Below are positions 1-64,000 of a stretch of DNA of 64,000 bases, one piece after another. This DNA is from Caldilineaceae bacterium (GTDB lineage Bacteria; Chloroflexota; Anaerolineae; Caldilineales; Caldilineaceae): positions 3,411,340-3,475,339 of the forward strand of contig OZ253474.1 of the NCBI GenBank assembly GCA_965261695.1. The letters run 5' to 3'. The translations under genes and the position numbers were made by a program. The notes under the pieces are model-generated. The model did not search any database, was not told where the DNA came from, and saw only the letters and a list, made by a program, of their open reading frames with translations. How positions within the stretch are numbered: position 1 is the first letter of the stretch; each line of letters starts with the position of its first letter.

Positions 1-458
1 TCCCGCCAGACCCGACCGGCGGTGGCGGCGACCCCCTCCCGCCAGACCCGACCGGCGGCAGCGGTAAAACGCTCACCCTGGCCCAGACCCTTGCCGAGTA
101 CGAGCTAATCAAAGCTTTGGCCCCCAATCGCATCATCTTCCACGCCGCCACTCCAATCCAGCTCTGTAAAGTGGACGATGGACTCCAGATCTACTTCGTT
201 AGCAGAAAAGGAAAGACGCGTCTCGGCCCGTGGGTCCCCTCCTTCGCCGAACTGGCCGCAAAATATCCCGATGGCGACGAGGCTTCGATCTACTACGGCT
301 TCAACCCGCTCAACGGCAAACGCGTCAAAATCGACTATCTGCCAGCCGCAAAACGAATTCGCGTAGACACCTTCTACGCCGACAAAGACAAAGATAAAAA
401 CAAACAATACATCTTCCACTTCGGCCCCGAACACGACATCACCTACGACGCCTGGTAA
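1..458 (+). CDS. hypothetical protein, 3' part of a CDS that begins upstream of the window
   Basis: Frame 3 is open from nt 3 to the TAA at 456-458. The listed ORF 117..458 is only its TTG-initiated tail. Pro/Gly repeats PPDPTGGGG / PPDPTGGSG sit at the window edge, followed by a globular C-terminal part. No family recognised. Confidence 0.5.
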   Translation, partial: PPDPTGGGGDPLPPDPTGGSGKTLTLAQTLAEYELIKALAPNRIIFHAATPIQLCKVDDGLQIYFVSRKGKTRLGPWVPSFAELAAKYPDGDEASIYYGFNPLNGKRVKIDYLPAAKRIRVDTFYADKDKDKNKQYIFHFGPEHDITYDAW

Positions 459-765
459 CGCAACAGAGGGGCAAGCCAAGAGCGCCCACCCCTGCCCAGC
501 TCTTGGCAACCCCCTCCTCCCTAGCCGCGCTACCGGCCGGTTGTGATTCTCCAGGCGTTCTGAAAAGTGCGGGACGCTCTCCGGCTTCGGCTGGGGGGCG
601 TTCTTTCTTGTCACAACGACCTTGGCCTTCCCGTGTCAGGGCCGTCTCCTTACCCGACAGGAAGGGGGCGTGCGCCGGCCCGGTTGTTCTGAACTGTGAT
701 TTGCGGGATTAGGGGATTTTCAGAGTCAGGTCATCCACGAAGGACACGAAGGGGCACGAAGAGGA

Positions 766-978
766 ATGTCTGCGCAGACTGACGGGGATAGGCTTGCTCG
801 ATTGGAGGGGGCATACCAACATCTGGCAACCAAGGCGGACATTGAACGGTTGCAAGTCGATCTGATAAAGTGGTCTGTCGGCATAGGACTTGGAATAGCA
901 ACCATTGCATCGGCTGCATCCCGAATTTTTGGGCCTTTGCAATCTGCCCTTTCACCCGACGCAAAAAGGATCCGCTGA
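766..978 (+). CDS. small hypothetical protein (N-terminal coiled coil, hydrophobic C-terminal segment)
   Basis: ATG-initiated 70-aa ORF. LARLEGAYQHLATKADIERLQVDL is helix-like and is followed by a TM-like WSVGIGLGIATIASAASRIFG. RBS support is only modest (GGGG 751-754). No family recognised. Confidence 0.4.
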   Translation: MSAQTDGDRLARLEGAYQHLATKADIERLQVDLIKWSVGIGLGIATIASAASRIFGPLQSALSPDAKRIR

Positions 979-1070
979 ACAGGCTTCAACCGATCGCCTG
1001 CAATCCTGTAAATCCTGATTCAGACAACATCCACCCAAAAATTTGGGACAGACCCCGCAGGGACGACGCA

Positions 1071-1099
1071 TTGTCAAAAAATCCGGATGCTGCTATTCT
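1071..1099 (+). promoter_or_regulatory. sigma70-like promoter candidate upstream of the first Uma2 copy
   Basis: TTGTCA (1071-1076), 17-nt spacer, TATTCT (1094-1099), about 70 nt upstream of ATG 1167. Hexamer match only. Confidence 0.3.
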
Positions 1100-1166
1100 T
1101 GAGCCACGCATGGGCCTGGGACCGGGCTGGCCGCGCTTGTTCTCTGGACAGAGTCAGGAGAGCGAA

Positions 1167-2033
1167 ATGACCGAGAGCGCCGTATCGGCAACTGAATCAT
1201 CTGTGCCCCACCGGAAAACTGCGGTGACCTCCGGCGCGGTGAGGCGGGACAACGACCAGGGCGTTGCGGCCGTTCATCCGCCGCTGACGCCCGCGGATAG
1301 ACGCGTCATCGAGCAACTTGTCACCGAGGACGACACCCCCGTGGATAACCGGTTTTCCGAAAAGCAGCGCCGCCTGCTGACGACGCCCTTGTACAACTCC
1401 TGGGCCGGACCTGGCGGCGGACGCCCGTTCATGGTCGGAGCCGATGTCGGCGTCTTTCTCCACCCCCGCGAAGCGCCGCTCGTCCCCGATGTTTTCCTCA
1501 GCCTCGATGTCATAGAGATAGAGGAGCCGTGGGGCAAGGAGGGACGCAGCTACTTTATCTGGGAGTACAAAAAGGCGCCCGATGTGGTGATCGAGGTGGT
1601 GTCAAACGAGAAAGGCGCTGAGGTTGCGTCCAAGTTCGCTGGCTACGCCCGCTTCGGCGTCCCCTGTTACGTGATATTCGACCCCTTGACGCTGGTGCAG
1701 AAGGAACCGGTACGGGCCTATCAACGTACGCCGGCCGGGGATTACAGGCCGTGCGCCTACGACATACTACCGGGAATTGGGCTGGGTCTGCGGCTGTGGC
1801 GGGGCGGATTCGACAATCTGCATGCAACCTGGTTGCGCTGGCTCGACGCGTCCGGCGAACTCGTTCTCACAGGTGAGGAACGCGCCGACCGGGAAAGAAG
1901 CAGAGCCGACCGGGAAAGAGACAGAGCCGACCAGGAAAGAGACAGAGCCGACCAGGAAAGAAGCAGAGCCGACAGGCTCGCAGCCCGGCTGCGCGCGCAC
2001 GGAATCTCGCCGGACAACGGCATGACGGATTAG
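1167..2033 (+). CDS. Uma2-family (DUF820) PD-(D/E)XK putative endonuclease, tandem copy 1
   Basis: ATG 1167 is preceded by AGGAG (1156-1160). The track start at 870 is an in-frame extension not shared by copies 2-5. Uma2-type motifs: PDVFLSLD, APDVVIEVVSNEKG, KFAGYARFGVPCYVIFDP. Four 21-bp (7-aa RAD[RQ]ER[SD]) repeats at 1887-1970. Confidence 0.85.
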   Translation: MTESAVSATESSVPHRKTAVTSGAVRRDNDQGVAAVHPPLTPADRRVIEQLVTEDDTPVDNRFSEKQRRLLTTPLYNSWAGPGGGRPFMVGADVGVFLHPREAPLVPDVFLSLDVIEIEEPWGKEGRSYFIWEYKKAPDVVIEVVSNEKGAEVASKFAGYARFGVPCYVIFDPLTLVQKEPVRAYQRTPAGDYRPCAYDILPGIGLGLRLWRGGFDNLHATWLRWLDASGELVLTGEERADRERSRADRERDRADQERDRADQERSRADRLAARLRAHGISPDNGMTD

Positions 2034-2100
2034 TTTTGCGTTTATTGGTTCTCAGTTGGGCGACTGGACAGGTGGAGACCTGGCAGGGGAGGCGTGCGAA

Positions 2101-2967
2101 ATGACCGAGAGCGCCGTATCGGCAACTGAATCATCTGTGCCCCACCGGAAAACTGCGGTGACCTCCGGCGCGGTGAGGCGGGACAACGACCAGGGCGTTG
2201 CGGCCGTTCATCCGCCGCTGACGCCCGCGGATAGACGCGTCATCGAGCAACTTGTCACCGAGGACGACACCCCCGTGGATAACCGGTTTTCCGAAAAGCA
2301 GCGCCGCCTGCTGACGACGCCCTTGTACAACTCCTGGGCCGGACCTGGCGGCGGACGTCCGTTCATGGTCGGAGCCGATGTCGGCGTCTTTCTGCACCCC
2401 CGCGAAGCGCCGCTCGTCCCCGATGTTTTCCTCAGCCTCGATGTCATAGAGATACAGGAGCCGTGGGGCAAGGAGGGACGCAGCTACTTTATCTGGGAGT
2501 ACAAAAAGGCGCCCGATGTGGTGATCGAGGTGGTGTCAAACGAGAAAGGCGGTGAGGTTGCGTCCAAGTTCGCTGGCTACGCCCGCTTCGGCGTCCCCTG
2601 TTACGTGATATTCGACCCCTTGACGCTGGTGCAGAAGGAACCGGTACGGGCCTATCAACGTACGCCGGCCGGGGATTACAGGCCGTGCGCCTACGACATA
2701 CTACCGGGAATTGGGCTGGGTCTGCGGCTGTGGCGGGGCGGATTCGACAATCTGCATGCAACCTGGTTGCGCTGGCTCGACGCGTCCGGCGAACTCGTTC
2801 TCACAGGTGAGGAACGCGCCGACCGGGAAAGAAGCAGAGCCGACCGGGAAAGAGACAGAGCCGACCAGGAAAGAGACAGAGCCGACCAGGAAAGAAGCAG
2901 AGCCGACAGGCTCGCAGCCCGGCTGCGCGCGCACGGAATCCCGCCGGACAACGGCATGATGGATTAG
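2101..2967 (+). CDS. Uma2-family putative endonuclease, tandem copy 2
   Basis: ATG 2101 is preceded by GGGGAGG in the conserved 67-nt spacer. Near-identical to copy 1. Four 21-bp repeats at 2821-2904. Confidence 0.85.
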   Translation: MTESAVSATESSVPHRKTAVTSGAVRRDNDQGVAAVHPPLTPADRRVIEQLVTEDDTPVDNRFSEKQRRLLTTPLYNSWAGPGGGRPFMVGADVGVFLHPREAPLVPDVFLSLDVIEIQEPWGKEGRSYFIWEYKKAPDVVIEVVSNEKGGEVASKFAGYARFGVPCYVIFDPLTLVQKEPVRAYQRTPAGDYRPCAYDILPGIGLGLRLWRGGFDNLHATWLRWLDASGELVLTGEERADRERSRADRERDRADQERDRADQERSRADRLAARLRAHGIPPDNGMMD

Positions 2968-3034
2968 TTTTGCGTTTTTTGGTTCTTAGTTGGGCGACTG
3001 GACAGGTGGAGACCTGGCAGGGGAGGGGTGCGAA

Positions 3035-3880
3035 ATGACCGAGAGCGCCGTATCGGCAACTGAATCATCTGTGCCCCACCGGAAAACTGCGGTGACCTCC
3101 GGCGCGGTGAGGCGGGACAACGACCAGGGCGTTGCGGCCGTTCATCCGCCGCTGACGCCCGCGGATAGACGCGTCATCGAGCAACTTGTCACCGAGGACG
3201 ACACCCCCGTGGATAACCGGTTTTCCGAAAAGCAGCGCCGCCTGCTGACGACGCCCTTGTACAACTCCTGGGCCGGACCTGGCGGCGGACGTCCGTTTAT
3301 GGTCGGAGCCGATGTCGGCGTCTTTCTGCACCCCCGCGAAGCGCCGCTCGTCCCCGATGTTTTCCTCAGCCTCGATGTCATAGAGATAGAGGAGCCGTGG
3401 GGCAAGGAGGGACGCAGCTACTTTATCTGGGAGTACAAAAAGGCGCCCGATGTGGTGATCGAGGTGGTGTCAAACGAGAAAGGCGCTGAGGTTGCGTCCA
3501 AGTTCGCTGGCTACGCCCGCTTCGGCGTCCCCTGTTACGTGATATTCGACCCCTTGACGCTGGTGCAGAAGGAACCGGTACGGGCCTATCAACGTACGCC
3601 GGCCGGGGATTACAGGCCGTGCGCCTACGACATACTACCGGGAATTGGGCTGGGTCTGCGGCTGTGGCGGGGCGGATTCGACAATCTGCATGCAACCTGG
3701 TTGCGCTGGCTCGACGCGTCCGGCGAACTCGTTCTCACAGGTGAGGAACGCGCCGACCGGGAAAGAAGCAGAGCCGACCGGGAAAGAGACAGAGCCGACC
3801 AGGCCGAAAGCAGAGCCGACAGGCTCGCAGCCCGGCTGCGCGCGCACGGAATCCCGCCGGACAACGGCATGACGGATTAG
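3035..3880 (+). CDS. Uma2-family putative endonuclease, tandem copy 3
   Basis: ATG 3035 with the same spacer and RBS. Three 21-bp repeats at 3755-3817. Confidence 0.85.
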   Translation: MTESAVSATESSVPHRKTAVTSGAVRRDNDQGVAAVHPPLTPADRRVIEQLVTEDDTPVDNRFSEKQRRLLTTPLYNSWAGPGGGRPFMVGADVGVFLHPREAPLVPDVFLSLDVIEIEEPWGKEGRSYFIWEYKKAPDVVIEVVSNEKGAEVASKFAGYARFGVPCYVIFDPLTLVQKEPVRAYQRTPAGDYRPCAYDILPGIGLGLRLWRGGFDNLHATWLRWLDASGELVLTGEERADRERSRADRERDRADQAESRADRLAARLRAHGIPPDNGMTD

Positions 3881-3947
3881 TTTTGCGTTTTTTGGTTCTT
3901 AGTTGGGCGACTGGACAGGTGGAGACCTGGCAGGGGAGGGGTGCGAA

Positions 3948-4856
3948 ATGACCGAGAGCGCCGTATCGGCAACTGAATCATCTGTGCCCCACCGGAAAAC
4001 TGCGGTGACCTCCGGCGCGGTGAGGCGGGACAACGACCAGGGCGTTGCGGCCGTTCATCCGCCGCTGACGCCCGCGGATAGACGCGTCATCGAGCAACTT
4101 GTCACCGAGGACGACACCCCCGTGGATAACCGGTTTTCCGAAAAGCAGCGCCGCCTGCTGACGACGCCCTTGTACAACTCCTGGGCCGGACCTGGCGGCG
4201 GACGTCCGTTCATGGTCGGAGCCGATGTCGGCGTCTTTCTGCACCCCCGCGAAGCGCCGCTCGTCCCCGATGTTTTCCTCAGCCTCGATGTCATAGAGAT
4301 ACAGGAGCCGTGGGGCAAGGAGGGACGCAGCTACTTTATCTGGGAGTACAAAAAGGCGCCCGATGTGGTGATCGAGGTGGTGTCAAACGAGAAAGGCGGT
4401 GAGGTTGCGTCCAAGTTCGCTGGCTACGCCCGCTTCGGCGTCCCCTGTTACGTGATATTCGACCCCTTGACGCTGCTGCAGAAGGAACCGGTACGGGCCT
4501 ATCAACGTACGCCGGCCGGGGATTACAGGCCGTGCGCCTACGACATACTACCGGGAATTGGGCTGGGTCTGCGGCTGTGGCGGGGCGGATTCGACAATCT
4601 GCATGCAACCTGGTTGCGCTGGCTCGACGCGTCCGGCGAACTCGTTCTCACAGGTGAGGAACGCGCCGACCGGGAAAGAAGCAGAGCCGACCAGGAAAGA
4701 AGCAGAGCCGACCAGGCCGAAAGCAGAGCCGACCAGGAAAGAAGCAAAGCCGACCAGGAAAGAAGCAGAGCCGACCAGGAAAGAAGCAGAGCCGACAGGC
4801 TCGCAGCCCGGCTGCGCGCGCACGGAATCCCGCCGGACAACGGCATGACGGATTAG
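3948..4856 (+). CDS. Uma2-family putative endonuclease, tandem copy 4
   Basis: ATG 3948 with the same spacer and RBS. Six 21-bp repeats at 4668-4793. Confidence 0.85.
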   Translation: MTESAVSATESSVPHRKTAVTSGAVRRDNDQGVAAVHPPLTPADRRVIEQLVTEDDTPVDNRFSEKQRRLLTTPLYNSWAGPGGGRPFMVGADVGVFLHPREAPLVPDVFLSLDVIEIQEPWGKEGRSYFIWEYKKAPDVVIEVVSNEKGGEVASKFAGYARFGVPCYVIFDPLTLLQKEPVRAYQRTPAGDYRPCAYDILPGIGLGLRLWRGGFDNLHATWLRWLDASGELVLTGEERADRERSRADQERSRADQAESRADQERSKADQERSRADQERSRADRLAARLRAHGIPPDNGMTD

Positions 4857-4923
4857 TTTTGCGTTTATTGGTTCTTAGTTGGGCGACTGGACAGGTGGAG
4901 ACCTGGCAGGGGAGGCGTGCGAA

Positions 4924-5811
4924 ATGACCGAGAGCGCCGTATCGGCAACTGAATCATCTGTGCCCCACCGGAAAACTGCGGTGACCTCCGGCGCGGTGAG
5001 GCGGGACAACGACCAGGGCGTTGCGGCCGTTCATCCGCCGCTGACGCCCGCGGATAGACGCGTCATCGAGCAACTTGTCACCGAGGACGACACCCCCGTG
5101 GATAACCGGTTTTCCGAAAAGCAGCGCCGCCTGCTGACGACGCCCTTGTACAACTCCTGGGCCGGACCTGGCGGCGGACGTCCGTTCATGGTCGGAGCCG
5201 ATGTCGGCGTCTTTCTGCACCCCCGCGAAGCGCCGCTCGTCCCCGATGTTTTCCTCAGCCTCGATGTCATAGAGATACAGGAGCCGTGGGGCAAGGAGGG
5301 ACGCAGCTACTTTATCTGGGAGTACAAAAAGGCGCCCGATGTGGTGATCGAGGTGGTGTCAAACGAGAAAGGCGCTGAGGTTGCGTCCAAGTTCGCTGGC
5401 TACGCCCGCTTCGGCGTCCCCTGTTACGTGATATTCGACCCCTTGACGCTGGTGCAGAAGGAACCGGTACGGGCCTATCAACGTACGCCGGCCGGGGATT
5501 ACAGGCCGTGCGCCTACGACATACTACCGGGAATTGGGCTGGGTCTGCGGCTGTGGCGGGGCGGATTCGACAATCTGCATGCAACCTGGTTGCGCTGGCT
5601 CGACGCGTCCGGCGAACTCGTTCTCACAGGTGAGGAACGCGCCGACCGGGAAAGAAGCAGAGCCGACCGGGAAAGAGACAGAGCCGACCAGGAAAGAAGC
5701 AGAGCCGACCAGGAAAGAAGCAGAGCCGACCAGGAAAGAAGCAGAGCCGACAGGCTCGCAGCCCGGCTGCGCGCGCACGGAATCCCGCCGGACAACGGCA
5801 TGACGGATTAG
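4924..5811 (+). CDS. Uma2-family putative endonuclease, tandem copy 5
   Basis: ATG 4924 with the same spacer and RBS. Five 21-bp repeats at 5644-5748. Confidence 0.85.
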   Translation: MTESAVSATESSVPHRKTAVTSGAVRRDNDQGVAAVHPPLTPADRRVIEQLVTEDDTPVDNRFSEKQRRLLTTPLYNSWAGPGGGRPFMVGADVGVFLHPREAPLVPDVFLSLDVIEIQEPWGKEGRSYFIWEYKKAPDVVIEVVSNEKGAEVASKFAGYARFGVPCYVIFDPLTLVQKEPVRAYQRTPAGDYRPCAYDILPGIGLGLRLWRGGFDNLHATWLRWLDASGELVLTGEERADRERSRADRERDRADQERSRADQERSRADQERSRADRLAARLRAHGIPPDNGMTD

Positions 5812-5972
5812 TTTTGCGTTTTTTGGTTCTTAGTTGGGCGACTGGACAGGCTCGGTTTACCAGCATGGATCGGTTTGGCTGTTCAATTGACTACATTGTT
5901 GCGCTAAACGCACAAGAGAATTAGAGCGGAGAAAGTACTGCCCGCCATAGCCTATGCCTTGACGGAGAAAGT

Positions 5973-7010
5973 GTGAGCAGAAATATGCAGGCGCTTGAAG
6001 AATTGCAAAGCCGCGCGCAAGAGGAGTTGGCCGCAACCGACACCGTCGAAGCCACCGAGTCCTGGTTCCGGGACTATCTGGGGCGCAATGGGGCGCTCAC
6101 CGATTTTCTGCGGGGATTGAGCGAGCTTTCGCGCGCCGAGCGCCCGGCGGCCGGCCGCGCCGGCAATGAACTGAAAAATCTACTGGAAGCCGCCCTGCAC
6201 ACCCGCCAGGAGGCGATCCGCCAGCAGGAGATGGTGCAGACGCTGGCCGCCGAGGGCGTGGACGTAACCCTGCCGGGGCGCAAGCCGAACCTGGGCAAGA
6301 TCCATCCGAGCAATCAGACGCTGCGCGAGATTGCGCAGATATTCGGCCAGATGGGCTTCCAGGTTTACGACGCGCCGGAGGTCGAAACCGACGAAAACAA
6401 CTTTGGCCTGCTCAACATCCCGCAGGGACATCCCGCCCGCGATATGTGGGATACATTCTACACAACGACGCCCGGCGTGATCCTGCGCACCCACACCAGC
6501 CCCGGCCAGATCCACGCGATGCGGGAGTACTGCCCCGAGCCGATTCGGGTGATTCTGCCGGGCAAATGTTACCGCCATGAGGACGTCAGCGCCCGCTACG
6601 ACATGATGTTCCACCAGGTGGAGGGGCTGGTCGTCGGCCACAACGTAACCTTCAGCGACCTGAAGGGCACGCTCGTGAACTTCGCCAACCAGATGTTCGG
6701 CCAGGGGCGCAAGCTGCGCTTCCGCAAGAGCTATTTCCCCTTCACCGAGCCTAGTGTCGAGGTGGACGCCGGCTGCGTTCTGTGCGCAGCCGAGGGCTGC
6801 CGCATCTGCAAGCAGACCGGCTGGTTGGAGATTTTAGGCGCGGGGATGGTGCATCCGATCGTGCTGCAAAACGGCGGCTACGACCCGTCTGTCTTCAGCG
6901 GCTTCGCCTTCGGCATGGGGCCGGAGCGGATCGCAATGCTCAAGTACGGCATTGACGACATCCGCTACTTTTTCACCAATGACGTGCGCTTCCTCGAACG
7001 GGTCGGATGA
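5973..7010 (+). CDS. pheS: phenylalanine--tRNA ligase alpha subunit
   Basis: GTG 5973 lies 5 nt after GGAG (alternative ATG at 5985). Class II aaRS motifs are present: HPARDMWDTFY, FRKSYFPFTEPSVEVD, GMVHP, FGMGPERIAMLKYGIDDIR. Confidence 0.95.
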   Translation: MSRNMQALEELQSRAQEELAATDTVEATESWFRDYLGRNGALTDFLRGLSELSRAERPAAGRAGNELKNLLEAALHTRQEAIRQQEMVQTLAAEGVDVTLPGRKPNLGKIHPSNQTLREIAQIFGQMGFQVYDAPEVETDENNFGLLNIPQGHPARDMWDTFYTTTPGVILRTHTSPGQIHAMREYCPEPIRVILPGKCYRHEDVSARYDMMFHQVEGLVVGHNVTFSDLKGTLVNFANQMFGQGRKLRFRKSYFPFTEPSVEVDAGCVLCAAEGCRICKQTGWLEILGAGMVHPIVLQNGGYDPSVFSGFAFGMGPERIAMLKYGIDDIRYFFTNDVRFLERVG

Positions 7011-7072
7011 GTCCGCGGCCAGCAACCCCATTTCTAACTGATCACTGATTGCCGGCCGCCGCGGTTTCAACT

Positions 7073-7858
7073 TCACTCATCCAGCGCCCGGCGCATGCTC
7101 TCACCTTCCTTCAGCCAAAACTGATAGAGGGTGTCGATTTCAGTGCCGATGCAGAAGTGGCGCGCGCCCATGTCCAGATAGTGCTTGGCCTCGTCTGCGC
7201 TGCTGATTTCGATGCGGGGAATGACGCCCGCCGCCAGGCAGGATTCGATCACGCGCTTCTCACCGGCCTGCACGCGCGCATCCTTACTCTTAGGGGAAAC
7301 ACCGATGCTCATCGAGAAATCGGACGGCCCCCATTGGAGCATTTCTATCCCGTCCACGGCCAGGATCTCGTCGAGTTCATCCAGGGCCGGTTTCTTCTCC
7401 AGCATCAGCGCGACGACAATCTTGCTGAGCGCCTGCACATAGGCCTCATCGCCGCCATACCCCATATAGGAGAACCGGCGGGTGGCCACGCCGTATGTGC
7501 CGCCTATTTGAGGCGAGTCGGCGCGCACGTAGCTGACACAGTCGCGCGCGCCTTCAGCCGAGCGCACGTCGGAAAAGAGGACACTATTGAAACCGGAGCC
7601 CACGGCCCGCTGGGCGACATACTCGTTGTTGGCCCAGTCGATCTTGATCATCGCGCCCAGATTGTGCAGTTCGGCGGCGCGGCAAATGTTGTCCAGATCG
7701 TGCAGCGTATAGGTTCCGTACTCAGCCACAAATTCGACATAGTCGTAAAGCCCTGTGTGGCCCAGAACTTCCACGATGTTCGGCCAGACGGTATGGATGT
7801 GCGTTGCCAGCGTTGGTTTGCCCTGATCGAGCAGGTTGCGAATGATATTCGCGCGCAT
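7073..7858 (-). CDS. HpcH/HpaI-family aldolase (2-keto-3-deoxy-acid aldolase type)
   Basis: Start set at the internal ATG 7858 (MRANIIRNLLDQGKP...), giving 261 aa, the usual family length. The upstream part of ORF 7073..8089 is Arg-rich and atypical. TIM-barrel aldolase pattern with ...YVEFVAEYG..., ...MIKID..., ...EMLQWGPSDFS... Confidence 0.75.
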   Translation of the reverse strand: MRANIIRNLLDQGKPTLATHIHTVWPNIVEVLGHTGLYDYVEFVAEYGTYTLHDLDNICRAAELHNLGAMIKIDWANNEYVAQRAVGSGFNSVLFSDVRSAEGARDCVSYVRADSPQIGGTYGVATRRFSYMGYGGDEAYVQALSKIVVALMLEKKPALDELDEILAVDGIEMLQWGPSDFSMSIGVSPKSKDARVQAGEKRVIESCLAAGVIPRIEISSADEAKHYLDMGARHFCIGTEIDTLYQFWLKEGESMRRALDE

Positions 7859-8101
7859 TGTAGAGTTCTCCGGGTGGGTTGGCGTTCTGACGGTTCGCCG
7901 GTACAGAGGCCAGCCTGAGCGAGAAGTGAGTTGCGAGGAGAGAGAGTTCGCTCTCCTTGGCTGTATCCAGTATAGCACAGCAGATAGGTGAAGCACATTC
8001 GCGGGCAAAAGCCCTGGTCTGTCGACGCGGGCGGCTCGCCTGCGCTTACGCAGTGCGAAATACAATTTGCAGCACGAGCGGGCCTTCATCGTGAACGCAC
8101 A

Positions 8102-10315
8102 TCAGTCGCTCGGCTCCAGCAGGTCCTCCGTCTGTCCGCTGTGAATCAGCAGAACCGTCCCAACCGCGCTGATCCAGTCGTTGAGCTGGTTGCCGTATCT
8201 CTCACGTTCTTCGGGCTCTGGCCGGTTCATGCCCAGCAACGTCAGGTCGGTCTGTCTGCTCCAGGTCTTCACCGTCTCCGGGAACGGCTCATCTTGCGGT
8301 GGGACGACAATGACCGGCTCGGCGGCAACCCGCACCCTGTCCAGGAGGGCGCGCAGATGGGCCTCGGTCTGTTCGCGTCCTTCCCCGCGCGGCAGGATTT
8401 GCAGCAGGCGAATCGATGCCCCGTCCCAGGTTGGATCTTGCGAGATGATATGCGCCAAAAGAAGCATCAGGTCGCCATTGCGGCTGTGCCCCCGCCACCA
8501 GACGTCGATGATCTTGCGGTTGCCGAAACCGCGCGCCTCGTCGTGATGCAAGAACAGGACCGATTTGTCCAACTCGTACAACGTCGACAACAGGCGCAAT
8601 GACAGGGCGCGCCCGCCGACCGTATCGCTCCAGCCCATCAGAACCGAGTTCGGCTCAAGACCGCCGACGCCGTGAGATTGGCACACGGTCACGGCGCCGG
8701 CGTAAAAGCTGTCCACGATGTCAGCCTCGGCAAAGGCCGACATGTTCTGCTCAAGGATGAATGTGCGGATCTGTCGCCGCGCCACGCTGCGCAGCCGTTT
8801 TTGCGCCAACTGATCGATATCCCCGACCAGCAGTTGATAGAAGGAGACGATGCCATAGCCGCGGCTGAGCCAATGGGCAACCTCCACCAACGGCGCGCGG
8901 TTGTGGGGCTGGCCGGTGAAGACCAGGATGTTGGGCCGCCAGTTCTTGGGGTGATAAGCTAAACGCTCCAGGTTTAGGAGCGATTGCCGCGCCAGGGAGA
9001 ACCAGATGCCGTTGCGCACATCGCCCCAGGTGCGAATGGTGGAACGGCGTTCCAGATAGAAGTAGATGCCATAGCTGATCAGGATAGCGATTAAGGTGGC
9101 GAGCGGGTTGATCACGAACATCGCGCCGTAGCAGCCCGCCGCGCCCAGGAGTGAGAGGCTGGGATGGATTCTTGCGCGCGGCCGGAAGCTGGGGTTGCCC
9201 ACCAGTTTTTCGATGCCCGCCACCAGGTTGGTCATGCCGTAGGTGTTGAGGAAAAACATGGTGATGATCGGCGCAACCACGTTCAGATCGCCGGCCCAGA
9301 TGACCGCGAGGGCGATGCCTGCAGTGACGAGGACGCCGAGGCGCGGCTCGGTTCGGCTGCCCAAGCGGGCGCCGATCACGCGCGGCACGATTCCATCCTG
9401 CGCCATCGCCTGCAGCGTGCGCGGCGCGGCCACGATGCTGCCCAAGGCGGAGGAGAGCGTCGCCGCCCAGACGCCGAGCAGGATCAGGGGTGGAAGCAGC
9501 GCGATGTCCTGCATGATCAGCGTGTTGCTCTTCAGTTCATGCGACGTGCCATGCAAGGAGAGCCAGATGACCGCGGCAAAGTAGACAATAGCCGTGAACA
9601 GAACCGAAAGGATCGTGCCTTTGTGAATGCTCCTGCCCGGATCTTTCAGATCGCCGGACATACTGGCGCCTACTGCGATGCCGGTGACCGCAGGGAAGAA
9701 GACAGCGAAAACGCTCCAGAAATTCATGCCTTCGCTATAAGCGGAAGTCAAGGTCGGCGCCTGGATAGCGCCCCAACCACCGGCGAAGAAGGAGAGCAGA
9801 GCCGCTATCAACGCGACCAGAATGAAATACTGTATCTTGATGGCGAAGTCCGCGCCGATGAAGGCGATGGCGCCGAAAAGAAGCGCGATCAAAGTGGCGA
9901 GCAAGCGGGGATCGATCCGGCTGAAGTAGGCGATTCCCTCCAGAGCCTCGGTGAAACCGATGATGTAGAAGGCCACCGAGATCGCCTGCGAGAGATAGAG
10001 CGGGACGCCGATGGCGCCGCCGATTTCCCGGCCGAGCGTGCGTGAGATGAGGTAATATTTTCCGCCGGCGCGAACATTCATCGAGGTGGCGATGGCCGAC
10101 AGGGACAGGCCGGTCAGGAAGCTGATGGAGTTGGCGATGACGACGATGAGCAGCGCTCCGAGCAGCCCGGTCTGGCCGACGACCCAGCCCGTGCGCAAAA
10201 AGAGAATCAGGCCCAGAATCGTGAGTACATTCGGGGTGAACACACCCTCAAACGTGCCGAATCGAGCCGACGCACTCCTTGATCGGGGCGGAACTGTCTG
10301 TGCTGATGAAGTCAT
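8102..10315 (-). CDS. APC-superfamily cation-chloride cotransporter-like (SLC12-type) permease with large cytoplasmic C-terminal domain
   Basis: 737 aa. N-terminal FGTFEGVFTPNVLTILGLILFLRTGWVVG is followed by about 12 hydrophobic helices and then a soluble tail of about 250 aa. The ATG overlaps the stop of the upstream gene (ATGA at 10312-10315). Confidence 0.8.
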   Translation of the reverse strand: MTSSAQTVPPRSRSASARFGTFEGVFTPNVLTILGLILFLRTGWVVGQTGLLGALLIVVIANSISFLTGLSLSAIATSMNVRAGGKYYLISRTLGREIGGAIGVPLYLSQAISVAFYIIGFTEALEGIAYFSRIDPRLLATLIALLFGAIAFIGADFAIKIQYFILVALIAALLSFFAGGWGAIQAPTLTSAYSEGMNFWSVFAVFFPAVTGIAVGASMSGDLKDPGRSIHKGTILSVLFTAIVYFAAVIWLSLHGTSHELKSNTLIMQDIALLPPLILLGVWAATLSSALGSIVAAPRTLQAMAQDGIVPRVIGARLGSRTEPRLGVLVTAGIALAVIWAGDLNVVAPIITMFFLNTYGMTNLVAGIEKLVGNPSFRPRARIHPSLSLLGAAGCYGAMFVINPLATLIAILISYGIYFYLERRSTIRTWGDVRNGIWFSLARQSLLNLERLAYHPKNWRPNILVFTGQPHNRAPLVEVAHWLSRGYGIVSFYQLLVGDIDQLAQKRLRSVARRQIRTFILEQNMSAFAEADIVDSFYAGAVTVCQSHGVGGLEPNSVLMGWSDTVGGRALSLRLLSTLYELDKSVLFLHHDEARGFGNRKIIDVWWRGHSRNGDLMLLLAHIISQDPTWDGASIRLLQILPRGEGREQTEAHLRALLDRVRVAAEPVIVVPPQDEPFPETVKTWSRQTDLTLLGMNRPEPEERERYGNQLNDWISAVGTVLLIHSGQTEDLLEPSD

Positions 10316-11598
10316 AAGCGATGCGTGACCTCCTGCATAGCGGAACGCCAGCTGGCCGGAATCCGTTCGCCAAGTTCGATCCGTGCTGCCCCGTTAAACT
10401 GCGCCAGTTCCAGCAACGACTCTGCCGCCGCCGCCCGCGACTGTGCGTCGCTCGGCGCGTCCTGTTCCGGATGCAAGGCGTGGATGTGGTAGATGCCTGC
10501 CTTGCGATCGATTTGGGAATCCATGCGTCCGATGAAGCGGTCGCCGTGCAGCAGCGGCAACACGTAGTAGCCGTACTGCCGCTTGGCTTTGGGTACGTAG
10601 ATTTCGATGCGGTAGTGGAAATCGAAGAACTGCTGCGTGCGTTCCCGGTCACAGATGAGATTGTCGAAGGGGGAGAGAAAGACGGTGCGCGGCTCCCATC
10701 CAGCGGCCCGGATCGATTCCAGCAGCGGCAGAGCGTCGCGATGAAGATACCATTGGCCCGCCCAAGGTCCCTGCTCGCCGACGATCTGCGCCGGTAAAAC
10801 GACCTTCTCCGCCATCAGTTCGGTCAGCCTTTCCCCCAGGTTCGGGTACATATTGCGGATAAAATGGCTGTTGATCTGCTTCTGGTTCGCCACGCCCAGC
10901 GCCTTCAACGAGCGTTGGCAGGCAAGGCGCACAACCTCCTCTTCGTCCGGCAACTCTTCGTCCGGCAACTCCTCGTCGGCCCACGCCGGCAGCCAGGCGT
11001 CGCGCAGATGCCACAGCCTCTGGTTTCCGCGGCGGCCCACTGAAATGACAACGCCAAGTCCGTTAAGAAAATCGAGCATGCGAGAGGCGGGTTTGCCGCT
11101 GAACCAACTGGAGGCGGTCCAGCGAGCCGCCTCCAGGTCGTCGAACGCTGTGGCAGGCAAAGGTCCGTCTGCCTGAAGACGCGCGCTAATCTGTTGCTGC
11201 AGGGCCGCGTTGGCCTCCATCCACTCGCGTGCCAGTTGCACCCACGCGGCTTTGCTGTCAAAAGAGCGCCCAATCCAGCGACGAAAGAGGGGATAGTCTT
11301 CCGTCAGGACAAAGGAGGCACGGTGCGCCTCGCCTTCGATAATGTGGCGCTCCTCCTGGAGCTGATCGAGCAGGCCTGGATCGAAGGCGCCGACGCGGCT
11401 CCATAGAACGAGCAATTGTGTGCGCTCCACTGCCCGAATCGGATCGATCTGCAGGCAGTTGATCTGCCGCAAGAGTGAAAAGATGCCCTCTTTGCTTGCT
11501 TGCGGGCGCGGCGCGGTCAAACGCTGGGCGGCGATGGCCAAGCGGCGGGCTTCGGTGGGCGTGAGGATGATCGATTGCATCTTGTCGTCTAACTGCAC
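10312..11598 (-). CDS. YcaQ-like winged-helix (HTH_42 superfamily) DNA glycosylase
   Basis: 428 aa. The N-terminal LLRQINCLQIDPI contains the Q-hydrophobic-D catalytic motif reported for the YcaQ-like clade. Overall length and layout match DUF1006/YcaQ proteins. Confidence 0.7.
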   Translation of the reverse strand: MQLDDKMQSIILTPTEARRLAIAAQRLTAPRPQASKEGIFSLLRQINCLQIDPIRAVERTQLLVLWSRVGAFDPGLLDQLQEERHIIEGEAHRASFVLTEDYPLFRRWIGRSFDSKAAWVQLAREWMEANAALQQQISARLQADGPLPATAFDDLEAARWTASSWFSGKPASRMLDFLNGLGVVISVGRRGNQRLWHLRDAWLPAWADEELPDEELPDEEEVVRLACQRSLKALGVANQKQINSHFIRNMYPNLGERLTELMAEKVVLPAQIVGEQGPWAGQWYLHRDALPLLESIRAAGWEPRTVFLSPFDNLICDRERTQQFFDFHYRIEIYVPKAKRQYGYYVLPLLHGDRFIGRMDSQIDRKAGIYHIHALHPEQDAPSDAQSRAAAAESLLELAQFNGAARIELGERIPASWRSAMQEVTHRL

Positions 11599-11625
11599 TC
11601 CGTGCGGTTGAGGAACCGACAGAAT

Positions 11626-13170
11626 TTAGCGCGCATAAGCGAGAAATTGTACTTCCTGGTGCAGCTCTTGCGCGAGATTCAAGAGGCTGAGACTGCGCAA
11701 AACGCCGGCCGCAATCGGCCTCTTGTCATTCCAGAAGATGAAGGAACGATAGAACTGCTGCGCCGGTTCGGAATTCAGCAGATCGGCCACAAAATGGGCT
11801 TCTTCGTGGGCGTGGCAAGGGATGAAGTAGCAGGTATCGTCGAAAACGACCGGTTTGTTCTGATGCGGCCCGACGACGACGAAGCGCAACTGCTTGTACA
11901 TGCCGGAGATGGCGACCTTCCAGCGGGCGAATGCGTACGCCCCGACGCCGAAGATGGCGAAGCGGGGGCGATTGCGGTAGACCGAACTGCGCCTGCTGTC
12001 CAGAATGTCCCTGTGCCGGTGCAGGTAGCGCCAGGCATTGGGCGCCTTCGTGCGGATCGGCGCCGTGTTTTCTCCGACCGCTTTCTGTGTGACCAGCATC
12101 CATCGCCGCGGCGGGGTGATGGGTGCGCGGGCCAGTCTGTCCGCCGCGCCTCCGTTGTGGTCAGACTGTCGAATCGGCGACCGGACCAAGTCGGAGCTCT
12201 TGTACATCGGGTAGAGATAGTCCGGCTCCAACTCCCAGTCGTCCCCCGAACGGTTGACGTACCGGCCATCGACGGTTCTCAGTTCCATTGCGCTGGCGCA
12301 ATCGTGCTTGATGCCGGAGCGCCATTGATACTGGGGCGGTTCGCGTTCACCGCCGCGCAGGTTTAGCCAGCGCGCGTAGGCGTCCAGGTCAGCGACCAGG
12401 CGCCCATCCCGCAGGCCGATGACGTTTGCCTGGCGCTGGGCACGCAGGTCGTCGTAGACCGCGCACTGCGGCTGCGCCTGGCGCCGGGTCGTGTCGAAGA
12501 TGAGCAGACAGGCGTCGACGGAGGCGTCGAAGGCGCGCTTGGCATTGATGCGCCACAGCTGGCAGCGGGCGGGCGGCTGCGGTTGACTCCAGGCGTATTG
12601 GAGAACCTTGCGCGCAACCTTCGTTTTGCACAGCATGGCGAGGGCGGCGGGCCTTTCATTGAGCCAGGCGATCATTTGCAGCAACATCGATTCGGAGATA
12701 TCGAAATTGCTGGCTCCGGTCAGCGCGTCGATCCCGGGCCGGCCGTGTAGATTCGCCTTGGGCGGCAGGTTCGTACTGTGCAAGGCCGACAGTCCGGTGT
12801 TTGTCACCCACGGTGGGTTGCCGAGGATGAGCAGCGGATCCGGCATCATGCGGAGAAACGGGCGCCAATCGCATGAAAAGAAGTCGCCCTGCCGTATGTC
12901 AGCGCTAATGCGGCCGGTCCCGGCGCCCAGCCGATTGCGGGCGCGCTCGACATGGCCCCCGTTGATGTCAATGCCGAACAGATGGGTAACTGAGTCGAAG
13001 GTCTTCGTGCCGCCGCGCTGGAGATTGCCGGTGCCACAGGTGGGATCGAGCAGCGATTTGGGCATGAGGCCGACATCTCGCAGCGTAAGACTTACTTGCT
13101 GCGCCAGCCATTCGGGGATCTGGAAATCACCGAATTCGGTCTTGTTTCTGCCGCCTGGCTCGCCCATCAC
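11626..13170 (-). CDS. N6-adenine-specific DNA methyltransferase (gamma class) with TaqI-like C-terminal target-recognition domain
   Basis: Motif I LLDPTCGTGN and motif IV ILGNPPWV occur in gamma order. The C-terminal half (...AWRYLHRHRDILDSRRS...FAIFGVG...DDTCYFIP...LLNSEP...) resembles the TaqI_C/Eco57I-type specificity domain. GTG 13170 or ATG 13167. Confidence 0.75.
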   Translation of the reverse strand: MMGEPGGRNKTEFGDFQIPEWLAQQVSLTLRDVGLMPKSLLDPTCGTGNLQRGGTKTFDSVTHLFGIDINGGHVERARNRLGAGTGRISADIRQGDFFSCDWRPFLRMMPDPLLILGNPPWVTNTGLSALHSTNLPPKANLHGRPGIDALTGASNFDISESMLLQMIAWLNERPAALAMLCKTKVARKVLQYAWSQPQPPARCQLWRINAKRAFDASVDACLLIFDTTRRQAQPQCAVYDDLRAQRQANVIGLRDGRLVADLDAYARWLNLRGGEREPPQYQWRSGIKHDCASAMELRTVDGRYVNRSGDDWELEPDYLYPMYKSSDLVRSPIRQSDHNGGAADRLARAPITPPRRWMLVTQKAVGENTAPIRTKAPNAWRYLHRHRDILDSRRSSVYRNRPRFAIFGVGAYAFARWKVAISGMYKQLRFVVVGPHQNKPVVFDDTCYFIPCHAHEEAHFVADLLNSEPAQQFYRSFIFWNDKRPIAAGVLRSLSLLNLAQELHQEVQFLAYAR

Positions 13171-13212
13171 GAGAGTTCCCCGCAGATGAAGAGAGAGGGA
13201 GACATTCGCGCC

Positions 13213-14373
13213 TCACCCTTCGCTCTTCAACACGGCTTCGCTGATCGCCCTATAGCCTTGCGCGGCCGCGATCAGGTCGTCCAGCTTTAACCTTTCGTTG
13301 ATGATATGCGCGTCGGCTTCGGTGGCCGGGCCGAAGCCGATCGTCGGGATGCCGGCCACGCCGGCGCTGTAGGCCGCATTGGTGCAGAAGCGGTAGGCGT
13401 TCAGCCCGGCTTCGATGCCAACGCCGTGAACCGCGGCCAGTGCGCTGGTCACGAACGGGTCGGCGTCGTCCGCCAGCCAGGCGGGGAAGAACTTTTCAGT
13501 GATGAAAGTGTGGCCGGTAAAGCTGGTGTACTCTCCTGTGCCGACGCGGGCATCCAGCTGGATATCGGCCAGTTCCGGTCGTTGCCTGACGTCGGCGAGA
13601 ACATTTTCGGCGCTTTCACCGGGGAGCAGCCGTCGATCATAGGTCACGCGGCAGATGCTGGGGATGACCGAGTGGCCGGGGTAGGGCGCGCTGATAATGT
13701 CGGTCAGCGCGAAGATGGCCGGTCCCATCTGCGGATGCTCGTTCAGTGCCAGGTCTTCCACGGCCGCGATGACCCGCATCATATCCAGCACGGCGTTGCG
13801 GCCCATCTGCGGCGCGGACGAGTGGGAGGGCCGCCCGGTCGTCGTCAGGTGGATCTCGGCGCGGCCGCGGCCGCCGCGCACGATCTGCAGGTTCGACGCT
13901 TCACCGATGACGACGAAATCGGCGCCGGTCTGCCCGATCACCTTTTCCAGAGCCACGCCCTCCAGCACCTCCTCCATCACCGATGCGCTGACGACGGCTT
14001 TGCCCTTAAGTTTGGCTCTGTCCAGCCCGCCGATGCCGTGGACCATGGCCGCCAGCGCGCCTTTCATATCGGCAGCGCCGCGCCCGTGGAGCGCGTCGTT
14101 GGTCACCTCCCCGCTGAACGGGTCCAACGCCCAGGGCACGCCGGGCGAGACGCCGACCGTGTCGGTGTGGGCGTCAAAGACGAGCGTCGGACCGGGCTGC
14201 GCGCCTTCCAGCACGCCGATGACGTTGCCAACGTCGTCCGTCCGGACGCTATCGAAATTCAGTGCTTTCATTTCGGCCTCGATGCGGCGGGCAACCTGCG
14301 CTTCCTCGCCGCTCAGGCTGGGGATGCGCACGATGTCTCTGGCAAAGGAGATCAGACGGTCGGTATCAAGCAT
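13213..14373 (-). CDS. M20-family metallohydrolase (ArgE/DapE/YgeY-like deacylase or peptidase)
   Basis: IPSLSGEE, FDAHTDTV, HGRGAADMKG, IGEASN and an ...H...E... metal-ligand pattern typical of peptidase family M20. 386 aa. Confidence 0.85.
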   Translation of the reverse strand: MLDTDRLISFARDIVRIPSLSGEEAQVARRIEAEMKALNFDSVRTDDVGNVIGVLEGAQPGPTLVFDAHTDTVGVSPGVPWALDPFSGEVTNDALHGRGAADMKGALAAMVHGIGGLDRAKLKGKAVVSASVMEEVLEGVALEKVIGQTGADFVVIGEASNLQIVRGGRGRAEIHLTTTGRPSHSSAPQMGRNAVLDMMRVIAAVEDLALNEHPQMGPAIFALTDIISAPYPGHSVIPSICRVTYDRRLLPGESAENVLADVRQRPELADIQLDARVGTGEYTSFTGHTFITEKFFPAWLADDADPFVTSALAAVHGVGIEAGLNAYRFCTNAAYSAGVAGIPTIGFGPATEADAHIINERLKLDDLIAAAQGYRAISEAVLKSEG

Positions 14374-14818
14374 CGGCGTTTCCTTTACTGCGTGAACAGT
14401 GACCGGCGGCTCATGCGGCTACTTGCCGCGATCAACCATGCTTCAGGCGCGTTGCGGAAATATAACTGAAATGTTACGGATCGCGCAACTATCTTTTTTT
14501 GTCAGGCGACAGCGCCGAACGCAAAGGCAGAGACAGCCGTTACATGGCGTAATGACTTCAGCAGTCGTCAAGGGGAGGCTTAGTGAGCGTCAGCATTTTG
14601 TGGGAGCTGTGGTTTTCAGAACTGCCTGCAGGTGGCGGCGGCAGGGCTTGCGGGGAGTTGAATTTCTAAGCGTTTTGGGAACTGACCGCCGGCAAGATCG
14701 CGCGGTCTTGCGCGGGCCGCGGCGCATGGCGCTGGACGCTGGCCGAACGCATACACCTGTCGCTTTCGTCGGCACAGTGAAGCAAGGACGCAAACGTGTA
14801 CATGGCGAACGACCTGTC

Positions 14819-15418
14819 TCAGTCGTTGGAAGAGGAGTAGTCGAACTGAGGATCCCACTCACTCCAGCCGTCCGGCGGCAGATTGAAGAGATGCCACACG
14901 CCGCAATACAGATCGCCAGGCCCGAAATCGTCCTTTGATACGCGAACGATCGTACCGTCCTCGTTCTTATGAAAGATAAAAACTCCAGGTTGGTAGCCCG
15001 ACAAAAACTTTTCGTCTTCCCTTTGGAAGCCCATGTCCTTGAAGAACGTGGTGCCCTCTGCAGAGTACATCGTGAACCGCCAACCTCGCTTCCTCGCGAA
15101 GTCTTGCTGCTCTCTCGGGCTGTCGGGTGATACCACCGCAAAGGCGGCTCGGCTCTGCAAGTGGTGAACGACGCCGTTGAACGCATCAGCCCACACGGTG
15201 CAGTTCGAGCAACCGGCGCCCATGTTGTGGATGAAGTCGTCCTTGTCTCCGAACATCTCCGAAATCTTTACGGGGCCGTCCGCACTTTTGAGTTCGTAGT
15301 CTTTCACAGGCTTGGGGGCCAACTGCCGCCGTAGCTTCATCAGCTCTTGTCGCGCCTCTCCCAACTCATTCTGGGCAACGGCGATCTCCCTCTCCAACTC
15401 TGTGTAGGTGTTAGACAC
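14819..15418 (-). CDS. DUF899-family thioredoxin-like protein
   Basis: 199 aa. N-terminal coiled coil, then the GAGCSNCTVWADAFNG Cys motif and a thioredoxin-fold-like remainder, as in DUF899 proteins. Confidence 0.65.
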   Translation of the reverse strand: MSNTYTELEREIAVAQNELGEARQELMKLRRQLAPKPVKDYELKSADGPVKISEMFGDKDDFIHNMGAGCSNCTVWADAFNGVVHHLQSRAAFAVVSPDSPREQQDFARKRGWRFTMYSAEGTTFFKDMGFQREDEKFLSGYQPGVFIFHKNEDGTIVRVSKDDFGPGDLYCGVWHLFNLPPDGWSEWDPQFDYSSSND

Positions 15419-15589
15419 GTCTTCCTCCTTGTCCTGGCACTGCGGTTGATATTGTTGTGCGGTTGAGGGGCTCCTTTGGTTTCTGACGCAGCCATGGGGA
15501 AGAGCATATTTACAGCTCGAGATTTGTCAAAGCTGGGTCCCACCTGGCAGTTGCCCAGTTTGTCGTGAGGGAGACACCTCCGTCAATTC

Positions 15590-16782
15590 GGGTGCATCCC
15601 AAATTTTTGGGGAACGTGCCCCTGCGATCGCGGGCCTCTCGCCCGCAGCCGGTTTCGGCTTCCGCGCCTGTTGAAGAACTGCTCCAATGGGTGACAGATG
15701 CAGGTTGCCTGTCGCCAGAATCGAACCGCAACTCGCCTGATTCTCGTCAACGAAGACGCCGCCTGAGCCGCTGCCATCAACTATCTCCAGCATACTGACT
15801 GCCTGAACCACAGTTCAGACAACTGCTGCGAGTCCTGCCCTTCAGAGCAACTCAGAAACGCTCCCCCATTCTGAGATACACCCTGGAATCTCCAGCAACT
15901 GCAAACGCCCCGCTTTTGTAGTACACTTGTGCGCAAGACGAACGAGCGCAGCCGCGGCCCTGCCGCAACTGCATACCGATTTCAAATGAATGCCATGCCA
16001 TTTTGCCCATCCTGCCCCCTGCGCGCGGGAGCCACGCGCAGCAAACTGCTGCCCTCCCTGCCCAGCCGCTGCTGCAACAACCCGTTGCCCGCCATTCCCG
16101 AAAAAACTATTTTGGGACGAAGAATGACGAGAAATGACGAGAAATGACGAAAAATGACGAAAGAACACGCCCAAACGTGCCCGAACGTATCCGAACACGA
16201 AAAAAAAAAATTGGCGCGACTAAACGCGACTAAACGCGACCAAACGCGACTAAACGCGACTTGGCGCGTTCGCAAACGCTCGCAAACGCTCGCAAACGCT
16301 CGTAACTGCTTGCAAACGCTCGTAAACGCTCGTAACTGCCTACACTGGCACACCTGACCTGCGCGCCCCGCACGTCGCCTGCAAGCGGCCCATAACCCCG
16401 GGCGCAGCCGAAATTCCGCCCCCATTCTTGGATTCATCCGCCCGAGGCGCCGATAGCGGAACTTCAACAGTGTCTCAACGAACGCCACTCTGTGCGTTTT
16501 GTGCGTTTTCAGTACTCAGAGTGATTGCGATGCTGTAAATCGTGGTGCGCGGGCGGATAAAACGCAGCCCAACTGCTCAGCGCCGACGCGCGCTTCCCTT
16601 GCATGGGTGCATCCCAGTTTTTCGTTAAGATGAAAGGGCGTAGACGCGGAGAAGGGGTTGAGAAGACCAAAGGGGATCCCCTGGCGATGCCTGCACTCCG
16701 CACGACTCCGCTCAGTCAAACCTGGCCTCAACTGCTTCAACCGCTTGGCTTTACTCGACGCACAATAATCTGGGATGCACCC
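15590..16782. mobile_element. non-autonomous TIR transposable element, copy 1 (1,193 bp, no conserved ORF)
   Basis: Perfect 12-bp TIRs GGGTGCATCCCA (15590-15601) and TGGGATGCACCC (16771-16782). 8-bp direct target duplication GTCAATTC (15582-15589 and 16783-16790). A second copy elsewhere in the window has a different TSD. Confidence 0.9.
16116..16340. repeat. about 22 consecutive 10-bp-phased short direct repeats (four iteron types) around an A11 run, inside element copy 1
   Basis: 5x GACGA(A/G)(A/G)AAT. 4x C(A/G)(C/T)G(C/T/A)-CC(A/G)AA-type units. A11 at 16200-16210. 5x CGCGAC(T/C)AAA. 7x CGCT-CG(C/T)AA(A/C)-type units. All lie in one 10-bp register. Confidence 0.9.
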
Positions 16783-16797
16783 GTCAATTCCGATGCC

Positions 16798-16826
16798 TTG
16801 CCAACGCGTTGTCGGTCAGCTACACT
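16798..16826 (+). promoter_or_regulatory. sigma70-like promoter candidate for the MoxR/VWA pair
   Basis: TTGCCA (16798-16803), 17-nt spacer, TACACT (16821-16826), about 100 nt upstream of ATG 16929. Hexamer match only. Confidence 0.4.
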
Positions 16827-16928
16827 GCAGCAAAACGGACTTCCCGCTTCCTCGTTTGGTTGCCGCCCAATGCGCTAAGGCCCGGTGTCGGCTGTAACCG
16901 ACTTCAGATAAAGGAGCCTCTCTCTCAC

Positions 16929-17921
<993 letters not shown>

Positions 17922-17932
17922 AGGAGAATGCG

Positions 17933-19312
17933 ATGGAAGAGCGAATCGTAAAGTTCATTTCGGCGTTGCGTTCCGGCGGCGTGCGCGTCAGCCTGGCGGA
18001 GAGCGCGGATGCCTTCTCCGCCGTGGAAAACCTGGGCGTGCAGGATCGGGATACGTTTCGCCTGAGTCTGCGGGCAACTCTCGTCAAGGATCTGGAGAGC
18101 CTGCCCACTTTTGAGGAGCTTTTCCCCCTCTTTTTTGGCAGCGGCGAGCCGCCCCCGCTGATGAATCTGATGCAAGACCTGACCGAGGAAGAGGCCAATA
18201 TGCTGGCCGAGGCGCTGCGCCAGTTCGGCCAACGGCTGCGGGATATGCTGGAGCGGCTCCTGCGCGGCGAGGAGCTCACGCCGGAGGAGTTGGATGCCCT
18301 GGGCCAGATGGTGGGCCTGAACCAGGCCGATGACCTGCGCTACCGCGAATGGATGGCGCGCCGGATGCAGCGCGCGCTCCAGTTCGACCAGGTGCGTGAG
18401 GCGATGCAGGAGATCATGGAGTTGATGGCCCAGATGGGAATGAACAAGGAGCGCCTGGAGCAGATGCGCCAACTGATCGCCCAGAATATGGATTCGCTGC
18501 AGGAGCAGTTGCGCCAGCACGCCGGCCAGCGAATTGCTGAAAACATGGCCGAACAGCGCCCGGAGGATCACCTGGACGGGCTGATGGACCGACCGTTTCA
18601 GGCGCTGTCGGACGGCGACATGCAGAAGTTGCGCCAGGAGGTGCGACGGCTGGCCGCGTTGCTGCGCAGCCGAATCGCCCTGCGTCAGAGGCGGGCCAAG
18701 AGCGGCCAACTGGACGCCAAAGCGACGATCCGGGCCAACCTCAAGCACGGGGGCGTCCCCTTCCAGATCAAGCACCGCGACCGCACCGTCAAGCCCAAGT
18801 TGGTGGTGATCTGCGACATCAGCACCTCGATGCGCCACTGCACAGAGTTGATGCTTTCTCTGCTATACGAGTTGCAGGATCAGGTGAGCAAGACGCATAC
18901 CTTCGCCTTTATCGACCATCTGGAGTACATCACGCCGGACTTTCAGGGCAACCGGGCCAATGAAGCAATCCAGCAGGTGTTGATCCGGATGCCGCCAGGC
19001 TCTTACAGCACCGATCTGGGGCACAGCTTGCAGAATTACGCCGATGACTATCTGGACACCATCGACCACCGGACAACGCTGATCGTGGTGGGCGACGGGC
19101 GCAATAACTACAATGATCCCCGGCTGGATATCTTCAAGCTGATGGCCCGGCGCAGCCGCCGCACCCTATGGCTAAACCCGGAATTGCCGATGCTGTGGGG
19201 CAGCGGCGACAGCGATATGCTGGAGTATGTGCCCCTGTGCGACAGGATTTTGCAGGTCAGTACCCTCTCCGAACTGACGGATGCGGTGGATCAGTTGATT
19301 GTCGAGAAGTGA
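17933..19312 (+). CDS. VWA-domain protein (CoxE-like), partner of the MoxR ATPase
   Basis: The C-terminal VWA has a MIDAS-like DxSxS (VVICDISTSM) and LIVVGDGRNNY. The N-terminal region is similar to CoxE-type proteins. It starts 11 nt after the MoxR stop. Confidence 0.8.
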   Translation: MEERIVKFISALRSGGVRVSLAESADAFSAVENLGVQDRDTFRLSLRATLVKDLESLPTFEELFPLFFGSGEPPPLMNLMQDLTEEEANMLAEALRQFGQRLRDMLERLLRGEELTPEELDALGQMVGLNQADDLRYREWMARRMQRALQFDQVREAMQEIMELMAQMGMNKERLEQMRQLIAQNMDSLQEQLRQHAGQRIAENMAEQRPEDHLDGLMDRPFQALSDGDMQKLRQEVRRLAALLRSRIALRQRRAKSGQLDAKATIRANLKHGGVPFQIKHRDRTVKPKLVVICDISTSMRHCTELMLSLLYELQDQVSKTHTFAFIDHLEYITPDFQGNRANEAIQQVLIRMPPGSYSTDLGHSLQNYADDYLDTIDHRTTLIVVGDGRNNYNDPRLDIFKLMARRSRRTLWLNPELPMLWGSGDSDMLEYVPLCDRILQVSTLSELTDAVDQLIVEK

Positions 19313-19345
19313 TAACCGTCGACGCCGCGGAGTGGGCGAAGTAGC

Positions 19346-21160
19346 GTGACCGATTCCCCCACCAGAACAATTGCACGGTTTGCAAGTGGGCTGGCGGCGC
19401 TCTGCCTGTTCAGCGCCGTGCTCTTTGTCGCGGCGCAGCGGTTTGACCTGGTAGAGCGTGCCAAAAAGCTACTGCTGAACGTCTCCGCTATCAACCCTTC
19501 TCCCGTCGTGGATCCGTGCGGCCCGGAGTTGAGCGCCGCTGCCATCGTTGCGCGTATCAACTACAGGGACGCCGAGGCACTGCACGCCCTCTTCGACCGC
19601 GTCGACATCTGGCACGTTTATCCCAACCAACAAACGGCTGTGGCGCTGGTGTCACCGGCGGATCAGTCCTGGCTGACCGGTGAAGGCTATCCCTTCTCGG
19701 AGGAAGTGCGGCAGACCGCCGCGCTGCCGGACCCCTGCGCGCTCCAGGCGCAGGCCGACCAGAGCGGCATCCCAGGCTATGCCTGTTATCGCACAGTGAA
19801 GAAGACCTACAGCGATCTGGCCGCGCTAGCCGAGCAATACCCAGAACTGGCCGAATGGAGCGACATCGGCAACAGTTGGTACAAGATCCGCAGTTGGGGT
19901 TTGGCCGGTTACGACATCCAGGCGCTCGTGCTGACGAACAGTCAGCCCACCGACTTTGAGAAGGGTGAGTTGGTGGTGATGGCCGCGGCCCACCCGCGCG
20001 AGTTGGTGACGGCGGAACTCGCTACGCGCTTTGCCGAAAAGCTGCTCGTCGGATATGGAGCGGACCCCGATCTGACGTGGCTGCTCGACTACAACCGCAT
20101 CCACATCATCCCTCAAGCCAATCCCGATGGCCGCAGTTGGGTCGAGGTGGGGCACCTCTGGCGCAAGAATGCGAACAGCACCAATGGCTGCGAATTCCCC
20201 CGCCACGGCGTTGACCTCAATCGCAACGGCAGCTTTCTGTGGAATCACTGTAATGGCTGCTCTTCCGACGATGTCTGTTCGGTCTTCTACCGGGGGCAAA
20301 AGGCGGCGTCCGAACCGGAGACGGGGGCGATTGAAGCCTACCTGCGCGCCGTCTTCCAAGACCAGCGGGGCGAGGGCTACAACGACCCGGCTCCGGAGGA
20401 TACCAACGGCGTTTTCATTTCGCTCCACTCCTTCGGTCGGCTGCTACTCTACCCTTGGGAGCACACGTCCGCGCTGGCGCCGAACCGGGACGCGCTGCGC
20501 CGCCTTGGCCGCAAGCTGGGCTATTCCCCCGGTTACAAGGTCTGCAACGCCGAACTATGCATGTACCGCTTCGACGGCAGCGCGACTGATTACGCCTACG
20601 GCACGCTCGGCGTCGCCTCCTATACCTATGAGATCGGCACTGCGTTCTTCCAGAGCTGCCCCTATTTTGAATCGTCGATCGTCGAACAAAATCTGGACTC
20701 GCTCGTCTATGCGGCCAAGGCGGCCCGGCGCCCTTACCAATTGCCTGCCGGGCCCGACGTGACGGACGCGAGCGTAGATCCGCCGCAGGCATCGCCGGGG
20801 ACGGCGGTCACGTTGTCCGCCACCGCCGATGACACCCGCAGCGCCGGCAGCGGCTCCGACAAGGAACCGGCTCAGCATATCAGCGCAGCCCGCTTCTCGA
20901 TCGACACGCCCTCCTGGCTGACGACCACGTTCGGAACGCTGCAACCGCTGGACGACGCGTTCGATGCCACAGTTGAGTCATTGACAGGGACGCTAGACAC
21001 AACCGATTTGCAACCTGGCGCGCATACCATTTTCCTGGAAGCGCAGGATGCCGACGGCAACTGGGGCCCGCCCACCGCGATATCGGTTGAGGTCGTCCCC
21101 TCCGCAGCGGAGCCGACGCCGACACCGCATAAAATGTATCTGCCGAATGTGTGGCGATAA
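19346..21160 (+). CDS. M14-family zinc carboxypeptidase, secreted or membrane-anchored
   Basis: N-terminal hydrophobic anchor. HPRE zinc motif (AAAHPRELVT), IIPQANPDG, GVDLNRN, FISLHSFG, catalytic YTYEIG. The C-terminal extension ends in a Pro/Thr-rich tail. Confidence 0.85.
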   Translation: MTDSPTRTIARFASGLAALCLFSAVLFVAAQRFDLVERAKKLLLNVSAINPSPVVDPCGPELSAAAIVARINYRDAEALHALFDRVDIWHVYPNQQTAVALVSPADQSWLTGEGYPFSEEVRQTAALPDPCALQAQADQSGIPGYACYRTVKKTYSDLAALAEQYPELAEWSDIGNSWYKIRSWGLAGYDIQALVLTNSQPTDFEKGELVVMAAAHPRELVTAELATRFAEKLLVGYGADPDLTWLLDYNRIHIIPQANPDGRSWVEVGHLWRKNANSTNGCEFPRHGVDLNRNGSFLWNHCNGCSSDDVCSVFYRGQKAASEPETGAIEAYLRAVFQDQRGEGYNDPAPEDTNGVFISLHSFGRLLLYPWEHTSALAPNRDALRRLGRKLGYSPGYKVCNAELCMYRFDGSATDYAYGTLGVASYTYEIGTAFFQSCPYFESSIVEQNLDSLVYAAKAARRPYQLPAGPDVTDASVDPPQASPGTAVTLSATADDTRSAGSGSDKEPAQHISAARFSIDTPSWLTTTFGTLQPLDDAFDATVESLTGTLDTTDLQPGAHTIFLEAQDADGNWGPPTAISVEVVPSAAEPTPTPHKMYLPNVWR

Positions 21161-21205
21161 TGAGGAGAGATCTCTGCCATGCGCCCATTTTTCGGCGGTC
21201 AATTC

Positions 21206-21235
21206 TTAGCCAATCCGATTTTTCCACTGTATAAT
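21206..21235 (+). promoter_or_regulatory. sigma70-like promoter candidate upstream of the heptamer array and ilvE
   Basis: TTAGCC (21206-21211), 18-nt spacer, TATAAT (21230-21235). Hexamer match only. Confidence 0.4.
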
Positions 21236-21279
21236 TCAACCTCGATATACCGGTGCAAAGTGGTTGGCTGCTCTTGTCA

Positions 21280-21657
21280 CCACTGACCACTGACCACTGA
21301 CCACCGACCACCGACCACTGACCACCGACCACCGACCACCGACCACTGACCACTGACCACCGACCACCGACCACTGACCACTGACCACAGGCCACTGACC
21401 ACTGACCACTGACCACTGACCACTGACCACTGACCACTGACCACTGACCACTGACCACTGACCACTGACCACTGACCACCGACCACCGACCACCGACCAC
21501 CGACCACCGACCACCGACCACCGACCACAGGCCACTGACCACTGACCACCGACCACCGACCACCGACCACCGACCACCGACCACCGACCACTGACCACTG
21601 ACCACTGACCACTGACCACTGACCACTGACCACCGACCACTGACCACCGACCACTGC
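21280..21657. repeat. heptanucleotide tandem array, 54 units (30 CCACTGA, 22 CCACCGA, 2 CCACAGG)
   Basis: Counted unit by unit from 21280. Unit order (T=CCACTGA, C=CCACCGA, X=CCACAGG): TTTCCTCCCTTCCTTXTTTTTTTTTTTTCCCCCCCXTTCCCCCCTTTTTTCTCT. The array ends 3 nt before the AAAAGGAG RBS region of ilvE. Confidence 0.97.
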
Positions 21658-21675
21658 AGTAAAAGGAGTGCAGCG

Positions 21676-22599
21676 ATGGCGAAGATGCAAGCGGACTATA
21701 TCTGGATGAACGGGGAGATCATCCCGTGGGAGCAGGCGACGGTGCATGTGTTCACCCATGCGCTGCATTACGGCAGCAGCGCGTTTGAGGGGATTCGCGC
21801 CTACGAAGTAAGCGACGCCCCGGCGATTTTCCGCGGGCCGGAGCATTTCGAGCGGTTGCTCTACTCCTGCAAGGTCGCCCACATTCCATCGCCTCTGAAT
21901 GTAGATGAGTGGATGGATGTGGCGAAAGCCGTCTTGCTCAAGAACGATCATCGCAGCGCCTACATCCGGCCGCTGGTCTTCCGCGGCTACGAGAGCCTGG
22001 GCGTAGACGGGCGTGGCTGTCCGGCGGAGGCCATCCTGGCCTCGGTGCCGTGGGGGCGCTATCTGGGCGCGGAGGCCATCGAGGAAGGCGTGGATGTGCA
22101 GGTGAGCAGCTGGCGGCGCATGGCCTCGAACATGTTCAGCCCGATGGCGAAGATCGGCGGCCAGTACGTCAGCAGCCAGAACATCGTGATGGAAGCCAAG
22201 GACAATGGTTTCACCGAAGGCATTGCGCTGGATGTAAACGGTCAGGTGAGCGAAGGCAGCGGCGAGAACATCTTCGTCATCTATAAGGGCGTGATCTTTA
22301 CGCCGCCTTTGGGCAGCAGTATTCTCGGGGGCATCACCCGCGATGCGGCGATCACGATTGCCAGAGATCTGGGCTACGACCTGCGCGAACAGGCCATGAC
22401 GCGGGAGATGCTCTATCTGGCCGACGAAATCTTCTTCACCGGCACTGCGGCGGAGATCACGCCAGTGCGTTCGGTGGACCGGCTGCCGGTCGGCGACGGC
22501 AAGCGGGGGCCGATCACGCAGTCGATCCAGGGCGTTTTCTTCGGCATCCTCGAAGACAATATGCCGGACAAGTGGGGTTGGCTGACGCAGGTGGCATGA
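21676..22599 (+). CDS. ilvE: branched-chain amino acid aminotransferase
   Basis: 307 aa, fold-type IV aminotransferase pattern: FEGIRAY, YIRPLVF, GENIFV, FFTGTAAEITPVRSVD. RBS AAGGAG. Confidence 0.92.
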   Translation: MAKMQADYIWMNGEIIPWEQATVHVFTHALHYGSSAFEGIRAYEVSDAPAIFRGPEHFERLLYSCKVAHIPSPLNVDEWMDVAKAVLLKNDHRSAYIRPLVFRGYESLGVDGRGCPAEAILASVPWGRYLGAEAIEEGVDVQVSSWRRMASNMFSPMAKIGGQYVSSQNIVMEAKDNGFTEGIALDVNGQVSEGSGENIFVIYKGVIFTPPLGSSILGGITRDAAITIARDLGYDLREQAMTREMLYLADEIFFTGTAAEITPVRSVDRLPVGDGKRGPITQSIQGVFFGILEDNMPDKWGWLTQVA

Positions 22600-22642
22600 T
22601 TGAGAAGTAAGAATTGAGGAGTGAGGATTGCTACTCTCCTCT

Positions 22643-23452
22643 TCATTCTCCCCTCGCCATCTGACCGAACCAGCGCTCCTCCAGGAGATCCAGGCGCTCT
22701 TCCTGTTCGAGCGTCGCCAGCGCTTCATTCAGCGCGCTTTGCAGCTGGTGCGCCTTGACCGACACGGCGATTACATAGGGATCACTGTCCAGCGCAGCGC
22801 CAACGGCCCGGATCGGCTTGCCGTCGCCTTGGGCCAGCCGCAAGCTGACGCCGTCAATCAGCAGCGCGTCGCTTGCGCCGGAGACAAGGGCATCGAGCGC
22901 CTCCTGCGATGATTGAAACGGCAGCCGTTCAAAGGCGAGGCCGTCGCGTTGCAGCCGGCGCGCGACCGCGTCTCCCCGGCTGCCCCACTCAACCGCGACG
23001 GTACGTCCATCCAGCTCCTCGACGGTTTCGAACGCGGCTTCAGCGCCGACCACAAGACGTACTCCGGCCTCAAAATAGGGCGGCGAATAGTGTATGTCCT
23101 TTGTCATGCGGGCGTTGAACGGAAAGGCGCTGACTACGGCATCGACGCGGTCAACCAGCAGCGCATCCAACAGACTGTCGTAGCCGATTGCGACAATTTC
23201 CGCCTCCAGCCCCCAGTTAGCTGCGATTTCCTGCGCTAGGTCCACGTCATATCCGACCGGCGCCCCCTGTGCATCCAGCGTCTCAAAGGGCGGAAAGCTG
23301 GGGTCCATGCCGATTCGCCATGTGCCCCGCTCCTGCATCTGGAGCCAGGTCTTATCCACCGCCTGTCCTCTCTGGCGCAGCAGCAGCCAGCCGCCAACGG
23401 CCAGCGCCGCGGCCAATGCGCAGGCGATGATCCACAGCCGCCGGCGCCGCAT
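22643..23452 (-). CDS. amino-acid ABC transporter substrate-binding protein (family 3 SBP)
   Basis: Start set at ATG 23452 (MRRRRLWIIACALAAALAVGG signal or anchor). MDPSFPPFE, GYDVDLA, YSPPYF motifs of polar amino-acid binding proteins. Confidence 0.8.
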   Translation of the reverse strand: MRRRRLWIIACALAAALAVGGWLLLRQRGQAVDKTWLQMQERGTWRIGMDPSFPPFETLDAQGAPVGYDVDLAQEIAANWGLEAEIVAIGYDSLLDALLVDRVDAVVSAFPFNARMTKDIHYSPPYFEAGVRLVVGAEAAFETVEELDGRTVAVEWGSRGDAVARRLQRDGLAFERLPFQSSQEALDALVSGASDALLIDGVSLRLAQGDGKPIRAVGAALDSDPYVIAVSVKAHQLQSALNEALATLEQEERLDLLEERWFGQMARGE

Positions 23453-23522
23453 AACATAGCGGAGATTCCAGTGATCCGTGTTGTTGCTATCCACTATCCA
23501 ATATCCACTGCTGTTGGGTCGT

Positions 23523-24719
23523 TCATGGCGCGTCGAACCGGCCCTGCGCGTACAGCTGCATCTCCAGGTAGATGGCTTTGGGTTCAAAGTCGGTACTGAC
23601 AAATGTGTAGTAGTCCTGGTAACTTTTCTGATCCCAGGGGAAGCGGAAGACCCACAGGCATAGGCTTTCGAGCCACGGCCACTCGGTGCGGGCGATCTCG
23701 TATGCCTCTGCGGAGTTGAGGATGCGTTGGCCCGGGCGCACAGCCCTGGTCCAGCGGGGGTGATCGTTCCATCCGCCCTCGGTTATCATGGCCGTCTTAT
23801 CGCCGTCGCCGTTGCGCACCATGATCTCTCGCAGCAGTTCGGCGCGGCGGAAGTTGACGACGGATTCGCCGGCCGGTTCGTCGGCCTCGAATCCCAGACC
23901 GTAGGCATGAATCGCCAGAATGTCGAAATATTGGGCCGCGCCGGCGTCGTACATCCTCTGCAAGTAATCCAGATCGTTCATGCTCCATTCGCTGCCTGGA
24001 GGATCCAGCGTGGGGGCCAGCGCGCCGGCGAGGACCTGCATCTCCGGCGCGGCAGCTTTCACCATCGGGTAAACCACCTTCAGCATCTCCACATAGGCCG
24101 CCGGATCGACCGGGCGAAAGCCCCATTCCAGACTCAGATTCGGCTCGTTCCAGATAATCAGATAGCGCACGATGCCCTGATAGCGTCGCGCAAATTCGGC
24201 GGCGTAGCGTCCGAACGCCTCGTAGTTCTCCTCCGGCAGGTAGAGATGATGGGAGTCATCCGGGCGCGCCCACTCCGGCACGAAGCCCAGGCGCGCGATC
24301 ACGGTTAGCCCCTGCCGGTCGGCGTGATTGATCACCAGATCCGGGTGGCCCCACTCATAGTGGCCGCGTCTCGGTTCGTAGTAGGCCCAGGGGAAGTATT
24401 CGACGATCCAGGGCGCGCCCATCTCGCGCACCATCTCCAGGCTGCGTTTGATTTTAGCGGCGTCCGGTTCATCGGTCAGGCGGGTATGCACGCCCATTTT
24501 GGCGTTGATGGTTGAGACCGTTCGTTGAGGGCCAAGCGGAACCCAGTTGCGAAAATAGGAGCGATAGGTGAGGCCAACGACGCCGCACACAAGCAACGCC
24601 CCGATCAGTTTCCAGACGCGGGGCGACAACGCTGCGGCGGGGGACATCCAGTTGGTAATGTCGAATTTTCCGGCAGGCGGCCTGACCTGCATGCTGGGAA
24701 CGAGGGGATAAGTCATCAA
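23523..24719 (-). CDS. membrane-anchored clan GH-A (GH5/cellulase-like TIM-barrel) glycoside hydrolase family protein
   Basis: N-terminal TM helix. IIWNEPNLSLEWG (the NEP acid/base motif of clan GH-A). Similar catalytic-domain layout to the C-terminus of the 1070-aa protein at 38075-41287. Confidence 0.65.
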   Translation of the reverse strand: MMTYPLVPSMQVRPPAGKFDITNWMSPAAALSPRVWKLIGALLVCGVVGLTYRSYFRNWVPLGPQRTVSTINAKMGVHTRLTDEPDAAKIKRSLEMVREMGAPWIVEYFPWAYYEPRRGHYEWGHPDLVINHADRQGLTVIARLGFVPEWARPDDSHHLYLPEENYEAFGRYAAEFARRYQGIVRYLIIWNEPNLSLEWGFRPVDPAAYVEMLKVVYPMVKAAAPEMQVLAGALAPTLDPPGSEWSMNDLDYLQRMYDAGAAQYFDILAIHAYGLGFEADEPAGESVVNFRRAELLREIMVRNGDGDKTAMITEGGWNDHPRWTRAVRPGQRILNSAEAYEIARTEWPWLESLCLWVFRFPWDQKSYQDYYTFVSTDFEPKAIYLEMQLYAQGRFDAP

Positions 24720-24743
24720 AGCGAGGGCTGATGCGCGCGGCGG

Positions 24744-25289
24744 CTAAGTCTCGTCCTGCAATGTTTCATCGTCGTCGGGCTGGAAAGCAGGGGATGGCGC
24801 GTATTCGTGGTCGGCTTCTTCCGGCTCGATCTGTTCTTGGGGCGCCTGGCTGGCTTCGATTGCCTGGATGCCGTTTTCGGCCTGTTGCAGCGAGTTATGC
24901 AAATTGTCTCGCAGCCGGTACAGTACGTCCAGCGCGTAGACCTCTGCCTCATCAACAAGCCGGATGGCTTCGGCGTGGCCATGCGCGATAATGCGCTCCG
25001 CTTCTTCGCGAGCGCGTTCGGTGATGGAGTCTTCGCCGACGATCTGTATCGCTTGCTGCTCAGCGTGCGCAATGATCTGTTCTGCCCGCGCTTGCGCATC
25101 GCTGAGGATGCGGTCCCGCTCGGTGATCATGCGCTCGCTTTCCTTGATCGCGCTGGGTATGCTGATGCGCATCTGATCGATCAGCCGGAGACACTCCTCC
25201 GAATTCACGATCAGAGAGGGGGAGAGAGGTACCCGCCACCCCCTGTTCAAGGTCTGTTCAAGTTGATCCACCAGTTGTAGAATTTCCAT
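24744..25289 (-). CDS. hypothetical coiled-coil protein (Glu/Ala/Arg-rich helical protein)
   Basis: 181 aa, ATG start, long heptad-like AEQIIAHAEQQAIQIV...EEAERIIAHGHAEAIRLV repeats and an acidic tail. Function not recognised. Confidence 0.6.
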   Translation of the reverse strand: MEILQLVDQLEQTLNRGWRVPLSPSLIVNSEECLRLIDQMRISIPSAIKESERMITERDRILSDAQARAEQIIAHAEQQAIQIVGEDSITERAREEAERIIAHGHAEAIRLVDEAEVYALDVLYRLRDNLHNSLQQAENGIQAIEASQAPQEQIEPEEADHEYAPSPAFQPDDDETLQDET

Positions 25290-25389
25290 GATCAGTTTGA
25301 ACTTTCGTTAGCAGTTATTGTTCGTCAGCTTTCGACTCTTGGTGACGCCTATGGGGAGCTGGCAATTACCGTAGACTAAGAAGCGGAAA

Positions 25390-25866
25390 CTATGCGAGCC
25401 GCTGCCGTAAAGCCTGCCCAGTATACGGTGTCACCCACCCGGTAATATCCCCATCCAGGCTGGCGACTTCCTTCAAGATCGTTGAACTGAGATAGGCATA
25501 CTCGGTGCTGCACAGCAGGTAACATGTCTCGATTTGCGGCGCCATGTGGCGATTGGCCATGTCAATGCGGGATTCAAAGGTAAGGTCGTCAACGTTTCGC
25601 AGGCCGCGCACGATCACCTGGGCACCATTGCGCTGTGCCCATTTTACCGTTAGTCCGCGATATGACACAATTGAGATATTGTCCACACCCTGTAGAGCTT
25701 CTCGGGCCAACTGAATGCGCTCACCGGTGGAAAAGAGCAACCTTTTGGCGGGCGCGTCAAAAACGGTGACGACGAGTTCATCAAAGAGTGCGGCTGCGCG
25801 CCGGGCGATGTCGCGGTGACCGTTGTGGAAGGGATCGAAACTTCCAGGGTAGATGGCGATCGTCAT
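25390..25866 (-). CDS. coaD: phosphopantetheine adenylyltransferase
   Basis: 158 aa. YPGSFDPFHNGH nucleotidyltransferase motif. ...RGLR...D...E... pattern typical of CoaD. Confidence 0.93.
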   Translation of the reverse strand: MTIAIYPGSFDPFHNGHRDIARRAAALFDELVVTVFDAPAKRLLFSTGERIQLAREALQGVDNISIVSYRGLTVKWAQRNGAQVIVRGLRNVDDLTFESRIDMANRHMAPQIETCYLLCSTEYAYLSSTILKEVASLDGDITGWVTPYTGQALRQRLA

Positions 25867-26570
25867 CGCGCTTCCTTCAGCCTGGCAGCGTCGGGCGCGG
25901 CGGCCGGGCCGTCGAAATAGGCGATCAGATCATCCGGCGCGATGCTGGCGACAGAGGACAGGCACAGATCGGCGGCGGAGAAGTCGGAACTGCGAGTGAT
26001 GCGATTGGGCACCGAGACACAGCGCAGCCCGGCCCGTTTTGCGCCCAACATTCCGTTATAGGAATCTTCGATCGCGACCGCGTGGGCAGGCAAAACCTCC
26101 AACATCTGCGCGGCCAGCCGATAAAGGGCCGGGTCCGGTTTGACCCGCTCGACATCGTCGGCGGTGATGACCGCGGCAAAGTGGCCGCGCAGCCCCAGCC
26201 GTTGCAGATGGTTTTCCACCCAATTGCGATCTGAACTTGAGGCGACCGCCAACTTCAGGCCCCGCTGCTCAGCCGCGGCGATCAACTTGAGCACGCCGGG
26301 CATGACCGGTTGGGCATGCACCCGCTCCAGAAATCGTTTGCGTCGTTCTGTACGCAGGCGTTGCCGGTCGATTGTCCGACCTAGCAACCCTTCCAGATGC
26401 TCATGGGGATCGAAGGCGCCGGCGCCGCCGCCCACGCAAAGCAGCCAGAGGTCGAGCGGCAACTCAACGTCGCGGCTGCCGTAAATCTCCTGCCAGGTCT
26501 GGAAATCGGGTGTCTCCGTGTCCAGAATCGTTCCGTCAAAGTCGAATACAATCGCCTGCAACACCGGCAT
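25863..26570 (-). CDS. HAD-superfamily hydrolase (beta-phosphoglucomutase/phosphatase-like)
   Basis: Start set at ATG 26570 (MPVLQAIVFDFDGTILDTE, HAD motif I). Motif III/IV ...AIEDSYNGMLGAKRAG. The stop overlaps the coaD start by 4 nt. Confidence 0.85.
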   Translation of the reverse strand: MPVLQAIVFDFDGTILDTETPDFQTWQEIYGSRDVELPLDLWLLCVGGGAGAFDPHEHLEGLLGRTIDRQRLRTERRKRFLERVHAQPVMPGVLKLIAAAEQRGLKLAVASSSDRNWVENHLQRLGLRGHFAAVITADDVERVKPDPALYRLAAQMLEVLPAHAVAIEDSYNGMLGAKRAGLRCVSVPNRITRSSDFSAADLCLSSVASIAPDDLIAYFDGPAAAPDAARLKEAR

Positions 26571-26696
26571 TCTCCGTCTGGACTGAATCGTTAGATGCGC
26601 TGCCGCTCCGTCATATGAACGCGAGTCGTACAACGCGCTATTGCTCCGCCATTTGAGCGCGAATCGGGATTGACAGGCTTCCTCGAAGGGCGGCGA

Positions 26697-28070
26697 TTAT
26701 GCGACAAACTCGCTGAACACTCGGTTGCCGAGCAGCAACCCTCTGCTGGTCAGACGCACCCGATCCTGATTGGATTCCAGCAGGCCCGCGTCTTGCAATC
26801 GGTCCAGTTTGGGGCCAAAGACAGACTGCAACGGTTGCCCGTGCATCGCTTCAAATCGGGCGAATGGCATCCCCTCGCGAGTAAGCCGCAGGCCGAGCAT
26901 CATCGTTTCGCCCATGGAAACAGCGGCTGACAACTCCTCGTGAAAGTCAACGTGCGTCGCGCCGGATTCGATGCGTTTTATGTAGCCCTGTACCCCTTTG
27001 CGATTGGACCAGCGCACCGCCGCCCGCCCCGGACTCGAACTCTCCGTCTGTTGCGGACTGGCCGGGCCGCAAAGATCCTGCGGCAATTCGCGCTGAAGGC
27101 GCGCCGACAGGGGGTAGCGCAGATGGCTGTGCGCGCCTGGCCCGACGCCGATCCATTCTTGATTGCGCCAGTAGATGAGATTGTGCCGGCAGGCGAATTC
27201 AGTCCCGCGCGCCCAGTTTGACACTTCGTACTGGGCGTACCCCGCCGTCTGCAGGCGCGCCATTGCGGTCTCGTACAATGCCGCAGCCAGGTCATCATCC
27301 GGCGCCGGCGTCTGCCCGGTCTGCACCCAGTGCGCCAGGGGCGTATCCGGCTCAACGATCAGGCTGTAAAGACTGAGATGCCGGGGCGCCAGGTCCAGCA
27401 CCTTGTCCAGCGTGTCGTTCCAGGCTTCCGCCGATTGCCGAGGCAGGCCGAACATGAAATCGAGATTAATGTTGGCAAAACCGGCCCGCAAAGCCGCGTC
27501 GTAGGCGCGCAGGACATCATCCGTGCCGTGGATGCGGCCCAGAAAGGCCAGCTCCTCTGCCTGAAAACTTTGCACGCCCAAACTCAGCCGATTCACGCCC
27601 AGGCTGTGCAGCAAAGCGAACTGTCCCAAATCCTCGATGCCCGGATTGGCCTCACTGCTGATTTCCACATCCGCTGCCAGGGTGAACTGATCGTGGACCA
27701 ACGTGAAAATCCGGGCGAGTTGACCTGCGCTGAGCACGGTCGGCGTGCCGCCGCCCATGAAGACCGTATGCAGCGTGCGTCCGCCAAGGCGCGCCGCCCA
27801 ACGGGCCAACTCCTGGCAAAGCGACTGGGTATAGGATTCGTAGAGCGGTTCCAGACTTGCGTAGGTATTGAAGTCGCAATAGGGGCACTTGTGGGCGCAG
27901 AACGGGATGTGGATGTAGAGGCCGAGTGGCTGCTCCTTTCCGGGATCGGAGCGGCCTTCGGGCCAGTGCCAACGGCCGCCAGACGCAACGTGCGCGGCGT
28001 CATCGACGCAATCTTTCCTCCCTCCGCGGCGCGGCGTATATATCGGACGCAATGCAGCCGAAACGTTCAT
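26697..28070 (-). CDS. hemW: radical SAM family heme chaperone HemW / HemN-like protein
   Basis: Radical SAM cluster motif IPFCAHKCPYCDF and a HemN_C-like C-terminus. The start is uncertain (ATG 28070 chosen; the ORF extends to 28145). Confidence 0.85.
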   Translation of the reverse strand: MNVSAALRPIYTPRRGGRKDCVDDAAHVASGGRWHWPEGRSDPGKEQPLGLYIHIPFCAHKCPYCDFNTYASLEPLYESYTQSLCQELARWAARLGGRTLHTVFMGGGTPTVLSAGQLARIFTLVHDQFTLAADVEISSEANPGIEDLGQFALLHSLGVNRLSLGVQSFQAEELAFLGRIHGTDDVLRAYDAALRAGFANINLDFMFGLPRQSAEAWNDTLDKVLDLAPRHLSLYSLIVEPDTPLAHWVQTGQTPAPDDDLAAALYETAMARLQTAGYAQYEVSNWARGTEFACRHNLIYWRNQEWIGVGPGAHSHLRYPLSARLQRELPQDLCGPASPQQTESSSPGRAAVRWSNRKGVQGYIKRIESGATHVDFHEELSAAVSMGETMMLGLRLTREGMPFARFEAMHGQPLQSVFGPKLDRLQDAGLLESNQDRVRLTSRGLLLGNRVFSEFVA

Positions 28071-28153
28071 CAACCCTATGTCGGCGCTCCTTGGAGGGGG
28101 GAGAGTGAGGAGGAAAGCGAGAGCGCCTCGCTCGTCACGTCTCACTCTTGCGG

Positions 28154-28882
28154 TCAGGGATTTTCCAGCCTGAATCCGTGGCCGCGCACAGTGATAATAT
28201 AGTGAGATCTGTCGTCGTGTTCGTAGAGCCGTTCCCGCAGCCGGCGCACAAGCGCGTCAATGGCCTGCTTGCTCACACCGTCTCCGCTGGTCTCCGGCCA
28301 CACGGCCTGCACGATCTGATCACGGGTCATTACGCCGCCCCCCTCATGCCAGAGCGCGCTCAGCAGCCGGTATTGATGCAGGCTCAAGGGCGGCTCCAAC
28401 ATCGTGCCGTTGAGCCACACCTGACGGGTCTCTTCTTCAATGCGCAAACCTGAACCGGGCTGGGCTTCGGATTCGGGCGAGCCCAACGTCAGGGGCGTGG
28501 TGGCCTCGTCATCGACAAAGGCCATCTTGAATCGCAGCGCGATCTGCACCTCATCGCCATCGGACAGACTATGGGCCGCGTCGGCGATATCCACACCATT
28601 GACATGGGTTCCGTTTTTGCTGTCCAAATCCTCGATCGCATAGCCGTAGCCGTCCCAGAAGATACGGGCGTGGTTGCGGCTCACCTGGCGATCCGGCAGG
28701 GTAACGTGGCATTCCTCGTGGCGCCCGATGATCAGGGGCGTGGTGCGGCTGAGGGGCCAACCCTGGCCGGTCTGGTTGCCATGGCGCAGGATCAGCATTG
28801 CAGTCTCCCGCTGACGGGCTACAGGTTGCTCTCTACGAATATCGACGAAACTTTGTTCAGCGTTGTGGCCCTCTTGCGTCAT
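28154..28882 (-). CDS. FHA-domain protein fused to an OmpR/PhoB-type winged-helix DNA-binding domain
   Basis: FHA signature [24 protein letters not shown]...[17 protein letters not shown]-terminal w[16 protein letters not shown]...[10 protein letters not shown]...[13 protein letters not shown]...[10 protein letters not shown]. Start at ATG 28882 (alternative 28906). Confidence 0.8.
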
Positions 28883-29234
28883 TTCCAGCCCTCTTGGACA
28901 TACCATGCAGGTGATGTTTCAGCGCTATTTGCAAAATCTACCGTCTGTTCATATAGTATAGTTTCCCGCTACCATCCCCCGATCTAAAGTGGCGATGGCA
29001 GTACCGAATACGTCATGATATAGATGCCGGAGGGAAGTTCATTATAACGAAGCAAGCTGGATACGTCAACCAATTTCTGAAATCGGGCACTTCCCGGCTT
29101 GGAGCATTCCCATCTATGAGGCGGGATGGTTTGGCCGGTGGGATCCTGTTGCGGGCGCGACCGCTGCGCAAAATGAGCGGCGGCTCCCTGGTTTTTTGCA
29201 TGGCACTTTAGCGTCAATAATTTAGAGGTGTCTC

Positions 29235-30239
29235 TTGGCTACAGTGTTAGATTCGGACTCGATTCTGCGCGGGCGCTATGAAATTGTCCGGCTGGTAGGT
29301 CAGGGCGGAATGGGCGCTGTCTATCGCGCCAACGATCTGCGGCTGGACGGGCGCGTCTGCGCGATCAAGGAGATCCTGCCCAACCTGCTGATCGGCCAGC
29401 GGGGATCGGGCGTGGATCTCGGGCAGACGATTGAACAGTTTTACCAGGAGGCCAGTATCCTGGCGCGGCTCGATCATCCCAACCTGCCCAAAGTGTCAGA
29501 CTACTTTTCCCTGGACGGACGCGAATACCTGGTGATGGATTTTATCGAGGGCCGCGATCTGCAGGAGATTCTGAGCGAGATGCTGCGACAGCAGAAACGC
29601 CTGTCGGAGGCGCAGGTGTTGTTGTGGGCCGCGCAGCTTCTGGACGCGCTCGAATACCTGCACGGCCAGGATCCGCCCGTGCTCCACCGCGACATCAAGC
29701 CGGGCAATATCAAAATCACGCCCGAAAACAGACTGAAACTGGTCGATTTCGGCCTGGTCAAGATACTGCAACCGGATGACGCGCGCACGGTGACGGTGGT
29801 GCAGGGCCGGGGCACCGTCGCCTATACGCCCCTCGAGCAGTACGGCGGCGATACCGGCCACACGGATGTGCGCACGGATATCTACAGCGTGGGCGCAACC
29901 CTCTATCACCTGCTTGCCGGAACTCCGCCGCAGGATGCGAAGGAGCGCTTTCTGAAGTCTGGGCTGCTCGATCCTCTGCGGCAGTTGAACCCGGCCATCT
30001 CAACGCGCACGGAACGAGCCATCTTCCAGGCACTGGCGATGCATCCGGACGAACGACCGCCCAATGTCGTAGCCTTGCGCGAGGCGCTCTTCGGCGTAGA
30101 TAACACCAGGAAAAACCCGACGACTGACCTGTTGCCGCCTCCTTCCTGGATTGAAATCATGCACAAAAACAGGGCGCTGCTCGGGATGACCATCGTTCTC
30201 TTCATCGTCGCGACCATCATCAGCATCCTGGACTTCTGA
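29235..30239 (+). CDS. Hanks-type serine/threonine protein kinase with C-terminal TM helix
   Basis: GQGGMGAV P-loop, CAIKEI lysine, HRDIKPGNI catalytic loop, DFG, TPLEQ activation segment, C-terminal hydrophobic [21 protein letters not shown] start after AGAGGTG. Confidence 0.9.
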
Positions 30240-30412
30240 GCGGTAACGGGCGCTCCCTGCCATCCTCGTTCCGCCACTGTCATCCCTGCGCTGTGCGCTG
30301 TGTAATGAGATGGCGGCCCGTGTTCGTGTCGTTCCGATGATAGGTTGGATCTGAGCGGCTGGTTCCTGTCAGCCGCGGCGCAGAAGTTAGGCCGAACCAA
30401 CGCTGTGAAAAT

Positions 30413-30442
30413 TTGCGCAATCTCTTAGCGCTCTTTTATACT
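30413..30442 (+). promoter_or_regulatory. sigma70-like promoter candidate for the atp operon
   Basis: TTGCGC (30413-30418), 18-nt spacer, TATACT (30437-30442), about 260 nt upstream of the atpB ATG. Hexamer match only. Confidence 0.35.
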
Positions 30443-30700
30443 GTAAACAGACTCTCACAAGCGGCAACCCCACTGTTGCGCATCACTGCGAGGCGCGAGA
30501 TGGTGGGCCGTCGCATTCTGAAGGGTGGGCCGGAGGAATCGGTTCGTCACGCGCCGGCGGGTCGAGGACGAGGCCGCCGGAGGTTGCAAACAGGCGTTGG
30601 GCGGTGGCTGAAGAGAAGCGCCGCTGCGCTCGCATCGGTCAGGACAGACGTCAAGACAACCCCAGCAAATATCAGGAGGGCGGATTTTATCCGCAGACTC

Positions 30701-31648
30701 ATGAAACGTCTCCAATCATTCTTCTCGAACGCACGCAATCGCAATGTGACCATTGGCGTTGTCGCGTTGCTCGTTCTGAGTATGCTGCCCTGGTTTCGGG
30801 TGGGGCCACCCCACGTAGAATTGGCGGCCGAATCGCTGCTGGAGCACGGGCCGAAGTGGTTTACCAACAGCCTGCTGACAACCATTCTGGTCGACATTGT
30901 CATTATTCTGATGGCCGTTTTCGCTGTGTCCAGAATGAAGGAAGTGCCCGGCGGCTGGCAGAACGTTGTCGAGATGCTGGTCGAAGGGATTTGGAACCTG
31001 ACCCAGAGCATCGCCGGACACGGCTCTGCCAACGCCCGCAAGTTCTTCCCCTGGGTGATTACCATTTTCATCTTCGTTCTGATCAGCAACTACATCGGCC
31101 TCTTGCCGGGCTTTGGCTCGATAGGTGTGGAGCATAGCGCCGGGGGCGGGGACCACGCGCAGGTCCAATTGGGCAACCAGGTGGCGAAGGTCGGGGGAGA
31201 GGCGGACGCTGTCGCTGAGGCCGCGGAAGAGGGCAAGCCGGTGCTTGTGCCGCTGTTTCGCAGCCCGTCGGCCGACCTGAATATGACGCTGGCGCTGGCG
31301 CTCATCTCTGTTTTCATGACCCAATTCTTTGGCGTACAGGCATTGGGCATCCGCTATTTCACCAAGTTCTTCAAGAATCCGTTCAAGGATTTTATGGGGT
31401 CTATAGTGGGCTTCTTCGAGTTGATCGCCGAGATATCGAAGATCATCAGCTTCTCTTTTCGTCTCTTCGGCAATGTCTTTGCCGGTGAAGTCGTGTTGCT
31501 GGTGATGGCGTTTCTTGTCACGTTTCTCCTGCCCAGCGTGTTTTACGGGCTGGAGTTGTTCATCGGTTTCATCCAGGCGCTTGTATTCACGTTGCTGACG
31601 CTGGCCTTCTTTACCATGGCCACCGTGAGCCATGACGATCACCACTAA
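30701..31648 (+). CDS. atpB: F0F1 ATP synthase subunit a
   Basis: Start set at ATG 30701 (MKRLQSFF...). The upstream part of ORF 30413.. is Arg-rich and non-membrane. Conserved C-terminal LRLFGNVFAGE (essential Arg) and ...QALVFTLLT. Confidence 0.9.
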   Translation: MKRLQSFFSNARNRNVTIGVVALLVLSMLPWFRVGPPHVELAAESLLEHGPKWFTNSLLTTILVDIVIILMAVFAVSRMKEVPGGWQNVVEMLVEGIWNLTQSIAGHGSANARKFFPWVITIFIFVLISNYIGLLPGFGSIGVEHSAGGGDHAQVQLGNQVAKVGGEADAVAEAAEEGKPVLVPLFRSPSADLNMTLALALISVFMTQFFGVQALGIRYFTKFFKNPFKDFMGSIVGFFELIAEISKIISFSFRLFGNVFAGEVVLLVMAFLVTFLLPSVFYGLELFIGFIQALVFTLLTLAFFTMATVSHDDHH

Positions 31649-31744
31649 CACCAGTTGCCAGTGACCAGTTGCCGGTGACCAGTAGAGTTCGGGAACGACT
31701 GGTGTGTCTAGCCACTGGCCACGAACAACTAATCATTACAGTAA

Positions 31745-31990
<246 letters not shown>

Positions 31991-32097
31991 ACCAACGCGC
32001 GGTGTCCAGTCGTCAGTGACCAGTGCTCACTTCCAGTGGCCAGGGCAGTTGCTGGCCACTAGCCACTAGCCACTGCAATGTATCCAGGAGGTTGGCC

Positions 32098-32607
32098 TTG
32101 GACGCTCTCGATAAATTAGGCATCATTTGGCAGTTGTTGCTTGCGCAGATCATCAACTTTGGTCTGTTGATGGTTGTTTTGCAGTTGATACTTTACAAGC
32201 CGGTTCTGAATATGCTGGAGCAGCGCAAGCAGCGCATCGCCCAGGGTTTGGAGCAGGCGGACAAAGCGGCGCACGCGGCCGCCGAAGCCGAGGCGGAGAA
32301 GCAGGCGATCCTCGAGGAGGCGCGCCGCGAAGCGCAGGAAGTGCGGGCACAGGCGACCCGCGACGCCGAACGCATCGCGCAGGATATCCGCAGCCGCGCT
32401 GAACAGGAGGCCCAGGATATTCGCATCAAGGGCCAGGCCGATGCCGAAGCGCAGACCGCTGCCGTGATGGCCGACGCCAGAAAGCAGATCGCCGATCTGG
32501 CGATCGCCGCGACCGAACAGATCCTGGGCCGCGAGCTGGCGAACCGGGATGAGCAGGAGCGCTTTGTCGCCGACTATTTGGCCCAGCAAAACGGGAGCGG
32601 CACATGA
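32098..32607 (+). CDS. atpF: F0F1 ATP synthase subunit b
   Basis: TTG 32098 lies 6 nt after AGGAGG (32086-32091). N-terminal TM ([20 protein letters not shown]) and then a long charged helix. Position between atpE and atpH. Confidence 0.85.
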
Positions 32608-33101
32608 GCGAGCGCGCGACGGCTGAAGCATATGCCCAGATCGTTCTGGAGACGATCGTCGGGCAGTGGCAGACGGCTTTCAGCGCGGTCGCTGACGCGC
32701 TCGAGCAGGATCCGAAACTGGCCGCCGACGTCGAAGGCATCGAGAAGGCGTTCCCCGACGACACCGCGCCGGAGGTGCGGAACTTCGTCAAGACGCTCGT
32801 GCAGGAGAAGGACACATCCCTTCTGCCGCGTATCGTCAGCGCCCTGGGCGCAAGCCTGCGCGGCGAGACCGGGCCGCAGTCAGCCGACATCACAAGCGCG
32901 GTCGAGTTGGGCGACGACGCGCAGGAGCAGATTCGCCGGCAACTCGCCAAACAGTACGGCGAGGACCTCGTCTTCAGTTTTGACGTGGACCCGTCGCTGA
33001 TGGGCGGCCTGCTCATTCGAGTTGGCGATCAGTTGATCGACAACTCGGTCGCGAATCGGCTGATGGCCCTGCGCGAATTGATCGCGGCCGAGGTTCGTTG
33101 A
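32604..33101 (+). CDS. atpH: F0F1 ATP synthase subunit delta (OSCP)
   Basis: 165 aa. Overlaps the atpF stop by 4 nt. C-terminal ...[21 protein letters not shown] is typical of delta/OSCP. Confidence 0.88.
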
Positions 33102-33204
33102 GCTTGGTTTCTGGTCTATCGTTTTGGGTCTTTGGCAACCGTCCTTGACGGCATAGTCTCGCCAAAAGCCTGAGACTGACTACTCAAAACTGGAGTGAAC
33201 GCAT

Positions 33205-34734
33205 ATGGCAGTTCAGACAGAGGAACTGACCCAGGAGTTTACCGACCGGCTCAAACAGCAGATCCTCAACTTCAAACCGGCTCCCAGCCGCGTGGACGTG
33301 GGTGAAGTCGTCGAAGTTGGCGACGGCATCGCCATCATTTCCGGCCTGCAAGGGGTCATGGCGAGCGAGTTGGTCGAGTTTACCAAAACAGGTGTGCTCG
33401 GTATCGCCCAGAACCTGAATACTGATTCGGTCGGTATCATCATTATGGGCGAATACACGAAGATCGAAGAGGGAGACCTTGTGCGCAGTACCGGTCGCCT
33501 GGCTTCCGTTCCTGTGGGTGACGAACTGATCGGGCGCGTGGTCAACGCCGTCGGCCAACCTCTCGACGGCAAGGGCCCGCTCGACTCGACCGCGACCCGC
33601 CCGGTGGAGCGCATCGCGCCCGGCGTGGTGCTGCGTAAAGGCGTTGATACCCCCGTCGAGACCGGCATCACCGTCGTTGACGCGCTCATCCCGATCGGGC
33701 GCGGCCAGCGTGAACTGATCATCGGTGACCGCCAGACCGGCAAGACCGCCCTCGCGGTTGATACGATTATCAACCAGAAGGGCAAAGACCTGATCTGTAT
33801 CTACGTCGCCATCGGGCAGAAGCAGTCGACGGTGGCGCAGGTGGTGGGCACGCTGGACAAGTACGGCGCGATGGATCACACGATCATCGTGACGGCCTCC
33901 GCCGCGGACCCGGCCGCATTGCAGTTCCTGGCCCCCTACGCCGGTTGCGCCATGGGCGAGGAGTTCATGGAGCAGGGCCGCGACGCGCTGATCGTCTACG
34001 ATGACCTCTCCAAACATGCCCAAGCTTACCGCCAGGTATCGCTGCTGCTGCGTCGTCCCCCTGGCCGCGAGGCCTATCCCGGCGATGTCTTCTATCTGCA
34101 CAGCCGCCTGCTGGAACGGGCCGCGCGCATGGATGATGAGTTCGGCGGCGGCAGCCTGACCGCGCTGCCGGTGATCGAAACGCAGGCCGGCGACGTGTCG
34201 GCATACATTCCCACCAACGTTATCTCCATCACCGACGGCCAGATCTTCCTGGAAGGCGACCTGTTTTACGCCGGTATCCGCCCGGCCATGAACGTCGGCC
34301 TATCGGTCAGCCGGGTGGGGAGTTCCGCCCAGACCCGGGCGATGAAAGGCGTGGCCGGTCGGCTGAAGCTGGAGTTCAGCCAGTTCCGCGAGTTGGCGGC
34401 CTTTGCCCAGTTCGGCTCCGACCTGGACGCGGCGACCCAGCGCCAACTCAATCGCGGCCAGCGCATCCAGGAAACATTGAAGCAGCCCCAGTACGAGCCT
34501 TTGCAGTTGGACAAGCAGGTCATGAATCTCTTCGCAGTGACGAACGGCTATGTCGACGAGATTGCCGTCACCGACCTGAAACGCTGGGAACTGGAGATGC
34601 ACGCCTACATGGACGCCAACCACCCGGAAATCGGCCAGACCATCCTGCGCGCGCGGGACCTGCCCGATGAATCGCTTGATTCGCTGCGCTTGGCCCTGGA
34701 GACGTTCAACAGCAATTGGAATGGGTCTGCCTAG
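33205..34734 (+). CDS. atpA: F0F1 ATP synthase subunit alpha
   Basis: 509 aa. Walker A GDRQTGKT and the highly conserved alpha-subunit blocks ([28 protein letters not shown]). Confidence 0.98.
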
Positions 34735-34829
34735 CAGTTTTTCGTGGTCAGTTTTCAGTAATTGGTAACACCGCAAGGCAGAGCGCCGGGCAGTTGCCAA
34801 AAGCCGGAAACTAAGAACTGGAAACAAAC

Positions 34830-37185
<2,356 letters not shown>

Positions 37186-37186
<1 letters not shown>

Positions 37187-37617
37187 TGACGATTCAGGTT
37201 GAGATTGTAACCCCCAGTCAGCAGCTGTTCAGCGGGGACGTGCAGATGATCACCGTGCCCGGTGTCGAGGGCGAGATGGGCATTTTGGGCGGCCATGCGC
37301 CCCTGCTGACGACGCTCAACATCGGCGAGATCACGCTTCACCGCGCCGACGGCGAGACCGAGTACATCGTGGTCAGCGGCGGCGTGGTCGAGGTGCGGCC
37401 GGACAAGGTGATCGTGCTGGCGCGTTCGGCTGAGCGCGCCGAGGAGATCGACATCGCCCGCGCCGAGGCCGCGATGGAGCTGGCCGAAGAGGCGCTGCGC
37501 ACGCGTCCGGACGAAGAGCGCCGCCCGGTGGAGGTCGCCTATCGCCGCAGCCAGTTGAGATTGCAGGTGGCCCGTCGTCGCCGCAGCTCGCGTCCGGGCG
37601 TGTTTGTGGAGGATTAA
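37186..37617 (+). CDS. atpC: F0F1 ATP synthase subunit epsilon
   Basis: 143 aa. The ATG overlaps the atpD stop (TAATG). N-terminal beta-sandwich pattern VEIVTP...VPGVEGEMGILGGHAPL and a helical C-terminus. Confidence 0.93.
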
Positions 37618-37637
37618 GGGTAGGATTGTCTGGCAGT

Positions 37638-37678
37638 AGAGAAGTTCAGGCCGGGTCTTCGCACGTGAAGGCCCGGCC
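37638..37678 (+). terminator. Rho-independent terminator of the atp operon
   Basis: Stem AGGCCGGGTCTTC (37638-37650) pairs with GAAGGCCCGGCCT (37657-37669) with one mismatch. 6-nt loop, followed by TTTTGGTTTG. It starts 21 nt after the atpC stop. Confidence 0.75.
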
Positions 37679-38074
37679 TTTTGGTTTGTACGCTCTTTTG
37701 CTTCGTGTCGTCATCTGCCGGACGATGCGCAGATACGGAAGCAAGCTGAGAAGATGTCGCCGCCTCCAACGCAATTTGCGGATTCAACCACTCCAAGCGT
37801 CAGTTATGCAGCGCCCCCATTCCTGTATGCCTTATCCTCGGAGGATGCGTCCACCTCTTCTTGAAGCATTCGCAGAAGTTGTCGGCGTTTGGCACTCGTC
37901 ATGCTTGCCAGTGTTTCTTGGGGGTCTGGCCCCGCCATTTTTACTTGAGGCGTAGCCGTTTCAAGGACACGCCGGCGTATCTTTTCGCCAATCTCCATTA
38001 TCATGTCCGGTGTCAATGTCTCCGCCACTCTGCCTGACTGTCGCAATCAAGCGCATGACTTTGTAGGCAGCCCC

Positions 38075-41000
38075 CTACTTCGGCATATCGCGCAGCGCAT
38101 TGAAGATCGGCAGATTGCTCCAGTCGTTCCTGACAATGCCCCACTGCGCCTTTTCCGTGCCGTCGGCCACCACGCGGAAGTTCAGGTTCCACAAAATGGC
38201 CGGGCCGGCCCAACCCCAGTTGCGCATCATCTGATAGGCCTCAACCGTCCAGGCGGCCTGTTCCTCGTAGGTGTTGTCGTTGGCGTAGCCGTAGCGCGCG
38301 TCGAATGCCCCGCCCGCCGCCCAGCCGAACTCGGTCGGCCAGATGCGCTTGTTGGCGGCGCCATAAGTGACGGCGATGTTGCGATAGCCCTCCATCGTGC
38401 TACGGAAGCTCCACGAATGGTGGGGGGTGTCGCAGGCGCCGTTGAAGCCGGTGTTGCCATGGATCTTAATCGCTTCACAGCCCTGCTCCCACGTGTAGGA
38501 CGGCGGCACGTTGTAACCGCTGGGATGGGCGCCGATGCCGTCCATATAGTTGTTCAGTCCAGCCTGAAACATCCTCTCCAGATATTCAAAGTCATCCATC
38601 GCCGCGATGCCGCCATGGCTTTGCGGCGTCCCGTTGCTGGCGGCCGGCGTCAACGCGCCGCTGATAACCAGCATGGACGGGCACGCAGCTTTGATGGAAG
38701 AGTAGGACGGTTTCAAGAGTTCGACATATTTGGCCGGATCCAAAGGTAGGTTGCCCCACTCGTAATGCAAATTCTGCTCGTTCCACACCTCAATGGCTTT
38801 GAGGGATGTGCCGCAATACTTGCCCGCCATCGCCCCCAGGAATCTGGCGAACGTATTCGGGTCCCGGGGAGGGCCGCCTACGCTGGCATGCCCAGGCTCA
38901 CGCGCCCAAGACGGCGCATTGACAACGCTGAACAGAAGGCTGATGCCGGCGCCGTTGGCCGCGTCAATGATGCCTTGCATCGACCCCCAATCGTACTGGC
39001 CAGGGCTCGCCTCAAAGACCTTCCACTCGATCTGCTGCTTCACCCAACCGAAGCCCAGCTCGCGGGTCTTCTGCATCACCTGCCCGGCCTGACCGTTGTG
39101 GACCATGTGGGCCTGGACTCCGTAACCGAAACTGCCCCCGCCGCTGGGCGCTGGCGCGCTGACCACTGCGGGCGCCGCTGCAGGTGGCGCGGGGATGTCA
39201 GTAATCACGGCGACCTGGTTCAGCGCGCCGTCCGTCGTCACCACCTGACCTGACACCCAACCTTTTTGGTCGCCAAAATTGATTTGCCACCAATCCCCAG
39301 CTTGGTTCTTCCCGACGATACGATAGGGTTGATTGGCGTTCAGCAGACCAATTTTGTTATAGGCTCTACCCGGCCCTTCGCGCACATTGACGGGCTGCAC
39401 GCTCGCCAGCCTCGCGAATTCAGGCGTAGCCGTCGGCACGGGCGTGGGCGTAGCGACCGGCGTAGGCGTCGCCAGGCTCATGGCCACCACATTCCCCGGA
39501 CTGGCCACCTGGCGGTTCCCCAAGTTGGACGTTTGCACAACCTGGGCCTCGACGCGCACATCCCCTGCGCCAACCGGCGCCGTAAACGTGTGTACCGGAT
39601 TGTCGATAGGGACGGCAACCTGCTGCATCACAGTTCCGTCGGGGTGGAAGATCGTATAGACGACCTCCAGCCGCGTGGGGCTGGGATCGACGCCCCCTCC
39701 CGTCTGGAACTGGCGCGCGACCTCCCACAAGTCCGGATCCAGATCCCCGCTATCCGCGTCGCGCACCATCACCTGGGTCACTTTATATCGGTCCAGCAGG
39801 CTGAGTTTGTGGGCGAAGCTGCTGCTGTTTTCGATGGTTACAGCGCGCTCCATCTGCTGGTCGTCGATGTAACTGTAGACATAAGCGCCGATCGCGCCAT
39901 CGTAGACCAGGGGACGAGAGATGCGCGGGTTAACCACAGAAAGCTGAACAGGTTGACCGGGCAGCATCACCCCATCCTCTCCCCCCAGGCGGATCTGGGC
40001 GACAAGCGGCTGGAGAGCCTGCTGAAAGCCCTTCAACCACAGCTGGCCCCCGCTCCGCTCTACCGACATGCCCGGCAGTTCCACCTGTACCTTGCGCCGG
40101 TCGATCTGGTCGGTGGCGTAGGCCAGCAACGCGCCCATCTGCCCGCCCAACTGGTAGGCCGCGGGGTCCGCCGGCCCTGGGATCAGCACGCGGTCGGCAA
40201 CTCTGCCCAGAGCCTGCCAGTCGTATCCGCGTGTGTTCCACTCGACCGGGGAGATCGGTTGGGGCGATTCCACGCGCACAGCGAGCCAGCGGTTCACATC
40301 CGGCGCGTGCAATTGCTCAGCCAGGAGTTCGATAAAGTGGGTGAACTCCGCCTCACTGGCCAGCGCCGCCTCCATACCGCGGTAGTCGATGATAACGCCC
40401 GGGTAGCTATACTGCACCAGCAGGTTCGTCACCGTATTGAGTTGATTCTGAAGCTGGCCCGGTTCGACCAGCATATTGTGCAGCAGGTCGCTGCGCGGCG
40501 GCTCCATGCCGCGCCAGTTGCGCAGGACCGGCACAACCGCATAGTTGCCGACGGGAGAGTTGGTGCGCTCAACGTCGAGAGCGCCGTCCCCTCGCAGATA
40601 AAAACCGGCGACGGCAAGAGTTGTAATGGCGGAATTGGCCAGAATGGGCGACACATGTTCGCCTGTACCGATATTGGTCCCCACCCGCGGCGGCGGCGCG
40701 CTGGTCTGCATTACGACGAAATTCGACGGCGGCAACCCGTCAACGCGGGTTTCGATGCGGTCGTCCATGGTCAGGACCGAACTGGGCACAAATTCCCAAC
40801 TGTCCCCATCCCAACTGTACAGTTCCAGCGTTTCGTAAGGCTGGCTGTCATTGGGAATCGGGATCTGCACGATGCTCTGCTCAACGCGACCACCGCGACC
40901 GCTCACCTCATAGATCGGGCTTTTGGCTTCCAGACCGGTGTTGAGCAGCGCGTCGCGGGCGCTTATCCAATCCTGCCCCGCGTTGCCGTCCAGAAACTCC

Positions 41001-41287
41001 ATGCGGGGGATGCTGTCAAGACTGACCTGAAAGGATTCAATAACGTGTTCCGGAGGAAAAACAATCGTGGTTCCGTCTGGTTCCATTAACGTGCCGCCGC
41101 TCCTGTCAATGGTCGTGTAGGAGAGATGCTGGATGCGCTCGATCAGGCTAATCGGCGGCAGCAGCAGCGCGGCGATGATCAGAAGAGGAATCAGAACGAG
41201 CGAAAGGATTGCGCCGACAACCCTCCTCGGCCCGGAGCCTCTCCTCTGGCGCGGTTCATCATAGTCATCATAAGAAGACCGTCGCAT
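38075..41287 (-). CDS. large membrane-anchored multidomain protein with bacterial SH3 domain and C-terminal clan GH-A glycosidase-like domain
   Basis: 1070 aa. N-terminal TM (VVGAILSLVLIPLLIIAALLL). Pro/Thr linker ATPTPVATPTPVPTATP. SH3b-like VNVREGPGRAYNKIGLL...YRIVGKNQAGDWWQI. C-terminal IEVWNEQNLHYEWG (NEP motif). Confidence 0.75.
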   Translation of the reverse strand: MRRSSYDDYDEPRQRRGSGPRRVVGAILSLVLIPLLIIAALLLPPISLIERIQHLSYTTIDRSGGTLMEPDGTTIVFPPEHVIESFQVSLDSIPRMEFLDGNAGQDWISARDALLNTGLEAKSPIYEVSGRGGRVEQSIVQIPIPNDSQPYETLELYSWDGDSWEFVPSSVLTMDDRIETRVDGLPPSNFVVMQTSAPPPRVGTNIGTGEHVSPILANSAITTLAVAGFYLRGDGALDVERTNSPVGNYAVVPVLRNWRGMEPPRSDLLHNMLVEPGQLQNQLNTVTNLLVQYSYPGVIIDYRGMEAALASEAEFTHFIELLAEQLHAPDVNRWLAVRVESPQPISPVEWNTRGYDWQALGRVADRVLIPGPADPAAYQLGGQMGALLAYATDQIDRRKVQVELPGMSVERSGGQLWLKGFQQALQPLVAQIRLGGEDGVMLPGQPVQLSVVNPRISRPLVYDGAIGAYVYSYIDDQQMERAVTIENSSSFAHKLSLLDRYKVTQVMVRDADSGDLDPDLWEVARQFQTGGGVDPSPTRLEVVYTIFHPDGTVMQQVAVPIDNPVHTFTAPVGAGDVRVEAQVVQTSNLGNRQVASPGNVVAMSLATPTPVATPTPVPTATPEFARLASVQPVNVREGPGRAYNKIGLLNANQPYRIVGKNQAGDWWQINFGDQKGWVSGQVVTTDGALNQVAVITDIPAPPAAAPAVVSAPAPSGGGSFGYGVQAHMVHNGQAGQVMQKTRELGFGWVKQQIEWKVFEASPGQYDWGSMQGIIDAANGAGISLLFSVVNAPSWAREPGHASVGGPPRDPNTFARFLGAMAGKYCGTSLKAIEVWNEQNLHYEWGNLPLDPAKYVELLKPSYSSIKAACPSMLVISGALTPAASNGTPQSHGGIAAMDDFEYLERMFQAGLNNYMDGIGAHPSGYNVPPSYTWEQGCEAIKIHGNTGFNGACDTPHHSWSFRSTMEGYRNIAVTYGAANKRIWPTEFGWAAGGAFDARYGYANDNTYEEQAAWTVEAYQMMRNWGWAGPAILWNLNFRVVADGTEKAQWGIVRNDWSNLPIFNALRDMPK

Positions 41288-41715
41288 TTACGATTTCCTC
41301 CATTTCGCACCCCTTCCGAGCAGAGGGTGCATTGGACGCGAATCCTGGGTCCGGAAGCACGCCCGTCAGCGGCAGTGGCGCCACTGACGATTGCCTGCGC
41401 GCTCCGGCACACGGTTGAATCCGAAGATGCTTGCTTTGTGCCCGTTGCCAAGTGTCCAGAATTGTGGAGTCGGCAAAAGACGCCTTTGATGAAAAAATGT
41501 TTCAAAGACCAATGCTTCAGGGTCAATTCTTCATCAAAGTTACTGCTTGAGGCAGTTTGTTTTCTGACTATCTTAGCACAAGCAAAATTCTCAACAAAAA
41601 CGGGTATATTCAAGGCAAGGTGGCGTGTGCGAATGGCGCGGGCCATCCGGGTACGGCACAGTGCGCATTGTCCTGCGCCCCAGGCGCCGCGCCGGTGCAA
41701 CCTGCCCCGAAACAG

Positions 41716-41745
41716 TTGCCGAGTCGTTCCCCACTGCATTATACT
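41716..41745 (+). promoter_or_regulatory. sigma70-like promoter candidate for proBA
   Basis: TTGCCG (41716-41721), 18-nt spacer, TATACT (41740-41745), about 95 nt upstream of the proB ATG. Hexamer match only. Confidence 0.35.
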
Positions 41746-41839
41746 GTGGGCGTAGCCGTCCTGAACATCTGCCAACTGTTTCGCCGCCGCGCCCCTTTCG
41801 AGAAGGGGGCACGCAACCGCTTTTGATGGGAAGGCATGG

Positions 41840-42943
41840 ATGTATCGCAGAATCGTCGTCAAGCTGGGGACTGGTGTACTCACCAAGGGAACCCGCTTTT
41901 TAAATCAACCTCAGATGGTGGAACTGACCCGCCAGATTGCGTCGCTCCATCACCATAATAAGGAGGTGATTGTCTGCACCTCCGGCGCGCAGGCCGCGGG
42001 GCGGGCGCTGCTGGATTTTCCCGATCTGCCCGCGACCCTGGCCAGCCGCCAAATGCTTGCAGCCGTGGGCCAGAGCCGCTTGATGCTTCTGTGGGGTCGA
42101 TTTTTCCAGATCTATGGCATACTCGTCGGTCAGATTCTTCTGACCAGGGCGGATACGGAAAACCGCCAGCGTTTCCTGAACGCCCGCGATACCTTCTACG
42201 ACCTGCTCAGGCATCGAATCGTCCCGGTTGTCAATGAAAATGACGCGGTGGCGGTCGAAGAGATCAAGGTGGGCGACAACGACAACCTTTCGGCGTTGGT
42301 GGCTGTGTTGACTGATGCCGACCTGCTGTTGATGTTGACCGACCAGCCGGGGCTGTTCACAGCCGACCCGCGCAGCGACCCGGAGGCGCAGTTGATCCCG
42401 GAAGTCAACAAGATCGACGATTCCCTGCGCGCTCTGGCCGGCAGCAGTCAGTCGGGCCTGGGCATTGGCGGCATGAGTACCAAACTTCAGGCCGCGGAGA
42501 TCGCCTGCCGCGCCGGCACCGACGTTGTGATCGCGGCTGGCAGCGCGCCGGACGTGATCGTGCGGGCTGTCGCCGGACAGCAGGTGGGGACCCGCTTCCC
42601 TGCACAGGAGACGCCGCTGGAGAACCGCAAACGCTGGATCCTGGCCGGTCCTGCGCCGTCAGGCCATCTGCTGGTGGATGCCGGCGCGGCCAGGGCCTTG
42701 CGTCATCACGGCAACAGCCTTTTGCCCGTCGGCATCACGACGGTGGAGGGCGACTTTGAGCGAGGCGACGCCGTATTCGTGCGCGAGCGCAACGGCCCCG
42801 ACCTGGCAAGGGGAATTACCCGCTACAGCAGCGATGATCTGCATCACATTTGCGGCTGTCAGTCGCATGAGATCTGCGAACGGCTGGGCTACGACTATGG
42901 GCCGGTGGTGCTCCACCGCAATGATATGATCGTAATGGAGTAG
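41840..42943 (+). CDS. proB: glutamate 5-kinase
   Basis: 367 aa. [10 protein letters not shown] amino-acid-kinase N-terminus, VNENDAV, and a C-terminal PUA domain. Immediately followed by proA. Confidence 0.95.
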
Positions 42944-42960
42944 GAGTTGGGAGGAGTCCT

Positions 42961-44292
42961 ATGACGACTGCTGTGAGGATACCAGGCGCGCGCCTGGAGA
43001 GTTCGCTCGGGAACGGTCTGGAGGCGGAGCAGACGGTTGATTTGGAGGCGATGGGGCGGGCCGCGCAGCAGGCGAGCCGTAAGCTGGCGGCGCTGACTTC
43101 GGCGCAGAAGAATGCCGCGCTTCATGCCATCGCCGATGCGCTGGAGGCGAGGAGCGCAGAGATGCTGGCGCAGAACGAACTGGACATCGTGGCGGGCCGC
43201 GCCAACGGCCTCAGCGACGCGCTGCTGGATCGGCTGCTGCTGACGCCGGAGCGGATGCGCGGGCTGGCGGCTGATACGCGGCGTGTGGCCGCGCTGCCGG
43301 ACCCGGTCGGCGCGGAACTGGAAAGCCGCGTGTTGCCGAACGGGATGCGCCTCAGCCGACGACGCATCCCGATTGGCGTCCTTGGCGTCATCTACGAGGC
43401 CCGTCCCAACACGACGATCGATGTCGCTGTGCTGAGCCTGAAAACGGGCAACGCGGTGATCCTGCGCGGCGGCAAAGAGACGCTGCGCAGCAACCTGGCG
43501 CTGGTGTCTGTCATCCGCGACGCGCTGCACGAGCAGGGACTGCCCAGCGAGGCGATCCAATACATCGGCAACCCGGACAGGGCGCTGGTCTCCCGCTTTC
43601 TGCGCATGGACGCCTACATCGACATGCTCATTCCTCGAGGCGGCAACAGCCTGCACCGCCTCTGCCGGGAGCAGAGCACGATCCCGGTGATCACCGGCGG
43701 CATCGGCATCTGCCACTATTATGTGGATGTCAGTGCCGAACAGGAGCGGGGGCTGGATGTAATCGTCAACGCCCGCACGCAGCGCCCCTCCGTCTGCAAC
43801 GCACTGGATACGCTGCTTGTCAACCGCCGGATCGCAGCCGAGTTCCTGCCCAAGCTGGCGCGGCGCATGGCCGAATGCGGCGTGGAAATGCGGGCCGCGC
43901 CCGACGCGCTTCCCCTTCTGGAAGGCCACGGGGCGACCGTCGTCGCGGCCGGGCCGGATGACTGGGACACCGAGTGGATGGCATTGATCCTGGGCGTCAA
44001 GCTGGTGGACTCCATGGACGAGGCCATCGAACACATTCAAGAGCACAGCCAGGACCATTCCGACGGCATCCTGACCAACGACTGGAACAATGCCCAACGC
44101 TTTATCGATGCGGTCAACTCCTCGGCCGTCTTCGTAAACGCCAGCACGCGCTTTAACGACGGCGGCCAGTTTGGCCTCGGCGCGGAGGTCGCCGTCAGCA
44201 CGCAGAAGCTCCACGCGCGCGGGCCGATGGGGCTGGAGGAGCTGACCACGTACAAGTGGGTGGTGGTGGGCGACATGCACGTGCGCGCGTAG
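42961..44292 (+). CDS. proA: glutamate-5-semialdehyde dehydrogenase (gamma-glutamyl phosphate reductase)
   Basis: 443 aa. ALDH-fold ProA blocks: [46 protein letters not shown]. Confidence 0.95.
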
Positions 44293-44352
44293 CGTCTGCA
44301 CGAGCGGCGGCCCGGACATGGTGCCGGCTACCGCAATTCTGCTTGCGTCCAG

Positions 44353-45795
44353 CTACGGGTCAACTGCGTCAGAGTAGTCGAGCAGCGCGGCCGCGGCTGT
44401 GTCCAGATCGGCGAACAGCCCCAATCCGACCGCGGCGGCAACTGCCGCGCCGACCGCTGCCTCTTCCGCGTGGCTGGGGATCAGCAGCGGCTTGCCAAAA
44501 CGACGCGCCAGCATCCGGGCCAAGAGCGGGTTGTGTCGCACGCCATTGCCCGCGCCCACCAGCAGCGGCCTGGTCCCCACTACCGGCTTCATCTGTTCGA
44601 AAAAGGCGTAAAAACCACTGACCATGCCTTCCAGCAGGGCGCGGGCGAAGTGCGCGGGCGTGAAGTTGTCCGGCGAAATGCCGCTGAACGAGGCCCGCAG
44701 CGCCGGGTCGGTGCGGCTGCCGGTGAAGAACGGCTCGCAGCGCAGGCCGTCGCTGCCGGCGGGTACGCTCGCGGCTAGTTCCGTCATGCGTTCGTACAGG
44801 TCGGACGGCGGGTCGGCGTGAAGGAGTTTGTCGCCCACCTGCTGGAAGAAACGCTGCAAGTAGGCATAGGAACGACCGCCGAACAGCCCTCCGCCAATCA
44901 GCAGATACTGTCCGCCGGGGAAGGGGCGGTTCTCCAGGCCGGGAATGAAATGGAAGCTGTCCGTGCGCGCCGAGATCTGGCCGCCGGTGCCAACGTTGAG
45001 CAGGAGACTGCGGGGCGGCTCCTGCGCGCTGCCGATGAAACTGGCCTGATTGTCGCCCAGCGCAATCGTCACCGCGGCCCCTGGCGCCAGGCCGGTCGCT
45101 TCAGCCAACTCGCGGCGCAGACCACCCACCACATCTCCGGCCTGCCCAACCGGCGGAAAGAGTCGCGCCGGCAGGTTCAGCCGCTCCAGCAAGTTCGAAT
45201 CCCAACAATTCGCGCGGATGTCGAAAATGCCGGAACTGGCGGCGAGGGTCGGCTCGCAGACGACCGCCGCGCCGGTCAGGAAAGAGACGACCGCATCGGG
45301 GATGAAGCAGGCGGTCACCGGCGGCTCGGGCAGGGCGTCTTGCAGGGCCAGCCAGTAGAGGCTGGGGCCGAGGAAACCGGCCGCGGGCAAACAGCCGGTG
45401 TCGCGGAAGGCCTCCCGGCCTCCGGCCGCGGCGATGAACTGTTCCAGCACCGGCGTGTCCGAGCAGGGCAGCGGCTGTTGCACGCGCAGATCTTGCCATG
45501 TGATGGCGGGCGCGGCCGGAATGGCGTCCAGGCGTATCAGGGCGACGCCGTGCTGCTGGCCGGTGACGCCGATGCCCTGAAAGGCGGCAGGGGTCAGCCC
45601 GGTCTGCGCCACCAGCTCAGCCAGACATTGCACCGTCAACTCGAACAGCCGCGTCAGGTCCAGTTCAGCGAGACCGGGCGCGGGCGCGTATCCGGCGAGA
45701 TTGGCTATCGTCCGGTGGGCCAGCTGGCGGCCGCTCGCCGGGTCCAGCGCCACGGCGCTCAATGAAGTGGTGCCGATATCAAGTCCGATGAGCAT
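44353..45795 (-). CDS. FGGY-family carbohydrate kinase
   Basis: 480 aa. N-terminal LIGLDIGTTS phosphate-1 motif and C-terminal GAGNGVRHNP...AAVGAA, typical of FGGY kinases. Substrate not assignable. Confidence 0.8.
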   Translation of the reverse strand: MLIGLDIGTTSLSAVALDPASGRQLAHRTIANLAGYAPAPGLAELDLTRLFELTVQCLAELVAQTGLTPAAFQGIGVTGQQHGVALIRLDAIPAAPAITWQDLRVQQPLPCSDTPVLEQFIAAAGGREAFRDTGCLPAAGFLGPSLYWLALQDALPEPPVTACFIPDAVVSFLTGAAVVCEPTLAASSGIFDIRANCWDSNLLERLNLPARLFPPVGQAGDVVGGLRRELAEATGLAPGAAVTIALGDNQASFIGSAQEPPRSLLLNVGTGGQISARTDSFHFIPGLENRPFPGGQYLLIGGGLFGGRSYAYLQRFFQQVGDKLLHADPPSDLYERMTELAASVPAGSDGLRCEPFFTGSRTDPALRASFSGISPDNFTPAHFARALLEGMVSGFYAFFEQMKPVVGTRPLLVGAGNGVRHNPLLARMLARRFGKPLLIPSHAEEAAVGAAVAAAVGLGLFADLDTAAAALLDYSDAVDP

Positions 45796-46068
45796 GGCGA
45801 TGACCCTGGATAGAGTGCGAAGAGTCTTGAACTACCAAATGCGTCGTGAACAAGGTACGAAGATTGTACCGCAGAAGGCCGTCTGTGAGCATACGCATCG
45901 CTGTGTCAGAATGGAAAGCCGCCTGTCACTCTGTTACAATAGAGCCACACTTGCGGACGCGGCGTTGCGGTTCGCCCTCAGACGGCAGGCGAGGCACGGA
46001 ACGATGACTGGACATTGGCATTTCCATTCTTGCCTGTAGTTCGTGCTACACTATCCAGGGGAGGCGTG

Positions 46069-46917
46069 ATGATGACGACAACCACCGGCGCCCGCGACAA
46101 AAAGGCGCAACTGATACGCGACGGTTACTGCGTCTTTGAGCAGGTGCTGGCCCCGGAGATGTTGGCCCGCTTGCGGGCTGCCAGCGACGGTCTGCTGGCG
46201 GCGCAGTCGGCTGAGCACTTCGATGAGCAGAAATCGACGGGCAGCATGGTCAGCGTCTACGATGATCCCTTTTTCGCCGATCTGGTGGCCTACGATCCGG
46301 CGCTGGACGCGCTAACTTCGTTGGGCTATCCGAATCCCCGCTGGTCATCCGGTTTTGTGATCAGCAAGCCCGGCCATTCACCACCGCTTTTCTGGCATCA
46401 GGACTGGTGGGGATGGAACGATCCGATCAGCTATACCGATATTCCCCAACAGCTTTTTCTGATGTACTATCTGGTGGATACGCGCATCCAGAACGGTTGT
46501 CTGCGGGTCATCGCCGGTTCCCACCGCAAGCGCCATCCCTTGCACGACGTCGTGCATAAAGCGCACACGGACGAACTGCGCCGGGCCACGGACCCGAGCC
46601 ATCCAGCCTACCAGCCGATACCGGAAGATCAGGATGTGCCGGTGCGCGCCGGCGATCTGGTCATCGGCGATTCCAGGCTGTTGCACGGCTCCCGTGCCAA
46701 CCAATCGAGGGAGCGCCGCACGGTCATCACGCTCTGGTACCATCCCAATTTCGACATATCATCGCCCCGCATCCAGGCCCACCTGAGCAAGATTCAGACG
46801 CGGGTTTCCGACTGGCCGCCGCGGGCACAGGAACTCGTCCAGCGGCTGGTGCCCACATACGTGGGGAATGAAGAGCCGCTGGAGTGGAATCGGGTACCGG
46901 GGCATCAACTGAAATGA
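46069..46917 (+). CDS. phytanoyl-CoA dioxygenase (PhyH)-family Fe(II)/2-oxoglutarate dioxygenase
   Basis: ATG 46069 after GGGGAGG. RDGYCVFEQVL N-terminus, WHQD (HxD facial-triad part), VIAGSHRK, distal LLHGSRANQS. Confidence 0.8.
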   Translation: MMTTTTGARDKKAQLIRDGYCVFEQVLAPEMLARLRAASDGLLAAQSAEHFDEQKSTGSMVSVYDDPFFADLVAYDPALDALTSLGYPNPRWSSGFVISKPGHSPPLFWHQDWWGWNDPISYTDIPQQLFLMYYLVDTRIQNGCLRVIAGSHRKRHPLHDVVHKAHTDELRRATDPSHPAYQPIPEDQDVPVRAGDLVIGDSRLLHGSRANQSRERRTVITLWYHPNFDISSPRIQAHLSKIQTRVSDWPPRAQELVQRLVPTYVGNEEPLEWNRVPGHQLK

Positions 46918-47003
46918 AACGTTCGCGCTCATATAGCAAAGCGGTAGCGCACATGACAACGCAACCATTCTGAAAAAGAATCGACCATAAGGAGAAAACT
47001 TCG

Positions 47004-48422
47004 ATGAAAATGTACATTGGCGGGCAGTGGGTGGACAAGTCCGAGAAGATTGAGGTGTTGCACCCGTTCGACGGTTCGGTCATCGACACCATTCCCAGCG
47101 GGGACGCGGCAGATGTGGAGCTGGCGCTGGCGACCGCCGAGCGGGGCGCCAAGGTGATGGCGAAGCTGACCGGCTACGAACGCTATGAGATCCTGCGCCG
47201 AGCCGCCGACCTGATGTTGGAAAGGAACGAGGATCTGGCCCGCACCATCACTTTGGAGGAGGGCAAGATCATCGCCGAAGGCCGGATGGAGGCGTCGCGC
47301 GCGGTCGAGATCATCGCCCTTTCCTCAGAAGAGGCCAAGCGCCTGGGCGGAGAGGTGGTGCCGCTGGACGGCGCGCCGGGGGCCGCGGGCAAATTCGGTT
47401 TCACCGTGCGCGTGCCCTGCGGCGTCATCGTCGGCATCAGCCCGTTCAACTTCCCGCTGCATCTGGTCTGCCACAAGATCGGCCCGGCGCTGGCCGCCGG
47501 CAATGCCATCATTCTCAAACCGGCGACGGACACGCCCCTCTCTGCGCTGAAGCTGGTCGAGATTTTCCTCGAAGCGGGTACGCCGCCGGAGGCGCTCCAG
47601 TGTCTCACAGGCTCCGGCGCAATCATCGGCGATGCGCTGTGCGCCGATTCGCGTGTGCGCAAGATCACCTTCACCGGCAGCCGCGACATCGGCGAGCATA
47701 TCTGCCGCACTGCCGGTCTGAAGCGGGTGACGATGGAGCTTGGCTCGAACGCGCCGCTGATCGTCATGCCCGACGCCGACCCCGAGCGAGTGGCCCAAGC
47801 TGCGGCGATGTCCGGCTACTCGAACGCCGGGCAGGTCTGCATTTCCACGCAGCGCGTCGTTACGCATGAGAAGATTTACGGCGACTTTCTTGACGCCTTC
47901 AAGGCGGCGGTCGAGAACATCACAACCGGTGACCCGCTGGCCGAATCAACCAAAATGGGACCGATGATTCGCGAGGATGACGCAGTGCGCGTGAATCAGT
48001 GGGTACAGGAAGCTGTAAGCGGCGGCGCCGAGCTTCTCCTCGGCGGGGAGCGCAACGGCCAGATGTACGCGCCGACGATCGTCTCGAACGTGAGCCCGGA
48101 GATGAAGATTTCCTGCGACGAGGTGTTTGGCCCGGTGGTGGCCGTGACCCGTGTCAGCGACATTGATGAGGCCATCGCGCTCGCCAACGACACCAACTAC
48201 GGTTTAAGCGCGGCGATCTTCACCCAAAACATCGATTGGGCGATGAAATTTGTGCAGGAGGTCGAATCCGGCAACCTTCACGTCAACTGGGGCACCCAAT
48301 GGCGCGCCGATCTGATGCCGTATGGCGGCCTCAAGGAGAGCGGCATGGGCAAGGAAGGCCCGAAATATGCCGTTGAGGAGATGACCGAAACGAAGATGGC
48401 GGTCTTCCACCTGAGCAGCTGA
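47004..48422 (+). CDS. NAD(P)-dependent aldehyde dehydrogenase family protein
   Basis: 472 aa. RBS AAGGAG. FTGS, MELGSNAP (the ELGG-type Glu), catalytic Cys in NAGQVCIST, EVFGPV. Confidence 0.9.
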   Translation: MKMYIGGQWVDKSEKIEVLHPFDGSVIDTIPSGDAADVELALATAERGAKVMAKLTGYERYEILRRAADLMLERNEDLARTITLEEGKIIAEGRMEASRAVEIIALSSEEAKRLGGEVVPLDGAPGAAGKFGFTVRVPCGVIVGISPFNFPLHLVCHKIGPALAAGNAIILKPATDTPLSALKLVEIFLEAGTPPEALQCLTGSGAIIGDALCADSRVRKITFTGSRDIGEHICRTAGLKRVTMELGSNAPLIVMPDADPERVAQAAAMSGYSNAGQVCISTQRVVTHEKIYGDFLDAFKAAVENITTGDPLAESTKMGPMIREDDAVRVNQWVQEAVSGGAELLLGGERNGQMYAPTIVSNVSPEMKISCDEVFGPVVAVTRVSDIDEAIALANDTNYGLSAAIFTQNIDWAMKFVQEVESGNLHVNWGTQWRADLMPYGGLKESGMGKEGPKYAVEEMTETKMAVFHLSS

Positions 48423-48455
48423 GCGAGTACGCCGGGCAAGATTCTCCCGTTCCCG

Positions 48456-49415
48456 TCAGATATTGGTTACGGAAGGCATTGGCGCGGGCGCGTTCCCGTG
48501 TCGGTGCCTTCCGTCGTTTTCGTCCCCGCCGCGGCTGTGGAAAATAGCCAGCCGGAATTCGTGGTCCATGCTCGGCTCCTGAATCGTCAGCCATCTCTCG
48601 GCGGCGATCTGTGCCGTACACGGGCCAAATGAGCAGATCGTCAGCCGGCGCGTCAATGCCTGGCGGCGCAGCCGGTTGAGCGCCGTTTGCAGCATCTGCC
48701 CGCGAAAAGGGGAGAAGAGAAAGTAGACCGTGCCCGCGCACAGATCAGCGGTGCGGGCGTCCCCAAGTCTGAACGTCACCCCGTCGATGCCCAGCGTTTC
48801 CGCTTCGCGACGCGCCTGCTCAACGAACGCCGGCGCCACCTCCAGCCCGATTGCCTCCACGCCGGTCAACAGATGCACCAGCAGCACAACCTGACCCAGC
48901 CCTGAGCCGATGTCGACAAATCTGTCGGCGCCCGTCAGCGGAACGCGATCCACCAGTTCGAGCAGCGCGCTCATCGGAGTCGACTCGTAGTGAATCATCT
49001 CACTGTCGCTGCCGTCCCACCGCTGCGGCAGGCAGTCGCTATGGAACAGCCCCGCGGCCAGAGCATCCGCGGCTTCCGCACCCCAGTGCAGACAGGCCAT
49101 ATCGCCGGGCTGGTAGCGGCAGTTGCTTTGGAGTAGAGTCCGCAGTCGGCGCGGCGCAGCAGTTCCGGCGCGGATGCCTGTACGGAGTTTGTCAAAGAGA
49201 GCCTGGTTGCGCTGCTCAAGATTGGCCTGCAACGTGCGTACCCGTTGCAACCGGGCTGCGACCGGCTGATAGTTGGCGCGTAGCTGGAGCGCTTCCTGCA
49301 GGAAGTCGAGCCTCTTCAAAGCCAGGAAGCGAGCCGCCAGATTGTCGTCAAAATAGAGGGACTGATCCTGCTCCAGCGCGTCTAAATCCCGCTCCAACTG
49401 CGTCAGATCGGGCAT
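48456..49415 (-). CDS. class I SAM-dependent methyltransferase with N-terminal helical domain
   Basis: SAM motif I FVDIGSGLGQV, followed by GLEV..., ...FRLGDA..., ...YFLFSPF. Substrate not assignable. Confidence 0.7.
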   Translation of the reverse strand: MPDLTQLERDLDALEQDQSLYFDDNLAARFLALKRLDFLQEALQLRANYQPVAARLQRVRTLQANLEQRNQALFDKLRTGIRAGTAAPRRLRTLLQSNCRYQPGDMACLHWGAEAADALAAGLFHSDCLPQRWDGSDSEMIHYESTPMSALLELVDRVPLTGADRFVDIGSGLGQVVLLVHLLTGVEAIGLEVAPAFVEQARREAETLGIDGVTFRLGDARTADLCAGTVYFLFSPFRGQMLQTALNRLRRQALTRRLTICSFGPCTAQIAAERWLTIQEPSMDHEFRLAIFHSRGGDENDGRHRHGNAPAPMPSVTNI

Positions 49416-49444
49416 TGCGGTCTCCGCGAGAGGTGGAGGGGTAC

Positions 49445-50854
49445 CTAGTTGAACTCTGTGAGCAGATCTGCGCGGCTGGAAAATGTCTCTGCGTTCAGCG
49501 GCTCACCGACCAGATCATATTCCATCGCGCCGTTGATGTGGACCTGCAGCATGGTTCCGGGGGGCGCGTCGGCGATGCCCGGCACGAGCACAAGGCCGTC
49601 CACCTCCGGCGCGTCGCGGTAGCTGCGTCCCAGCACCAGGGGATCGCCGGTGTCAGCGATTTCGCCTTCGCCTTCGACCAGGATGTCGAGCACCCTGCCG
49701 ACCTGCTCCTGATTCTTGCGCAGGCTGATCGGCTGCTGTGTTTCCATCAGGCGAGCGTAGCGCGCCGTTTTCTCTTCTTCGGGGACAGGGTCGGGCAGTT
49801 CCGCCGCGGGCGTGCCCGGCTCCGGGCTGAATGGGAACGCGCCGACCTTGTCGAACTCTATAGCCTGCGCGAACGCCAGCAACCCCTGGAACTCCTCTTC
49901 GGTCTCGCCCGGGTAGCCGACGATAAAGGTCGTGCGCAGGGCGATATCCGGCATCGCGGCGCGCAGTTTTTCCATGTGTTCGTAGATCATCTCCAGCCGG
50001 GAAGGGCGTCTCATGCGGCGCAGCGTGCGAGGGTCTCCGTGTTGCAGGGGCATATCCAGATAGGGCACGATCTTATCCTGGCTCGCCATCACTTCGATCA
50101 GGGCGTCGCTGACATGACCCGGGTAGGCGTACATCAGACGCACCCATTTCAGCGCATCGCCGCTGCGGTTGCAGAGGGCGCTCAGCAGCCGCGGCAGGCT
50201 GTCCGGCTCGCTCCAATCCCGTCCGAAGTCGGTCGTGTCCTGGGCGACGATCACAAGCTCCCTGGCGCCCGCGTCAACCAGCGCATTGGCCTCGTCAACA
50301 ATCGCCTCGACGGGGCGGCTGCGCAGCTTGCCTTTGAAACTGGGGATTGTGCAGAAGGCGCAAGGCGCGTTGCAACCATCAGAAATTTTGAGATATGCGC
50401 TGCCCCCGGCCACAGGCGGGCGCGGCACCGGCCGCTCGTAGGATTCGTCCGGCTCGCCCAACAGGCTGTAGCGTTGCAGACGGCGTTGCTGCGGTCCGCG
50501 GCGCACGCGTCTGACCAGCTCCACCACATCCATCCAGCGGCGCGTTCCCAGCAAACCGTCCACCTGCGGCACCCGTTTCAGCACCTCCTCGCCGTTGCGT
50601 TGCGCCAAACAGCCGGCCGCGATGAGCATCTGGTTCTGACGTTTGCCATCGGCCAGTTCTTGCAATACGCCGATAGACTCCTCTTTGGCCGCTTCCAGAA
50701 AGCCGCACGTGTTCACGATTAGCACATCAGCGCGGCGCGCGTCTGCAGTTTTGGCGATATCCGCCTGCTGCAACAGCATCTCCATGCCGTCGCTGTCAAC
50801 TTCATTTTTGGGACACCCAAGGGTGATCAGATGATAGGTCTGATTTCTCGTCAT
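49445..50854 (-). CDS. rimO: ribosomal protein S12 methylthiotransferase
   Basis: LITLGCPKNEVDSD UPF0004 N-domain, radical SAM CNAPCAFC, C-terminal TRAM domain. ATG 50854 (TTG 50857 also in frame). Confidence 0.88.
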   Translation of the reverse strand: MTRNQTYHLITLGCPKNEVDSDGMEMLLQQADIAKTADARRADVLIVNTCGFLEAAKEESIGVLQELADGKRQNQMLIAAGCLAQRNGEEVLKRVPQVDGLLGTRRWMDVVELVRRVRRGPQQRRLQRYSLLGEPDESYERPVPRPPVAGGSAYLKISDGCNAPCAFCTIPSFKGKLRSRPVEAIVDEANALVDAGARELVIVAQDTTDFGRDWSEPDSLPRLLSALCNRSGDALKWVRLMYAYPGHVSDALIEVMASQDKIVPYLDMPLQHGDPRTLRRMRRPSRLEMIYEHMEKLRAAMPDIALRTTFIVGYPGETEEEFQGLLAFAQAIEFDKVGAFPFSPEPGTPAAELPDPVPEEEKTARYARLMETQQPISLRKNQEQVGRVLDILVEGEGEIADTGDPLVLGRSYRDAPEVDGLVLVPGIADAPPGTMLQVHINGAMEYDLVGEPLNAETFSSRADLLTEFN

Positions 50855-51075
50855 CAACGAACCTCTTGTTCAAACGCGTGCATTGATAGGCCATCGACCT
50901 CTTCTATCAACGTTGACCACACACCCACCTATGCCGCCGCCGGATAACGCCAACACCACTTTCGTCCTGACGGCAAGATCTCACTTCACCATGCCATTGT
51001 ATCACAGAATTTGGTGGAGAAAGAGACGGCGACCCGGGAAAACGCTCACGATGGTGGAGCGCATGGGGTCGAAGA

Positions 51076-51696
51076 CTAACGCGGCCGGATGCGCTCCAGC
51101 AGCGCGTCCAACTCCTGCTGACTGGCGATCGGCCCGACAACGGTTTCAACGATCCTGCCTTCGGGGCTGACGAAGAAGGTCTCCGGCACACCCTGGATGC
51201 GATAGCGGCGGGCTGCCTGGCTGCGCAGGTCCGGGCCATTGGGATAGGTGATATCGAACTCGTTCAGATAGGCGAGCGCGGCCGGCTCCTGGTCCAGATA
51301 GTCCAGCCCGAGGAAGATGATGCCGCCACCCTTCTCGCGGCGCCAGGTCTGCTCCAGCAGATCTGCCTCCTCGCGGCAGGGCGTACACCAACTGGCCCAG
51401 AAATTGATGACGACGCCCTTGCCGCGCAGATCGTGCAGGTCGATCATTTCGCCGTCAAAAGTCGTGAAGTTCAGTTCCGGCGCTTCGCCTGCGGCCCTTT
51501 GCCCCTGCACATTTGTTTGCCACAGCCGCACGGCCAGCAGAGCGATAAACGCCAAGCCAATGCAAAGGAACAGAATGCGCCAAGCGGTGACAGCGCGGGC
51601 GGATGGCGGTTCGGTTTGCGATTGTGGTTGCGATTTCGGCGGGGCATCCCGATCATATCGATCGGTCAGTTCAGTCATAGCGGGCCAGTTCCTCAT
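51076..51696 (-). CDS. TlpA/ResA/CcmG-type membrane-anchored thiol:disulfide oxidoreductase
   Basis: N-terminal TM, thioredoxin fold with WASWCTPC active site. Adjacent to a CcmH-like gene. Alternative start at 51678. Confidence 0.8.
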
Positions 51697-52255
51697 CCAG
51701 CCGGCGCTCGTGCTCGTCGATCTCAGCGCCGGCTATTCCGGCCGGTGTCGGTCGCAGCGGACGCGACATCTGCTGCAGGCGCAACCAGAGGAAGACACCA
51801 CCGCCCACAACCGCCGCCACCGGCAAAATCCATGCCAGCCAGTTGAACCCCTGCCGGGGCGGTTCGCCCAGGACCTGCGGCCCGTACTGGTCCAGAAAAT
51901 AGTTTCTGATCGACTGCGCGTCCTCACCTTCCGCCAGTTTGATGGCGATAACCTCCTTCATCTGCGCGCACGCCTTCAGTTCACAGCTGTCCAACCGCAG
52001 CCTGCCGCCGCACAGGGGACACCAGAGGTGCCGGGCAACGGTGTTCACCTCGTCGGCTGAAATGTCAGGGGTTTCTTCTTGTGCCAACAGGGGCGGGCTG
52101 TAGTGGACAAATGTGAGCAATGTCCACGAGGCCAGGAGGATGATGCGCACCGTGGTTGCGAGCGCAGCCTGGTCGCCCCTCCACCGTTGTGCTGGGTTGT
52201 CGGGTGTGCGTAAGGGCAAATCGCTATGTGAGCGCGGGTTGAGGTGAGAAGCCAT
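51671..52255 (-). CDS. cytochrome c-type biogenesis protein CcmH/NrfF-like
   Basis: Signal or TM segment, then the CPLC heme-handling motif (LWCPLCGG ... [14 protein letters not shown]) and a C-terminal TM. Co-oriented and overlapping with the TlpA-like gene. Confidence 0.6.
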
Positions 52256-52282
52256 GCGTGTGCTGTGCAGAACGAGGCGCGG

Positions 52283-52996
52283 CTATGCGGCAGGCTGTTC
52301 GGCCACCTTCACGAAAAGGCGTTTTGCCAGCGAGCGGCCGATAATTTTCACGAGACTTTGCGGGTCGGTCTGCGGGGAATCGTCCTGTATCTGCACAATG
52401 CTCGGGCCGTCAAAGGGTTCAACGTTCAGCACCTTGATCTGATAACCGGGTACCAGATTCAGTTGCGACAGATAGCGCAGTATCGGCGCGTTGTGGTGTG
52501 CCACGCGGCGCAGTTCACCCGATTGTCCGGGATGCAACTCGGCCAGGCAAACCAGTTCCTCGCTCTCGACCCGACCATTCTGGCTGGGCACCGGATCGCC
52601 ATGCGGGCAGTGGGTGGGGAAGTTGCAGAGGCTCTCCATGCGCTTTTCGAATTCGGCGCTGATGGCGTGCTCCAGCCGCATGGCCTCCGCCTTCACCTGA
52701 TCCCAGGTAAAGCTCATCACCTCGATCAGAAACACCTCTAGCAGCCGGTGTCTGCGCAGCAGTTGCAACGCGGCGAGACGGCCCTGATCGGTCAGCCGGA
52801 TGCCGGCCCGCACAGAGCGCACCACGTGGCCGGTCTCCGTCAGGCGTTTGGTCATGCTGCTGGCCGCGGCCGGCGACACATCCATCTTCTTCGCCAACAC
52901 GGAAGTGGAAATCCTGTCGTAGTCTTCACTCAACTCGTAGATCGCCACCAGGTAGTCAAGCATCCCATCGGTGATGATGTTGCAAAAAGTACGCAT
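52283..52996 (-). CDS. DtxR/MntR/IdeR-family metal-dependent transcriptional regulator with C-terminal FeoA/SH3-like domain
   Basis: wHTH LDYLVAIYEL...ISTSVLAKKMDVSPAAASSMTKRL, dimerisation/metal-site helix RRHRLLEVFL, ...CPHGDP, and an FeoA-like C-terminus. Confidence 0.88.
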   Translation of the reverse strand: MRTFCNIITDGMLDYLVAIYELSEDYDRISTSVLAKKMDVSPAAASSMTKRLTETGHVVRSVRAGIRLTDQGRLAALQLLRRHRLLEVFLIEVMSFTWDQVKAEAMRLEHAISAEFEKRMESLCNFPTHCPHGDPVPSQNGRVESEELVCLAELHPGQSGELRRVAHHNAPILRYLSQLNLVPGYQIKVLNVEPFDGPSIVQIQDDSPQTDPQSLVKIIGRSLAKRLFVKVAEQPAA

Positions 52997-53050
52997 GATC
53001 GCTCTCGTTCAACCGCTGGGACGTGCGCGGACTTTTCAGGTAATTGTAGA

Positions 53051-53079
53051 ATTATAGTTTGTCGGCTGTAAGCTGTCAA
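53051..53079 (-). promoter_or_regulatory. consensus sigma70 promoter for the DtxR-family regulator
   Basis: On the minus strand: TTGACA (53079-53074), 17-nt spacer, TATAAT (53056-53051), 54 nt upstream of ATG 52996. The inverted repeat TAATT-N4-AATTA overlaps the -10 and start region. Confidence 0.6.
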
Positions 53080-53094
53080 TACTTGGAAATGAAC

Positions 53095-54312
53095 GGGTGC
53101 ATCCCAAATTTTTGGGGAACGTGCCCCTGCGATCGCGGACCTCTCGCCCGCAGCCGGTTTCGGCTTGCGCGCCTGTTGAAGAACTGCTCCAATGGGTGAC
53201 AGATGCAGGTTGCCTGTCGCCAGAATCGAACCGCAGCTCGCCTGATTCTCGTCAACGAAGACGCCGCCTGAGCCGCTGCCGTCAACTGTCTCCAGCATAC
53301 TGACTGCCTGAACCATAGTTCAGACAACTGCTGCGAGTCCTGCCCTTCAAAGCAACTTAGAAACGCTCCCTCATTCCGAGATGCCCCTGGAATTCCCAGC
53401 AACTGCAAACGCCCCGCTTTTGTAGTACACTTGTGCGCAAGACGAACGAGCGCAGCCGCGGCCATGCCGCAACTGCATACCGATTTCAAATGAATACCAT
53501 GCCATTTTGCCCATCCTGCCCCCGGCGCGGGGGAGCCACGCGCAGCAAACTGCTGCCCTCCCTGCCCAGCCGCTGCCGCAACAACCCGTTGCCCGCCATT
53601 CCCGAAAAAGCCATTTTGGGACGAAGAATGACGAAGAATGACGAGAAATGACGAAAAATGACGAAAGAACACGCCCAAACGTGCCCGAACGTGTCCGAAC
53701 AAAAAAAAAATTGGCGCGACTAAACGCGACCAAACGCGACTAAACGCAACTAAACGCGACCTGGCGCGCTCGAACACGCTCGCAAACGCTCGTAACTGCA
53801 GGCAAACGCTCGTAACTGCAGGCAAACGCTCGTAACTGCAGGCAAACGCTCGTAAACGCTCGTAACTGCCTACATGGCACAGCTGACCTGCGCGCCCCGC
53901 ACGTCGCCTGCAAGCGGCCCGTAAGCCCGGGCGCAGCCGAAATTCCGCCCCCCATTCTTGGCTTCACCCGCGCGAGGCGCCGATACTGGAACTTCAACAG
54001 TGTCTCAACGAACGCCAATCTGTGCGTTTTGTGCGTTTTCAGTACTCAGAGTGATTGCGATGCTGTAAATCGTGGTGCGCGGGCGGAAAAAACGCAGCCC
54101 AACTGCTCAGCGCCGACGCGCGCTTCCCTTGCATGGGTGCATCCCAGTTTTTCGTTAAGATGAAAGGGGGTAGACGAGGAGAGGGGAATGAGAAGACCAA
54201 AGGGGATCCCCTGGCGATGCCTGCACTCCGCACGACTCCGCGCAGTCATACCTGGCCTCAACTGCTTCAACCGCTTGGCTTTACTCGACGCACAATAATC
54301 TGGGATGCACCC
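53095..54312. mobile_element. non-autonomous TIR transposable element, copy 2 (1,218 bp)
   Basis: Same 12-bp TIRs (53095-53106 and 54301-54312) and same orientation as copy 1. Its own 8-bp target duplication is AAATGAAC (53087-53094 and 54313-54320). Confidence 0.9.
53620..53870. repeat. 10-bp-phased iteron/A-tract core of element copy 2
   Basis: Same four iteron types as copy 1 around an A10 run (53701-53710). The last array is expanded by 3 copies of the 20-bp unit CAAACGCTCGTAACTGCAGG. A 3-4 nt deletion next to the A-run shifts the register between the two halves. Confidence 0.9.
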
Positions 54313-54626
54313 AAATGAACAAATACGTTGACATATTCACACCCACAGCCAGTGCCTTCCAACGAGCAAGGCACGGAATTACCCTCAGACAGATCGAGAA
54401 TATCTTTCAGGGCGAAACGATGACTTGCTGTCCAGCGTGCATCCCGGATTTGGGGCGCCCCGGTTCAACGGGTTGCGGACACCGGTCTGGATGTCCGGAT
54501 ATGTTCCCCAACTCGCGCCCGCTTTGGACCGCACCCCATGTCCAAAAAAGGGATTGATGATTCCAGGGCTATCTGATACAATTCGCTTGTCCCGGTATAT
54601 GTATTGAGAGTAGAGTTTGAGCTTTG

Positions 54627-54900
54627 TCATCTGTGGTCAGGACAGAGAAGACACGCTGTCATTGTACAGTCCATTCGTGACGCGTTCGAGTTGGATGAGT
54701 TACCTCGTCGTTCAACTGGCGCCAGCTCGTTGAGGCTCTGATTCGGTCGTCTGTGGTTGTCGAAATGGAGGAAGTCGGTCGATAGAGCCTGTGCCCTTTG
54801 TAAGGTGGGCTTTGTTGGAACGGGGAGGAGGTGCAGTTCGACAAAATGAACCGTGTCTTGTCGTTGTATCGCCGAAGTGGTTGCAATCAGGTTGCAGTGC
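54627..54900 (-). pseudogene. possible C-terminal remnant of an rve/DDE-type transposase
   Basis: One minus-strand frame reads ...TKPTLQRAQALSTDFLHFDNHRRPNQSLNELAPVERRG... and stops at 54627-54629. This resembles the ...YN..RPH.SL....P.E tail of integrase-core transposases. No intact catalytic domain lies upstream, because the SBP gene begins at 54942 on the other strand. Confidence 0.4.
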
Positions 54901-54941
54901 GAATTGATGCCAAAACACCATGAGTGCGAAAAGGGGGACGA

Positions 54942-56288
54942 ATGATGGCAAGCAAGAGCTTTTCAAGACGCCAATTTCTGAGAGGGCTTACGGCGACTTC
55001 CGCGGGAGCATTGATCCTCAGCGCCTGTGCTGCTCCCTCAGCCGCGCCTGAGGCGCCGTCCGAGTCGCCTGCACAGCCGGAGACGGTCACCATCAGAACG
55101 TTGTGGTCTCCGGGAGGCATTGACAGCTACATGCGTGCGCTGATCGATCTCTACAAGGAGCAGGAGCCCAACGTAGAGTTCGAGATCAACGTGATTGAGC
55201 AGGAACAAAAGCGAGCCACCGAAGTCACGATTATGTCGAATGAGGGCGCGCCCGACTTCGCCTGGATCAATTTCGGCTCCGGGCTGACCGACAAGTTGGC
55301 CGACGCGGGGGCGATTGAACCGCTGAACGGGTACTACGAACAGTACGGATGGTGGGACTACCTGCCCGATCATCTTCACACGCACGAGTACAATGGCCAG
55401 ATTTACCACTTCTCGGTGGCCTCCGTTACGGTGCCTTTGATGTGGGACAACAAGTCGCTCATGGCGCAGATCGGAATGGATCCGCCAACGACGATGGATG
55501 AGCTCTACGCCTGGGCCGATGCCTGCCATGCCAATGACCTTGAACCGCTGGCGATGGGCGACCGGGATGGTTGGCCAGGTTTCCATATGTACCAGTGCCT
55601 CGCGACCCGTACGGTCCCGCTGGAGGATTATGAGAAGATCCTCCACTTTGACAAAGAAGAGCATTACATGGCCGACTATCCTGGTTTCGAGGAGGCTTTC
55701 CAGGTGATGCGGGATATGGAAACGGAGAGCGTGTGGGCCAGAGGCGTCCTGGACATGAATGATGATCAGGCCAAAGGGCTGCTCTTCAACGGCCAGGCGG
55801 TGGCCTATGAGTCGGGCATTTGGGTCTCCGGCCAGGCGCGGGAGGCGCTGGGAGATGATTCCAGCTTCTTCATGTTCCCACAGATCAATCCCGAGATTCC
55901 CTTCCCCCTGACTGCCTCCTATGCCGACGAGTATATGCTTTCTTCGTTTTCTACGGTGAAGGACGAGGTGGCCGCGTTCTTTGACTTTGTCCTCAGCAAG
56001 GATGGTCAGAAAACTGTCGCCAAAATAGGTGGTGGTATGCCGATTCGCACCGACATCACGGTGGCCGATCTTGAGGGCTACGCCGATGCCACAGTCGGTC
56101 AAGTGACGGAGATGTTCGGCAGCGGCGAATTTCCTGTCACGGATGAAATCGTTACCTTCTGGCCGGCGGAACTATACGCGATGCTGCGCAACAACGTGCA
56201 GGCTGCGATTGGAGGCCAGAAAACACCGGCCGAGATTGTTGCCGAATTCGACGAACTGGCCGCCAAGTTCCGCGCGGGCGAGGCTTAA
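54942..56288 (+). CDS. CUT1-family sugar ABC transporter substrate-binding lipoprotein (Tat signal)
   Basis: ATG 54942 after AAGGGGGA. SRRQFLRGL twin-arginine motif plus lipobox LILSAC. Size and composition are typical of extracellular solute-binding family 1. Confidence 0.85.
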   Translation: MMASKSFSRRQFLRGLTATSAGALILSACAAPSAAPEAPSESPAQPETVTIRTLWSPGGIDSYMRALIDLYKEQEPNVEFEINVIEQEQKRATEVTIMSNEGAPDFAWINFGSGLTDKLADAGAIEPLNGYYEQYGWWDYLPDHLHTHEYNGQIYHFSVASVTVPLMWDNKSLMAQIGMDPPTTMDELYAWADACHANDLEPLAMGDRDGWPGFHMYQCLATRTVPLEDYEKILHFDKEEHYMADYPGFEEAFQVMRDMETESVWARGVLDMNDDQAKGLLFNGQAVAYESGIWVSGQAREALGDDSSFFMFPQINPEIPFPLTASYADEYMLSSFSTVKDEVAAFFDFVLSKDGQKTVAKIGGGMPIRTDITVADLEGYADATVGQVTEMFGSGEFPVTDEIVTFWPAELYAMLRNNVQAAIGGQKTPAEIVAEFDELAAKFRAGEA

Positions 56289-56415
56289 ACGCAGAGGTTC
56301 CTGCGTAGAATTGCGCGTAGCGGACGCTTCAGCGTGTTGAGAAACCCTTTCTTCCACATGCTGGAGCGTCCAAGCCACGATTAGGCGCGCGTTAGTCGAT
56401 GTATAGCGGGGAAAC

Positions 56416-57345
56416 ATGTCAGACAAGGCACTATCAAACGCAGCAACTGATTGGCGGCAGCGGCTGCGACGCGGCTGGCGGCGGAATGGCATTGCTTACT
56501 TCTTCATTCTGCCGGCTTTCACGTTTTTCATTCTTTTCATCGTCTACCCGCTGGTGGACGGGCTGGTGCTGAGTCTGTACAGATGGGACGGTCTTAGCGC
56601 GCGTCAATTCGTTGGTCTCAGCAACTTTGTCGGCCTGCTCGAAGCCCCCAACTTCTATGGCGCCGTCAAAAACACGCTGCAATTCACGGTCGTCACGACT
56701 GTCGCCAAGATCGTCATCGGTTTCCTGTTAGCCACGGCATTGCATTTTGAGATCCCTGGTTGGAAGATATTTCGGGCCGTTTTCTACTTGAATGTGATCT
56801 TGCCTATGACTGCCGTAGGCGTCCTGTGGAGCGCGATCTTGAATCCCCACTCAGGTCCGCTTGCCGCCGGTCTTGGCTTGTTCGACTTAGATTTGCCATC
56901 TTTGCTGGGCAATCCCAAACTGGTCATGTGGGTGCTGAGTCTTATCGATATCTGGAAATACTGCGGTTTTCCGATGATCTTTCTTTATGCCGCCATGGAA
57001 GGCATCCCCCAGGACCTGTACGAGGCGGCGGTGCTGGATGGGGGTTCCAATCTGCAGAAGCTCTGGTATATCACGCTGCCTCTGACAAAGCCGGTACTGC
57101 TTACGATCACGCTGCTGCAGACGATCTTCTCGTTCCAGGTATTCGACATCGTCTTCACGATGACCAAGGGAGGGCCGGGCTACGCGTCTGAAGTGCTCAC
57201 CCATTACCTCTATCAGGAAGGGTTCTGGTTTTTGCGATTTGGCAGCGCTTCAGCGACAGCGGTTCTCTTGCTGCTTGTTATTCTGCTGTTCTCCACGCTG
57301 TACATAGGTCAGGGCGGGCTTCGCCAACGGGAAGTCGAGTTCTAG
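56416..57345 (+). CDS. sugar ABC transporter permease (MalF/UgpA-like)
   Basis: 309 aa, 6 TM. EAA-like loop ...YEAAVLDGGSNLQKLWYITLPL. Confidence 0.88.
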   Translation: MSDKALSNAATDWRQRLRRGWRRNGIAYFFILPAFTFFILFIVYPLVDGLVLSLYRWDGLSARQFVGLSNFVGLLEAPNFYGAVKNTLQFTVVTTVAKIVIGFLLATALHFEIPGWKIFRAVFYLNVILPMTAVGVLWSAILNPHSGPLAAGLGLFDLDLPSLLGNPKLVMWVLSLIDIWKYCGFPMIFLYAAMEGIPQDLYEAAVLDGGSNLQKLWYITLPLTKPVLLTITLLQTIFSFQVFDIVFTMTKGGPGYASEVLTHYLYQEGFWFLRFGSASATAVLLLLVILLFSTLYIGQGGLRQREVEF

Positions 57346-57399
57346 CTGCGGCGATGTGCAGGCAACAAATGAGGTAGAAACCGCAACGGAAGAGGTGAT

Positions 57400-58257
57400 A
57401 TGCAGCGCAAGCGGAGTTGGATCGCCGAACATCCCTGGCAGACGGCCATCATCGTATTGCTTATCTTTTGGGCGGGCAACCAGTTGCTTCCGTTGTTCTG
57501 GATGTTCTCGATGTCGTTGAAGACCGACATGGATGTCATCCGCTACCCGTTGAAGCTCGTGTGGCCGCCGCGTCTGCTGAACTATCCCGAAGCCTGGATC
57601 GGCGATACAACCGGCGTCACGTTGAACCTCTACTTTCTCAACAGTGCAATCATCGTCCCAAGCAGTCTCCTTATCCTGGTTGGCAGCGCAACGCTGGCTG
57701 GCTATGCGTTTGGGCGTTTTGATTTTTATGGCCGGCGCGTGCTGTTCTTGTTCCTTGTGTCGCTGATCGCTGTGCCAATGCACGCTTTGATCGTGCCACT
57801 CTATGCTGAACTGAGGGCCTTTGGGCTGATCAACAACTTTCTCGGCCTGATCTTTCTATACGTGACCTCAACGCTGCCTTTCTCCATCCTGATTCTCCAA
57901 TCCTACTTTACGACCTTTCCTTCCGAGTTGGAAGATGCTGCACTGATTGATGGCTGTACGCGCCTGGGCACGTTCTGGCGCATCGCGCTACCGATTTCCA
58001 AGGGGCCGATTTCCGCGATCGCCATCGTCAACTTTATCGGAATGTGGAATGAGGTGCTATTGGCGATCGTTGTCCTGTGGGAAAATAAGGTGCGGACTGT
58101 TGCGCCCGGCCTGCTGGGCTACATGGCGCAGTACGGGGAGACGCGCTGGGGGTTGATATTCGCCGGCTTGTCTATCGTAACCGTTCCGCTGATCGCCTTT
58201 TATCTGATCTTCCATACGAACATCATGAAGGGCGCAACGCTTGGCTCATACAGGTAG
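57400..58257 (+). CDS. sugar ABC transporter permease (MalG/UgpE-like)
   Basis: 285 aa, 6 TM. EAA loop ...LEDAALIDGCTRLGTFWRIALPI. Confidence 0.88.
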   Translation: MQRKRSWIAEHPWQTAIIVLLIFWAGNQLLPLFWMFSMSLKTDMDVIRYPLKLVWPPRLLNYPEAWIGDTTGVTLNLYFLNSAIIVPSSLLILVGSATLAGYAFGRFDFYGRRVLFLFLVSLIAVPMHALIVPLYAELRAFGLINNFLGLIFLYVTSTLPFSILILQSYFTTFPSELEDAALIDGCTRLGTFWRIALPISKGPISAIAIVNFIGMWNEVLLAIVVLWENKVRTVAPGLLGYMAQYGETRWGLIFAGLSIVTVPLIAFYLIFHTNIMKGATLGSYR

Positions 58258-58307
58258 GCAAGCAGCGACAGGTCAAGCATGGGTACGTCAAGAAGCTTGC
58301 TCTTAAT

Positions 58308-59192
58308 GTGAACGTACATTGTCAAAAAGAAAGACGTAACGTGGCACTTCTCGATCAACAACAAACGCGCACCTACAACGAGCAAGGGTATCTGTTGATT
58401 CCCGGACTCCTGAGTGAGGAAGACCTCGCGCCAGTGCAACGGGTCATTGCCAATACCGTTGACCAGATCGCCCGGAATTTGCATGCCGAGGGGAAAATCG
58501 AAAATTTGTACGAAGATGAACCGTTCTCCCGCCGGCTTGTTGAGGTCCACAGCGGTGTCGAAAGGGAATCAATGAGTTGGAATCGGGAGGTTTTGAGCGA
58601 AGCTGTCTACGATCTGTGCGTGCATCCAGCTGTGTTGGATATAGCCGAATCGTTGCTCGGTTCAACCGAAGTCACTATGAACGGAGACTACTGGGTTCGC
58701 CCTAAATTGCCGGAAGAGCAACTGACCACGCTTCCATGGCATCAGGATAGCGACTATTACGGCGCGCAAACCGAGCCGTTGCACCTCCTCTCGATCTGGT
58801 TGCCGCTTGTGGACGTTGACGAGACGAACGGTTGTATGCAGTTCATACCTGGCAGTCACAAGTGGGGGCTGCTACCTACCATGAGGCAAGGCCATCATCT
58901 GGCGCCGACCGAAGATGTGGAAGCGCGTGGGCGGGTTGAAACGTTGCCGATGGCAGTAGGGGATGCCGTTGCCTTCCGCAACCTCACCTTCCATCGCTCG
59001 CTAATGAATAACAGTGTAGGGGTACGGTGGAGCATCGATCTGCGCTACAGTGTGACAGGAACGCCACTGGACTGGCTGGCTCAGATGGGACTGCACGGAT
59101 TTGTGGCGCGCAGCCAGCAACAGCCTGAAAGTGTAGATTCCTGGGAGACTTGGCGCGCCAGGCGACGGGCATGGGAGCAGGAGCAGAGGTAG
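58308..59192 (+). CDS. PhyH-family Fe(II)/2-oxoglutarate dioxygenase
   Basis: YNEQGYLLIPGLLSEEDL N-terminus, WHQDSDYYG (HxD), FIPGSHKWG, distal ...FHRS. Start uncertain (GTG 58308 or GTG 58341). Confidence 0.8.
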   Translation: MNVHCQKERRNVALLDQQQTRTYNEQGYLLIPGLLSEEDLAPVQRVIANTVDQIARNLHAEGKIENLYEDEPFSRRLVEVHSGVERESMSWNREVLSEAVYDLCVHPAVLDIAESLLGSTEVTMNGDYWVRPKLPEEQLTTLPWHQDSDYYGAQTEPLHLLSIWLPLVDVDETNGCMQFIPGSHKWGLLPTMRQGHHLAPTEDVEARGRVETLPMAVGDAVAFRNLTFHRSLMNNSVGVRWSIDLRYSVTGTPLDWLAQMGLHGFVARSQQQPESVDSWETWRARRRAWEQEQR

Positions 59193-59264
59193 TGAAGCCA
59201 GCCGGCTCTCTCTGTCTGGATTGAACGTGAGTTCGCCCGCAACTAACCCTGGCGCAAGGATCCT

Positions 59265-59930
59265 ATGCAGCGCAGAATCGTCGATCTGAGCTATCCTCTC
59301 GATCAATCAACCCCTCCCTTTCCCGGCGATGCTCCGGTTGAGATCACGGTGCAGATGTCGATTCCCGCCGCCCTTTCGCCCGGCACGCCGGGATACCTGA
59401 ACACCAGCATCGTGCACGCTTCCCTCCACACCGGCACGCACATGGACGCCTTCTTTCATTTCTATAATGACAGGGCGACGATCGACCGGATCGCGCTGGC
59501 GCAGTGCATTGGGCCAGCCCTGTTGCTTGACCTCGCGTACAAGCGGTCCGAAGAGGAGATTACCGAGGATGATCTGGCGCCCTATCGGGAACTGCTCAGC
59601 CGCACGCCGAAGGTGATCCTTAACACCGGCTGGGCGCAAAACTGGGGCAAGGCGCTGTACTTCACCGAGTATCCCGCGTTGACAGGCAACGCTGCCCGCT
59701 TCCTGGTGGACTGCGGCGTCGAACTGGTCGGCGTGGATACCCCGTCGGTTGACTATCCGCCCAACGATGCCCATTTAGTGTTGCTGGGCAATGATGTCCT
59801 GATCGTCGAGAATCTGACCAACCTCGATCAAATCGGCCGGCCACTGTTTGACTTCACCGCCCTGCCCTTGAAAATTACGGGGCGCGACGGCTCGCCGGTG
59901 AGGGCTATCGCGGTCGTCGAGGAGTCGTGA
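59265..59930 (+). CDS. cyclase-family protein (kynurenine formamidase-like metallohydrolase)
   Basis: 221 aa. HTGTHMDAFFH matches the HxGTHxDxPxH motif of the putative cyclase / arylformamidase family. RBS AAGGA. Confidence 0.8.
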   Translation: MQRRIVDLSYPLDQSTPPFPGDAPVEITVQMSIPAALSPGTPGYLNTSIVHASLHTGTHMDAFFHFYNDRATIDRIALAQCIGPALLLDLAYKRSEEEITEDDLAPYRELLSRTPKVILNTGWAQNWGKALYFTEYPALTGNAARFLVDCGVELVGVDTPSVDYPPNDAHLVLLGNDVLIVENLTNLDQIGRPLFDFTALPLKITGRDGSPVRAIAVVEES

Positions 59931-60035
59931 CGCTGCGCGGCGACCGGCGCAGGTTGTGGACTGTGCATGGAAACTTGCTTTTGAACAATGAGGCTGAATC
60001 GCAGCCCGATATAGACAACCAGGAGAGATTCAATC

Positions 60036-60881
60036 ATGTCACAGAAAGAAGCAGAGAATGGGAAAGTGGCCGCAGTCGATGATGGCTGCCCCACGCTGGC
60101 GGAACGCTTTTTCTTCGACAACAACGGCTATCTGATCCTGGAAGAGTTCCTGGACGCAGACCACGTGAATGCCTTGGTCGAGGCGCTCGGGCGCGTGATG
60201 CCGCGTCGGCGCAAATTGCAGGAGCAGGGGGTCCCGCATACCGGCATGACGCAGATTAAGGGTGAGAAGAGCACGCGCATCTTCTATATCCTCGATGAAG
60301 ATCCCTTGTTGCTCGAGATGCTCGACTGGCCCGCCATCTGGCCCTACGTGACTGGCCTGCTCAACGCACGTCCGCATCATCACGCTTCGGACGCGCTCAT
60401 GGAGTACGGCAGCGACCTGATGGGGCAAAGCATGGGATGGCACATCGATGGGCACGACGAAGGGTTTCGCAATTTGGGTCCCCACATACCCCTGTTGCAA
60501 CTCAAGATCGGCTACTACCTCAGCGACATGACGCAGCCCGGGCAGGGCAATCTCTGTATCGTTCCCGGCAGCCATAAGGCGGCGATTGAGCCTGACCAGG
60601 ACGATTTGCGCCGGGGAGAGAAATCTGCGGGGATTGCGGAGATCTGTGCGCCGGCGGGCACCGCCATTCTGTTTCACAACGCCCTCTGGCATTCGAGCGG
60701 CCCGTTCACCAGAGAAGACGGCATGCGCTGTTTGCTCTACTACGCCTACGAACACCCGTGGATGATCGCTTCCCAGGAGCACTGGGGCTTTTCCAAGGGG
60801 TTCTACAACAGCCTCTCCTCGGATCGGCGCAAGCTGTTTCATGGCTTTGTGTTCGATCCACCCGAGCAACGCTGGGGATAG
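60036..60881 (+). CDS. PhyH-family Fe(II)/2-oxoglutarate dioxygenase
   Basis: FDNNGYLILEEFLD N-terminus, WHIDGHD (HxD), IVPGSHK, distal FHNALWHSS. RBS AGGAGAG. Confidence 0.8.
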   Translation: MSQKEAENGKVAAVDDGCPTLAERFFFDNNGYLILEEFLDADHVNALVEALGRVMPRRRKLQEQGVPHTGMTQIKGEKSTRIFYILDEDPLLLEMLDWPAIWPYVTGLLNARPHHHASDALMEYGSDLMGQSMGWHIDGHDEGFRNLGPHIPLLQLKIGYYLSDMTQPGQGNLCIVPGSHKAAIEPDQDDLRRGEKSAGIAEICAPAGTAILFHNALWHSSGPFTREDGMRCLLYYAYEHPWMIASQEHWGFSKGFYNSLSSDRRKLFHGFVFDPPEQRWG

Positions 60882-60913
60882 TGGGCGGGCGGCATCCTCA
60901 TGTTGCTTCGGTG

Positions 60914-62146
60914 ATGATCTCGATGACCTCTAAGTTGGACTGGCATACGTCTCTGCTGGTGGGGCTGTTCCTGCTGCTCCTGGTCGCGGTTCTCCTGTGG
61001 GGCGACACCACGGTTGAACGGCGGTTCGACCCGGACAGCCGTGAGCCGAGTGGTCTGTTTCTGCTGCAGGAGTGGCTTCAGGAGATGGGCTACCACGTGA
61101 CCACGACCGGCCAGCGGCGCTTTGCCCTCTCGCCGCGCCAGCATCTGCTGCTCATCTATCCCGGCGATGAGCGGTTCACTTCGAGCGAAGCGGACAGCTT
61201 TTTTGAATGGGTCGAGGCCGGCGGCACGGCAGTGATCATCGGTGAGGCCGATACGAAGTTGCGGCGTGCCCTCAATTATAGTGCTTTGACGAGTTTTACG
61301 GTTGGGATTGTGGATCAGAGCCAGCCATTGCTTCCGGATGCGAGCGAACCGTTCGACAGAGGCGGGCGACGGTTCGACCTGACCGAGGCGCCGCAGACGA
61401 TAGCCGTTCTGGACGGTAATCAGGGGCCAAAGCTTGCTGTTCTCAGACGCGGCGACGGCTGGGTCTGGCTCGTGGGCGAGCCGCTTGCATTTACGAACGG
61501 CCAGCTATCCGAAGACCATGCCCAGGCGCAACTGATCCCGGCCTTCCTGCGGACGGTTCCCGCGGGCGGGACGGTTGTCCTTGATTCCTATCATCTGTTT
61601 GGCCCGCTCCTGCCTGTCGGCGCCGCACCCGTCGAATCCCTGAAAGATTGGCTCTACTTCACCACCACCGGCTGGGCTGTCGTCTTTCTGCTGTTGCTGG
61701 GCGGGGGCTGGCTGCTCCTTTCCGGCTGGCGGCTGGGGCCGCCCTTGGAGGTGTTGACCCAGGGGCGACGACGGGAGGCGGCTGAGTTCGTCGTGGCGAT
61801 GGCCGGTCTGCAACGGCGGGCGCGTATCCGCGACCATATCGCCCGCCAACAACGGTATCGACTGAAGCAATTCCTGGGAAAACCCTGGCGCATCCGGCCG
61901 AGTCTGTCGGATGTCGAGTTCTTGCGGCAGTTGCAGGCTATGGATCCGACATTGGGCGTAACCGCCCGTCAAGGCGTTCCCATGCGCAACTATCCTCCGC
62001 CTGACTCCGGCGCTGAGTTGTCAATTGACGAGATCGAACAGATGCTGGATGAGTTGGCGACGGTCCCGGATGAGGAGCGGCTGCTCCAACTCGCGCAGCG
62101 GATCGATCGCGTCAGAGCGTCGGCTGGCGATCGGATTCTGGCATAG
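60914..62146 (+). CDS. DUF4350-like membrane protein (MoxR-operon accessory protein)
   Basis: Start set at ATG 60914 (MISMTSKLDWHTSLLVGLFLLLLVAVLLWG TM). A periplasmic domain with ...AVIIGE... and ...VVLDSYH..., then a second TM and a helical tail. It lies directly upstream of a MoxR ATPase. Confidence 0.6.
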   Translation: MISMTSKLDWHTSLLVGLFLLLLVAVLLWGDTTVERRFDPDSREPSGLFLLQEWLQEMGYHVTTTGQRRFALSPRQHLLLIYPGDERFTSSEADSFFEWVEAGGTAVIIGEADTKLRRALNYSALTSFTVGIVDQSQPLLPDASEPFDRGGRRFDLTEAPQTIAVLDGNQGPKLAVLRRGDGWVWLVGEPLAFTNGQLSEDHAQAQLIPAFLRTVPAGGTVVLDSYHLFGPLLPVGAAPVESLKDWLYFTTTGWAVVFLLLLGGGWLLLSGWRLGPPLEVLTQGRRREAAEFVVAMAGLQRRARIRDHIARQQRYRLKQFLGKPWRIRPSLSDVEFLRQLQAMDPTLGVTARQGVPMRNYPPPDSGAELSIDEIEQMLDELATVPDEERLLQLAQRIDRVRASAGDRILA

Positions 62147-62206
62147 TTTCTTTCCAGACAGCGGCGACCGCTTTCGTTTACGCGCCGCTCTAAAGGTTTG
62201 CAATCC

Positions 62207-63154
62207 ATGAATGTTTCTGAACTCTACGCTTCCATCCGCGAGCAGGCCGCCAAGGTCATCGTTGGCCAGGAGACCGTATTTGAACAGATCGTCATCGCAT
62301 TTCTCAGCGGTGGACACATCCTGCTCGAAGGCGTACCCGGCACCGCCAAGACCCTGATGGCCAAGACGCTTGCCCACCTGACCGACAGCGCGTTCGGACG
62401 CATTCAGTTCACCGCCGATCTGATGCCGTCAGACATCATCGGCACGCAGGTCTACGATCTGGACAATGGGCGTTTCAACCTGCGCAAAGGCCCGATCTTT
62501 ACCCAGATCCTGTTGGCCGACGAGATCAACCGCGCGCCGGCCAAGACCCAATCCGCGCTGCTGGAGGCGATGGAGGAGCGGCAGGTCACCATTGACGGCG
62601 TGGGGTATCCTCTCCGCGAGCCGTTCATGGTGCTGGCGACGCAGAATCCGGTCGAGTACGAGGGCACATATCCGCTGCCGGAGGCCCAGATCGACCGCTT
62701 CCTGTTCAAAGTGCTGGTTGGTTATCCAGCGGACGAGGCGGAGCGGGAGGTGCTGCAACGCTACCACCAGGGCTTCGACGCGCACAAACTGGATGAAGTC
62801 GATATCAGGCCTGTGATCTATCAAGCGGAACTGGCCGGTTTCCGGGAAGAAATCCGGGCGGTAACGGTCGAGCCGGGGGTGTTCGGATACATCACCACGC
62901 TCGTGAGCGCCACCCGCCGCAGCCCGGATCTGCTGCTTGGCGGAAGTCCGCGCGCAAGCATTGCTCTGTTACAATCATCCAAGAGTTACGCGGCTTTGCA
63001 GGGGCGGGCGTATGTCGTCCCTGATGATGTAAAGGCCCTGGCTGCACCGGTGCTGCGCCATCGCGTACTGCTGCGGGCGGAGGCGGAGATCGAAGGAATC
63101 GACGCGGACGGGGCCATCCGCCGCATCGTCACAGGTGTGGATGTGCCGCGTTAG
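62207..63154 (+). CDS. MoxR-family AAA+ ATPase
   Basis: VIVGQE...[11 protein letters not shown] Walker [10 protein letters not shown] Walker [26 protein letters not shown] 62207 (TTG 62198 also in frame). Confidence 0.92.
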
Positions 63155-63208
63155 AGACCGGATAATCGTTGATTGGGCCCTGCTCGAAAAGGACGCAAGG
63201 AACTGAGA

Positions 63209-64000
63209 ATGAAAAATCGTCTAAAGCGCTTCTGCACGAGCGGGGCTTCGATCGGAAGGATTGGGAGTCTCTGGAGAATCGGCGTCGTGATCGGATTGAT
63301 CGTCGTCGCCGCGTGTTCGGCGGACGATTCACCCACCACCCGGACTGCAGATCCCGGCGCCACGATTGTGCTTTCTCCCGCGCCTACCGCGACCGCGACA
63401 AGCACCGCCGTCGAAACCGTTCCGCCCACCGACACGCCTGCCCCCCTCCAATCTCCGAGTTGGCCGAGCATCGTCCTGGCCGAGACAATTTCCGGGTTGA
63501 ACAGTCCTGTAGATTTCGCCGACGCCAGAGACGGGTCCGGACGGCTGTATGTGGTCGAGCAGATAGGACTGGTTCAGATGTTTGTCGATGGCGTCAAAGG
63601 GCAGTCCCCATTTCTCGATATCCGCGACCGGGTGGATTGTTGCGGTGAAAGAGGGCTGCTCGGCATCGCATTCCCCCCCGACTTCGCCAACAGCCGCGTG
63701 GTGTATGTCAACTATACGACCACTCTGCCCGGCAGCCTGCATACCCGCGTCTCCCGCTTCCACCTGCGCGGCGACGCGCATCAGGCCGATCCGAACTCGG
63801 AAGAGGTCCTTCTGGAGTTCCACCAACCTTGGGGCAATCACAATGGCGAACAGATCGTATTCGGTCCCAAAGGCAACTTGTGGATTGGGACCGGAGACGG
63901 CGGCAGCGGCGGCGATCCCCAGGACAACGGGCAAAAAGGGCAGACGCTGCTGGGCAAGCTCCTGCGCATCGACGTAACCTCCCCCACAGAGGCGCGCTAC
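63209..64000 (+). CDS. PQQ-dependent sugar (glucose/sorbosone) dehydrogenase-like lipoprotein, 5' part (runs off the window)
   Basis: Not in the ORF track because it has no in-window stop. The frame is open from ATG 63209 to 64000. Lipobox VVAAC. GSDH-type blocks RLYVVEQ.G, FLDI...V....ERGLLGIAF.P.F, SRF, HNGG-like WGNHNGEQIVFGP, GDGGSGGDP, GKLLRID. Confidence 0.8.
   Translation, partial: MKNRLKRFCTSGASIGRIGSLWRIGVVIGLIVVAACSADDSPTTRTADPGATIVLSPAPTATATSTAVETVPPTDTPAPLQSPSWPSIVLAETISGLNSPVDFADARDGSGRLYVVEQIGLVQMFVDGVKGQSPFLDIRDRVDCCGERGLLGIAFPPDFANSRVVYVNYTTTLPGSLHTRVSRFHLRGDAHQADPNSEEVLLEFHQPWGNHNGEQIVFGPKGNLWIGTGDGGSGGDPQDNGQKGQTLLGKLLRIDVTSPTEARY

Follow-up and report, generated by a model that had tools for sequence, protein, structure and literature searches.

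A tandem array of five near-identical Uma2-family genes differing mainly in the number of C-terminal heptads in a Caldilineaceae bacterium

Uma2 proteins (DUF820, COG4636) form a large family whose genes account for over 2% of all Gloeobacter genes and whose active site is a PD-EXX-K variant, with the aspartate on strand 2, the glutamate on strand 3 and the lysine shifted to the next helix (PMC551604). Cassettes and tandem duplications of these genes are known from cyanobacteria and Thermus, including 114 COG4636-COG4636 neighbour pairs (Feder & Bujnicki 2005, PMC551604; Makarova, Wolf & Koonin 2009, PMC2701414), and the 2005 study reported many tandem pairs and, in Crocosphaera watsonii, four consecutive, closely related COG4636 genes (PMC551604). 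The family members have so far been proposed to be selfish elements or 'solo toxins' (PMC551604; PMC2701414), the selfish-element hypothesis being that of Feder and Bujnicki in 2005 (PMC551604). Our literature search found no biochemical study of any Uma2 member. Tandem Uma2/COG4636 genes are already on record (PMC551604), and an earlier, sequence-only reading of the present locus, which knew of no described fivefold tandem amplification, overstated its novelty in this respect.

The window analyzed here is a stretch of 64,000 nucleotides from a Caldilineaceae bacterium (contig OZ253474.1), which as assembled contains five head-to-tail Uma2 (PF05685) genes on the forward (+) strand, all with intact open reading frames. 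Copies 1 to 5 occupy positions 1167..2033, 2101..2967, 3035..3880, 3948..4856 and 4924..5811 (ATG to stop), encode products of 288, 288, 281, 302 and 295 aa, and follow one another at start-to-start unit lengths of 934, 934, 913 and 976 nt; the number, near-identity, starts and spacing given by the sequence-only reading are all borne out by the ORF and repeat layout. The four complete spacers (2034..2100, 2968..3034, 3881..3947 and 4857..4923, +) are each 67 nt long and carry a GGGGAGG ribosome-binding site 8 nt 5' of the ATG (at 2086-2092 in spacer 1), as had been reported, but they are not strictly identical, differing at three sites. In spacer 1, the first ~58 nt correspond to the ancestral 3' flank, and no significant RNA structure was detected. 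On the right, the repeated unit ends in a truncated spacer of 39 nt (5812..5850, +), counted here as the fifth, in which homology is kept to 5850, as previously noted. The left-hand end, which had been placed at 1143, lies further in, since homology between copy 1 and the other units begins only ~7 nt before the copy 1 ATG, at ~1160; a Shine-Dalgarno AGGAG, read from the sequence, is located at 1156..1160 (+), 6 nt 5' of that ATG. The gene pheS (5985..7010, +, 341 aa), a conserved neighbour, borders the array on the right, on the same strand and 173 nt 3' of copy 5, with no terminator-like site found between the two. The genes downstream in the window are housekeeping genes, and no further copy of the array unit was found elsewhere in it.

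The assignment of these genes to the Uma2 / PD-(D/E)XK-fold family, already made in the sequence-only reading, is supported by profile, active-site and structural comparisons. The Pfam Uma2 profile, a check which that reading had proposed, is matched well above its curated cut-off of 27 bits, with two scores of 55.8 bits (E 5e-15) and 54.2 bits (E about 1e-14). Residues D108 (VPD108), E143 (E143-V-V-S) and K156 show little or no variation among 70 homologues and are present in all five copies, none of the variable sites between copies falling on them, and the resulting active site fits the PD-EXX-K variant of PMC551604. The AlphaFold2 model (pLDDT 82.5) finds its best PDB matches in the Uma2-like structures 9y1l and 6okh (Foldseek probability 1.0, E about 1e-6, target-normalised TM 0.62), the former also being matched at the sequence level (E 1.7e-4). 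The array products are candidate nucleases.

The array copies are about 99% identical, and nearly all differences between them lie in the number of in-frame 21-nt (7-residue) repeats, which ranges from 2 to 6 units. In the window, where copies 1 to 5 have 4, 4, 3, 6 and 5 heptads, product-length differences arise wholly from this number. Repeat-family analysis places the repeats, which encode RADxERx heptads, at 1884..1973 in copy 1 and at 2818-2907, 3752-3820, 4665-4796 and 5641-5751 in copies 2 to 5 (all +). The sequence-only reading missed heptad number as the main difference between copies. It had described a handful of codon differences, of which E/Q at 1521, A/G at 1618 and V/L at 1695 (L in copy 4 only) are correct, as is the mosaic formed by the first two (E/A, Q/G, E/A, Q/G and Q/A in copies 1 to 5); three synonymous differences (1424, 1430 and 1460), S/P at 2007 and T/M at 2026 had been overlooked. 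SNPs and heptads give every copy in the window a signature of its own.

The heptads form a predicted C-terminal helix that is continuous in single-chain AlphaFold2 models and extends from 42 residues (236-277) with four heptads to 56 residues (236-291) with six. A set of 510 heptads gives the consensus R(86%) A(92%) [E/D] Q [E/A] R x, whose register matches that of the leucines in an invariant motif at the helix end, R-A-[DE]-R-L-A-A-x-L-R-A-[HL]-G-[IV], which we call the clasp. The distance from core to clasp equals 3 mod 7 in 114 of 124 homologues, and in 79 of 91 representatives sharing less than 50% mutual identity; across the wider subfamily, tail length thus shifts almost only by 7-residue steps, with the helical register kept. 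Steps of this size are also expected from slippage of a 21-nt unit alone. With its 7-residue periodicity, conserved a/d seam and whole-heptad length differences, the modelled stalk appears coiled-coil-like. Pairing of the stalk with a second helix is conceivable, but its seam residues, alanine and glutamate, are weak core residues, which makes a single stable helix a possibility as well. We infer that the stalk may work as a coiled coil whose length sets core geometry or partner choice. Among 25 intact copies, 23 distinct tails occur, and the spread of heptad numbers within arrays equals that of random draws from the pool (0.54 of shuffles reach the observed spread), so that selection for tail diversity finds no positive indication here.

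Comparison of the locus upstream of pheS in related genomes, suggested by the sequence-only reading, located the array in five other long-read contigs from related strains, between the same flanks as in the window, with 4 copies (L001), 5 copies (L081, L082 and L084) and 6 copies (L083). Its position is fixed in all six strains, none of which has fewer than four copies, though the flanks are up to 5-9% diverged. The window and L083 have different arrays within flanks that are 99.4-99.6% identical. Gene content is strain-variable 3' of pheS in L081 and L082, and further 5' of the array in L083 and L084. Coverage is as low as 3-9x in several of the comparison contigs, where errors may account for some SNPs and for the L081 frameshifts; in the better-covered assemblies, all copies are intact. 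Arrays whose units are bounded differently occur in two other Caldilineaceae species, with 3 and 6 copies, and array junctions differ in three lineages. The 3-copy array (L004, a sister species) has a promoter for each copy, with 0, 1 and 5 heptads, and its copies are only 95-97% identical, which marks them as old duplicates; the 6-copy array (L087) has 120-nt spacers. Short-read metagenome-assembled genomes (MAGs) of two relatives (L003 and L085) contain one copy, all multi-copy versions found being from long-read or chromosome-level assemblies, and short-read MAGs may hide Uma2 arrays like this one.

The copies of these strains carry traces of exchange. The tails of window copies 3 and 5 are identical to those of L083 copies 3 and 6, and the tail signature of window copy 4, including a rare KADQERS unit, is common to L001 copy 4 and L083 copy 5. 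The core of window copy 4 differs from that of L083 copy 5 at eight sites and from that of window copy 2 at one, and was, on these signatures, converted while the tail was kept. All four gametes occur in 176 of 351 pairs of informative sites, and divergence at 4-fold degenerate sites within the array is 0.006 in the window vs 0.034 in L083, in keeping with homogenisation of copies inside one genome. Together with the mosaic variants, the four-gamete result and copy 4 support gene conversion between copies, as the sequence-only reading had suggested, by which core variants would have been shuffled. The presence of 4-6 copies in relatives with the same flanks likewise supports its proposal of growth by unequal exchange, with the array gaining and losing whole 0.93-kb units. 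That the locus evolves quickly, also suggested there, is supported. Between strains, divergence at neutral sites is lower in the Uma2 cores than in the adjacent pheS; with a pN/pS of about 0.29, the cores are under purifying selection.

Transcription would start at a sigma70-like promoter with a TG extension (TTGTCA-17 nt-TATTCT, 1071..1099, +), which agrees with the earlier reading in being the only + strand site of its kind in 600-6100. The element also recurs in conserved form 5' of the L004 Uma2 copies. No terminator-like sites were found in the array spacers, and the array is probably one operon, transcribed polycistronically from this promoter.

Defence or conflict, raised as a possibility in the sequence-only reading, has circumstantial indications: the L004 array encloses a PD-T4-4 defence system, gene content near the locus varies from strain to strain as described above, and the Uma2 core of the window weakly and partially matches four models of the PADLOC defence candidate PDC-S03 (best E 1.3e-5, residues 104-179 only), itself only a candidate, which suggests that some Uma2-like proteins were earlier flagged as single-gene defence candidates. 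No recognisable defence domains were found in the neighbours of the other arrays. A role of the array in genetic conflict, whether as defence or as toxin, may nonetheless be considered on this circumstantial basis. A type II toxin-antitoxin module was rejected, given that the 67-nt spacers are too short to hold a partner and that the search for antitoxin families adjoining the array was negative; the missing partner fits the 'solo' status of PMC2701414. An integron-type cassette array was also rejected, as the spacer folds, as RNA or DNA, no better than shuffled sequence (z 0.02) and the flanks contain no integrase.

The explanation that we favour, with only slightly more confidence than doubt, sees the locus as a single operon with five functional Uma2 genes, in which whole units are exchanged, gene conversion acts on the cores and the tails shift independently by 21-nt units. 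Unequal homologous exchange would add or remove whole 0.93-kb units, gene conversion and purifying selection would hold the catalytic cores near-identical, and gain or loss of 21-nt units would vary the C-terminal tails. Each product would combine the same PD-EXX-K nuclease-fold core with an uninterrupted helical stalk that gains about 1 nm from each of its 2-6 heptads and ends in the clasp; stalk length would set the geometry or partner choice of the core, and the array may act as a small, fast-changing stalk-length library in genetic conflict. That heptad number is a functional code is a doubtful extension: a coiled-coil-like ruler would set the core-clasp distance, each length giving its own cutting geometry or self-specific partner, in a contingency locus of an intracellular nuclease kept by conflict with phages or other mobile DNA. 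Neutral, unstable amplification, in which a recombination-prone repeat drifts in copy and heptad number with neither selected, is rather unlikely. It would explain why both numbers vary between almost identical strains, why tail-length spread within arrays looks random and, by 21-nt slippage, why steps are of seven residues; yet the copies are intact in the better-covered assemblies with pN/pS about 0.29, no strain has collapsed below four copies despite flank divergence of up to 5-9%, arrays with different junctions occur in three lineages, and even the old, degenerate tails of proteins sharing less than 50% identity stay in the 7-residue register.

A selfish, recombinogenic nuclease, whose activity would stimulate local recombination and hence its own duplication, is distinctly unlikely. 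The family does proliferate within genomes and was proposed to be selfish (PMC551604), arrays recur in related lineages, and core divergence between strains below that of pheS at neutral sites could mean spread between strains; however, the array position is fixed in six strains, the unit has no terminal repeats, integrase or transposase, the protein has no phage matches and only four weak plasmid matches, all on cyanobacterial plasmids, and no other copy occurs in the window. The changes seen require no more than ordinary RecA-type exchange between 0.93-kb repeats. Simple dosage amplification, providing more of one enzyme with tail differences irrelevant, would fit almost identical cores behind one promoter with a strong ribosome-binding site per copy, but we regard it as improbable: tails differ for each copy of each array, tail identities last across strains while cores get converted, and L004 retains three old duplicates with distinct heptad numbers. 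Expansion of a single gene, or misjudged copy number, by the assembler is very improbable. Repeats of 0.9 kb that are nearly identical do pose assembly problems, and the two short-read MAGs show one copy; against this, the five copies can be told apart by their signatures, and 4-6 copies, with signatures that match in part, occupy this position in five further independent long-read contigs, of which one has about 30x coverage.

The window locus shares with the cyanobacterial and Thermus cassettes the family, the PD-EXX-K variant and the adjoining arrangement of genes. It differs from them in copies about 99% identical, in a probable single operon with uniform 67-nt spacers, in varying from 4 to 6 copies between strains with flanks up to 99.5% identical, and in cores apparently shuffled by gene conversion alongside a graded series of C-terminal heptads; in the literature searched, no near-identical operon, strain copy-number variation, core shuffling or heptad series was found for Uma2. 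Uma2 cassettes have thus been known since 2005 and 2009, and what is new here is the near-identity of the copies, the strain-level copy-number variation and the tail-length series. Tandem nuclease-fold arrays (11, 3 and 3 copies) are also present in Thermosynechococcus sp. TA-1, whose genome has an expanded Uma2 family as well, but these belong to the different Rpn family of PD-(D/E)XK proteins, and neither in-frame repeat variation nor a strain copy-number comparison is reported for them (PMC9403480).

The locus offers a natural isoform series in which the catalytic core is the same and only stalk length differs, providing material for studying the large Uma2/DUF820 family, and it changes copy number between near-identical strains while a sister-species array holds a known defence system. 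A heptad code, if true, would be the first functional handle on this family. A parallel is the TAEL repeat ruler of HsdS, the specificity subunit of type I restriction enzymes, in EcoR124I and EcoR124II, where repeat length acts as a spacer and alters DNA recognition geometry (N6 vs N7; PMC3874165). This is a mechanistic analogy only, between unrelated protein families with repeats of four (HsdS) and seven (Uma2) residues; the HsdS helices join two DNA-binding domains of one subunit. If stalk length sets geometry or partner choice, the array would provide a new case, on a par with the HsdS ruler, in which a nuclease is tuned through variation in its number of repeats.

The window carries five head-to-tail Uma2 genes upstream of pheS (5985..7010, + strand), each an ATG-initiated open reading frame (ORF) on the + strand: W1 (1167-2033, 288 aa), W2 (2101-2967, 288 aa), W3 (3035-3880, 281 aa), W4 (3948-4856, 302 aa) and W5 (4924-5811, 295 aa), with 4.3, 4.3, 3.3, 6.3 and 5.3 units, respectively, of a 21-nt repeat. 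Repeat finders return unit spacings of 934, 934, 913 and 976 nt at 99% identity over the five copies, and a column-by-column comparison leaves eight coding differences in all once the 21-nt repeat is set aside, three of them synonymous (1424, 1430, 1460) and five changing an amino acid (E/Q at 1521, A/G at 1618, V/L at 1695, S/P at 2007 and T/M at 2026). The ORFs, the repeat finders and this comparison bear out the sequence-only reading of five near-identical genes, and the mosaic that it described in copies 1-5 (E/A, Q/G, E/A, Q/G, Q/A) is correct. The four spacers are 67 nt each with GGGGAGG 8 nt 5' of the following ATG, and spacer homology 3' of W5 ends at 5850, as had been stated; the spacers are, however, not the same throughout, since a handful of sites vary. 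The unit had also been taken to start at 1143, but homology of W1 with the other units begins only ~7 nt 5' of its ATG at 1167, so that the repeated unit in the window excludes the promoter.

The sole sigma70-like site on the + strand within 600-6100 is TTGTCA-17-TATTCT (1071-1099), in agreement with the proposal that only copy 1 has a promoter-like element, and the same element lies 5' of the Uma2 copies in L004, a contig from another Caldilineaceae species. The spacers contain no terminator-like sites on the + strand, and their RNA gives no better fold than shuffled sequence does. No RNA genes in or near the array came from Rfam searches (1-8000 in E-value mode, the whole window in gathering mode) or from tRNA scans. 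Most simply, the copies would be transcribed as one polycistronic message, perhaps running on into pheS. Two further + strand ORFs lie upstream. The first (117-458), truncated at the window start, encodes the C-terminal portion of a 236-aa protein that has no match in Pfam, PADLOC or NCBIfam; paralogues of 44-47% identity recur 5' of the array in the relatives' contigs L001-L004. The second (766-978) encodes 70 aa that by eye appear coiled-coil-like and then hydrophobic; family searches gave no match, and the ORF is conserved in L001, L004 and L005 and co-duplicated with the third Uma2 copy of L004.

The window protein belongs to the Uma2 family (PF05685) with 55.8 bits against a Pfam cut-off of 27, which confirms the earlier family assignment, and a profile built from the homologue alignment found no further member elsewhere in the 64-kb window. 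An alignment of 70 homologues shows little or no variation at D108, E143 and K156, a pattern that identifies the putative active site as the PD-EXX-K variant of COG4636, in which the lysine has migrated (PMC551604). The AlphaFold2 model (pLDDT 82.5, pTM 0.76) comprises a disordered N-terminus (1-34), an alpha/beta core (42-226) and a single long C-terminal helix, and the only significant PDB matches are 9y1l and 6okh, both uncharacterised Uma2-like structures.

Similarity to relatives assigns the organism to Caldilineaceae (Chloroflexota). Five further long-read metagenome contigs from related strains were retrieved by exact-protein look-ups, and in all of them the gene order runs from the upstream genes through the Uma2 genes to pheS. 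The pheS-upstream comparison proposed by the sequence-only reading thus recovers a multi-copy Uma2 locus in every contig, with four copies in L001, five each in L081, L082 and L084, and six in L083 (~30x coverage). An assembly artefact is very unlikely as the source of the multi-copy locus, because the copies carry individual signatures and independent assemblies agree; the count of five in the window is given as assembled. The flanks are alignable right to the array edge in all strains (91-99.6% identity), and gain and loss of copies are therefore internal and involve whole units. Between the window and L083 the flanks are 99.4-99.6% identical, whereas the numbers of heptads, the 7-residue units encoded by the 21-nt repeat, read 4,4,3,6,5 and 2,2,3,3,5,5. 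The tails of W5 and W3 equal those of L083 copies 6 and 3, respectively, and a tail signature with the rare KADQERS unit is common to W4, L001 copy 4 and L083 copy 5. In L081 (5220-8004; 9x contig coverage), copies 1-3 are frameshifted within the heptad repeat while their counterparts are intact in the nearly identical strain L082, which reflects either sequencing error in the repeat or genuine inactivation.

Cores and tails have followed different courses. Across 30 copies, 39 sites vary in the 711-nt core (21 synonymous, 18 nonsynonymous; pN/pS ~0.29), and none of them hits a catalytic residue; variants are common to different copies and strains, and of 351 informative site pairs, 176 contain all four gametes. 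Within arrays, the divergence of 4-fold degenerate sites is 0.006 in the window versus 0.022-0.040 in the other strains; for pheS of the window against L083, the same measure is 0.023. Homogenisation of the window array is therefore recent and postdates the split from L083. Every window core resembles L083 copies 3 and 6, and the W4 core lies one site from W2 and eight sites from L083 copy 5, despite the tail signature that W4 shares with the latter. This is the pattern left when gene conversion overwrites the core and spares the tail, and, together with the shuffled variants and four-gamete pairs, it upholds the conversion between copies that had been suggested. Tails were not homogenised (the 25 intact copies have 23 distinct ones), and differences within arrays account for ~84% of the variance in heptad number; this spread is no greater than that of random draws and thus gives no evidence for selected diversity. 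Between strains, core 4-fold divergence is 0.02-0.05, and 0.03-0.05 for distant strains, versus up to 0.19 in the adjacent pheS of distant strains (window 1167-7010 against L001 and L081-L084). Exchange of arrays between strains could account for this difference, as could recombination in the pheS flank of L081 and L082, two strains that differ also in the genes downstream of pheS. We hold with high confidence that the array evolves by whole-unit gain and loss, core conversion and tail retention.

The tail consists of R-A-D-x-E-R-x heptads followed by RADRLAARLRAHGI and is predicted by AlphaFold2 as a single continuous helix (pLDDT 94-98) spanning residues 236-277 with four heptads and 236-291 with six, corresponding to ~1 nm gained per heptad. 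The consensus drawn from 510 heptads reads R (86%), A (92%), E/D (84%), Q (64%), E (72%) or A (26%), R (57%) and a variable residue; positions 2 and 5 share the register of the invariant leucines in the terminal motif. The distance from the core end (WxRW) to the terminal L-x3-L-R-x2-G takes values of 24, 31, 38 ... 129 among 124 homologues and equals 3 mod 7 in 114 of them, as it does in 79 of 91 representatives less than 50% mutually identical (range 17-143 residues), against a chance expectation of ~1 in 7. The second commonest class shows an offset of 3 or 4 residues, as is typical of discontinuities in coiled coils. Recent 7-residue steps are explained by slippage of the 21-nt unit, while retention of the register in old, degenerate tails points to a structural constraint. 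The tail may be pictured as a coiled-coil-like stalk capped by a hydrophobic clasp. A tail-only search for the module on other proteins gave only truncated Uma2 fragments.

Arrays also occur in other species. L004, whose PheS is ~90% identical to that of the window, has three copies 5' of pheS, whose cores share 95-97% identity and whose tails hold 0, 1 and 5 heptads; the duplicated unit there takes in the promoter and the small upstream ORF. A two-gene PD-T4-4 anti-phage system (11004-13197, - strand) sits between L004 copies 1 and 2; its ATPase, subunit A, matches with an E-value of 5.7e-80, and the partner is weakly PDC-M47B-like. A third lineage, L087 (73% protein identity), has six copies with cores 97-99% identical and 1-6 heptads of another sequence type, with structured, unrelated 120-nt spacers between them, in an array that does not adjoin pheS. 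The short-read assembly L003 has a single-copy locus, perhaps a collapsed array, that matches the last copy and the flanks of L087. Directly 3' of the L087 array lies a 47-nt repeat (11776-12403; 13.4 copies, 98% matches), whose core CCTCCGCGGACAAAAG is present also just 5' of the array and was not found in the window. At greater distance (52-58% identity), relatives have one copy or a diverged pair, and a JGI metagenome scan gave no more near-identical arrays, only relatives at most 56% identical on short contigs, with diverged adjacent pairs among them. In L088, a full-length Uma2 gene is followed 1.4 kb downstream by a 116-aa ORF (10102-10452), a truncated C-terminal piece of Uma2 that includes a heptad tail and could be left over from an earlier tandem copy.

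Other repeats are present in the window. An intergenic 7-nt unit, GACCACT/GACCACC, is repeated in 54 tandem copies (21279-21656) and resembles the cyanobacterial heptamer STRR repeats. The repeat stops ~20 nt ahead of the start signals (ribosome-binding site and ATG, the latter at 21677) of a 307-aa ORF on the + strand. Two dispersed copies of one composite of 10-nt tandem repeats (16116-16339 and 53620-53865) are built from GACGAAAAAT x4.7, CGCGACTAAA x4.7 and TCGCAAACGC-like x6-10.

Several known routes to gene arrays or variable tails fit the locus poorly. Integron-like cassettes are rejected, as the spacers are unstructured and the flanks gave no integrase, and so is a diversity-generating retroelement, given that no reverse transcriptase lies nearby and that the tail variants are whole-unit gains and losses, not adenine-specific changes. 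Phase variation by frameshift is likewise rejected, the 21-nt unit preserving the reading frame and frameshifts being confined to low-coverage L081. For a phage or plasmid origin, the searches gave no phage match and only four weak, distant cyanobacterial plasmid matches, and array GC equals flank GC.

Demonstrated activity was not found in the literature for any Uma2 protein, and published views range from a selfish, recombinogenic nuclease (PMC551604) and a 'solo toxin' forming cassettes of paralogues (PMC2701414) to a presumed restriction enzyme (PMC8649781, PMC9716671) and an accessory gene in type III CRISPR loci (PMC11855584). Circumstantial evidence for a conflict role comes from PD-T4-4 within the L004 array, the window protein's weak and only partial match to PDC-S03, a PADLOC candidate, quick turnover of the locus, and strain-variable gene content (downstream of pheS in L081 and L082, farther out on the upstream side in L083 and L084). 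Against it count the housekeeping genes downstream in the window and the array neighbours in L001, L085 and L087, which gave no notable matches in Pfam, PADLOC or NCBIfam. Our preferred reading, offered tentatively, is that Uma2 may be a conflict-type nuclease whose stalk length would set geometry or partner choice.

The sequence-only reading knew of no described fivefold tandem array, but adjacent Uma2 genes are known, Crocosphaera having four that are consecutive and closely related (PMC551604). We did not find described the near-identity of copies, their layout as an operon, copy-number differences between near-identical strains, core conversion with tail retention, or a register-keeping heptad stalk whose unit number varies between copies. 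For the putative role of stalk length, the analogy is the HsdS subunit of EcoR124I and EcoR124II, with its TAEL repeat ruler (PMC3874165).

Follow-up and report, generated by a model that had tools for sequence, protein, structure and literature searches.

A 1.2-kb non-coding repeat of Caldilineaceae as a probable trans-mobilised, promoter-aimed and patchwork member of the ISKra4 transposon family

The 64,000-nt stretch of Caldilineaceae DNA analyzed here (the window) holds two copies of a 1.2-kb repeat bounded by inverted ends, which raises the question of what kind of mobile DNA this is, where it inserts and what its interior represents. The original prediction described it as an unclassified, non-autonomous transposon with an organised cargo. 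Our analysis shows that it is a member of a known transposon family in a new non-autonomous form, and not an element of an unknown kind. In full, we consider it very probable that the repeat is a non-autonomous, non-coding ISKra4-family transposon, mobilised in trans, aimed at promoters and patchwork in body. The two copies and their immediate borders are as follows.

15590..16782, plus strand: element copy 1, 1,193 bp, with sharp homology edges against copy 2
53095..54312, plus strand: element copy 2, 1,218 bp
15582..15589, unstranded: left target-site duplication of copy 1, GTCAATTC, identical to the 8-mer at 16783-16790
16783..16790, unstranded: right target-site duplication of copy 1, GTCAATTC
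53087..53094, unstranded: left target-site duplication of copy 2, AAATGAAC
54313..54320, unstranded: right target-site duplication of copy 2, AAATGAAC
15590..15609, plus strand: outer left inverted repeat, perfect over 12 bp and matching the right end at 18 of 20 positions

Similarity between the copies (95.6-96% identity, with indels of 1, 2 and 4 bp) begins exactly at GGGTGC and ends exactly at GCACCC, with unrelated flanks on either side. The outer ends consist of GGGTGCATCCCAAATTTTTGG and its near-complement (18/20 matching), and their perfect 12-bp tip, GGGTGCATCCCA, occurs six times in the window where 0.6 occurrences are expected, a count reached in none of 100 shuffles. The distinct 8-bp duplications, perfect 12-bp ends with an imperfect extension and high similarity that had been claimed for the two copies are thus all present in the sequence. 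The claim that the copies arose by transposition is likewise upheld by the separate duplication at each copy, and relatives in other genomes (L135, L136, L137 and L138) are similarly flanked at unrelated sites.

The label "unclassified" did not survive, since the ends belong to the ISKra4 family of the Mutator superfamily. Complete insertion sequences (ISs) of ~1.45 kb in other Caldilineaceae genomes are bounded by the same GGGTGCATCCCA ends: those at L040 (1234-2692) and L071 (1497-2955) are identical over 1,459 bp and carry the duplications gctggaag and tcagaccc, and the IS at L140 (2463-3913) is flanked by TTTCGCTT/TTTCGCCT. Further transposase genes lie between such ends at L105, L058, L109 and L072. 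Transposases enclosed by these ends score 217 and 266 bits against the NF033572 model, "ISKra4 family transposase" (cut-off 205), and a 99%-identical protein carries the same name at NCBI. The outer left repeat has a 20-bp end consensus, GGGTGCATCCCAnATTTTTGG, in common with the ends of ISKra4-type ISs and MITEs of other Chloroflexota. The ISKra4 family corresponds to p-MULT 4 of the prokaryotic Mutator-like DDE transposons (Guerillot et al., 2014, PMC3942029). ISKra4-group ISs open with GGGTGC (ISAcce1 GGGTGCATTTAA, ISBeg3 GGGTGCAGTCG, ISCasp2/ISCasp3 GGGTGCG), and target duplications are 9 bp in that group and 8 or 9 bp across the whole family (PMC3942029). The element has family-type terminal repeats, with the GGGTGC tip, the terminal C and a length within 18-39 bp. 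Duplications match at 8/8 positions for both window copies, L137a, L040, L071, L045 and L030, while imperfect or longer ones flank L135, L138a and L140 (7/8), L136 (8/9) and L058 (9 bp). The parent ISs have two ORFs whose phase shifts by +1 at a G5T4C6 run, and this may reflect either programmed frameshifting or a homopolymer error in long reads. The 8-bp repeats and split transposase gene of these parents resemble the ISMich2 group; the promoter homing is like that reported for the ISKra4 group.

Candidates for the autonomous partner that the prediction proposed to look for are the complete ISs with the same ends in other Caldilineaceae genomes; in the 64-kb window tblastn returned no transposase homologue (best E 0.69). 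Element and candidate partner co-occur on the contig that bears L136, which also has the complete IS L140. For every element ORF tested, pN/pS was ~0.3-2.5 between copies 88-96% identical, and frames are interrupted by 1-, 2- and 4-bp indels and traverse tandem arrays and the terminal repeat. With neither a transposase nor a frame under protein-level constraint, the element is non-autonomous, as had been proposed. The prediction that no ORF is conserved was borne out too: the additional copies, in which a conserved frame might have emerged, contained none under constraint.

Three other explanations were weighed against this assignment. That the copies stem from segmental duplication or recombination, with coincidental flanking 8-mers, has nothing in its favour except the existence of two similar copies; it is already contradicted by the data and has next to no credence, since the homology edges coincide exactly with the inverted repeats, the perfect 8-mers differ between the copies and at least eight further insertions of the family and its parent IS have 8-bp repeats of their own. 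It is also very unlikely that the element derives from another Mutator-like family (IS256, ISH6 or ISLre2) and has ISKra4-like ends by chance. Repeats of 8-9 bp and a terminal C do occur in all p-MULT families, and the same transposases weakly match the ISLre2 (73-109 bits) and ISH6 (50-83 bits) models, but these scores fall far under the curated cut-offs of 200 and 240 and only the ISKra4 model is passed; moreover, the GGGTGC tip fits published ISKra4-group ends and IS256 lacks promoter targeting. Slightly less credible still is a real protein, either making the element partly autonomous or acting as a passenger gene, the candidates being a gene-caller ORF of 249-293 aa on the minus strand and a CPSC-containing ORF of 53-72 aa. 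Although gene callers predict ORFs of 160-345 aa in many copies (117 clusters), copies with 88% DNA identity have just 61-62% amino-acid identity, pN/pS lies at ~0.4-2.5 for all ORFs tested, and the same small indels, arrays and terminal repeat break or underlie the frames.

The interior of this ISKra4-type element contains what the earlier note had overlooked, namely three additional ends inside each copy. One is an intact inner left-type end at 16605 (copy 1) or 54135 (copy 2), and the others are decayed right-type ends, the first of which, R1 (TGAGATACACCC), lies at 15872-15883. The parts of copy 1, and their counterparts in copy 2, are listed below.

15590..15883, plus strand: module A1, MITE-like, 294 bp, with an intact left end and the decayed right end R1 (degenerate-end scan)
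15899..15927, plus strand: fossil promoter-like site CTGCAA-17-TACACT, beginning 15 nt past R1 (read from sequence)
16116..16339, unstranded: four adjoining tandem arrays of 10-bp period, GACGAAAAAT, GCCCGAACGT, CGCGACTAAA and TCGCAAACGC, with phased A-tracts (TRF)
16428..16439, minus strand: R2, decayed right-type end TTGGATTCATCC, closing module A (15590-16439)
16440..16604, unstranded: spacer of 165 bp between modules A and B, kept in composite copies
16605..16782, plus strand: module B, a 178-bp MITE that is an internally deleted ISKra4-type IS, with ends at 16605-16616 and 16771-16782
Copy 2: decayed right ends at ~53377-53387 and 53958-53969, arrays at 53620-53865, module B at 54135-54312

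Since each copy has inner ends, the element is a chain of end-bearing modules and not a single unit with a cargo, and because only the outermost left and right ends and one inner left end are perfect, the chain would now move as one piece. Intermediates of this patchwork are preserved elsewhere. R1 has just one mismatch in L136 and L137b, and the ends of module A1 pair in the predicted fold (z = -4.5, minus strand). R2 aligns both to an intact TGGGATGCACCC in L139 and to the true right end of L137b, a free-standing 922-bp A-type element from which the 165-bp spacer is missing. The CTGCAA-17-TACA(C/A)T block is kept in 10/10 aligned family copies, reading TACAAT in diverged ones. Module B matches the ends of the L040 IS only weakly in direct comparison, and its halves match both ends of a 564-bp inner unit of L134, which retains transposase coding sequence for both termini (MKREEAKAKF...CPHCGQEMK plus the C-terminal end), with 73% and 70% identity to the L040 IS. 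For module B alone, this gives a descent series from the 1,459-bp L040 IS through the 564-bp L134 unit to the 178-bp window unit. Module A and the spacer yielded no detectable transposase remnant; a protein-level search of the whole element also found none, those of module B having been revealed only by DNA comparison via L134. The spacer was also searched for a promoter lying 15 nt from either R2 or the inner left end, and none was found.

The order of events behind this anatomy can be proposed. The 1.2-kb body would have arisen as such elements homed time and again to one type of site and the inner ends then decayed, with a 294-bp MITE probably joined in turn by a captured, promoter-led array segment with its decayed right end, the spacer and the 178-bp part, itself an IS reduced by internal deletion.

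Where the element inserts is evident at the window copies, each of which abuts a host promoter.

16798..16826, plus strand: host promoter TTGCCA-17-TACACT of a moxR-type AAA/VWA operon, its -35 box beginning 15 nt past the right end of copy 1 (promoter scan)
53051..53079, minus strand: host promoter TTGACA-17-TATAAT (12/12) of a dtxR/mntR-type gene, its -35 box beginning 15 nt from the left end of copy 2

ISKra4-group elements insert 13-17 bp from predicted sigma-A promoters (PMC3942029), and both of these ends lie within that interval. Across the Chloroflexota loci, a stringent sigma-70-type promoter was found at an offset of 14-16 for 14 of 57 ends, against a background of 0.13% (p ~4e-28), i.e., at only about a quarter of the ends. 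On the right side of copy 2 a -35 box is present without a good -10 box, a TTGACA hexamer lying at 54328-54333, 7 nt past the right duplication. At L137 two elements are stacked at one promoter and have the 8-mer GGTTGGTT in common.

At such promoters the repeat tip lies 14-16 bp upstream of the -35 box and ~38 bp upstream of the -10 box, as set by a fixed ruler, and the core promoter stays intact. Target choice probably depends on contact with the RNA polymerase or sigma factor bound at the promoter, a mechanism proposed before for TnGBS, ISLre2 and ISKra4. We infer that an ISKra4-family transposase, supplied in trans by 1.45-kb ISs of the L040, L071 and L140 type, recognises the outer 20-bp repeats. 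The 8-bp staggered cut made on insertion is visible as the duplications, and a circular intermediate is probable by analogy with IS256 and TnGBS. As a separate observation, in related Bacteroidota MITEs it seems to be the -10/-7 box (+38), and not the -35 sequence, from which the ruler is measured.

The "organised cargo" of the original prediction stands in part. The 10-bp arrays are real and are the two places of highest A-tract periodicity (power 1.29 and 0.92 vs. a 99th percentile of 0.36) and of highest wedge-model curvature (19.0 and 18.3 vs. 12.7) in the 64 kb. The interior nevertheless decays with roughly the evenness of neutral DNA: the conservation profile of the element is nearly flat (0.74-0.96 per 20 nt), with the arrays and internal promoter block no better kept than the rest, and no differential conservation that might signal function was seen inside the element. 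Rfam searches of the window at gathering thresholds and of the element at E <= 1 produced no match of note, the single one reaching 21.5 bits against a threshold of 81.9.

The curved arrays, together with the promoter-like site inside the element and a possible transcript, might still be a selected module delivered upstream of promoters, whether as an insulator, as a nucleoid-protein platform, as a gene for a regulatory RNA or to help the transposition complex assemble. This would supplement the ISKra4-family reading without replacing it, and we regard it as unlikely. In its favour, apart from the extreme curvature and A-tract phasing of the arrays, no family copy lacks them, even where identity is only 74-81%, the retrieved loci contain nothing comparable of 10-bp period outside the element, and the promoter-like block is retained in all copies. 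Against this stand the flat conservation and the Rfam result, the variation in unit number and inter-array phase (a 4-nt deletion in copy 2, an array of ~40 units in L134), the distance of 440-680 bp between arrays and targeted promoters, which is too far for a classical upstream-element effect, and the ability of slippage by itself to keep tandem arrays in being. One 9-mer, AACGTGCCC, is found beside the left end and again in array B, a single weak coincidence; the idea that the arrays are extra transposase-binding sites was considered from this 9-mer alone and dropped.

Returning to the ISKra4-family reading, the element has the GGGTGC.../...GCACCC termini and 8-9-bp target duplications of known family members and their placement at 13-17 bp from a sigma-A promoter, with both orientations used if the repeats are near-perfect (PMC3942029; NF033572). 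Such ISs are already recorded in Chloroflexi, and module B is a direct deletion derivative of one; the element differs in being 1.2 kb of non-coding DNA, without a transposase gene and with several end-bearing modules fused. The TnGBS ICEs and ISLre2 ISs (p-MULT 3) are also Mutator-like DDE elements that insert 15-17 bp upstream of the -35 box and leave the sigma-A promoter intact, but they have a transposase of another family (the ISLre2 score here is under cut-off), reside in Firmicutes, insert in an oriented manner and carry genes. With bacterial MITEs the element shares its non-coding, non-autonomous nature, parent-IS inverted repeats, target duplications, many copies and fold-back potential, i.e., every defining feature except size. 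As the original prediction held, it is larger than a typical MITE, with a composite mobile unit of 1,193-1,218 bp, several times the usual size, and three extra internal ends, whereas its sub-modules A1 (294 bp) and B (178 bp) fall within the definition. As in mobile insertion cassettes (MICs) and composite transposons, IS-type ends mobilise intervening DNA that lacks a transposase; however, the passenger of a MIC consists of genes and no frame of the element is under coding constraint, and the modules are arranged head-to-tail, with no pair of complete ISs at the flanks. At L045 (2801-3861) there is a relative that is truly MIC-like, its passenger having the look of coding sequence. Plant non-autonomous Mutator elements (Pack-MULEs) belong to the same superfamily, make 8-9-bp duplications, capture host DNA and favour the 5' ends of genes; they are eukaryotic and have long terminal repeats, and the comparison is an analogy only.

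Beyond the window, where the prediction had proposed to count copies, at least 117 related copies were found in public assemblies; the 117 ORF clusters called inside copies have amino-acid identities of 31-95%, and full copies with 88-95% DNA identity occupy other sites with their own duplications. A scan of a genome collection that excluded the window's genome gave at least 113 loci. The 26-nt left end had 0 matches in a JGI metagenome scan, and a scan of viral contigs with a degenerate end gave 11 single, chance-like matches. Strains sharing the loci were recovered via the M20 peptidase adjoining copy 1 and the dtxR-type protein adjoining copy 2, while the DUF899-type (14819-15418) and VWA-type (17933-19312) proteins flanking copy 1 matched no records. 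The copy 1 insertion was also present in three strains (L130, L131 and L132) and the copy 2 insertion in five (L001-L005). As every recovered strain was occupied, no insertion polymorphism was seen among them, and there is no sign of current activity here. The search for empty sites in relatives, proposed as a check, produced no clean example: in a sister species (L141-L143, DtxR-type protein 89% identical) the dtxR promoter is conserved and has no element beside it, but gene order is lost immediately upstream, so the locus there is not a base-exact empty site.

Taken together, these results give a repeat that would have passed as unclassifiable its place in a defined and large family of non-coding ISKra4-type elements of Caldilineaceae, copies of which gene callers now label as more than 100 hypothetical proteins. 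They provide statistically strong, independent support for published promoter homing from a phylum barely sampled in 2014. The stacking at L137 shows two elements on one promoter re-using one 8-bp target, and homing may fuse separate elements and captured promoter DNA into a larger mobile unit. In uncultured Chloroflexota the elements mark promoters, and their ends can serve to probe Chloroflexota, Bacteroidota, cyanobacteria and Paracoccaceae for this lineage of ISs. It is a decidedly long shot that the arrays and fossil promoter form a mobile "promoter-upstream module" or a bend for end synapsis, with the Bacteroidota -10/-7 ruler as a second angle. If true, the element, set by the transposase at a fixed 15-bp distance from promoters, would install strongly bent, possibly transcribed DNA upstream of many genes and could rewire or insulate their transcription, or the array bend could instead bring both ends together during transposition, and the -10/-7 ruler would mean that what the transposase recognises is RNA polymerase bound at the promoter, even in phyla whose promoter grammars differ.

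Pairwise alignment of the two copies of the element (95.6% identity) confirmed the ends, boundaries and 8-bp duplications described in the original prediction, whose interpretation proved essentially right overall: the finding is real. Homology is bounded by GGGTGC and GCACCC with unrelated flanks beyond, and each copy lies between its own perfect 8-mers, GTCAATTC for copy 1 and AAATGAAC for copy 2. Six matches to the 12-mer end were counted in the window where 0.6 would be expected; two of them are intact left-type ends, one inside each copy (16605 and 54135), and a relaxed scan located two decayed right-type ends within copy 1 (15872-15883 and 16428-16439). A ten-copy alignment and targeted comparisons resolved the modules listed here.

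The two copies and the modules of copy 1 (window coordinates)
15590-16782, copy 1 of the element
53095-54312, copy 2 of the element
15590-16439, module A, with a free-standing 922-bp counterpart that has its own duplication (L137b)
15590-15883, module A1, inside A, closing with another decayed right end
16440-16604, spacer of 165 bp linking modules A and B
16605-16782, module B, 178 bp, an internally deleted IS

The reading of the element as non-coding and non-autonomous holds. Compared with five copies, every ORF of at least 60 aa gave a pN/pS of about 0.3-2.5, amino-acid identity was 61-62% where DNA identity between copies was 88%, the frames are interrupted by small indels, and no ISKra4-type transposase gene lies within the 64-kb window.

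The element is, however, not unclassified as had been suggested, since the same ends enclose ISKra4 transposases elsewhere. A degenerate-end scan with one genome per species returned at least 113 loci and, among the matches listed, end pairs approximately 1.45 kb apart enclosing transposase genes, including two identical 1,459-bp IS copies on one Caldilineaceae chromosome (L040 and L071) with 8-bp duplications gctggaag and tcagaccc. Transposases between such ends scored 217 and 266 bits on the NCBIfam ISKra4 model (cut-off 205), and a 99%-identical protein is named "ISKra4 family transposase" at NCBI; an ISLre2 or ISH6 identity is unlikely, as scores on those two models fall far under their cut-offs. 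The ISKra4 family, p-MULT 4, has 18-39-bp repeats, a terminal C and 8- or 9-bp duplications (Guerillot et al. 2014, PMC3942029), and entries in the supplementary table of that paper include ISKra4-group ISs starting with GGGTGC. As to an autonomous partner, which the original prediction proposed to seek, a complete 1,451-bp IS (L140; 78.8% identical to the L040 IS; duplication TTTCGCTT/TTTCGCCT) lies on the same contig as a full element copy, L136, and the element would be mobilised in trans by the transposase of such a partner. Judging by IS256 and TnGBS, this probably proceeds via a circular intermediate.

Three ISKra4-type ISs with pairwise identities of 50-79% (L040 1318-2671; L140 2542-3888; L105 5007-6408) have their transposase in two parts, a zinc-finger orfA and a catalytic orfB, with a +1 phase change at one shared place, a G5T4C6 run (CGQG|FSPLD); the frameshifting may be programmed, or the same homopolymer error may recur in long reads. 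Across phyla the 12-nt tip GGGTGCATCCCA stays constant, in Paracoccaceae (L058, L100), cyanobacteria (L044, L099) and a Candidatus Methanofilum archaeon (L080), with accompanying transposases only 28-50% identical; a C-terminal transposase fragment adjoins the tip even in the archaeal MAG contig.

Module B descends from an IS. Its homologue at L134, a family locus outside the window, is a 564-bp unit in which both coding ends of the transposase survive, the N-terminus (MKREEAKAKF...CPHCGQEMK) and the C-terminus; its identity to the L040 IS is 73% and 70%. The 178 bp of module B correspond to both ends of this unit. The right end of module A is intact in L137b and L139; the window's version has decayed (TTGGATTCATCC). 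Like a MITE, A1 folds onto itself. At 15 nt past its decayed right end stands a promoter-like site that the copies conserve, CTGCAA-17-TACA(C/A)T, which marks an old promoter-upstream insertion that is now cargo. The inner ends are fossils, and the composite was probably built by repeated homing followed by their decay.

Further copies were found at unrelated sites. Using as probe the translation of a spurious ORF that gene callers placed inside the element in some assemblies, we obtained 117 ORF clusters with 31-95% identity. Almost all come from ENA assemblies, and one multi-megabase contig often carries several. Six clusters were fetched, yielding full copies at 88-95% DNA identity, each with its own duplication (L135, L136, L137a, L138a), as well as older copies that are partial or diverged (L134, L137b, L138b, L139). 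Another Caldilineaceae element (L045 2801-3861) has the same left/inner-left/right layout, an 8-bp duplication cctttttt and a cargo of about 950 bp that appears protein-coding, with a hydrophobic ORF, resembling a mobile insertion cassette.

The flanking proteins, like their closest relatives in databases, carry the label Caldilineaceae (Chloroflexota). Exact-protein look-ups for both loci in several long-read metagenome assemblies recovered eight strain contigs, all with the insertion at the same place; orthologous copies were 97-99.8% identical versus 95.6% for the two paralogues, and both insertions thus predate the sampled strain diversity. L134 shares a 5.49-Mb contig with one strain's copy-2 locus, giving at least three copies in this species. 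In a sister species, whose DtxR-type protein is 89% identical, the orthologous promoter lies in a 224-bp intergenic region that lacks the element; homology to the window ends close to the insertion point and the upstream gene differs, so this site is supportive rather than base-exact.

The insertions show a fixed 15-nt distance to promoters. The right end of copy 1 is followed by the duplication, seven bases and TTGCCA-17-TACACT, the promoter-like site upstream of the moxR-type operon, while the left end of copy 2 faces a perfect TTGACA-17-TATAAT at equal distance, directed into a dtxR-type gene. Another TTGACA stands 15 nt from the right end of copy 2; if an 80-aa ORF at 54315-54557 is real, this TTGACA (54328) lies inside the ORF and is not a promoter. 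That ORF begins within the right duplication, and its N-terminus (…RARHGITLRQIENIF…) may resemble that of BrnT/DUF497-type toxins. A stringent sigma-70-type promoter was found 14-16 nt from the junction at 14 of the 57 Chloroflexota ends analysed; among controls the count is 118 in 89,028 positions (p about 4e-28). At L137, two family members (3644-5751) lie head-to-tail upstream of a single promoter, TTGCAA-17-TATCCT, a younger 1,178-bp full copy having displaced the older 922-bp A-type element upstream; the 8-mer GGTTGGTT flanks the younger copy on both sides, separating the two elements and indicating that the same target was used twice. The same promoter-upstream insertion is published for ISKra4-group elements, TnGBS and ISLre2 (PMC3942029), and the promoter is probably recognised via RNA polymerase or a sigma factor. 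The element is a new non-autonomous, composite ISKra4-family member showing the family's known promoter homing.

The same ends (GGGTGCATCCCAAATTG) bound abundant Bacteroidota MITEs roughly 115 bp long, on Chitinophagales/Ferruginibacter MAG contigs (L019, L035, L053, L089, L096, L103, L107). The Bacteroidetes -7 box TAnnTTTG begins at a distance of 36-40 nt (mode 38) from the junction in 7 of 82 outward flanks, the background being 0.7% (p = 2e-6). Since offset 38 is also the start of the -10 box in Chloroflexota insertions, it may be the -10/-7 element, not the -35 sequence, that sets the ruler.

The window holds other repeats: five units in tandem, each about 934 bp long (1156-5982; 97-99% identical) and with 3-6 copies of the 21-bp sub-repeat GCCGACCAGGAAAGAAGCAGA, and 54 tandem copies of ACCACTG (21279-21656; 94% match) just after the stop codon (21160) that ends a peptidase M14-type ORF (19346-21160). 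The 9-mer AACGTGCCC, adjoining the outer left repeat at 15612-15620, recurs inside array B at 16175-16183, perhaps by chance, perhaps as a relic of local duplication.

The cargo contains four adjoining 10-bp arrays with A-tracts in phase over approximately 23 helical turns. A periodicity measure free of parameters and a wedge-model calculation (our own code, with parameters reportedly those of Bolshoy et al. 1991) both rank the arrays of the two copies above every other place in the window, and all but one of the 10-, 20- or 30-bp-period arrays in the fetched loci come from this family. Because conservation is flat along the element, unit numbers vary widely among copies and the inter-array phase is lost in copy 2, we treat a function for the curved arrays as possible but unsupported. 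Within the finding, it is these arrays and the cross-phylum ruler that merit further attention.

Follow-up and report, generated by a model that had tools for sequence, protein, structure and literature searches.

A block of phased 10-bp repeats in the cargo of a composite non-autonomous ISKra4-type transposon, probably a compound minisatellite

We analyzed a 64,000-nucleotide stretch of a Caldilineaceae bacterium chromosome (contig OZ253474.1), referred to here as the window. Positions 16116-16340 of the window (225 bp) contain approximately 22 back-to-back 10-bp units that belong to four families and flank an A11 run, all described on the plus strand. The block opens with the F1 array (16116..16165), called by Tandem Repeats Finder (TRF) and consisting of five copies of GACGA(A/G)(A/G)AAT, the last of which is degenerate (GACGAAAGAA). 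It continues with three to four F2 units (16166..16199; CACGCCCAAA, CGTGCCCGAA, CGTATCCGAA and CACG) and the A11 run itself (16200..16210), with TTGG directly after it. The F3 array (16215..16264), identified by TRF and unit statistics, has five copies of CGCGACYAAA and ends in CGCGACTTGG. The F4 array (16265..16340) has approximately seven units of CGCTCGYAAM or TGCTTGCAAA with a 20-30-bp higher-order periodicity, and was called by TRF at periods of 10 and 30. Altogether, TRF called four period-10 arrays within the block, with scores of 35-110. The original prediction had described this region as an unbroken chain of 10-bp units, and both sequence reading and TRF agree: in this copy of the repeats, hereafter copy A, the entire chain sits on one 10-bp lattice. 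The unbroken single register is, however, limited to a small number of copies, copy A among them.

The array block is cargo of a composite non-autonomous ISKra4-type transposon. Copy A of this element spans 1,193 bp (15590..16782, plus strand) and is flanked at both ends by the same 8-mer, GTCAATTC (left TSD at 15582..15589, right TSD at 16783-16790). It begins with the plus-strand IRL GGGTGCATCCC (15590..15600), and its two ends, GGGTGCATCCC/GGGATGCACCC, match those of autonomous ISKra4-family elements in Caldilineaceae genomes. A second element on the same chromosome, copy B (1,218 bp; 53095..54312, plus strand), lies 37 kb away, is 96% identical to copy A and has a different 8-bp TSD, AAATGAAC, at 53087-53094 and 54313-54320. 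Its array block (53620..53874, plus strand) consists of five F1 units, three F2 units, A10, five F3 units and ten F4 units; two indels (4 bp and 30 bp) and point changes in units set it apart from the block of copy A. Across the copies, TSDs were constant in length at 8 bp and specific to each copy (GTCAATTC, AAATGAAC, GGTTGGTT, GAGACCTT, GCAGATTT and ATTGGGGA). The GGGTGCATCCC ends also bound autonomous elements of 1,459 bp (L019, L044, L066 and L113) with ORFs that match the ISKra4 transposase model NF033572 at 217 bits, above the cut-off of 205. The element therefore carries the family's ends, as a non-autonomous ISKra4 derivative should. Thus, the second copy, the shared ends and the autonomous relatives bear out the earlier placement of the block inside a non-autonomous transposon.

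The element is composite, since alternative ends are present in its interior. An internal IRR-like site on the plus strand (TGAGATACACCC, 2 mismatches; 15872..15883) bounds, together with IRL, a mini-unit of ~294 bp, and seven of the 10 aligned copies have it in the equivalent place, with 1-3 mismatches. Approximately 90 bp downstream of the arrays is a decayed internal right end, IRR' (TTGGATTCATCC; 16428..16439, plus strand). The homologous site is intact in two relatives, L117 and L119 (TGGGATGCACCC), and a simple relative of 922 bp, L115b, terminates at its own IRR. At the right end, a 178-bp mini-unit (16605..16782, plus strand) runs from IRL' GGGTGCATCCCAGTTTTT to IRR; short elements with the ends of this mini-unit occur on their own (L057, 250 bp; L103, 163 bp), and L026 has an IRL-cargo-IRL'-IRR layout like that of copy A. 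The element is thus built of mini-units and ~1 kb of cargo, and the observed sizes of 1,120-1,688 bp are above the miniature range of MITEs, which are usually below 300-600 bp.

We gathered further copies by translating a spurious ORF across the element, using the product in a protein database search and fetching the contigs that encoded the matches. This search returned 138 pseudo-protein matches from relatives of the element. Of the 120 matches listed, which came from ENA metagenome assemblies and Caldilineaceae-type genomes, ~100 extend across the arrays; almost all of those have F1, F3 and F4 signatures, and their unit counts differ widely. The copies are therefore many and dispersed, and they have no conserved coding capacity: the ORFs of copies A and B are not the same, and the only ORF that spans the arrays is broken by a 4-bp indel. 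A 72-aa ORF common to both copies was considered as coding cargo and rejected; its seven amino-acid changes arise from ~8 nucleotide changes, indicating that it is not under purifying selection. Rfam yielded nothing at gathering threshold in the window and, in a permissive scan of the element, a single sub-threshold match (E = 0.65). A scan of genome contigs with the terminal repeat had relatives, but no copy of this element, among the matches listed. JGI metagenomes contained no match to a 22-mer taken from the flank of the arrays, and a scan with the F1 word returned 34 contigs, none of them homologous to the element. Finally, decamer arrays were absent from the autonomous ISKra4 copies and from ~200 kb of other Caldilineaceae DNA examined.

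The original prediction had likened the block to plasmid or phage origin iterons and to parC/parS-type centromeres. Short direct-repeat blocks at one-helical-turn spacing, as in parC/parS-type sites, are indeed present: the A-run is flanked on each side by period-10 arrays with 3-7 units each. The other hallmarks of such sites are absent. Iteron origins adjoin a rep gene on a plasmid or phage, whereas the neighbors here are ordinary chromosomal genes, and no Rep, Par or consistent ORF lies in or beside the element. Iteron origins also combine DnaA boxes, an A+T-rich unwinding element and one iteron type of 17-22 bp; here, the element has no DnaA box with up to one mismatch allowed, the units are 10 bp long and of four to five types, and the sole A+T-rich stretch is the A8-A12 run. 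Similarly, centromeres adjoin a parMR or parAB operon, and at ~14 loci we found no par genes, either within the element or flanking it. The whole element had no match among 72,556 plasmids (blastn 'distant'). The iteron-word search on phages that had been proposed as a check, performed with F1, F3 and F4 arrays against IMG/VR, gave no matches or unrelated ones, with no array words in viral contigs beyond chance: those to F1 were simple repeats in giant-virus contigs, and that to F4 was a two-unit coincidence in apparent coding sequence. We conclude that the block is not a replication origin or partition site.

Both copies lie beside promoters. A host sigma70-type promoter, TTGCCA-17-TACACT (16798..16826, plus strand), starts 16 nt beyond the IRR of copy A and is upstream of an AAA/MoxR-like gene at 16929; the promoter hexamer next to copy B, TTGACA, is at 54328-54333. 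Insertions of this element family lie 15 bp upstream of promoter -35 hexamers, and of nine independent insertion sites, seven have this fixed offset. Nostocales elements that share an 18-nt end have only 7-bp STRR-type repeats, with no decamer arrays and no promoter offset. We also considered the array as a UP-like element of an internal promoter and discarded the idea, as no internal promoter is predicted.

Direct reading of 14 DNA copies revealed large differences in unit number. F1 varied from 3-8 units, F2 from 2-6 (with six in L162), F3 from 2-5 and F4, the most expandable family, from 3 to >35. In the larger set of listed matches, almost every copy has kept two or more units of each family. 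In some copies, whole [F2-A-run-F3-F4] blocks are duplicated. The A-run ranges from A8 to A12, with or without CACG, and the register across it shifts by 0-4 bp between copies; in copy B and most relatives, indels at the A-run move the right half by 1-4 bp. A comparison of one orthologous site (winB and L114) was informative. The flanks diverge by 0.5%, and the array has 0 substitutions in 205 bp and three length changes of 1, 10 and 40 bp. L159 and L162 likewise differ in unit number with unit sequence kept. Orthologous loci that differ in unit number and retain unit sequence are the mark of a minisatellite or VNTR.

The unit types, by contrast with the unit numbers, are conserved. Gaps from differing copy number made an alignment-based conservation profile of no use within the arrays, and unit-level statistics took its place. 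Unit types and their order are kept down to ~77% identity, and unit consensus and family order are unchanged between lineages with ~15-25% divergence in unique flanks. The F1 core xACGA is invariant in all 50 units examined from 10 copies, and the F3 core CGCGAC is kept in at least 34 of 37 units. In general, the GC-rich cores are near-invariant and one or two junction positions vary freely. More distant small relatives have period-10 arrays on a CTCG(T/A)AA core, ~100 bp inside a right end, indicating that the array feature is old. The original prediction had named, as what would count against it, hypervariable slippage products with no conserved unit types in further copies. Unit numbers are indeed hypervariable, but many further copies keep the same unit types, and the arrays therefore do not fit that description. 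The conservation of the cores resembles that of binding sites and exceeds what would be expected if an array consensus simply drifted neutrally.

The repeats are phased with the DNA helix. AA/TT periodicity power at ~10.1 bp was 4.1 in the array, more than in any other 225-bp window across the 64 kb (median 0.23; 99th percentile 1.1), and mono-shuffles reached at most 1.6, which puts the phasing well outside chance. This periodicity and the repeat structure substantiate the proposed 10-bp-phased direct repeats with A-tracts. We then ran the suggested curvature prediction with three dinucleotide wedge models, in which a bend is expected because every unit has an A-tract and the units recur at nearly one helical turn. 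The arrays of copies A and B were both among the top curvature peaks, and the lowest end-to-end/contour ratio of the window (0.74-0.77, compared to a median of 0.96-0.98) fell on or beside them. The predicted array bend was 27-38 degrees per 31 bp over a background median of 10-12. The claimed curvature is thus strong in all three models, with the qualification that it is mostly generic to tandem repeats of ~10 bp: random decamers in tandem gave a mean of 19-31 degrees per 31 bp, nearly as much as the 27-36 degrees of the array in the same comparison. Pure F1, F3 and F4 units had predicted bends near or above the 90th percentile of random tandem decamers. The block is therefore phased A-tract DNA, with helix-phased tracts and modeled bending over background, but its bend is not above that of random tandem decamers. 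By these models, the bend is mostly a by-product of the repeat period, and the period alone is enough to give tandem decamers the look of curved iteron DNA.

We favor, with a probability of roughly 0.6, the interpretation that the block is a slippage-driven compound decamer minisatellite in the non-coding cargo of the composite non-autonomous ISKra4-type transposon. In this model, the transposon would be mobilized in trans by an ISKra4-family transposase. It would carry four to five 10-bp families (F1 GACGARRAAT, F1b, F2 CGTGCCCGAA, F3 CGCGACYAAA and F4 CGCTCGYAAA) that probably descended from a single ancestral repeat; every family fits a decamer of an A-tract, (C/T)G and five variable nucleotides. 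The arrays would expand, contract and duplicate through replication slippage, the presumed mechanism, or unequal exchange, and length change would far outpace point substitution in the block. Any biological effect is likely to be passive, with the block acting as a less GC-rich, bent spacer at ~0.45-0.7 kb from the targeted promoter, on its upstream side. The conserved cores and family order, the retention of every family in almost all copies, the age of the array feature and the bend percentile of pure units weigh against this interpretation, and the arrays may have a selected role in protein binding or DNA architecture.

A possible, but clearly less probable, interpretation is that the arrays form a protein-binding platform. 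A small dimer or the zinc-finger N-terminal domain of the transposase would bind each unit on one face of the helix, and the resulting filament would boost mobilization of the non-autonomous element, as an enhancer or transposase sink, or modulate the neighboring promoter. ParR on parC, omega on heptads and MraZ on decamer-spaced boxes are analogues. The invariant cores, variable junctions and conserved A-tracts are consistent with such a platform, as are the AAA(C/T)G that recurs every 10 bp and is common to the families, the retention of unit types and order over ~100 copies, and the related arrays in distant small relatives. The element adjoins promoters in a fixed orientation, and the 9-mer AACGTGCCC is common to the sub-terminal IRL region and F2 (chance expectation ~0.03). 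However, the element encodes no candidate binding protein, and the four to five distinct cores would demand degenerate recognition or several proteins. Moreover, the autonomous IS copies have no arrays, indicating that the transposase does not need them. A platform also sits poorly with arrays of 2 to >35 units with free phase across the A-run, with the loss of F4 from L115b, whose ends are intact, and with the ~450-700 bp that separate the arrays of the composite from the targeted promoter. A broader proposal, which we consider only tentatively, is that this is a promoter-targeting ISKra4-type family of Caldilineaceae-type Chloroflexota in which the conserved multi-family arrays of the non-autonomous derivatives would serve as a portable protein-binding or architectural module, either a transposition enhancer with which the MITE outcompetes its parent for transposase or a bent insulator or regulatory platform placed upstream of host promoters.

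It is doubtful that the block is an architectural aid to synapsis. Such a block, bent and in the middle of the element, would occupy the apex of a plectonemic supercoil and bring the ends together for the transposase, much as the strong gyrase site in the middle of phage Mu does. Aid in pairing distant ends would presumably matter most to a long non-autonomous element, a bend is predicted for the block, and the block is near-central in all composite copies, with arms of ~526 bp and ~440 bp. In simpler ancestral forms, however, it is off-centre: the arms are ~526 and 220 bp in L115b and ~243 and 107 bp in the small relative L118. In addition, the size of the bend is typical of any tandem decamer, and with a 2-4-fold variation in array length, the apex does not stay at one position. 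Still less probable is a function in RNA, in which a transcript of the block, of its minus strand for instance, would act through its repeat structure or would titrate an RNA-binding protein as a sponge. The minus strand has a predicted fold of -86.6 kcal/mol (z = -4.7 relative to shuffles) with G-U pairing between F4 or F3 units, but this stability follows trivially from self-pairing units and the plus strand has a z of only -1.7. Furthermore, the block matches no Rfam family, the element has no promoter-like site inside, and variable unit number would destroy any fixed structure. Finally, we regard plasmid- or phage-type iterons or parC/parS-type repeats for replication or partition as barely credible: the direct 10-bp repeats in blocks of about five flanking an A-rich run may formally resemble R1 parC and A+T-rich iteron origins, but transposon ends and TSDs flank the block, it occurs twice in 37 kb and ~100 times in related chromosomes, and neither iteron number nor the phase between the halves is constrained.

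If the block is only a minisatellite, it is an unusually elaborate and orderly compound VNTR carried by a bacterial transposon. Should its cores be read by protein, it would be a natural system that spreads a cooperative binding platform to many promoters, and if the portable-module proposal is true, a bacterial counterpart of the enhancer and insulator modules on eukaryotic transposable elements. The fixed promoter offset may matter more than the arrays, as a potentially new case of promoter-directed 'safe-haven' targeting in bacteria. A caution also follows: origin- or centromere-like readings of decamer arrays need co-located genes or binding data.

Among known systems, the element shares with ISKra4-family insertion sequences GGG-starting terminal repeats, an 8-bp TSD and the same 11-nt ends, and differs in having no transposase, a length of 1.2 kb, non-coding cargo of ~1 kb and several alternative ends in its interior. 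Phased A-tracts are familiar from kinetoplast-type bends and the curved sequences upstream of promoters. The block resembles them in its A2-A5 tracts every ~10 bp on one strand and in its predicted bending, with a path that should be superhelical rather than planar because the period is exactly 10.0 bp and not 10.5; unlike upstream curved promoter DNA, it lies >450 bp from the nearest predicted promoter. In ParR-bound parC, plasmid R1 has 2 x 5 repeats of 11 bp and pSK41 has contiguous 10-bp-based repeats. By analogy, the block would be similar to parC and iteron origins in its direct repeats of about one helical turn, its approximately five-unit blocks on both sides and its predicted bent or superhelical DNA. 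Those sites have one core, whereas the block has several unrelated cores in free copy number, with no adjacent parMR or rep, and is found inside a multi-copy transposon and not on a plasmid or phage.

The closest parallels are repeats that contain tandem modules. Pneumococcal BOX elements (boxA-boxB(n)-boxC), as described by Croucher et al. 2011 (PMC3049150), are modular MITE-like repeats in which the number of tandem internal modules varies by locus and strain, with longer arrays varying more, and they can influence expression of adjacent genes. The element described here is likewise modular and MITE-like with a variable-number tandem internal module. In that account, however, boxB units are ~45 bp and thought to act through RNA folding, compared to 10-bp units here, and BOX is presented with none of the helical-period phasing, multiple unit families or A-run of our block. 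BrickBuilt, a Porphyromonas gingivalis MITE, is described by Klein et al. 2015 (PMC4596501) as a non-autonomous, inverted-repeat-bounded, multi-copy element, always intergenic and near neighboring genes, with a body of spacer-less tandem minisatellite in variable copy number and demonstrated promoter activity. Our element is also non-autonomous, multi-copy and bounded by inverted repeats, with a variable tandem minisatellite. BrickBuilt has a single family of 23-nt units and promoter activity, whereas the element here surrounds its A-run with 10-nt units of four to five families, always in the same order, and has no promoter predicted inside; the parent IS family and host phylum differ as well. 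The original claim that the block has no described equivalent was therefore too strong, since MITEs with internal variable tandem arrays such as BrickBuilt and BOX have already been described. Even so, four or five decamer families linked in one chain make an unusual variant of that design.

The sequence at 16116-16340 is a chain of 10-bp units, as the original prediction had described it. It opens with GACGA(A/G)(A/G)AAT five times over (F1) and three to four units resembling CACGCCCAAA/CGTGCCCGAA (F2). An A11 run, which occupies exactly 16200-16210, separates these from five copies of CGCGACYAAA (F3) and about seven of CGCTCGYAAM/TGCTTGCAAA (F4), and every unit falls on a single 10-bp lattice. 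Tandem Repeats Finder reported four adjoining period-10 arrays in this 225-bp block and the same four at 53620-53865; the array words have no other occurrence elsewhere in the 64-kb window. Such phasing far exceeds chance: at ~10.1 bp, the power of the AA/TT periodicity was 4.1, the highest among all 225-bp windows of the 64 kb (median 0.23, 99th percentile 1.1, shuffles ≤1.6), and the second array ranked next. Folded as RNA, the array's minus strand (16100-16350) is far more stable than shuffled sequences (z = -4.7), with repeat units forming G-U pairs with one another, which we judge a trivial consequence of the repeats.

The block lies within a 1,193-bp repeat (copy A, 15590-16782) whose second copy (copy B, 53095-54312) is 96% identical. 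Both end in GGGTGCATCCC/GGGATGCACCC and are flanked by 8-bp direct duplications that are different for each (GTCAATTC and AAATGAAC). A terminal-repeat scan of species-representative genomes found matching ends in assemblies of Caldilineaceae and other Chloroflexota; among the matches listed, such ends bound 1,459-bp elements with two overlapping ORFs that match the ISKra4-family transposase model NF033572 (217 bits, curated cut-off 205), and also short derivatives (163-250 bp). A longer one, of 1,061 bp (contig L026, 2801-3861), carries a protein-coding ORF as cargo and shares the window element's layout, IRL-cargo-IRL'-IRR (left and right terminal inverted repeats, with primes for internal end-like sites). 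In an autonomous ISKra4-type element (L019, 1318-2671) a 123-aa zinc-finger N-terminal ORF overlaps a 345-aa catalytic ORF; two overlapping transposase ORFs likewise occur in L044, L066 and L113, an arrangement that may reflect a frameshift or a gene disruption.

No ORF is consistent across the window element's copies A and B, whose reading frames differ: a 4-bp indel disrupts the sole ORF spanning the array, and changes in a 72-aa ORF common to both copies are almost all non-synonymous. Rfam searches of window and element gave no match at the gathering threshold and one below it (E = 0.65). Internally we recognized an IRR-like site at 15872-15883 (element ~283-294), a second right end, IRR', at 16428-16439 (element ~839-850; decayed in the window, intact in L117 and L119), a 165-bp spacer, and a 178-bp IRL'-IRR mini-unit with an IRL-like site at 16605-16615. 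The element is an accretion of several pieces and probably grew by successive downstream right ends or by mini-unit fusion; this layout places the arrays in non-coding cargo, ~90 bp inside the old right end. Downstream of copy B, at a distance of 120 bp, there is a solitary degenerate end, GCGTGCATCCCGGATTTGGGG (54435-54445), with no partner within 2.5 kb.

DNA-pattern scans recovered no further copies of the array element among the matches listed. Relatives were instead collected at the protein level, where the query was a spurious 249-aa translation running across copy B. It yielded 138 pseudo-proteins (35-94% identity), nearly all encoded in long-read assemblies at ENA, and their contigs supplied another 12 copies as DNA, 77-94% identical. 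Family order was identical in these copies, F1, F2, A-run, F3, F4, with an additional F1b after F1 in one lineage; the exception, L115b, is without F4. In unit statistics from 10 copies the GC-rich cores were nearly invariant (xACGA in 50/50 F1 units, CGCGAC in at least 34/37 F3 units), 1-2 junction positions were free and the A-tracts were conserved. Because F1, F3 and F4 peptide signatures occur in essentially all ~100 array-spanning pseudo-proteins among the 120 listed of the 138, the arrays are not slippage products devoid of conserved unit types, although unit numbers are hypervariable (F1 3-8, F2 2-6, F3 2-5, F4 3 to >35).

L159, L161 and L162 contain duplications of the entire [F2-A-run-F3-F4] block. 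The length of the A-run differs between copies (A8-A12) and CACG is present or absent, so that the left and right halves shift by 0-4 bp in register; the single unbroken register originally proposed holds for copy A and a few others but not elsewhere. In a sister genome (L114), the site orthologous to copy B has flanks that differ by 0.5% (27 substitutions in 5,592 bp) and an array with 0 substitutions in 205 aligned bases; the array has changed in length three times, by 1, 10 and 40 bp. This is classic VNTR behavior, and the length changes argue against architectures that need a fixed site number or phase.

With a probability of roughly 0.6, we favor reading the block as a compound decamer minisatellite that is carried as cargo by a composite, non-autonomous transposon derived from ISKra4. 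Slippage during replication, or else unequal exchange, would have created it, from unit families that presumably share common descent, and would keep resizing it. Its period would be the main cause of its intrinsic bend, it would have no replication or partition role and probably no specific binding, and any effect would be that of a passive bent, less GC-rich spacer.

The main rival, that the arrays are a protein-binding or architectural platform, we regard as possible but distinctly less probable. We retain it because conservation exceeds what is expected of a freely drifting array: unit consensus and order are unchanged across lineages that differ by 15-25% in unique cargo. Distant small relatives, moreover, have arrays of period 10 built on a CTCG(T/A)AA core ~100-125 bp inside an IRR'-like end. 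One (L118_rc, 731-1297) has an IRL-like start, 17 such units and five copies of a 9-bp unit, TACGAACGC; another (L116, 3900-4620) comprises two tandem ~357-bp copies with 4-5 units each. Both terminate in 'GCCCCCATTC.GG.CTGCAC', resembling the internal IRR'. Decamer arrays occur neither in autonomous ISKra4 copies nor in ~200 kb of further Caldilineaceae DNA. However, concerted evolution within arrays, together with recent descent from a small set of master copies, can give much of this pattern without selection.

In three dinucleotide wedge models (Bolshoy-Trifonov, De Santis and AA-wedge), both window arrays were among the top peaks, and the window's lowest end-to-end/contour ratio fell on or beside them (0.74-0.77 versus a median of 0.96-0.98). 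Predicted bend per 31 bp was 27-36 degrees for the real array and 14-17 degrees for non-repetitive shuffles; same-composition random decamers in tandem gave means of 19-31 degrees (sd 13-19). The proposal of curved DNA thus stands as to strong predicted curvature at both arrays, but most of that bend would be a generic result of a period near the helical repeat, and by itself it cannot count as evidence of selection. A-tracts probably contribute something, since pure F1, F3 and F4 tandems were predicted to bend near or above the 90th percentile of random tandem decamers. That the arrays aid synapsis at a supercoil apex seems to us improbable.

A replicon origin or partition site, the role first suggested, is effectively ruled out: transposon ends bound the block, which is present in two copies within 37 kb and in ~100 across related chromosomes. 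The element does not qualify as an iteron origin or a parC/parS centromere, with no rep, par or other conserved gene in or beside it at any locus examined, no DnaA box, no plasmid similarity, and no meaningful match to the array words in viral contigs.

At 7 of 9 independent array-element sites, IRR is followed by the 8-bp target-site duplication and, after 7 nt, by a hexamer of the TTGACA type that resembles a -35; a -10 element usually comes 17 nt later: TTGCCA-17-TACACT at copy A, TTGCAA-17-TATCCT at L115a, TTGCAT-17-TAAGAT at L118, TTGACT-17-TAAAAT at L119 and TTGACA-17-TACGAT at L161. The survey covered window 16783-16826 and 54313-54333, contigs L115, L116, L118, L119 and L161, and 41 other GC-rich ISKra4-type ends, autonomous ones included, in L006-L113. 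Of these 41 ends, 12 had a TTGACA match of 5/6 or better that starts at outward position 16-17; counts at all remaining positions were 0-2. The promoter-facing end of array elements is always IRR, and the downstream gene is usually co-oriented. On L115 (reverse complement), an older simple 922-bp element with its own IRR (2144-3065) lies back to back with a 1,178-bp composite (3074-4251) at one promoter-proximal site; the later insertion duplicated GGTTGGTT beside the earlier element, pointing to repeated use of one target. From the fixed offset and this double insertion, the family appears to target a fixed position, ~-51, upstream of putative sigma70-type promoters. Nostocales sequences with the same 18-nt end showed no promoter offset. 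We found no description of such targeting in the literature searched, and it may be more interesting than the arrays themselves.

Other repeats were met along the way. A GC-rich non-coding module, unrelated to the element, recurs in differing gene contexts on JGI metagenome contigs, mostly from sample Ga0326597 (L123, L126, L130, L132, L133, L135, L136, L138, L139, L142, L150, L152, L154). It has three copies of GACGAGAAAT, a conserved ~80-bp spacer and ~8 copies of an 11-bp unit, GACGAGTTTCG, with additional short arrays upstream (GCGTACATTT and CGGTCGACAAT); it is a second multi-family short-period array system, with the GACGA word in common with the block. F1-like arrays (GACGAGAAAT or GACGAAAAAT, 4-6 units) lie just upstream of genes on giant-virus-like, low-GC contigs (L144, L146, L147/L156 and L155, the last from a 330,611-bp UViG) and are probably convergent simple repeats. 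In the window, 54 tandem ACCACTG heptamers (21279-21656; TRF score 574) downstream of a peptidase M14 gene are reminiscent of cyanobacterial STRR-type arrays, and at 870-5982 five tandem units of ~934 bp, 97-99% identical with one ~300-aa ORF each, close with 3-6 units of a 21-bp repeat, GCCGACCAGGAAAGAAGCAGA.

The claim that the block has no described equivalent goes too far. The closest described systems are the BrickBuilt MITE of P. gingivalis, whose body is a 23-nt minisatellite (PMC4596501), and the pneumococcal BOX element, boxA-boxB(n)-boxC, in which boxB number differs between strains (PMC3049150). The present case differs from both: four to five families of decamers keep a fixed order on either side of an A-run, the period is one helical turn, and the parent is an ISKra4 element in Chloroflexota.

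What the first reader, a model, noticed from the sequence alone, without database searches (positions are those of the whole stretch)
21206..21675. 378-bp two-variant heptanucleotide array (54 units) occupying the whole ilvE leader
Units of CCACTGA (30), CCACCGA (22) and CCACAGG (2) run without interruption from 21280 to 21657. The order is TTTCCTCCCTTCCTTXTTTTTTTTTTTTCCCCCCCXTTCCCCCCTTTTTTCTCT, so the two variants occur in homogeneous blocks (T12, C7, C6, T6), as expected from local expansion. The array lies between a promoter-like TTAGCC-18-TATAAT (21206-21235) and the ilvE RBS (AAGGAG, ATG 21676). If that promoter is used, the array is transcribed as a C/A-rich 5' UTR with little self-complementarity. 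The complementary strand has GG every 7 nt. Seven is not a multiple of three, so all three frames read GQWSVVS-type peptides, which generates the fake 134-483 aa ORFs in the track. It resembles the cyanobacterial STRR heptamers in form, but I do not recognise this unit. Possible roles are a protein or sRNA binding platform, length-dependent tuning of ilvE expression, or a recombination hotspot.
Basis: partly seen in the sequence, partly recalled or inferred. Interest (0 to 1): 0.62.

Follow-up and report, generated by a model that had tools for sequence, protein, structure and literature searches.

The report
Expanded heptamer repeat in ilvE leader
A sponge-symbiont Caldilineaceae bacterium carries 54 copies of a 7-base repeat inside the transcribed leader of its ilvE gene; this is a recent, strain-variable expansion of a repeat family found only in its genus, which sits C-rich-strand-forward just before start codons and also flanks small "IVS-protein" genes, a kind of element seen in other phyla but still unexplained.

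Summary
The array is real: 378 bp, 54 heptamers at 21280-21657. It breaks down as 29 CCACTGA, 22 CCACCGA, 2 CCACAGG and a terminal CCACTGC, with the variants clustered in blocks (P=0.0007). It lies between a promoter-like block conserved in 30 of 31 genus relatives and the ilvE RBS. Metatranscriptome contigs run from the array into ilvE. One contig spans the whole leader of an 11-unit allele, so the array is transcribed and its length varies between strains.

It is not specific to ilvE. The genome holds about 100 period-7 loci, 38 of them CCAC-type. Fourteen of those 38 end within 25 nt upstream of a same-strand start codon (null expectation 1.2) and none does so in antisense. (CCACYGA)x4 occurs in 25 of 35 other genomes of the genus and in 0 of 25 outside it.

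The closest relatives have only 3-4 units at the same place, where they form the 3' arm of a leader hairpin. PF05635 (23S-rRNA-IVS/Avd-like) genes in this genus are flanked by the same heptamers.

Best reading: this is the slippage-expanded C-rich arm of a heptamer-armed hairpin element, tolerated as an unstructured, rut-like 5' UTR. Its effect on expression is untested. It is a new variant of a known but unexplained kind (TAACTGA, GGGNATC/STRR and hmw repeats).

The parts
21200..21238 (+). Conserved promoter-like block (caaTTCTTAGCCaatccgatttttccacTGTATAATtca). It holds the -35-like TTAGCC/TAGCCA and the -10-like TATAAT (21230-21235).
   Evidence: The scan finds TAGCCA-17-TATAAT, the only site in 20900-21800. 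TCTTAGCC-N18-TATAAT is present in 30 of 31 genus relatives, while the surrounding sequence diverges. Caveat: an RNA contig begins at 21227.
21239..21279 (+). Unique 5' part of the leader. It includes a degenerate G-rich arm (CCGGTGCAAAGTGGTTGG, about 21250-21267) that is complementary to CCGACCACU-type units.
   Evidence: The predicted fold pairs this segment with the first array units. In the type-B relatives the homologous CGGTG..CGGTGGyT segment pairs with gACCACCG..CACCG.
21280..21657 (+). 54-unit heptamer array with order TTTCCTCCCTTCCTTXTTTTTTTTTTTTCCCCCCCXTTCCCCCCTTTTTTCTC plus CCACTGC. It is the expanded C-rich arm. Composition is C 49%, G 15%, with TGA in all three frames of the T units.
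   Evidence: It is transcribed. It is polymorphic, with an 11-unit allele in RNA run X44 and unit 7 = CCACAGG in DNA runs X4 and X9.
21658..21675 (+). Short unique spacer carrying the Shine-Dalgarno AAGGAG (21663-21668). CTGCA/TGCAG can form a 5-bp hairpin that displays the SD.
   Evidence: The AAGGAG-N7-ATG arrangement is conserved in all close relatives.
21676..22599 (+). ilvE-like branched-chain amino-acid aminotransferase gene (307 aa).
   Evidence: PF01063 E=3.1e-44. Orthologues with 93-96% identity occur in 31 Caldilineaceae MAGs.

Best explanation
The array is a recent, strain-variable expansion of a 3-4-unit heptamer seed, probably by replication slippage or unequal exchange. The seed forms the C-rich 3' arm of a small hairpin element in the ilvE 5' UTR of this sub-lineage. 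That hairpin belongs to a family of CCACYGA-type heptamer repeats restricted to this genus. In sponge-symbiont Caldilineaceae these repeats sit with the C-rich strand in mRNA sense directly upstream of start codons, and they also form the arms around PF05635 (23S-rRNA-IVS/Avd-like) genes.

Shown: the array is real. It lies downstream of a conserved promoter-like block. It is contained in the ilvE transcript. It is unstructured and C-rich/G-poor. It differs in length and order between strains. The orientation and position rule holds genome-wide.

Inferred: the expansion mechanism. Also inferred is that the C-rich-sense orientation persists because it is the harmless one, giving no G-rich RNA, no R-loop or G4, and no pairing with the SD. 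Finally, I infer that at ilvE the array acts only as a long spacer. Its main plausible effect would be a length-dependent lowering or tuning of ilvE expression, for example through Rho loading on a rut-like untranslated RNA, rather than a dedicated regulatory device.
For: The array and its block structure are established. The promoter-like block is conserved in 30 of 31 relatives. Its -10 end lies 87-113 nt from the ATG in relatives and 440 nt in the window, so the difference equals the array. Relatives L019, L021, L026, L027 and L028 carry 3-4 degenerate CCACCGA units at the same place, and other species carry none there. Those type-B leaders fold into a hairpin whose 3' arm is the heptamers.

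RNA evidence: 139-nt contigs (depth 40-52) in three metatranscriptomes span 21616-21749, while depth is zero on 20900-21278, so this is not DNA carry-over. A 187-nt RNA contig in X44 joins 21227..left flank..an 11-unit array..the ilvE start. DNA contigs from four hosts cross the left junction, and in X4 and X9 unit 7 differs from the window.

Genome-wide: there are 38 CCAC-type loci. Fourteen end within 25 nt upstream of a same-strand start, against a null of 1.16 (maximum 6 in 2000 trials), and none does so in antisense. (CCACYGA)x4 is found in 25 of 35 same-genus genomes and in 0 of 25 outside the genus. A second giant array (96 units) also has only a short degenerate seed (about 4-5 CCAC-type units, no run of 3 or more) in its nearest relative and none in the other relatives that could be read (13 of 29).

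PF05635 link: in this genome two tandem PF05635 genes are each followed by CCACYGR/CAACTRR arrays. In the genus, 12 of 26 PF05635 loci have a period-7 array within 250 nt, against 0 of 27 control loci (P=4e-5). Genomes with PF05635 have more arrays, median 11 against 0 (P=0.015).

RNA properties: the array RNA is unpaired in the centroid fold, with C 49%, G 15% and 76 YC dimers, and Rho is encoded in the genome.
Against: There is no direct measurement of array length from reads. The X44 RNA contig starts at 21227 and a relative's RNA contig starts about 136 nt before its ATG. Both lie upstream of the TATAAT, so the transcription start and the role of the conserved block are unsettled. Only about 6-9 of the 38 CCAC loci have a recognisable upstream G-rich partner, and the long arrays have none. 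The window's own 5' arm is only about 9 bp with G-U pairs. So 'hairpin arm' is an inference from relatives. The PF05635 link is a correlation, and the nearest PF05635 gene is about 100 kb from ilvE. Gene positions genome-wide come from my own crude ORF caller, and start codons were checked only by eye for canonical N-termini. A strong bias for the sense orientation next to start codons could also mean positive selection for a function, which this explanation does not require.
Confidence: 0.68

Rival explanations
1. Length-tunable Rho-dependent attenuator. The untranslated, unstructured, C-rich/G-poor array would be a giant Rho-loading (rut) site. More units would give more premature termination before or within ilvE, making the locus a graded 'contingency' switch analogous to the hmw1A heptamer SSR.
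For: C is 49% and G 15%, with 76 YC dimers over 378 nt, and the centroid fold is unpaired. An intact rho gene is present. Length polymorphism of 11 against 54 units exists. The leader-CDS junction contig has a higher depth (40-52) than the next CDS contig (10.6-13.7) in three RNA runs, though contig depth is a poor measure. For hmw1A, expression is inversely proportional to the number of heptamers in the 5' UTR (PMC12721329).
Against: No termination data exist. If C-rich leaders caused harmful termination, one would expect selection against the very orientation that is favoured genome-wide. ilvE is a housekeeping gene, not a typical contingency gene. Arrays precede genes of unrelated functions.
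Confidence: 0.2
2. Ribosome or RNA-binding-protein landing pad. The heptamers would be recognised by S1, a Csp-like protein or the PF05635 protein, and would promote or regulate translation initiation, as proposed for the TAACTGA repeats.
For: Arrays abut start codons in sense orientation, and 10 of about 15 such loci have no SD between the array and the ATG. The same geometry is described for TAACTGA (PMC4679880). CCACTG is enriched 2.1-fold at -30..-1 and its complement is depleted.
Against: ilvE keeps its own consensus AAGGAG-N7-ATG. The SD-less fraction next to arrays (about 67%) is close to the genome-wide crude value of 61%. The 16S rRNA has no complement to the unit. Arrays are not conserved at orthologous genes. 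Fifty-four units are far more than any landing pad would need.
Confidence: 0.12
3. An ordinary microsatellite with no link to hairpin elements or PF05635. A chance CCACCGA duplication slipped and grew, and the genome-wide pattern only reflects where such repeats are tolerated.
For: Long arrays lack an inverted partner. Variant blocks fit slippage. From general knowledge, 7-nt loops escape mismatch repair.
Against: The seed in relatives is one arm of a conserved hairpin. Inverted partners, when present, are always 5' and never 3'. PF05635 genes are strongly enriched for flanking heptamer arrays with the same units. The family is restricted to one genus although the base composition is shared with neighbours.
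Confidence: 0.2
4. A non-B DNA element. GG every 7 nt on the minus strand would form G-quadruplexes or i-motifs that control transcription or replication.
For: There is a regular GG spacing. The GGGNATC heptamers of Xanthomonas and Nostoc form G4s and show the same strand rule (PMC4692102).
Against: The tracts are only two guanines with 5-nt loops, so at best two-tetrad G4s could form, and these are weak at physiological conditions (general knowledge). This was not tested here.
Confidence: 0.05
5. Assembly artefact.
For: None found. Only the exact copy number rests on one assembly.
Against: Independent DNA and RNA runs cross both junctions. Comparable arrays occur in other single-contig genomes of the genus.
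Confidence: 0.02

Closest known systems
TAACTGA direct heptamer repeats of marine Beggiatoaceae, some Cyanobacteria and Bacteroidetes (MacGregor 2015, PMC4679880)
   Same: Tandem 7-nt units, mostly intergenic, in 'forward' orientation within a few nt of start codons and often without an SD. They precede genes of unrelated function, their taxonomic distribution is patchy, and their function is unknown. The unit shares ACTGA with CCACTGA.
   Different: The unit is different, and TAACTGA direct repeats are absent here. The phylum is different (Chloroflexota). Beggiatoaceae sets have 2-6 copies (up to 43 elsewhere), against 54-98 here. The ilvE copy sits upstream of a good SD. No PF05635 or hairpin link was described for TAACTGA.
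GGGNATC / STRR-type heptamer repeats of Xanthomonas and Nostoc (Rehm et al. 2015, PMC4692102; STRR of heterocystous cyanobacteria, from general knowledge)
   Same: Abundant heptamer SSRs that are over-represented between genes and transcribed. The G-rich strand is antisense within 50 bp upstream of ORFs, so the C-rich strand is in sense, and they are not linked to surface or contingency genes.
   Different: Those units carry G3-4 tracts and form G4s, with a preference for four units. Here the tracts are only GG, the copy numbers are far higher, and the units differ (0-1 direct dimers of STRR or GGGNATC units).
Haemophilus influenzae hmw1A/hmw2A (ATCTTTC)n 5'-UTR repeat (PMC12721329, PMC8262952)
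   Same: A heptamer SSR transcribed inside a 5' UTR, with copy number varying between strains. The repeats pair with a G-rich segment of the same leader, and this is the only case with a tested mechanism (length-dependent expression, RNase III processing).
   Different: It concerns a single adhesin locus in a pathogen, the repeat is the left arm, and arrays have about 11-30 units. No genome-wide family is involved. Here nothing about expression or RNase III has been tested.
ORF-bearing intervening sequences of 23S rRNA (S23p/PF05635; Coxiella, Leptospira; PMC4990558) and the Avd-like PF05635 family (PMC10053308)
   Same: A small four-helix-bundle gene is bracketed by complementary arms that can form a stem. 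In this genus the arms are built from the same heptamers as the ilvE array.
   Different: The cassettes here lie between protein-coding genes, not in rRNA. The ilvE locus carries no ORF. RNase III excision is untested, and heptamer-built arms are not described in the papers I could search.

Membership tests
TAACTGA direct-repeat family (MacGregor 2015) | The unit is TAACTGA in direct repeats | tested here: not met
   There are 0 TAACTGA dimers on either strand of the genome. The unit here is CCACTGA/CCACCGA.
TAACTGA direct-repeat family (MacGregor 2015) | Forward orientation, ending within a few nt upstream of a start codon | tested here: met
   Fourteen of 38 CCAC loci end within 25 nt upstream of a same-strand start (null 1.16) and 0 in antisense. 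The ilvE array ends 18 nt before the ATG.
TAACTGA direct-repeat family (MacGregor 2015) | The repeat replaces a recognisable Shine-Dalgarno site | tested here: not met
   ilvE has AAGGAG 7 nt before the ATG. Genome-wide, about 10 of 15 array-abutted starts lack an SD, similar to the background.
Cyanobacterial STRR / GGGNATC G4 repeats | Unit sequences CCCCA(A/G)T, GGGGA(C/T)T or GGGAATC, with G3+ tracts able to form G4 | tested here: not met
   There are 0-1 direct dimers of these units. The array's complement has only GG tracts.
Cyanobacterial STRR / GGGNATC G4 repeats | Intergenic, transcribed, with the G-rich strand antisense just upstream of ORFs | tested here: met
Phase-variable 5'-UTR SSR (hmw1A type) | The SSR lies inside the transcribed 5' UTR | tested here: met
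   RNA contigs cover array plus ilvE and the left flank plus array plus ilvE.
Phase-variable 5'-UTR SSR (hmw1A type) | Copy number varies among closely related strains | tested here: met
   There are 54 units in the window, 11 units in the X44 RNA contig, a different unit order in X4 and X9, and 3-4 units in sister species.
Phase-variable 5'-UTR SSR (hmw1A type) | Expression depends on copy number; RNase III processes a repeat/G-rich hairpin | not testable with these tools
   Only a weak 5' arm is predicted. No expression or cleavage data are available.
PF05635 / IVS-like heptamer-armed cassette | Two inverted arms able to form a stem | tested here: inconclusive
   The stem is clear in the type-B relatives. 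In the window the 5' arm is degenerate at about 9 bp. Only 6-9 of 38 loci in the genome have a partner.
PF05635 / IVS-like heptamer-armed cassette | Carries a PF05635 ORF between the arms | tested here: not met
   There is no ORF in the ilvE leader. PF05635 genes with CCACYGR arms lie elsewhere, at G000 3329302-3330089.
PF05635 / IVS-like heptamer-armed cassette | Inserted in 23S rRNA and excised by RNase III | tested here: not met
   The locus lies between protein-coding genes. Excision was not testable.
Rho utilisation (rut) site | At least 70-80 nt of untranslated, unstructured, C-rich and G-poor RNA in an organism that has Rho | tested here: met
   TGA occurs in all frames of the T units.
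Rho utilisation (rut) site | Rho-dependent termination downstream | not testable with these tools
   No 3'-end data are available.

The most novel reading that the evidence does not exclude
CCACYGA arrays, and by extension the TAACTGA, STRR and other 'heptamer leaders' of several phyla, are the arms of one widespread class of self-propagating hairpin cassettes. Their autonomous copies would encode the pentameric Avd-like PF05635 protein. The protein, or the stem it helps form, would decide how the flanking mRNA is processed (RNase III), terminated (Rho) or translated. Arm length would then be a heritable, fast-mutating dial on the expression of whatever gene lies downstream, here ilvE.
Probability: 0.18. 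Interest if true: 0.8.

Novelty: new variant of a known kind. Interest (0 to 1): 0.5.

Why it matters
Heptamer repeats that sit C-rich-strand-forward just before start codons have been reported in Beggiatoaceae, cyanobacteria, Bacteroidetes and Xanthomonas for decades without an accepted function. This locus adds a fourth setting: Chloroflexota that live as obligate sponge symbionts. It offers unusually clean comparative material. The promoter is conserved. The allelic series runs 0, 3-4, 11 and 54 units in front of the same housekeeping gene. There is RNA evidence that the repeat is in the mRNA. There is also a statistical tie to PF05635/IVS-type genes, which the papers I could search do not describe. 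Together these make the open questions directly testable with reporter constructs and recombinant Rho, RNase III and PF05635. The questions are whether these repeats are junk, hairpin-element arms, Rho or RNase III targets, or ribosome landing pads. On the practical side, the arrays generate long false ORFs and break short-read assemblies of these symbiont genomes.

Tried and rejected
(1) I tried to lay reads across the whole array to measure allele lengths.

(2) rRNA-pairing enhancer: the 16S rRNA holds no UCAGUGG, UCGGUGG or CAGUGG. Rejected.

(3) Replication-strand explanation of orientation: there is no usable GC-skew pattern and no gene-strand bias. With dnaA and the rRNA operons placing the origin near 2.82 Mb, arrays are co-oriented 25:13, which is weaker than the gene-strand rule. 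It is not the main cause.

(4) Known RNA families in the ilvE leaders of relatives: no Rfam match at E<=1.

(5) Membership in the TAACTGA, STRR or GGGNATC families by unit: not met.

(6) Translation of the array: the T units put TGA in all three plus-strand frames, and the minus-strand ORFs are artefacts.

(7) Conservation of arrays at orthologous genes: tested at ilvE and at the 96-unit locus, and not conserved.

(8) A universal upstream inverted partner for every array: found for a minority only.

(9) The recurring hairpin motif GGGCGGTCGGGCCTATTCGGCCCTCCC next to arrays in another genome of the genus is essentially absent from this genome.

(10) Literature search for the exact repeat returned nothing.
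Full report
**1. The observation.** Window 21280-21657 is an uninterrupted run of 54 heptamers. Tandem Repeats Finder reports period 7, 54.0 copies and 94% matches. The T and C variants are clustered: 18 runs against 29.3 expected (P=0.0007), with a longest run of 12 (P=0.006). This is what local duplication or slippage produces.

The ORF at 21676-22599 is a class IV aminotransferase (PF01063, E=3e-44), preceded by AAGGAG. The upstream gene, 19346-21160, is an M14 carboxypeptidase. The three long minus-strand ORFs through the array (134, 255 and 483 aa) are artefacts of an open repeat frame. On the plus strand, every T unit contributes a TGA to each frame in turn.

**2. Organism and locus history.** The window lies in a single-contig 5.61-Mb, 60% GC genome. 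IlvE relatives are MAGs of Caldilineaceae (Chloroflexota), many of them from marine sponges. The 31 closest are 93-96% identical in protein sequence.

In 30 of these 31, the block TCTTAGCC-N18-TATAAT lies upstream of ilvE, with the TATAAT ending 87-113 nt before the ATG. In the window the same block is present (TCTTAGCCAATCCGATTTTTCCACTGTATAAT) but ends 440 nt before the ATG. A consensus scan finds it as the only promoter-like site in 20900-21800. The extra length is therefore the array.

Two leader types follow the block.
- Most species have a 111-113-nt leader with two conserved hairpins and no repeat. It has no Rfam match, and two of its base pairs show compensatory changes.
- The window groups with L019, L021, L026, L027 and L028. 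Their 95-98-nt leaders contain 3-4 degenerate units (TGACCACCGACCACCGATCACCGAC) at exactly the position of the array. In those five species the units form the 3' arm of a long hairpin whose 5' arm is CGGTG..CGGTGGyT.

The window keeps a degenerate 5' arm (CCGGTGCAAAGTGGTTGG), which is predicted to pair with the first array units. Other species (L003, L007, L016, L022, L023, L029, L031) have short CCACTGA or CCACTAT runs on the other side, upstream of the promoter block. The intergenic region is thus a hot spot, but no array is conserved.

**3. Is it transcribed, and is it variable?** Many public runs from at least ten host species hold the locus.

In three metatranscriptomes (X25-X27), a 139-nt contig at depth 40-52 runs from 21616 (six units inside the array) to 21749 in ilvE. 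There is no RNA contig at all on 20900-21278, so the signal is not DNA carry-over or read-through from the peptidase gene.

In a fourth metatranscriptome (X44), one 187-nt contig joins the following pieces: 21227-21325, then AGG, then three CCACTGA units, then CCAC, then TGCAGTAAAAGGAGTGCAGCGATGGCGAAG and onward to 21714. This is a complete leader with an 11-unit array (TTTCCT-X-TTT-CCACTGC). Every junction in it is covered by a single 31-mer, so it cannot be a collapsed 54-unit array. It is a shorter allele.

DNA contigs from four different hosts cross the left junction. In X4 and X9 unit 7 is CCACAGG, not CCACCGA as in the window. Right-junction contigs show C>T at 21648.

The array is therefore real, inside the ilvE mRNA, and polymorphic in length and order. 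I could not measure the length in DNA reads: the tool refuses the array core and k=31 contigs break in perfect runs.

One point is unresolved. The X44 contig begins at 21227, 3 nt upstream of the TATAAT, and a relative's leader contig in X28 begins about 136 nt before its ATG. Either some transcription starts upstream of the predicted -10, or the conserved block is more than a promoter. In relatives it contains an AATCT-N9-AGATT palindrome.

**4. The family.** Genome-wide there are 55 period-7 arrays at the default TRF score and about 100 loci at a laxer threshold. CCACTGA and CCACCGA dominate. Thirty-eight loci are CCAC-type (units CCACTGA, CCACCGA, CCACTAG, CCACTGG, CCACTAA, CCACTAT). They include arrays of 693 bp (96-98 units), 319 bp, 246 bp and 210 bp.

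I used my own codon-usage ORF caller (4246 genes). With it, 14 of the 38 loci end within 25 nt upstream of a start codon on the same strand, meaning the C-rich strand is the mRNA strand. Random placement in non-coding DNA gives 1.16, with a maximum of 6 in 2000 trials. No locus sits within 25 nt of a start in antisense.

Several of these starts are verified by canonical N-termini: Rossmann folds at residues 3-15, and TsaB-like and PsuG-like termini. The repeat often runs to within 0-10 nt of the ATG with no SD, for example CCACTGGTgtATG, CCACTACATG, CCACTGATG and CCACTGGggtcaacctATG. Downstream genes have unrelated functions. The same geometry appears in other genomes of the genus. One example is L100, with TATAAT, then 12 nt, a 112-nt array, 16 nt and the ATG.

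Neither replication direction nor gene-strand bias explains the orientation. There is no usable skew and the gene strands are about 50:50. dnaA lies at 2.83 Mb, and co-orientation is only 25:13.

(CCACYGA)x4 occurs in 25 of 35 other genomes of the same genus and in 0 of 25 genomes of other genera of the family and class. The second giant array (96 units, before a serine-hydrolase gene) has only a short degenerate seed (about 4-5 CCAC-type units, no run of 3 or more) in the closest species (90% protein identity) and none in the other relatives I could read, 13 of the 29. So large expansions are recent and lineage-specific.

**5. Link to hairpins and PF05635.** Earlier notes of this scan on other genomes suggested that such 'heptamer leaders' are the downstream arms of palindromic cassettes, some of which carry a PF05635 gene. 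I tested that lead here.
- Inverted G-rich partners of at least 8 nt exist upstream of only about 6 of the 38 loci, and never downstream. The long arrays have none.
- The genome has two intact tandem PF05635 genes (3329302-3329619 and 3329772-3330089, minus strand). Each is followed directly after its stop codon by a C-rich CCACYGR/CAACTRR array, with a G-rich arm upstream. The last array abuts the SD and ATG of the next gene.
- PF05635 occurs in 29 of 36 genomes of the genus. Fifteen of the 29 fetched loci that could be read have 2-21 GTGG heptamers within 200 nt upstream of the gene. Others are bracketed by other inverted heptamer pairs: GTGGATA..CCACTAT, and GAGGAGT..ACTCCTC. By a unit-blind detector, 12 of 26 PF05635 loci have a period-7 array within 250 nt, against 0 of 27 control loci (P=4e-5). 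Genomes with PF05635 have more CCACYGA matches, median 11 against 0 (P=0.015, rho=0.39).

The motif gaactgcaGTGG next to these genes is the reverse complement of CCACTGCAGTTC, which closes many C-rich arrays, including ilvE's (CCACTGCAGTaaaagg). PF05635 is the '23S rRNA intervening-sequence protein' family and resembles the DGR accessory protein Avd (PMC10053308, PMC4990558). The tie is correlative, and the ilvE locus itself has no ORF.

**6. How it most likely works.**

*Shown:* the array is a transcribed, polymorphic, unstructured, C-rich/G-poor insert in the ilvE 5' UTR. Its composition is C 49%, G 15%, A 28% and U 8%, with 76 YC dimers. The centroid fold leaves it unpaired, with MFE z=-1.7.

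*Inferred:*
- It grew by slipped-strand mispairing or unequal exchange from the 3' arm of a small hairpin element. From general knowledge, 7-nt loops are not corrected by MutS.
- The favoured orientation is the one that gives a G-poor transcript and so avoids G-rich RNA, R-loops and sequestration of the SD.
- At ilvE it is mainly a tolerated spacer.

The organism encodes Rho, and the array is a textbook rut-like sequence in untranslated RNA. The most concrete functional consequence I can propose is therefore length-dependent premature termination, or altered mRNA processing if the G-rich arm and the repeats form an RNase III substrate as in hmw1A (PMC12721329). A role as a ribosome landing pad is unlikely for ilvE, which keeps a consensus SD. 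The 16S rRNA has no complement to the unit.

**7. Comparison with what is known.** The geometry is forward orientation, a few nt before start codons, often without an SD, in front of unrelated genes, with a patchy phylogenetic distribution. It matches the TAACTGA repeats of Beggiatoaceae, cyanobacteria and Bacteroidetes (PMC4679880). The strand rule matches the GGGNATC heptamers of Xanthomonas and Nostoc (PMC4692102). Membership by unit fails for all of these families.

New here are the phylum, the unit, the extreme copy numbers, the allelic series in front of one housekeeping gene behind a conserved promoter, and the PF05635 association. I rate it a new variant of a known but unexplained kind.

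Noticed in passing
L001-L017, L020, L022-L025, L029-L031, about 115 nt upstream of ilvE (match start about 3001 in most loci): Most species of the genus have a different ilvE leader, 111-113 nt long, with two conserved hairpins (GCAGGC..GCCTGC and GCCGGTTGGC..GCCAAyCrGGC). Two of its base pairs show compensatory changes and it has no Rfam match. It may be an undescribed cis-regulatory RNA for branched-chain amino-acid metabolism.
   Followed up: partly
window 21200-21238 and the homologous block in L001-L031: The conserved promoter-like block contains an inverted repeat (AATCT-N9-AGATT in relatives) overlapping the -35 and the spacer, which looks like an operator. The spacer is far more conserved than a plain promoter spacer would need to be.
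   Followed up: no
window 21227: An RNA contig (X44, depth 8.4) starts 3 nt upstream of the TATAAT box. A relative's leader contig (X28) starts about 136 nt before its ATG. The real transcription start may therefore lie upstream of the predicted one.
   Followed up: partly
G000 C1:3329100-3330200 (outside the window, about 100 kb upstream): Two identical tandem PF05635 (23S rRNA IVS / Avd-like) genes are each followed by a C-rich heptamer array and preceded by a G-rich arm. They fill the gap between an upstream gene's stop and the SD of a Gfo/Idh/MocA gene. The orthologous site in another species (L148) has one such cassette.
   Followed up: partly
G000 whole chromosome: All 38 CCAC-type loci lie between 1.48 and 5.15 Mb, around dnaA (2.83 Mb) and the two rRNA operons (2.81 and 3.04 Mb). 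None lies in the roughly 1.9 Mb opposite, which is presumably the terminus-proximal region.
   Followed up: partly
G000 C1:3749684-3750376, C1:2543690-2544259 and C1:2476785-2477103: There are other giant arrays. One has 96-98 CCACCGA units before a serine-hydrolase gene. One has 81 CTGGCAA units. One has about 46 CCACTGA units ending 6 nt before a yqeC/mobA-like gene.
   Followed up: partly
L081, L082, L084, L085 (G021) and L136 (G028): In other genomes of the genus, C-rich arrays are followed by a recurring module, CCACTGCAGTTCCGGGCGGTCGGGCCTATTCGGCCCTCCC. Its reverse complement precedes a PF05635 gene in L136. This suggests modular composite elements. The module is nearly absent from this genome.
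   Followed up: no
window 16116-16339 and 53620-53865; 257 period-10 arrays genome-wide: Decamer minisatellites are very abundant. I did not re-check this.
   Followed up: no
runs X2, X9, X25-27: 31-mers of pure heptamer repeat are hundreds to thousands of times deeper than the single-copy flank in sponge metagenomes and metatranscriptomes. The family is therefore very abundant across the whole symbiont community, and possibly in other organisms in the samples.
   Followed up: no
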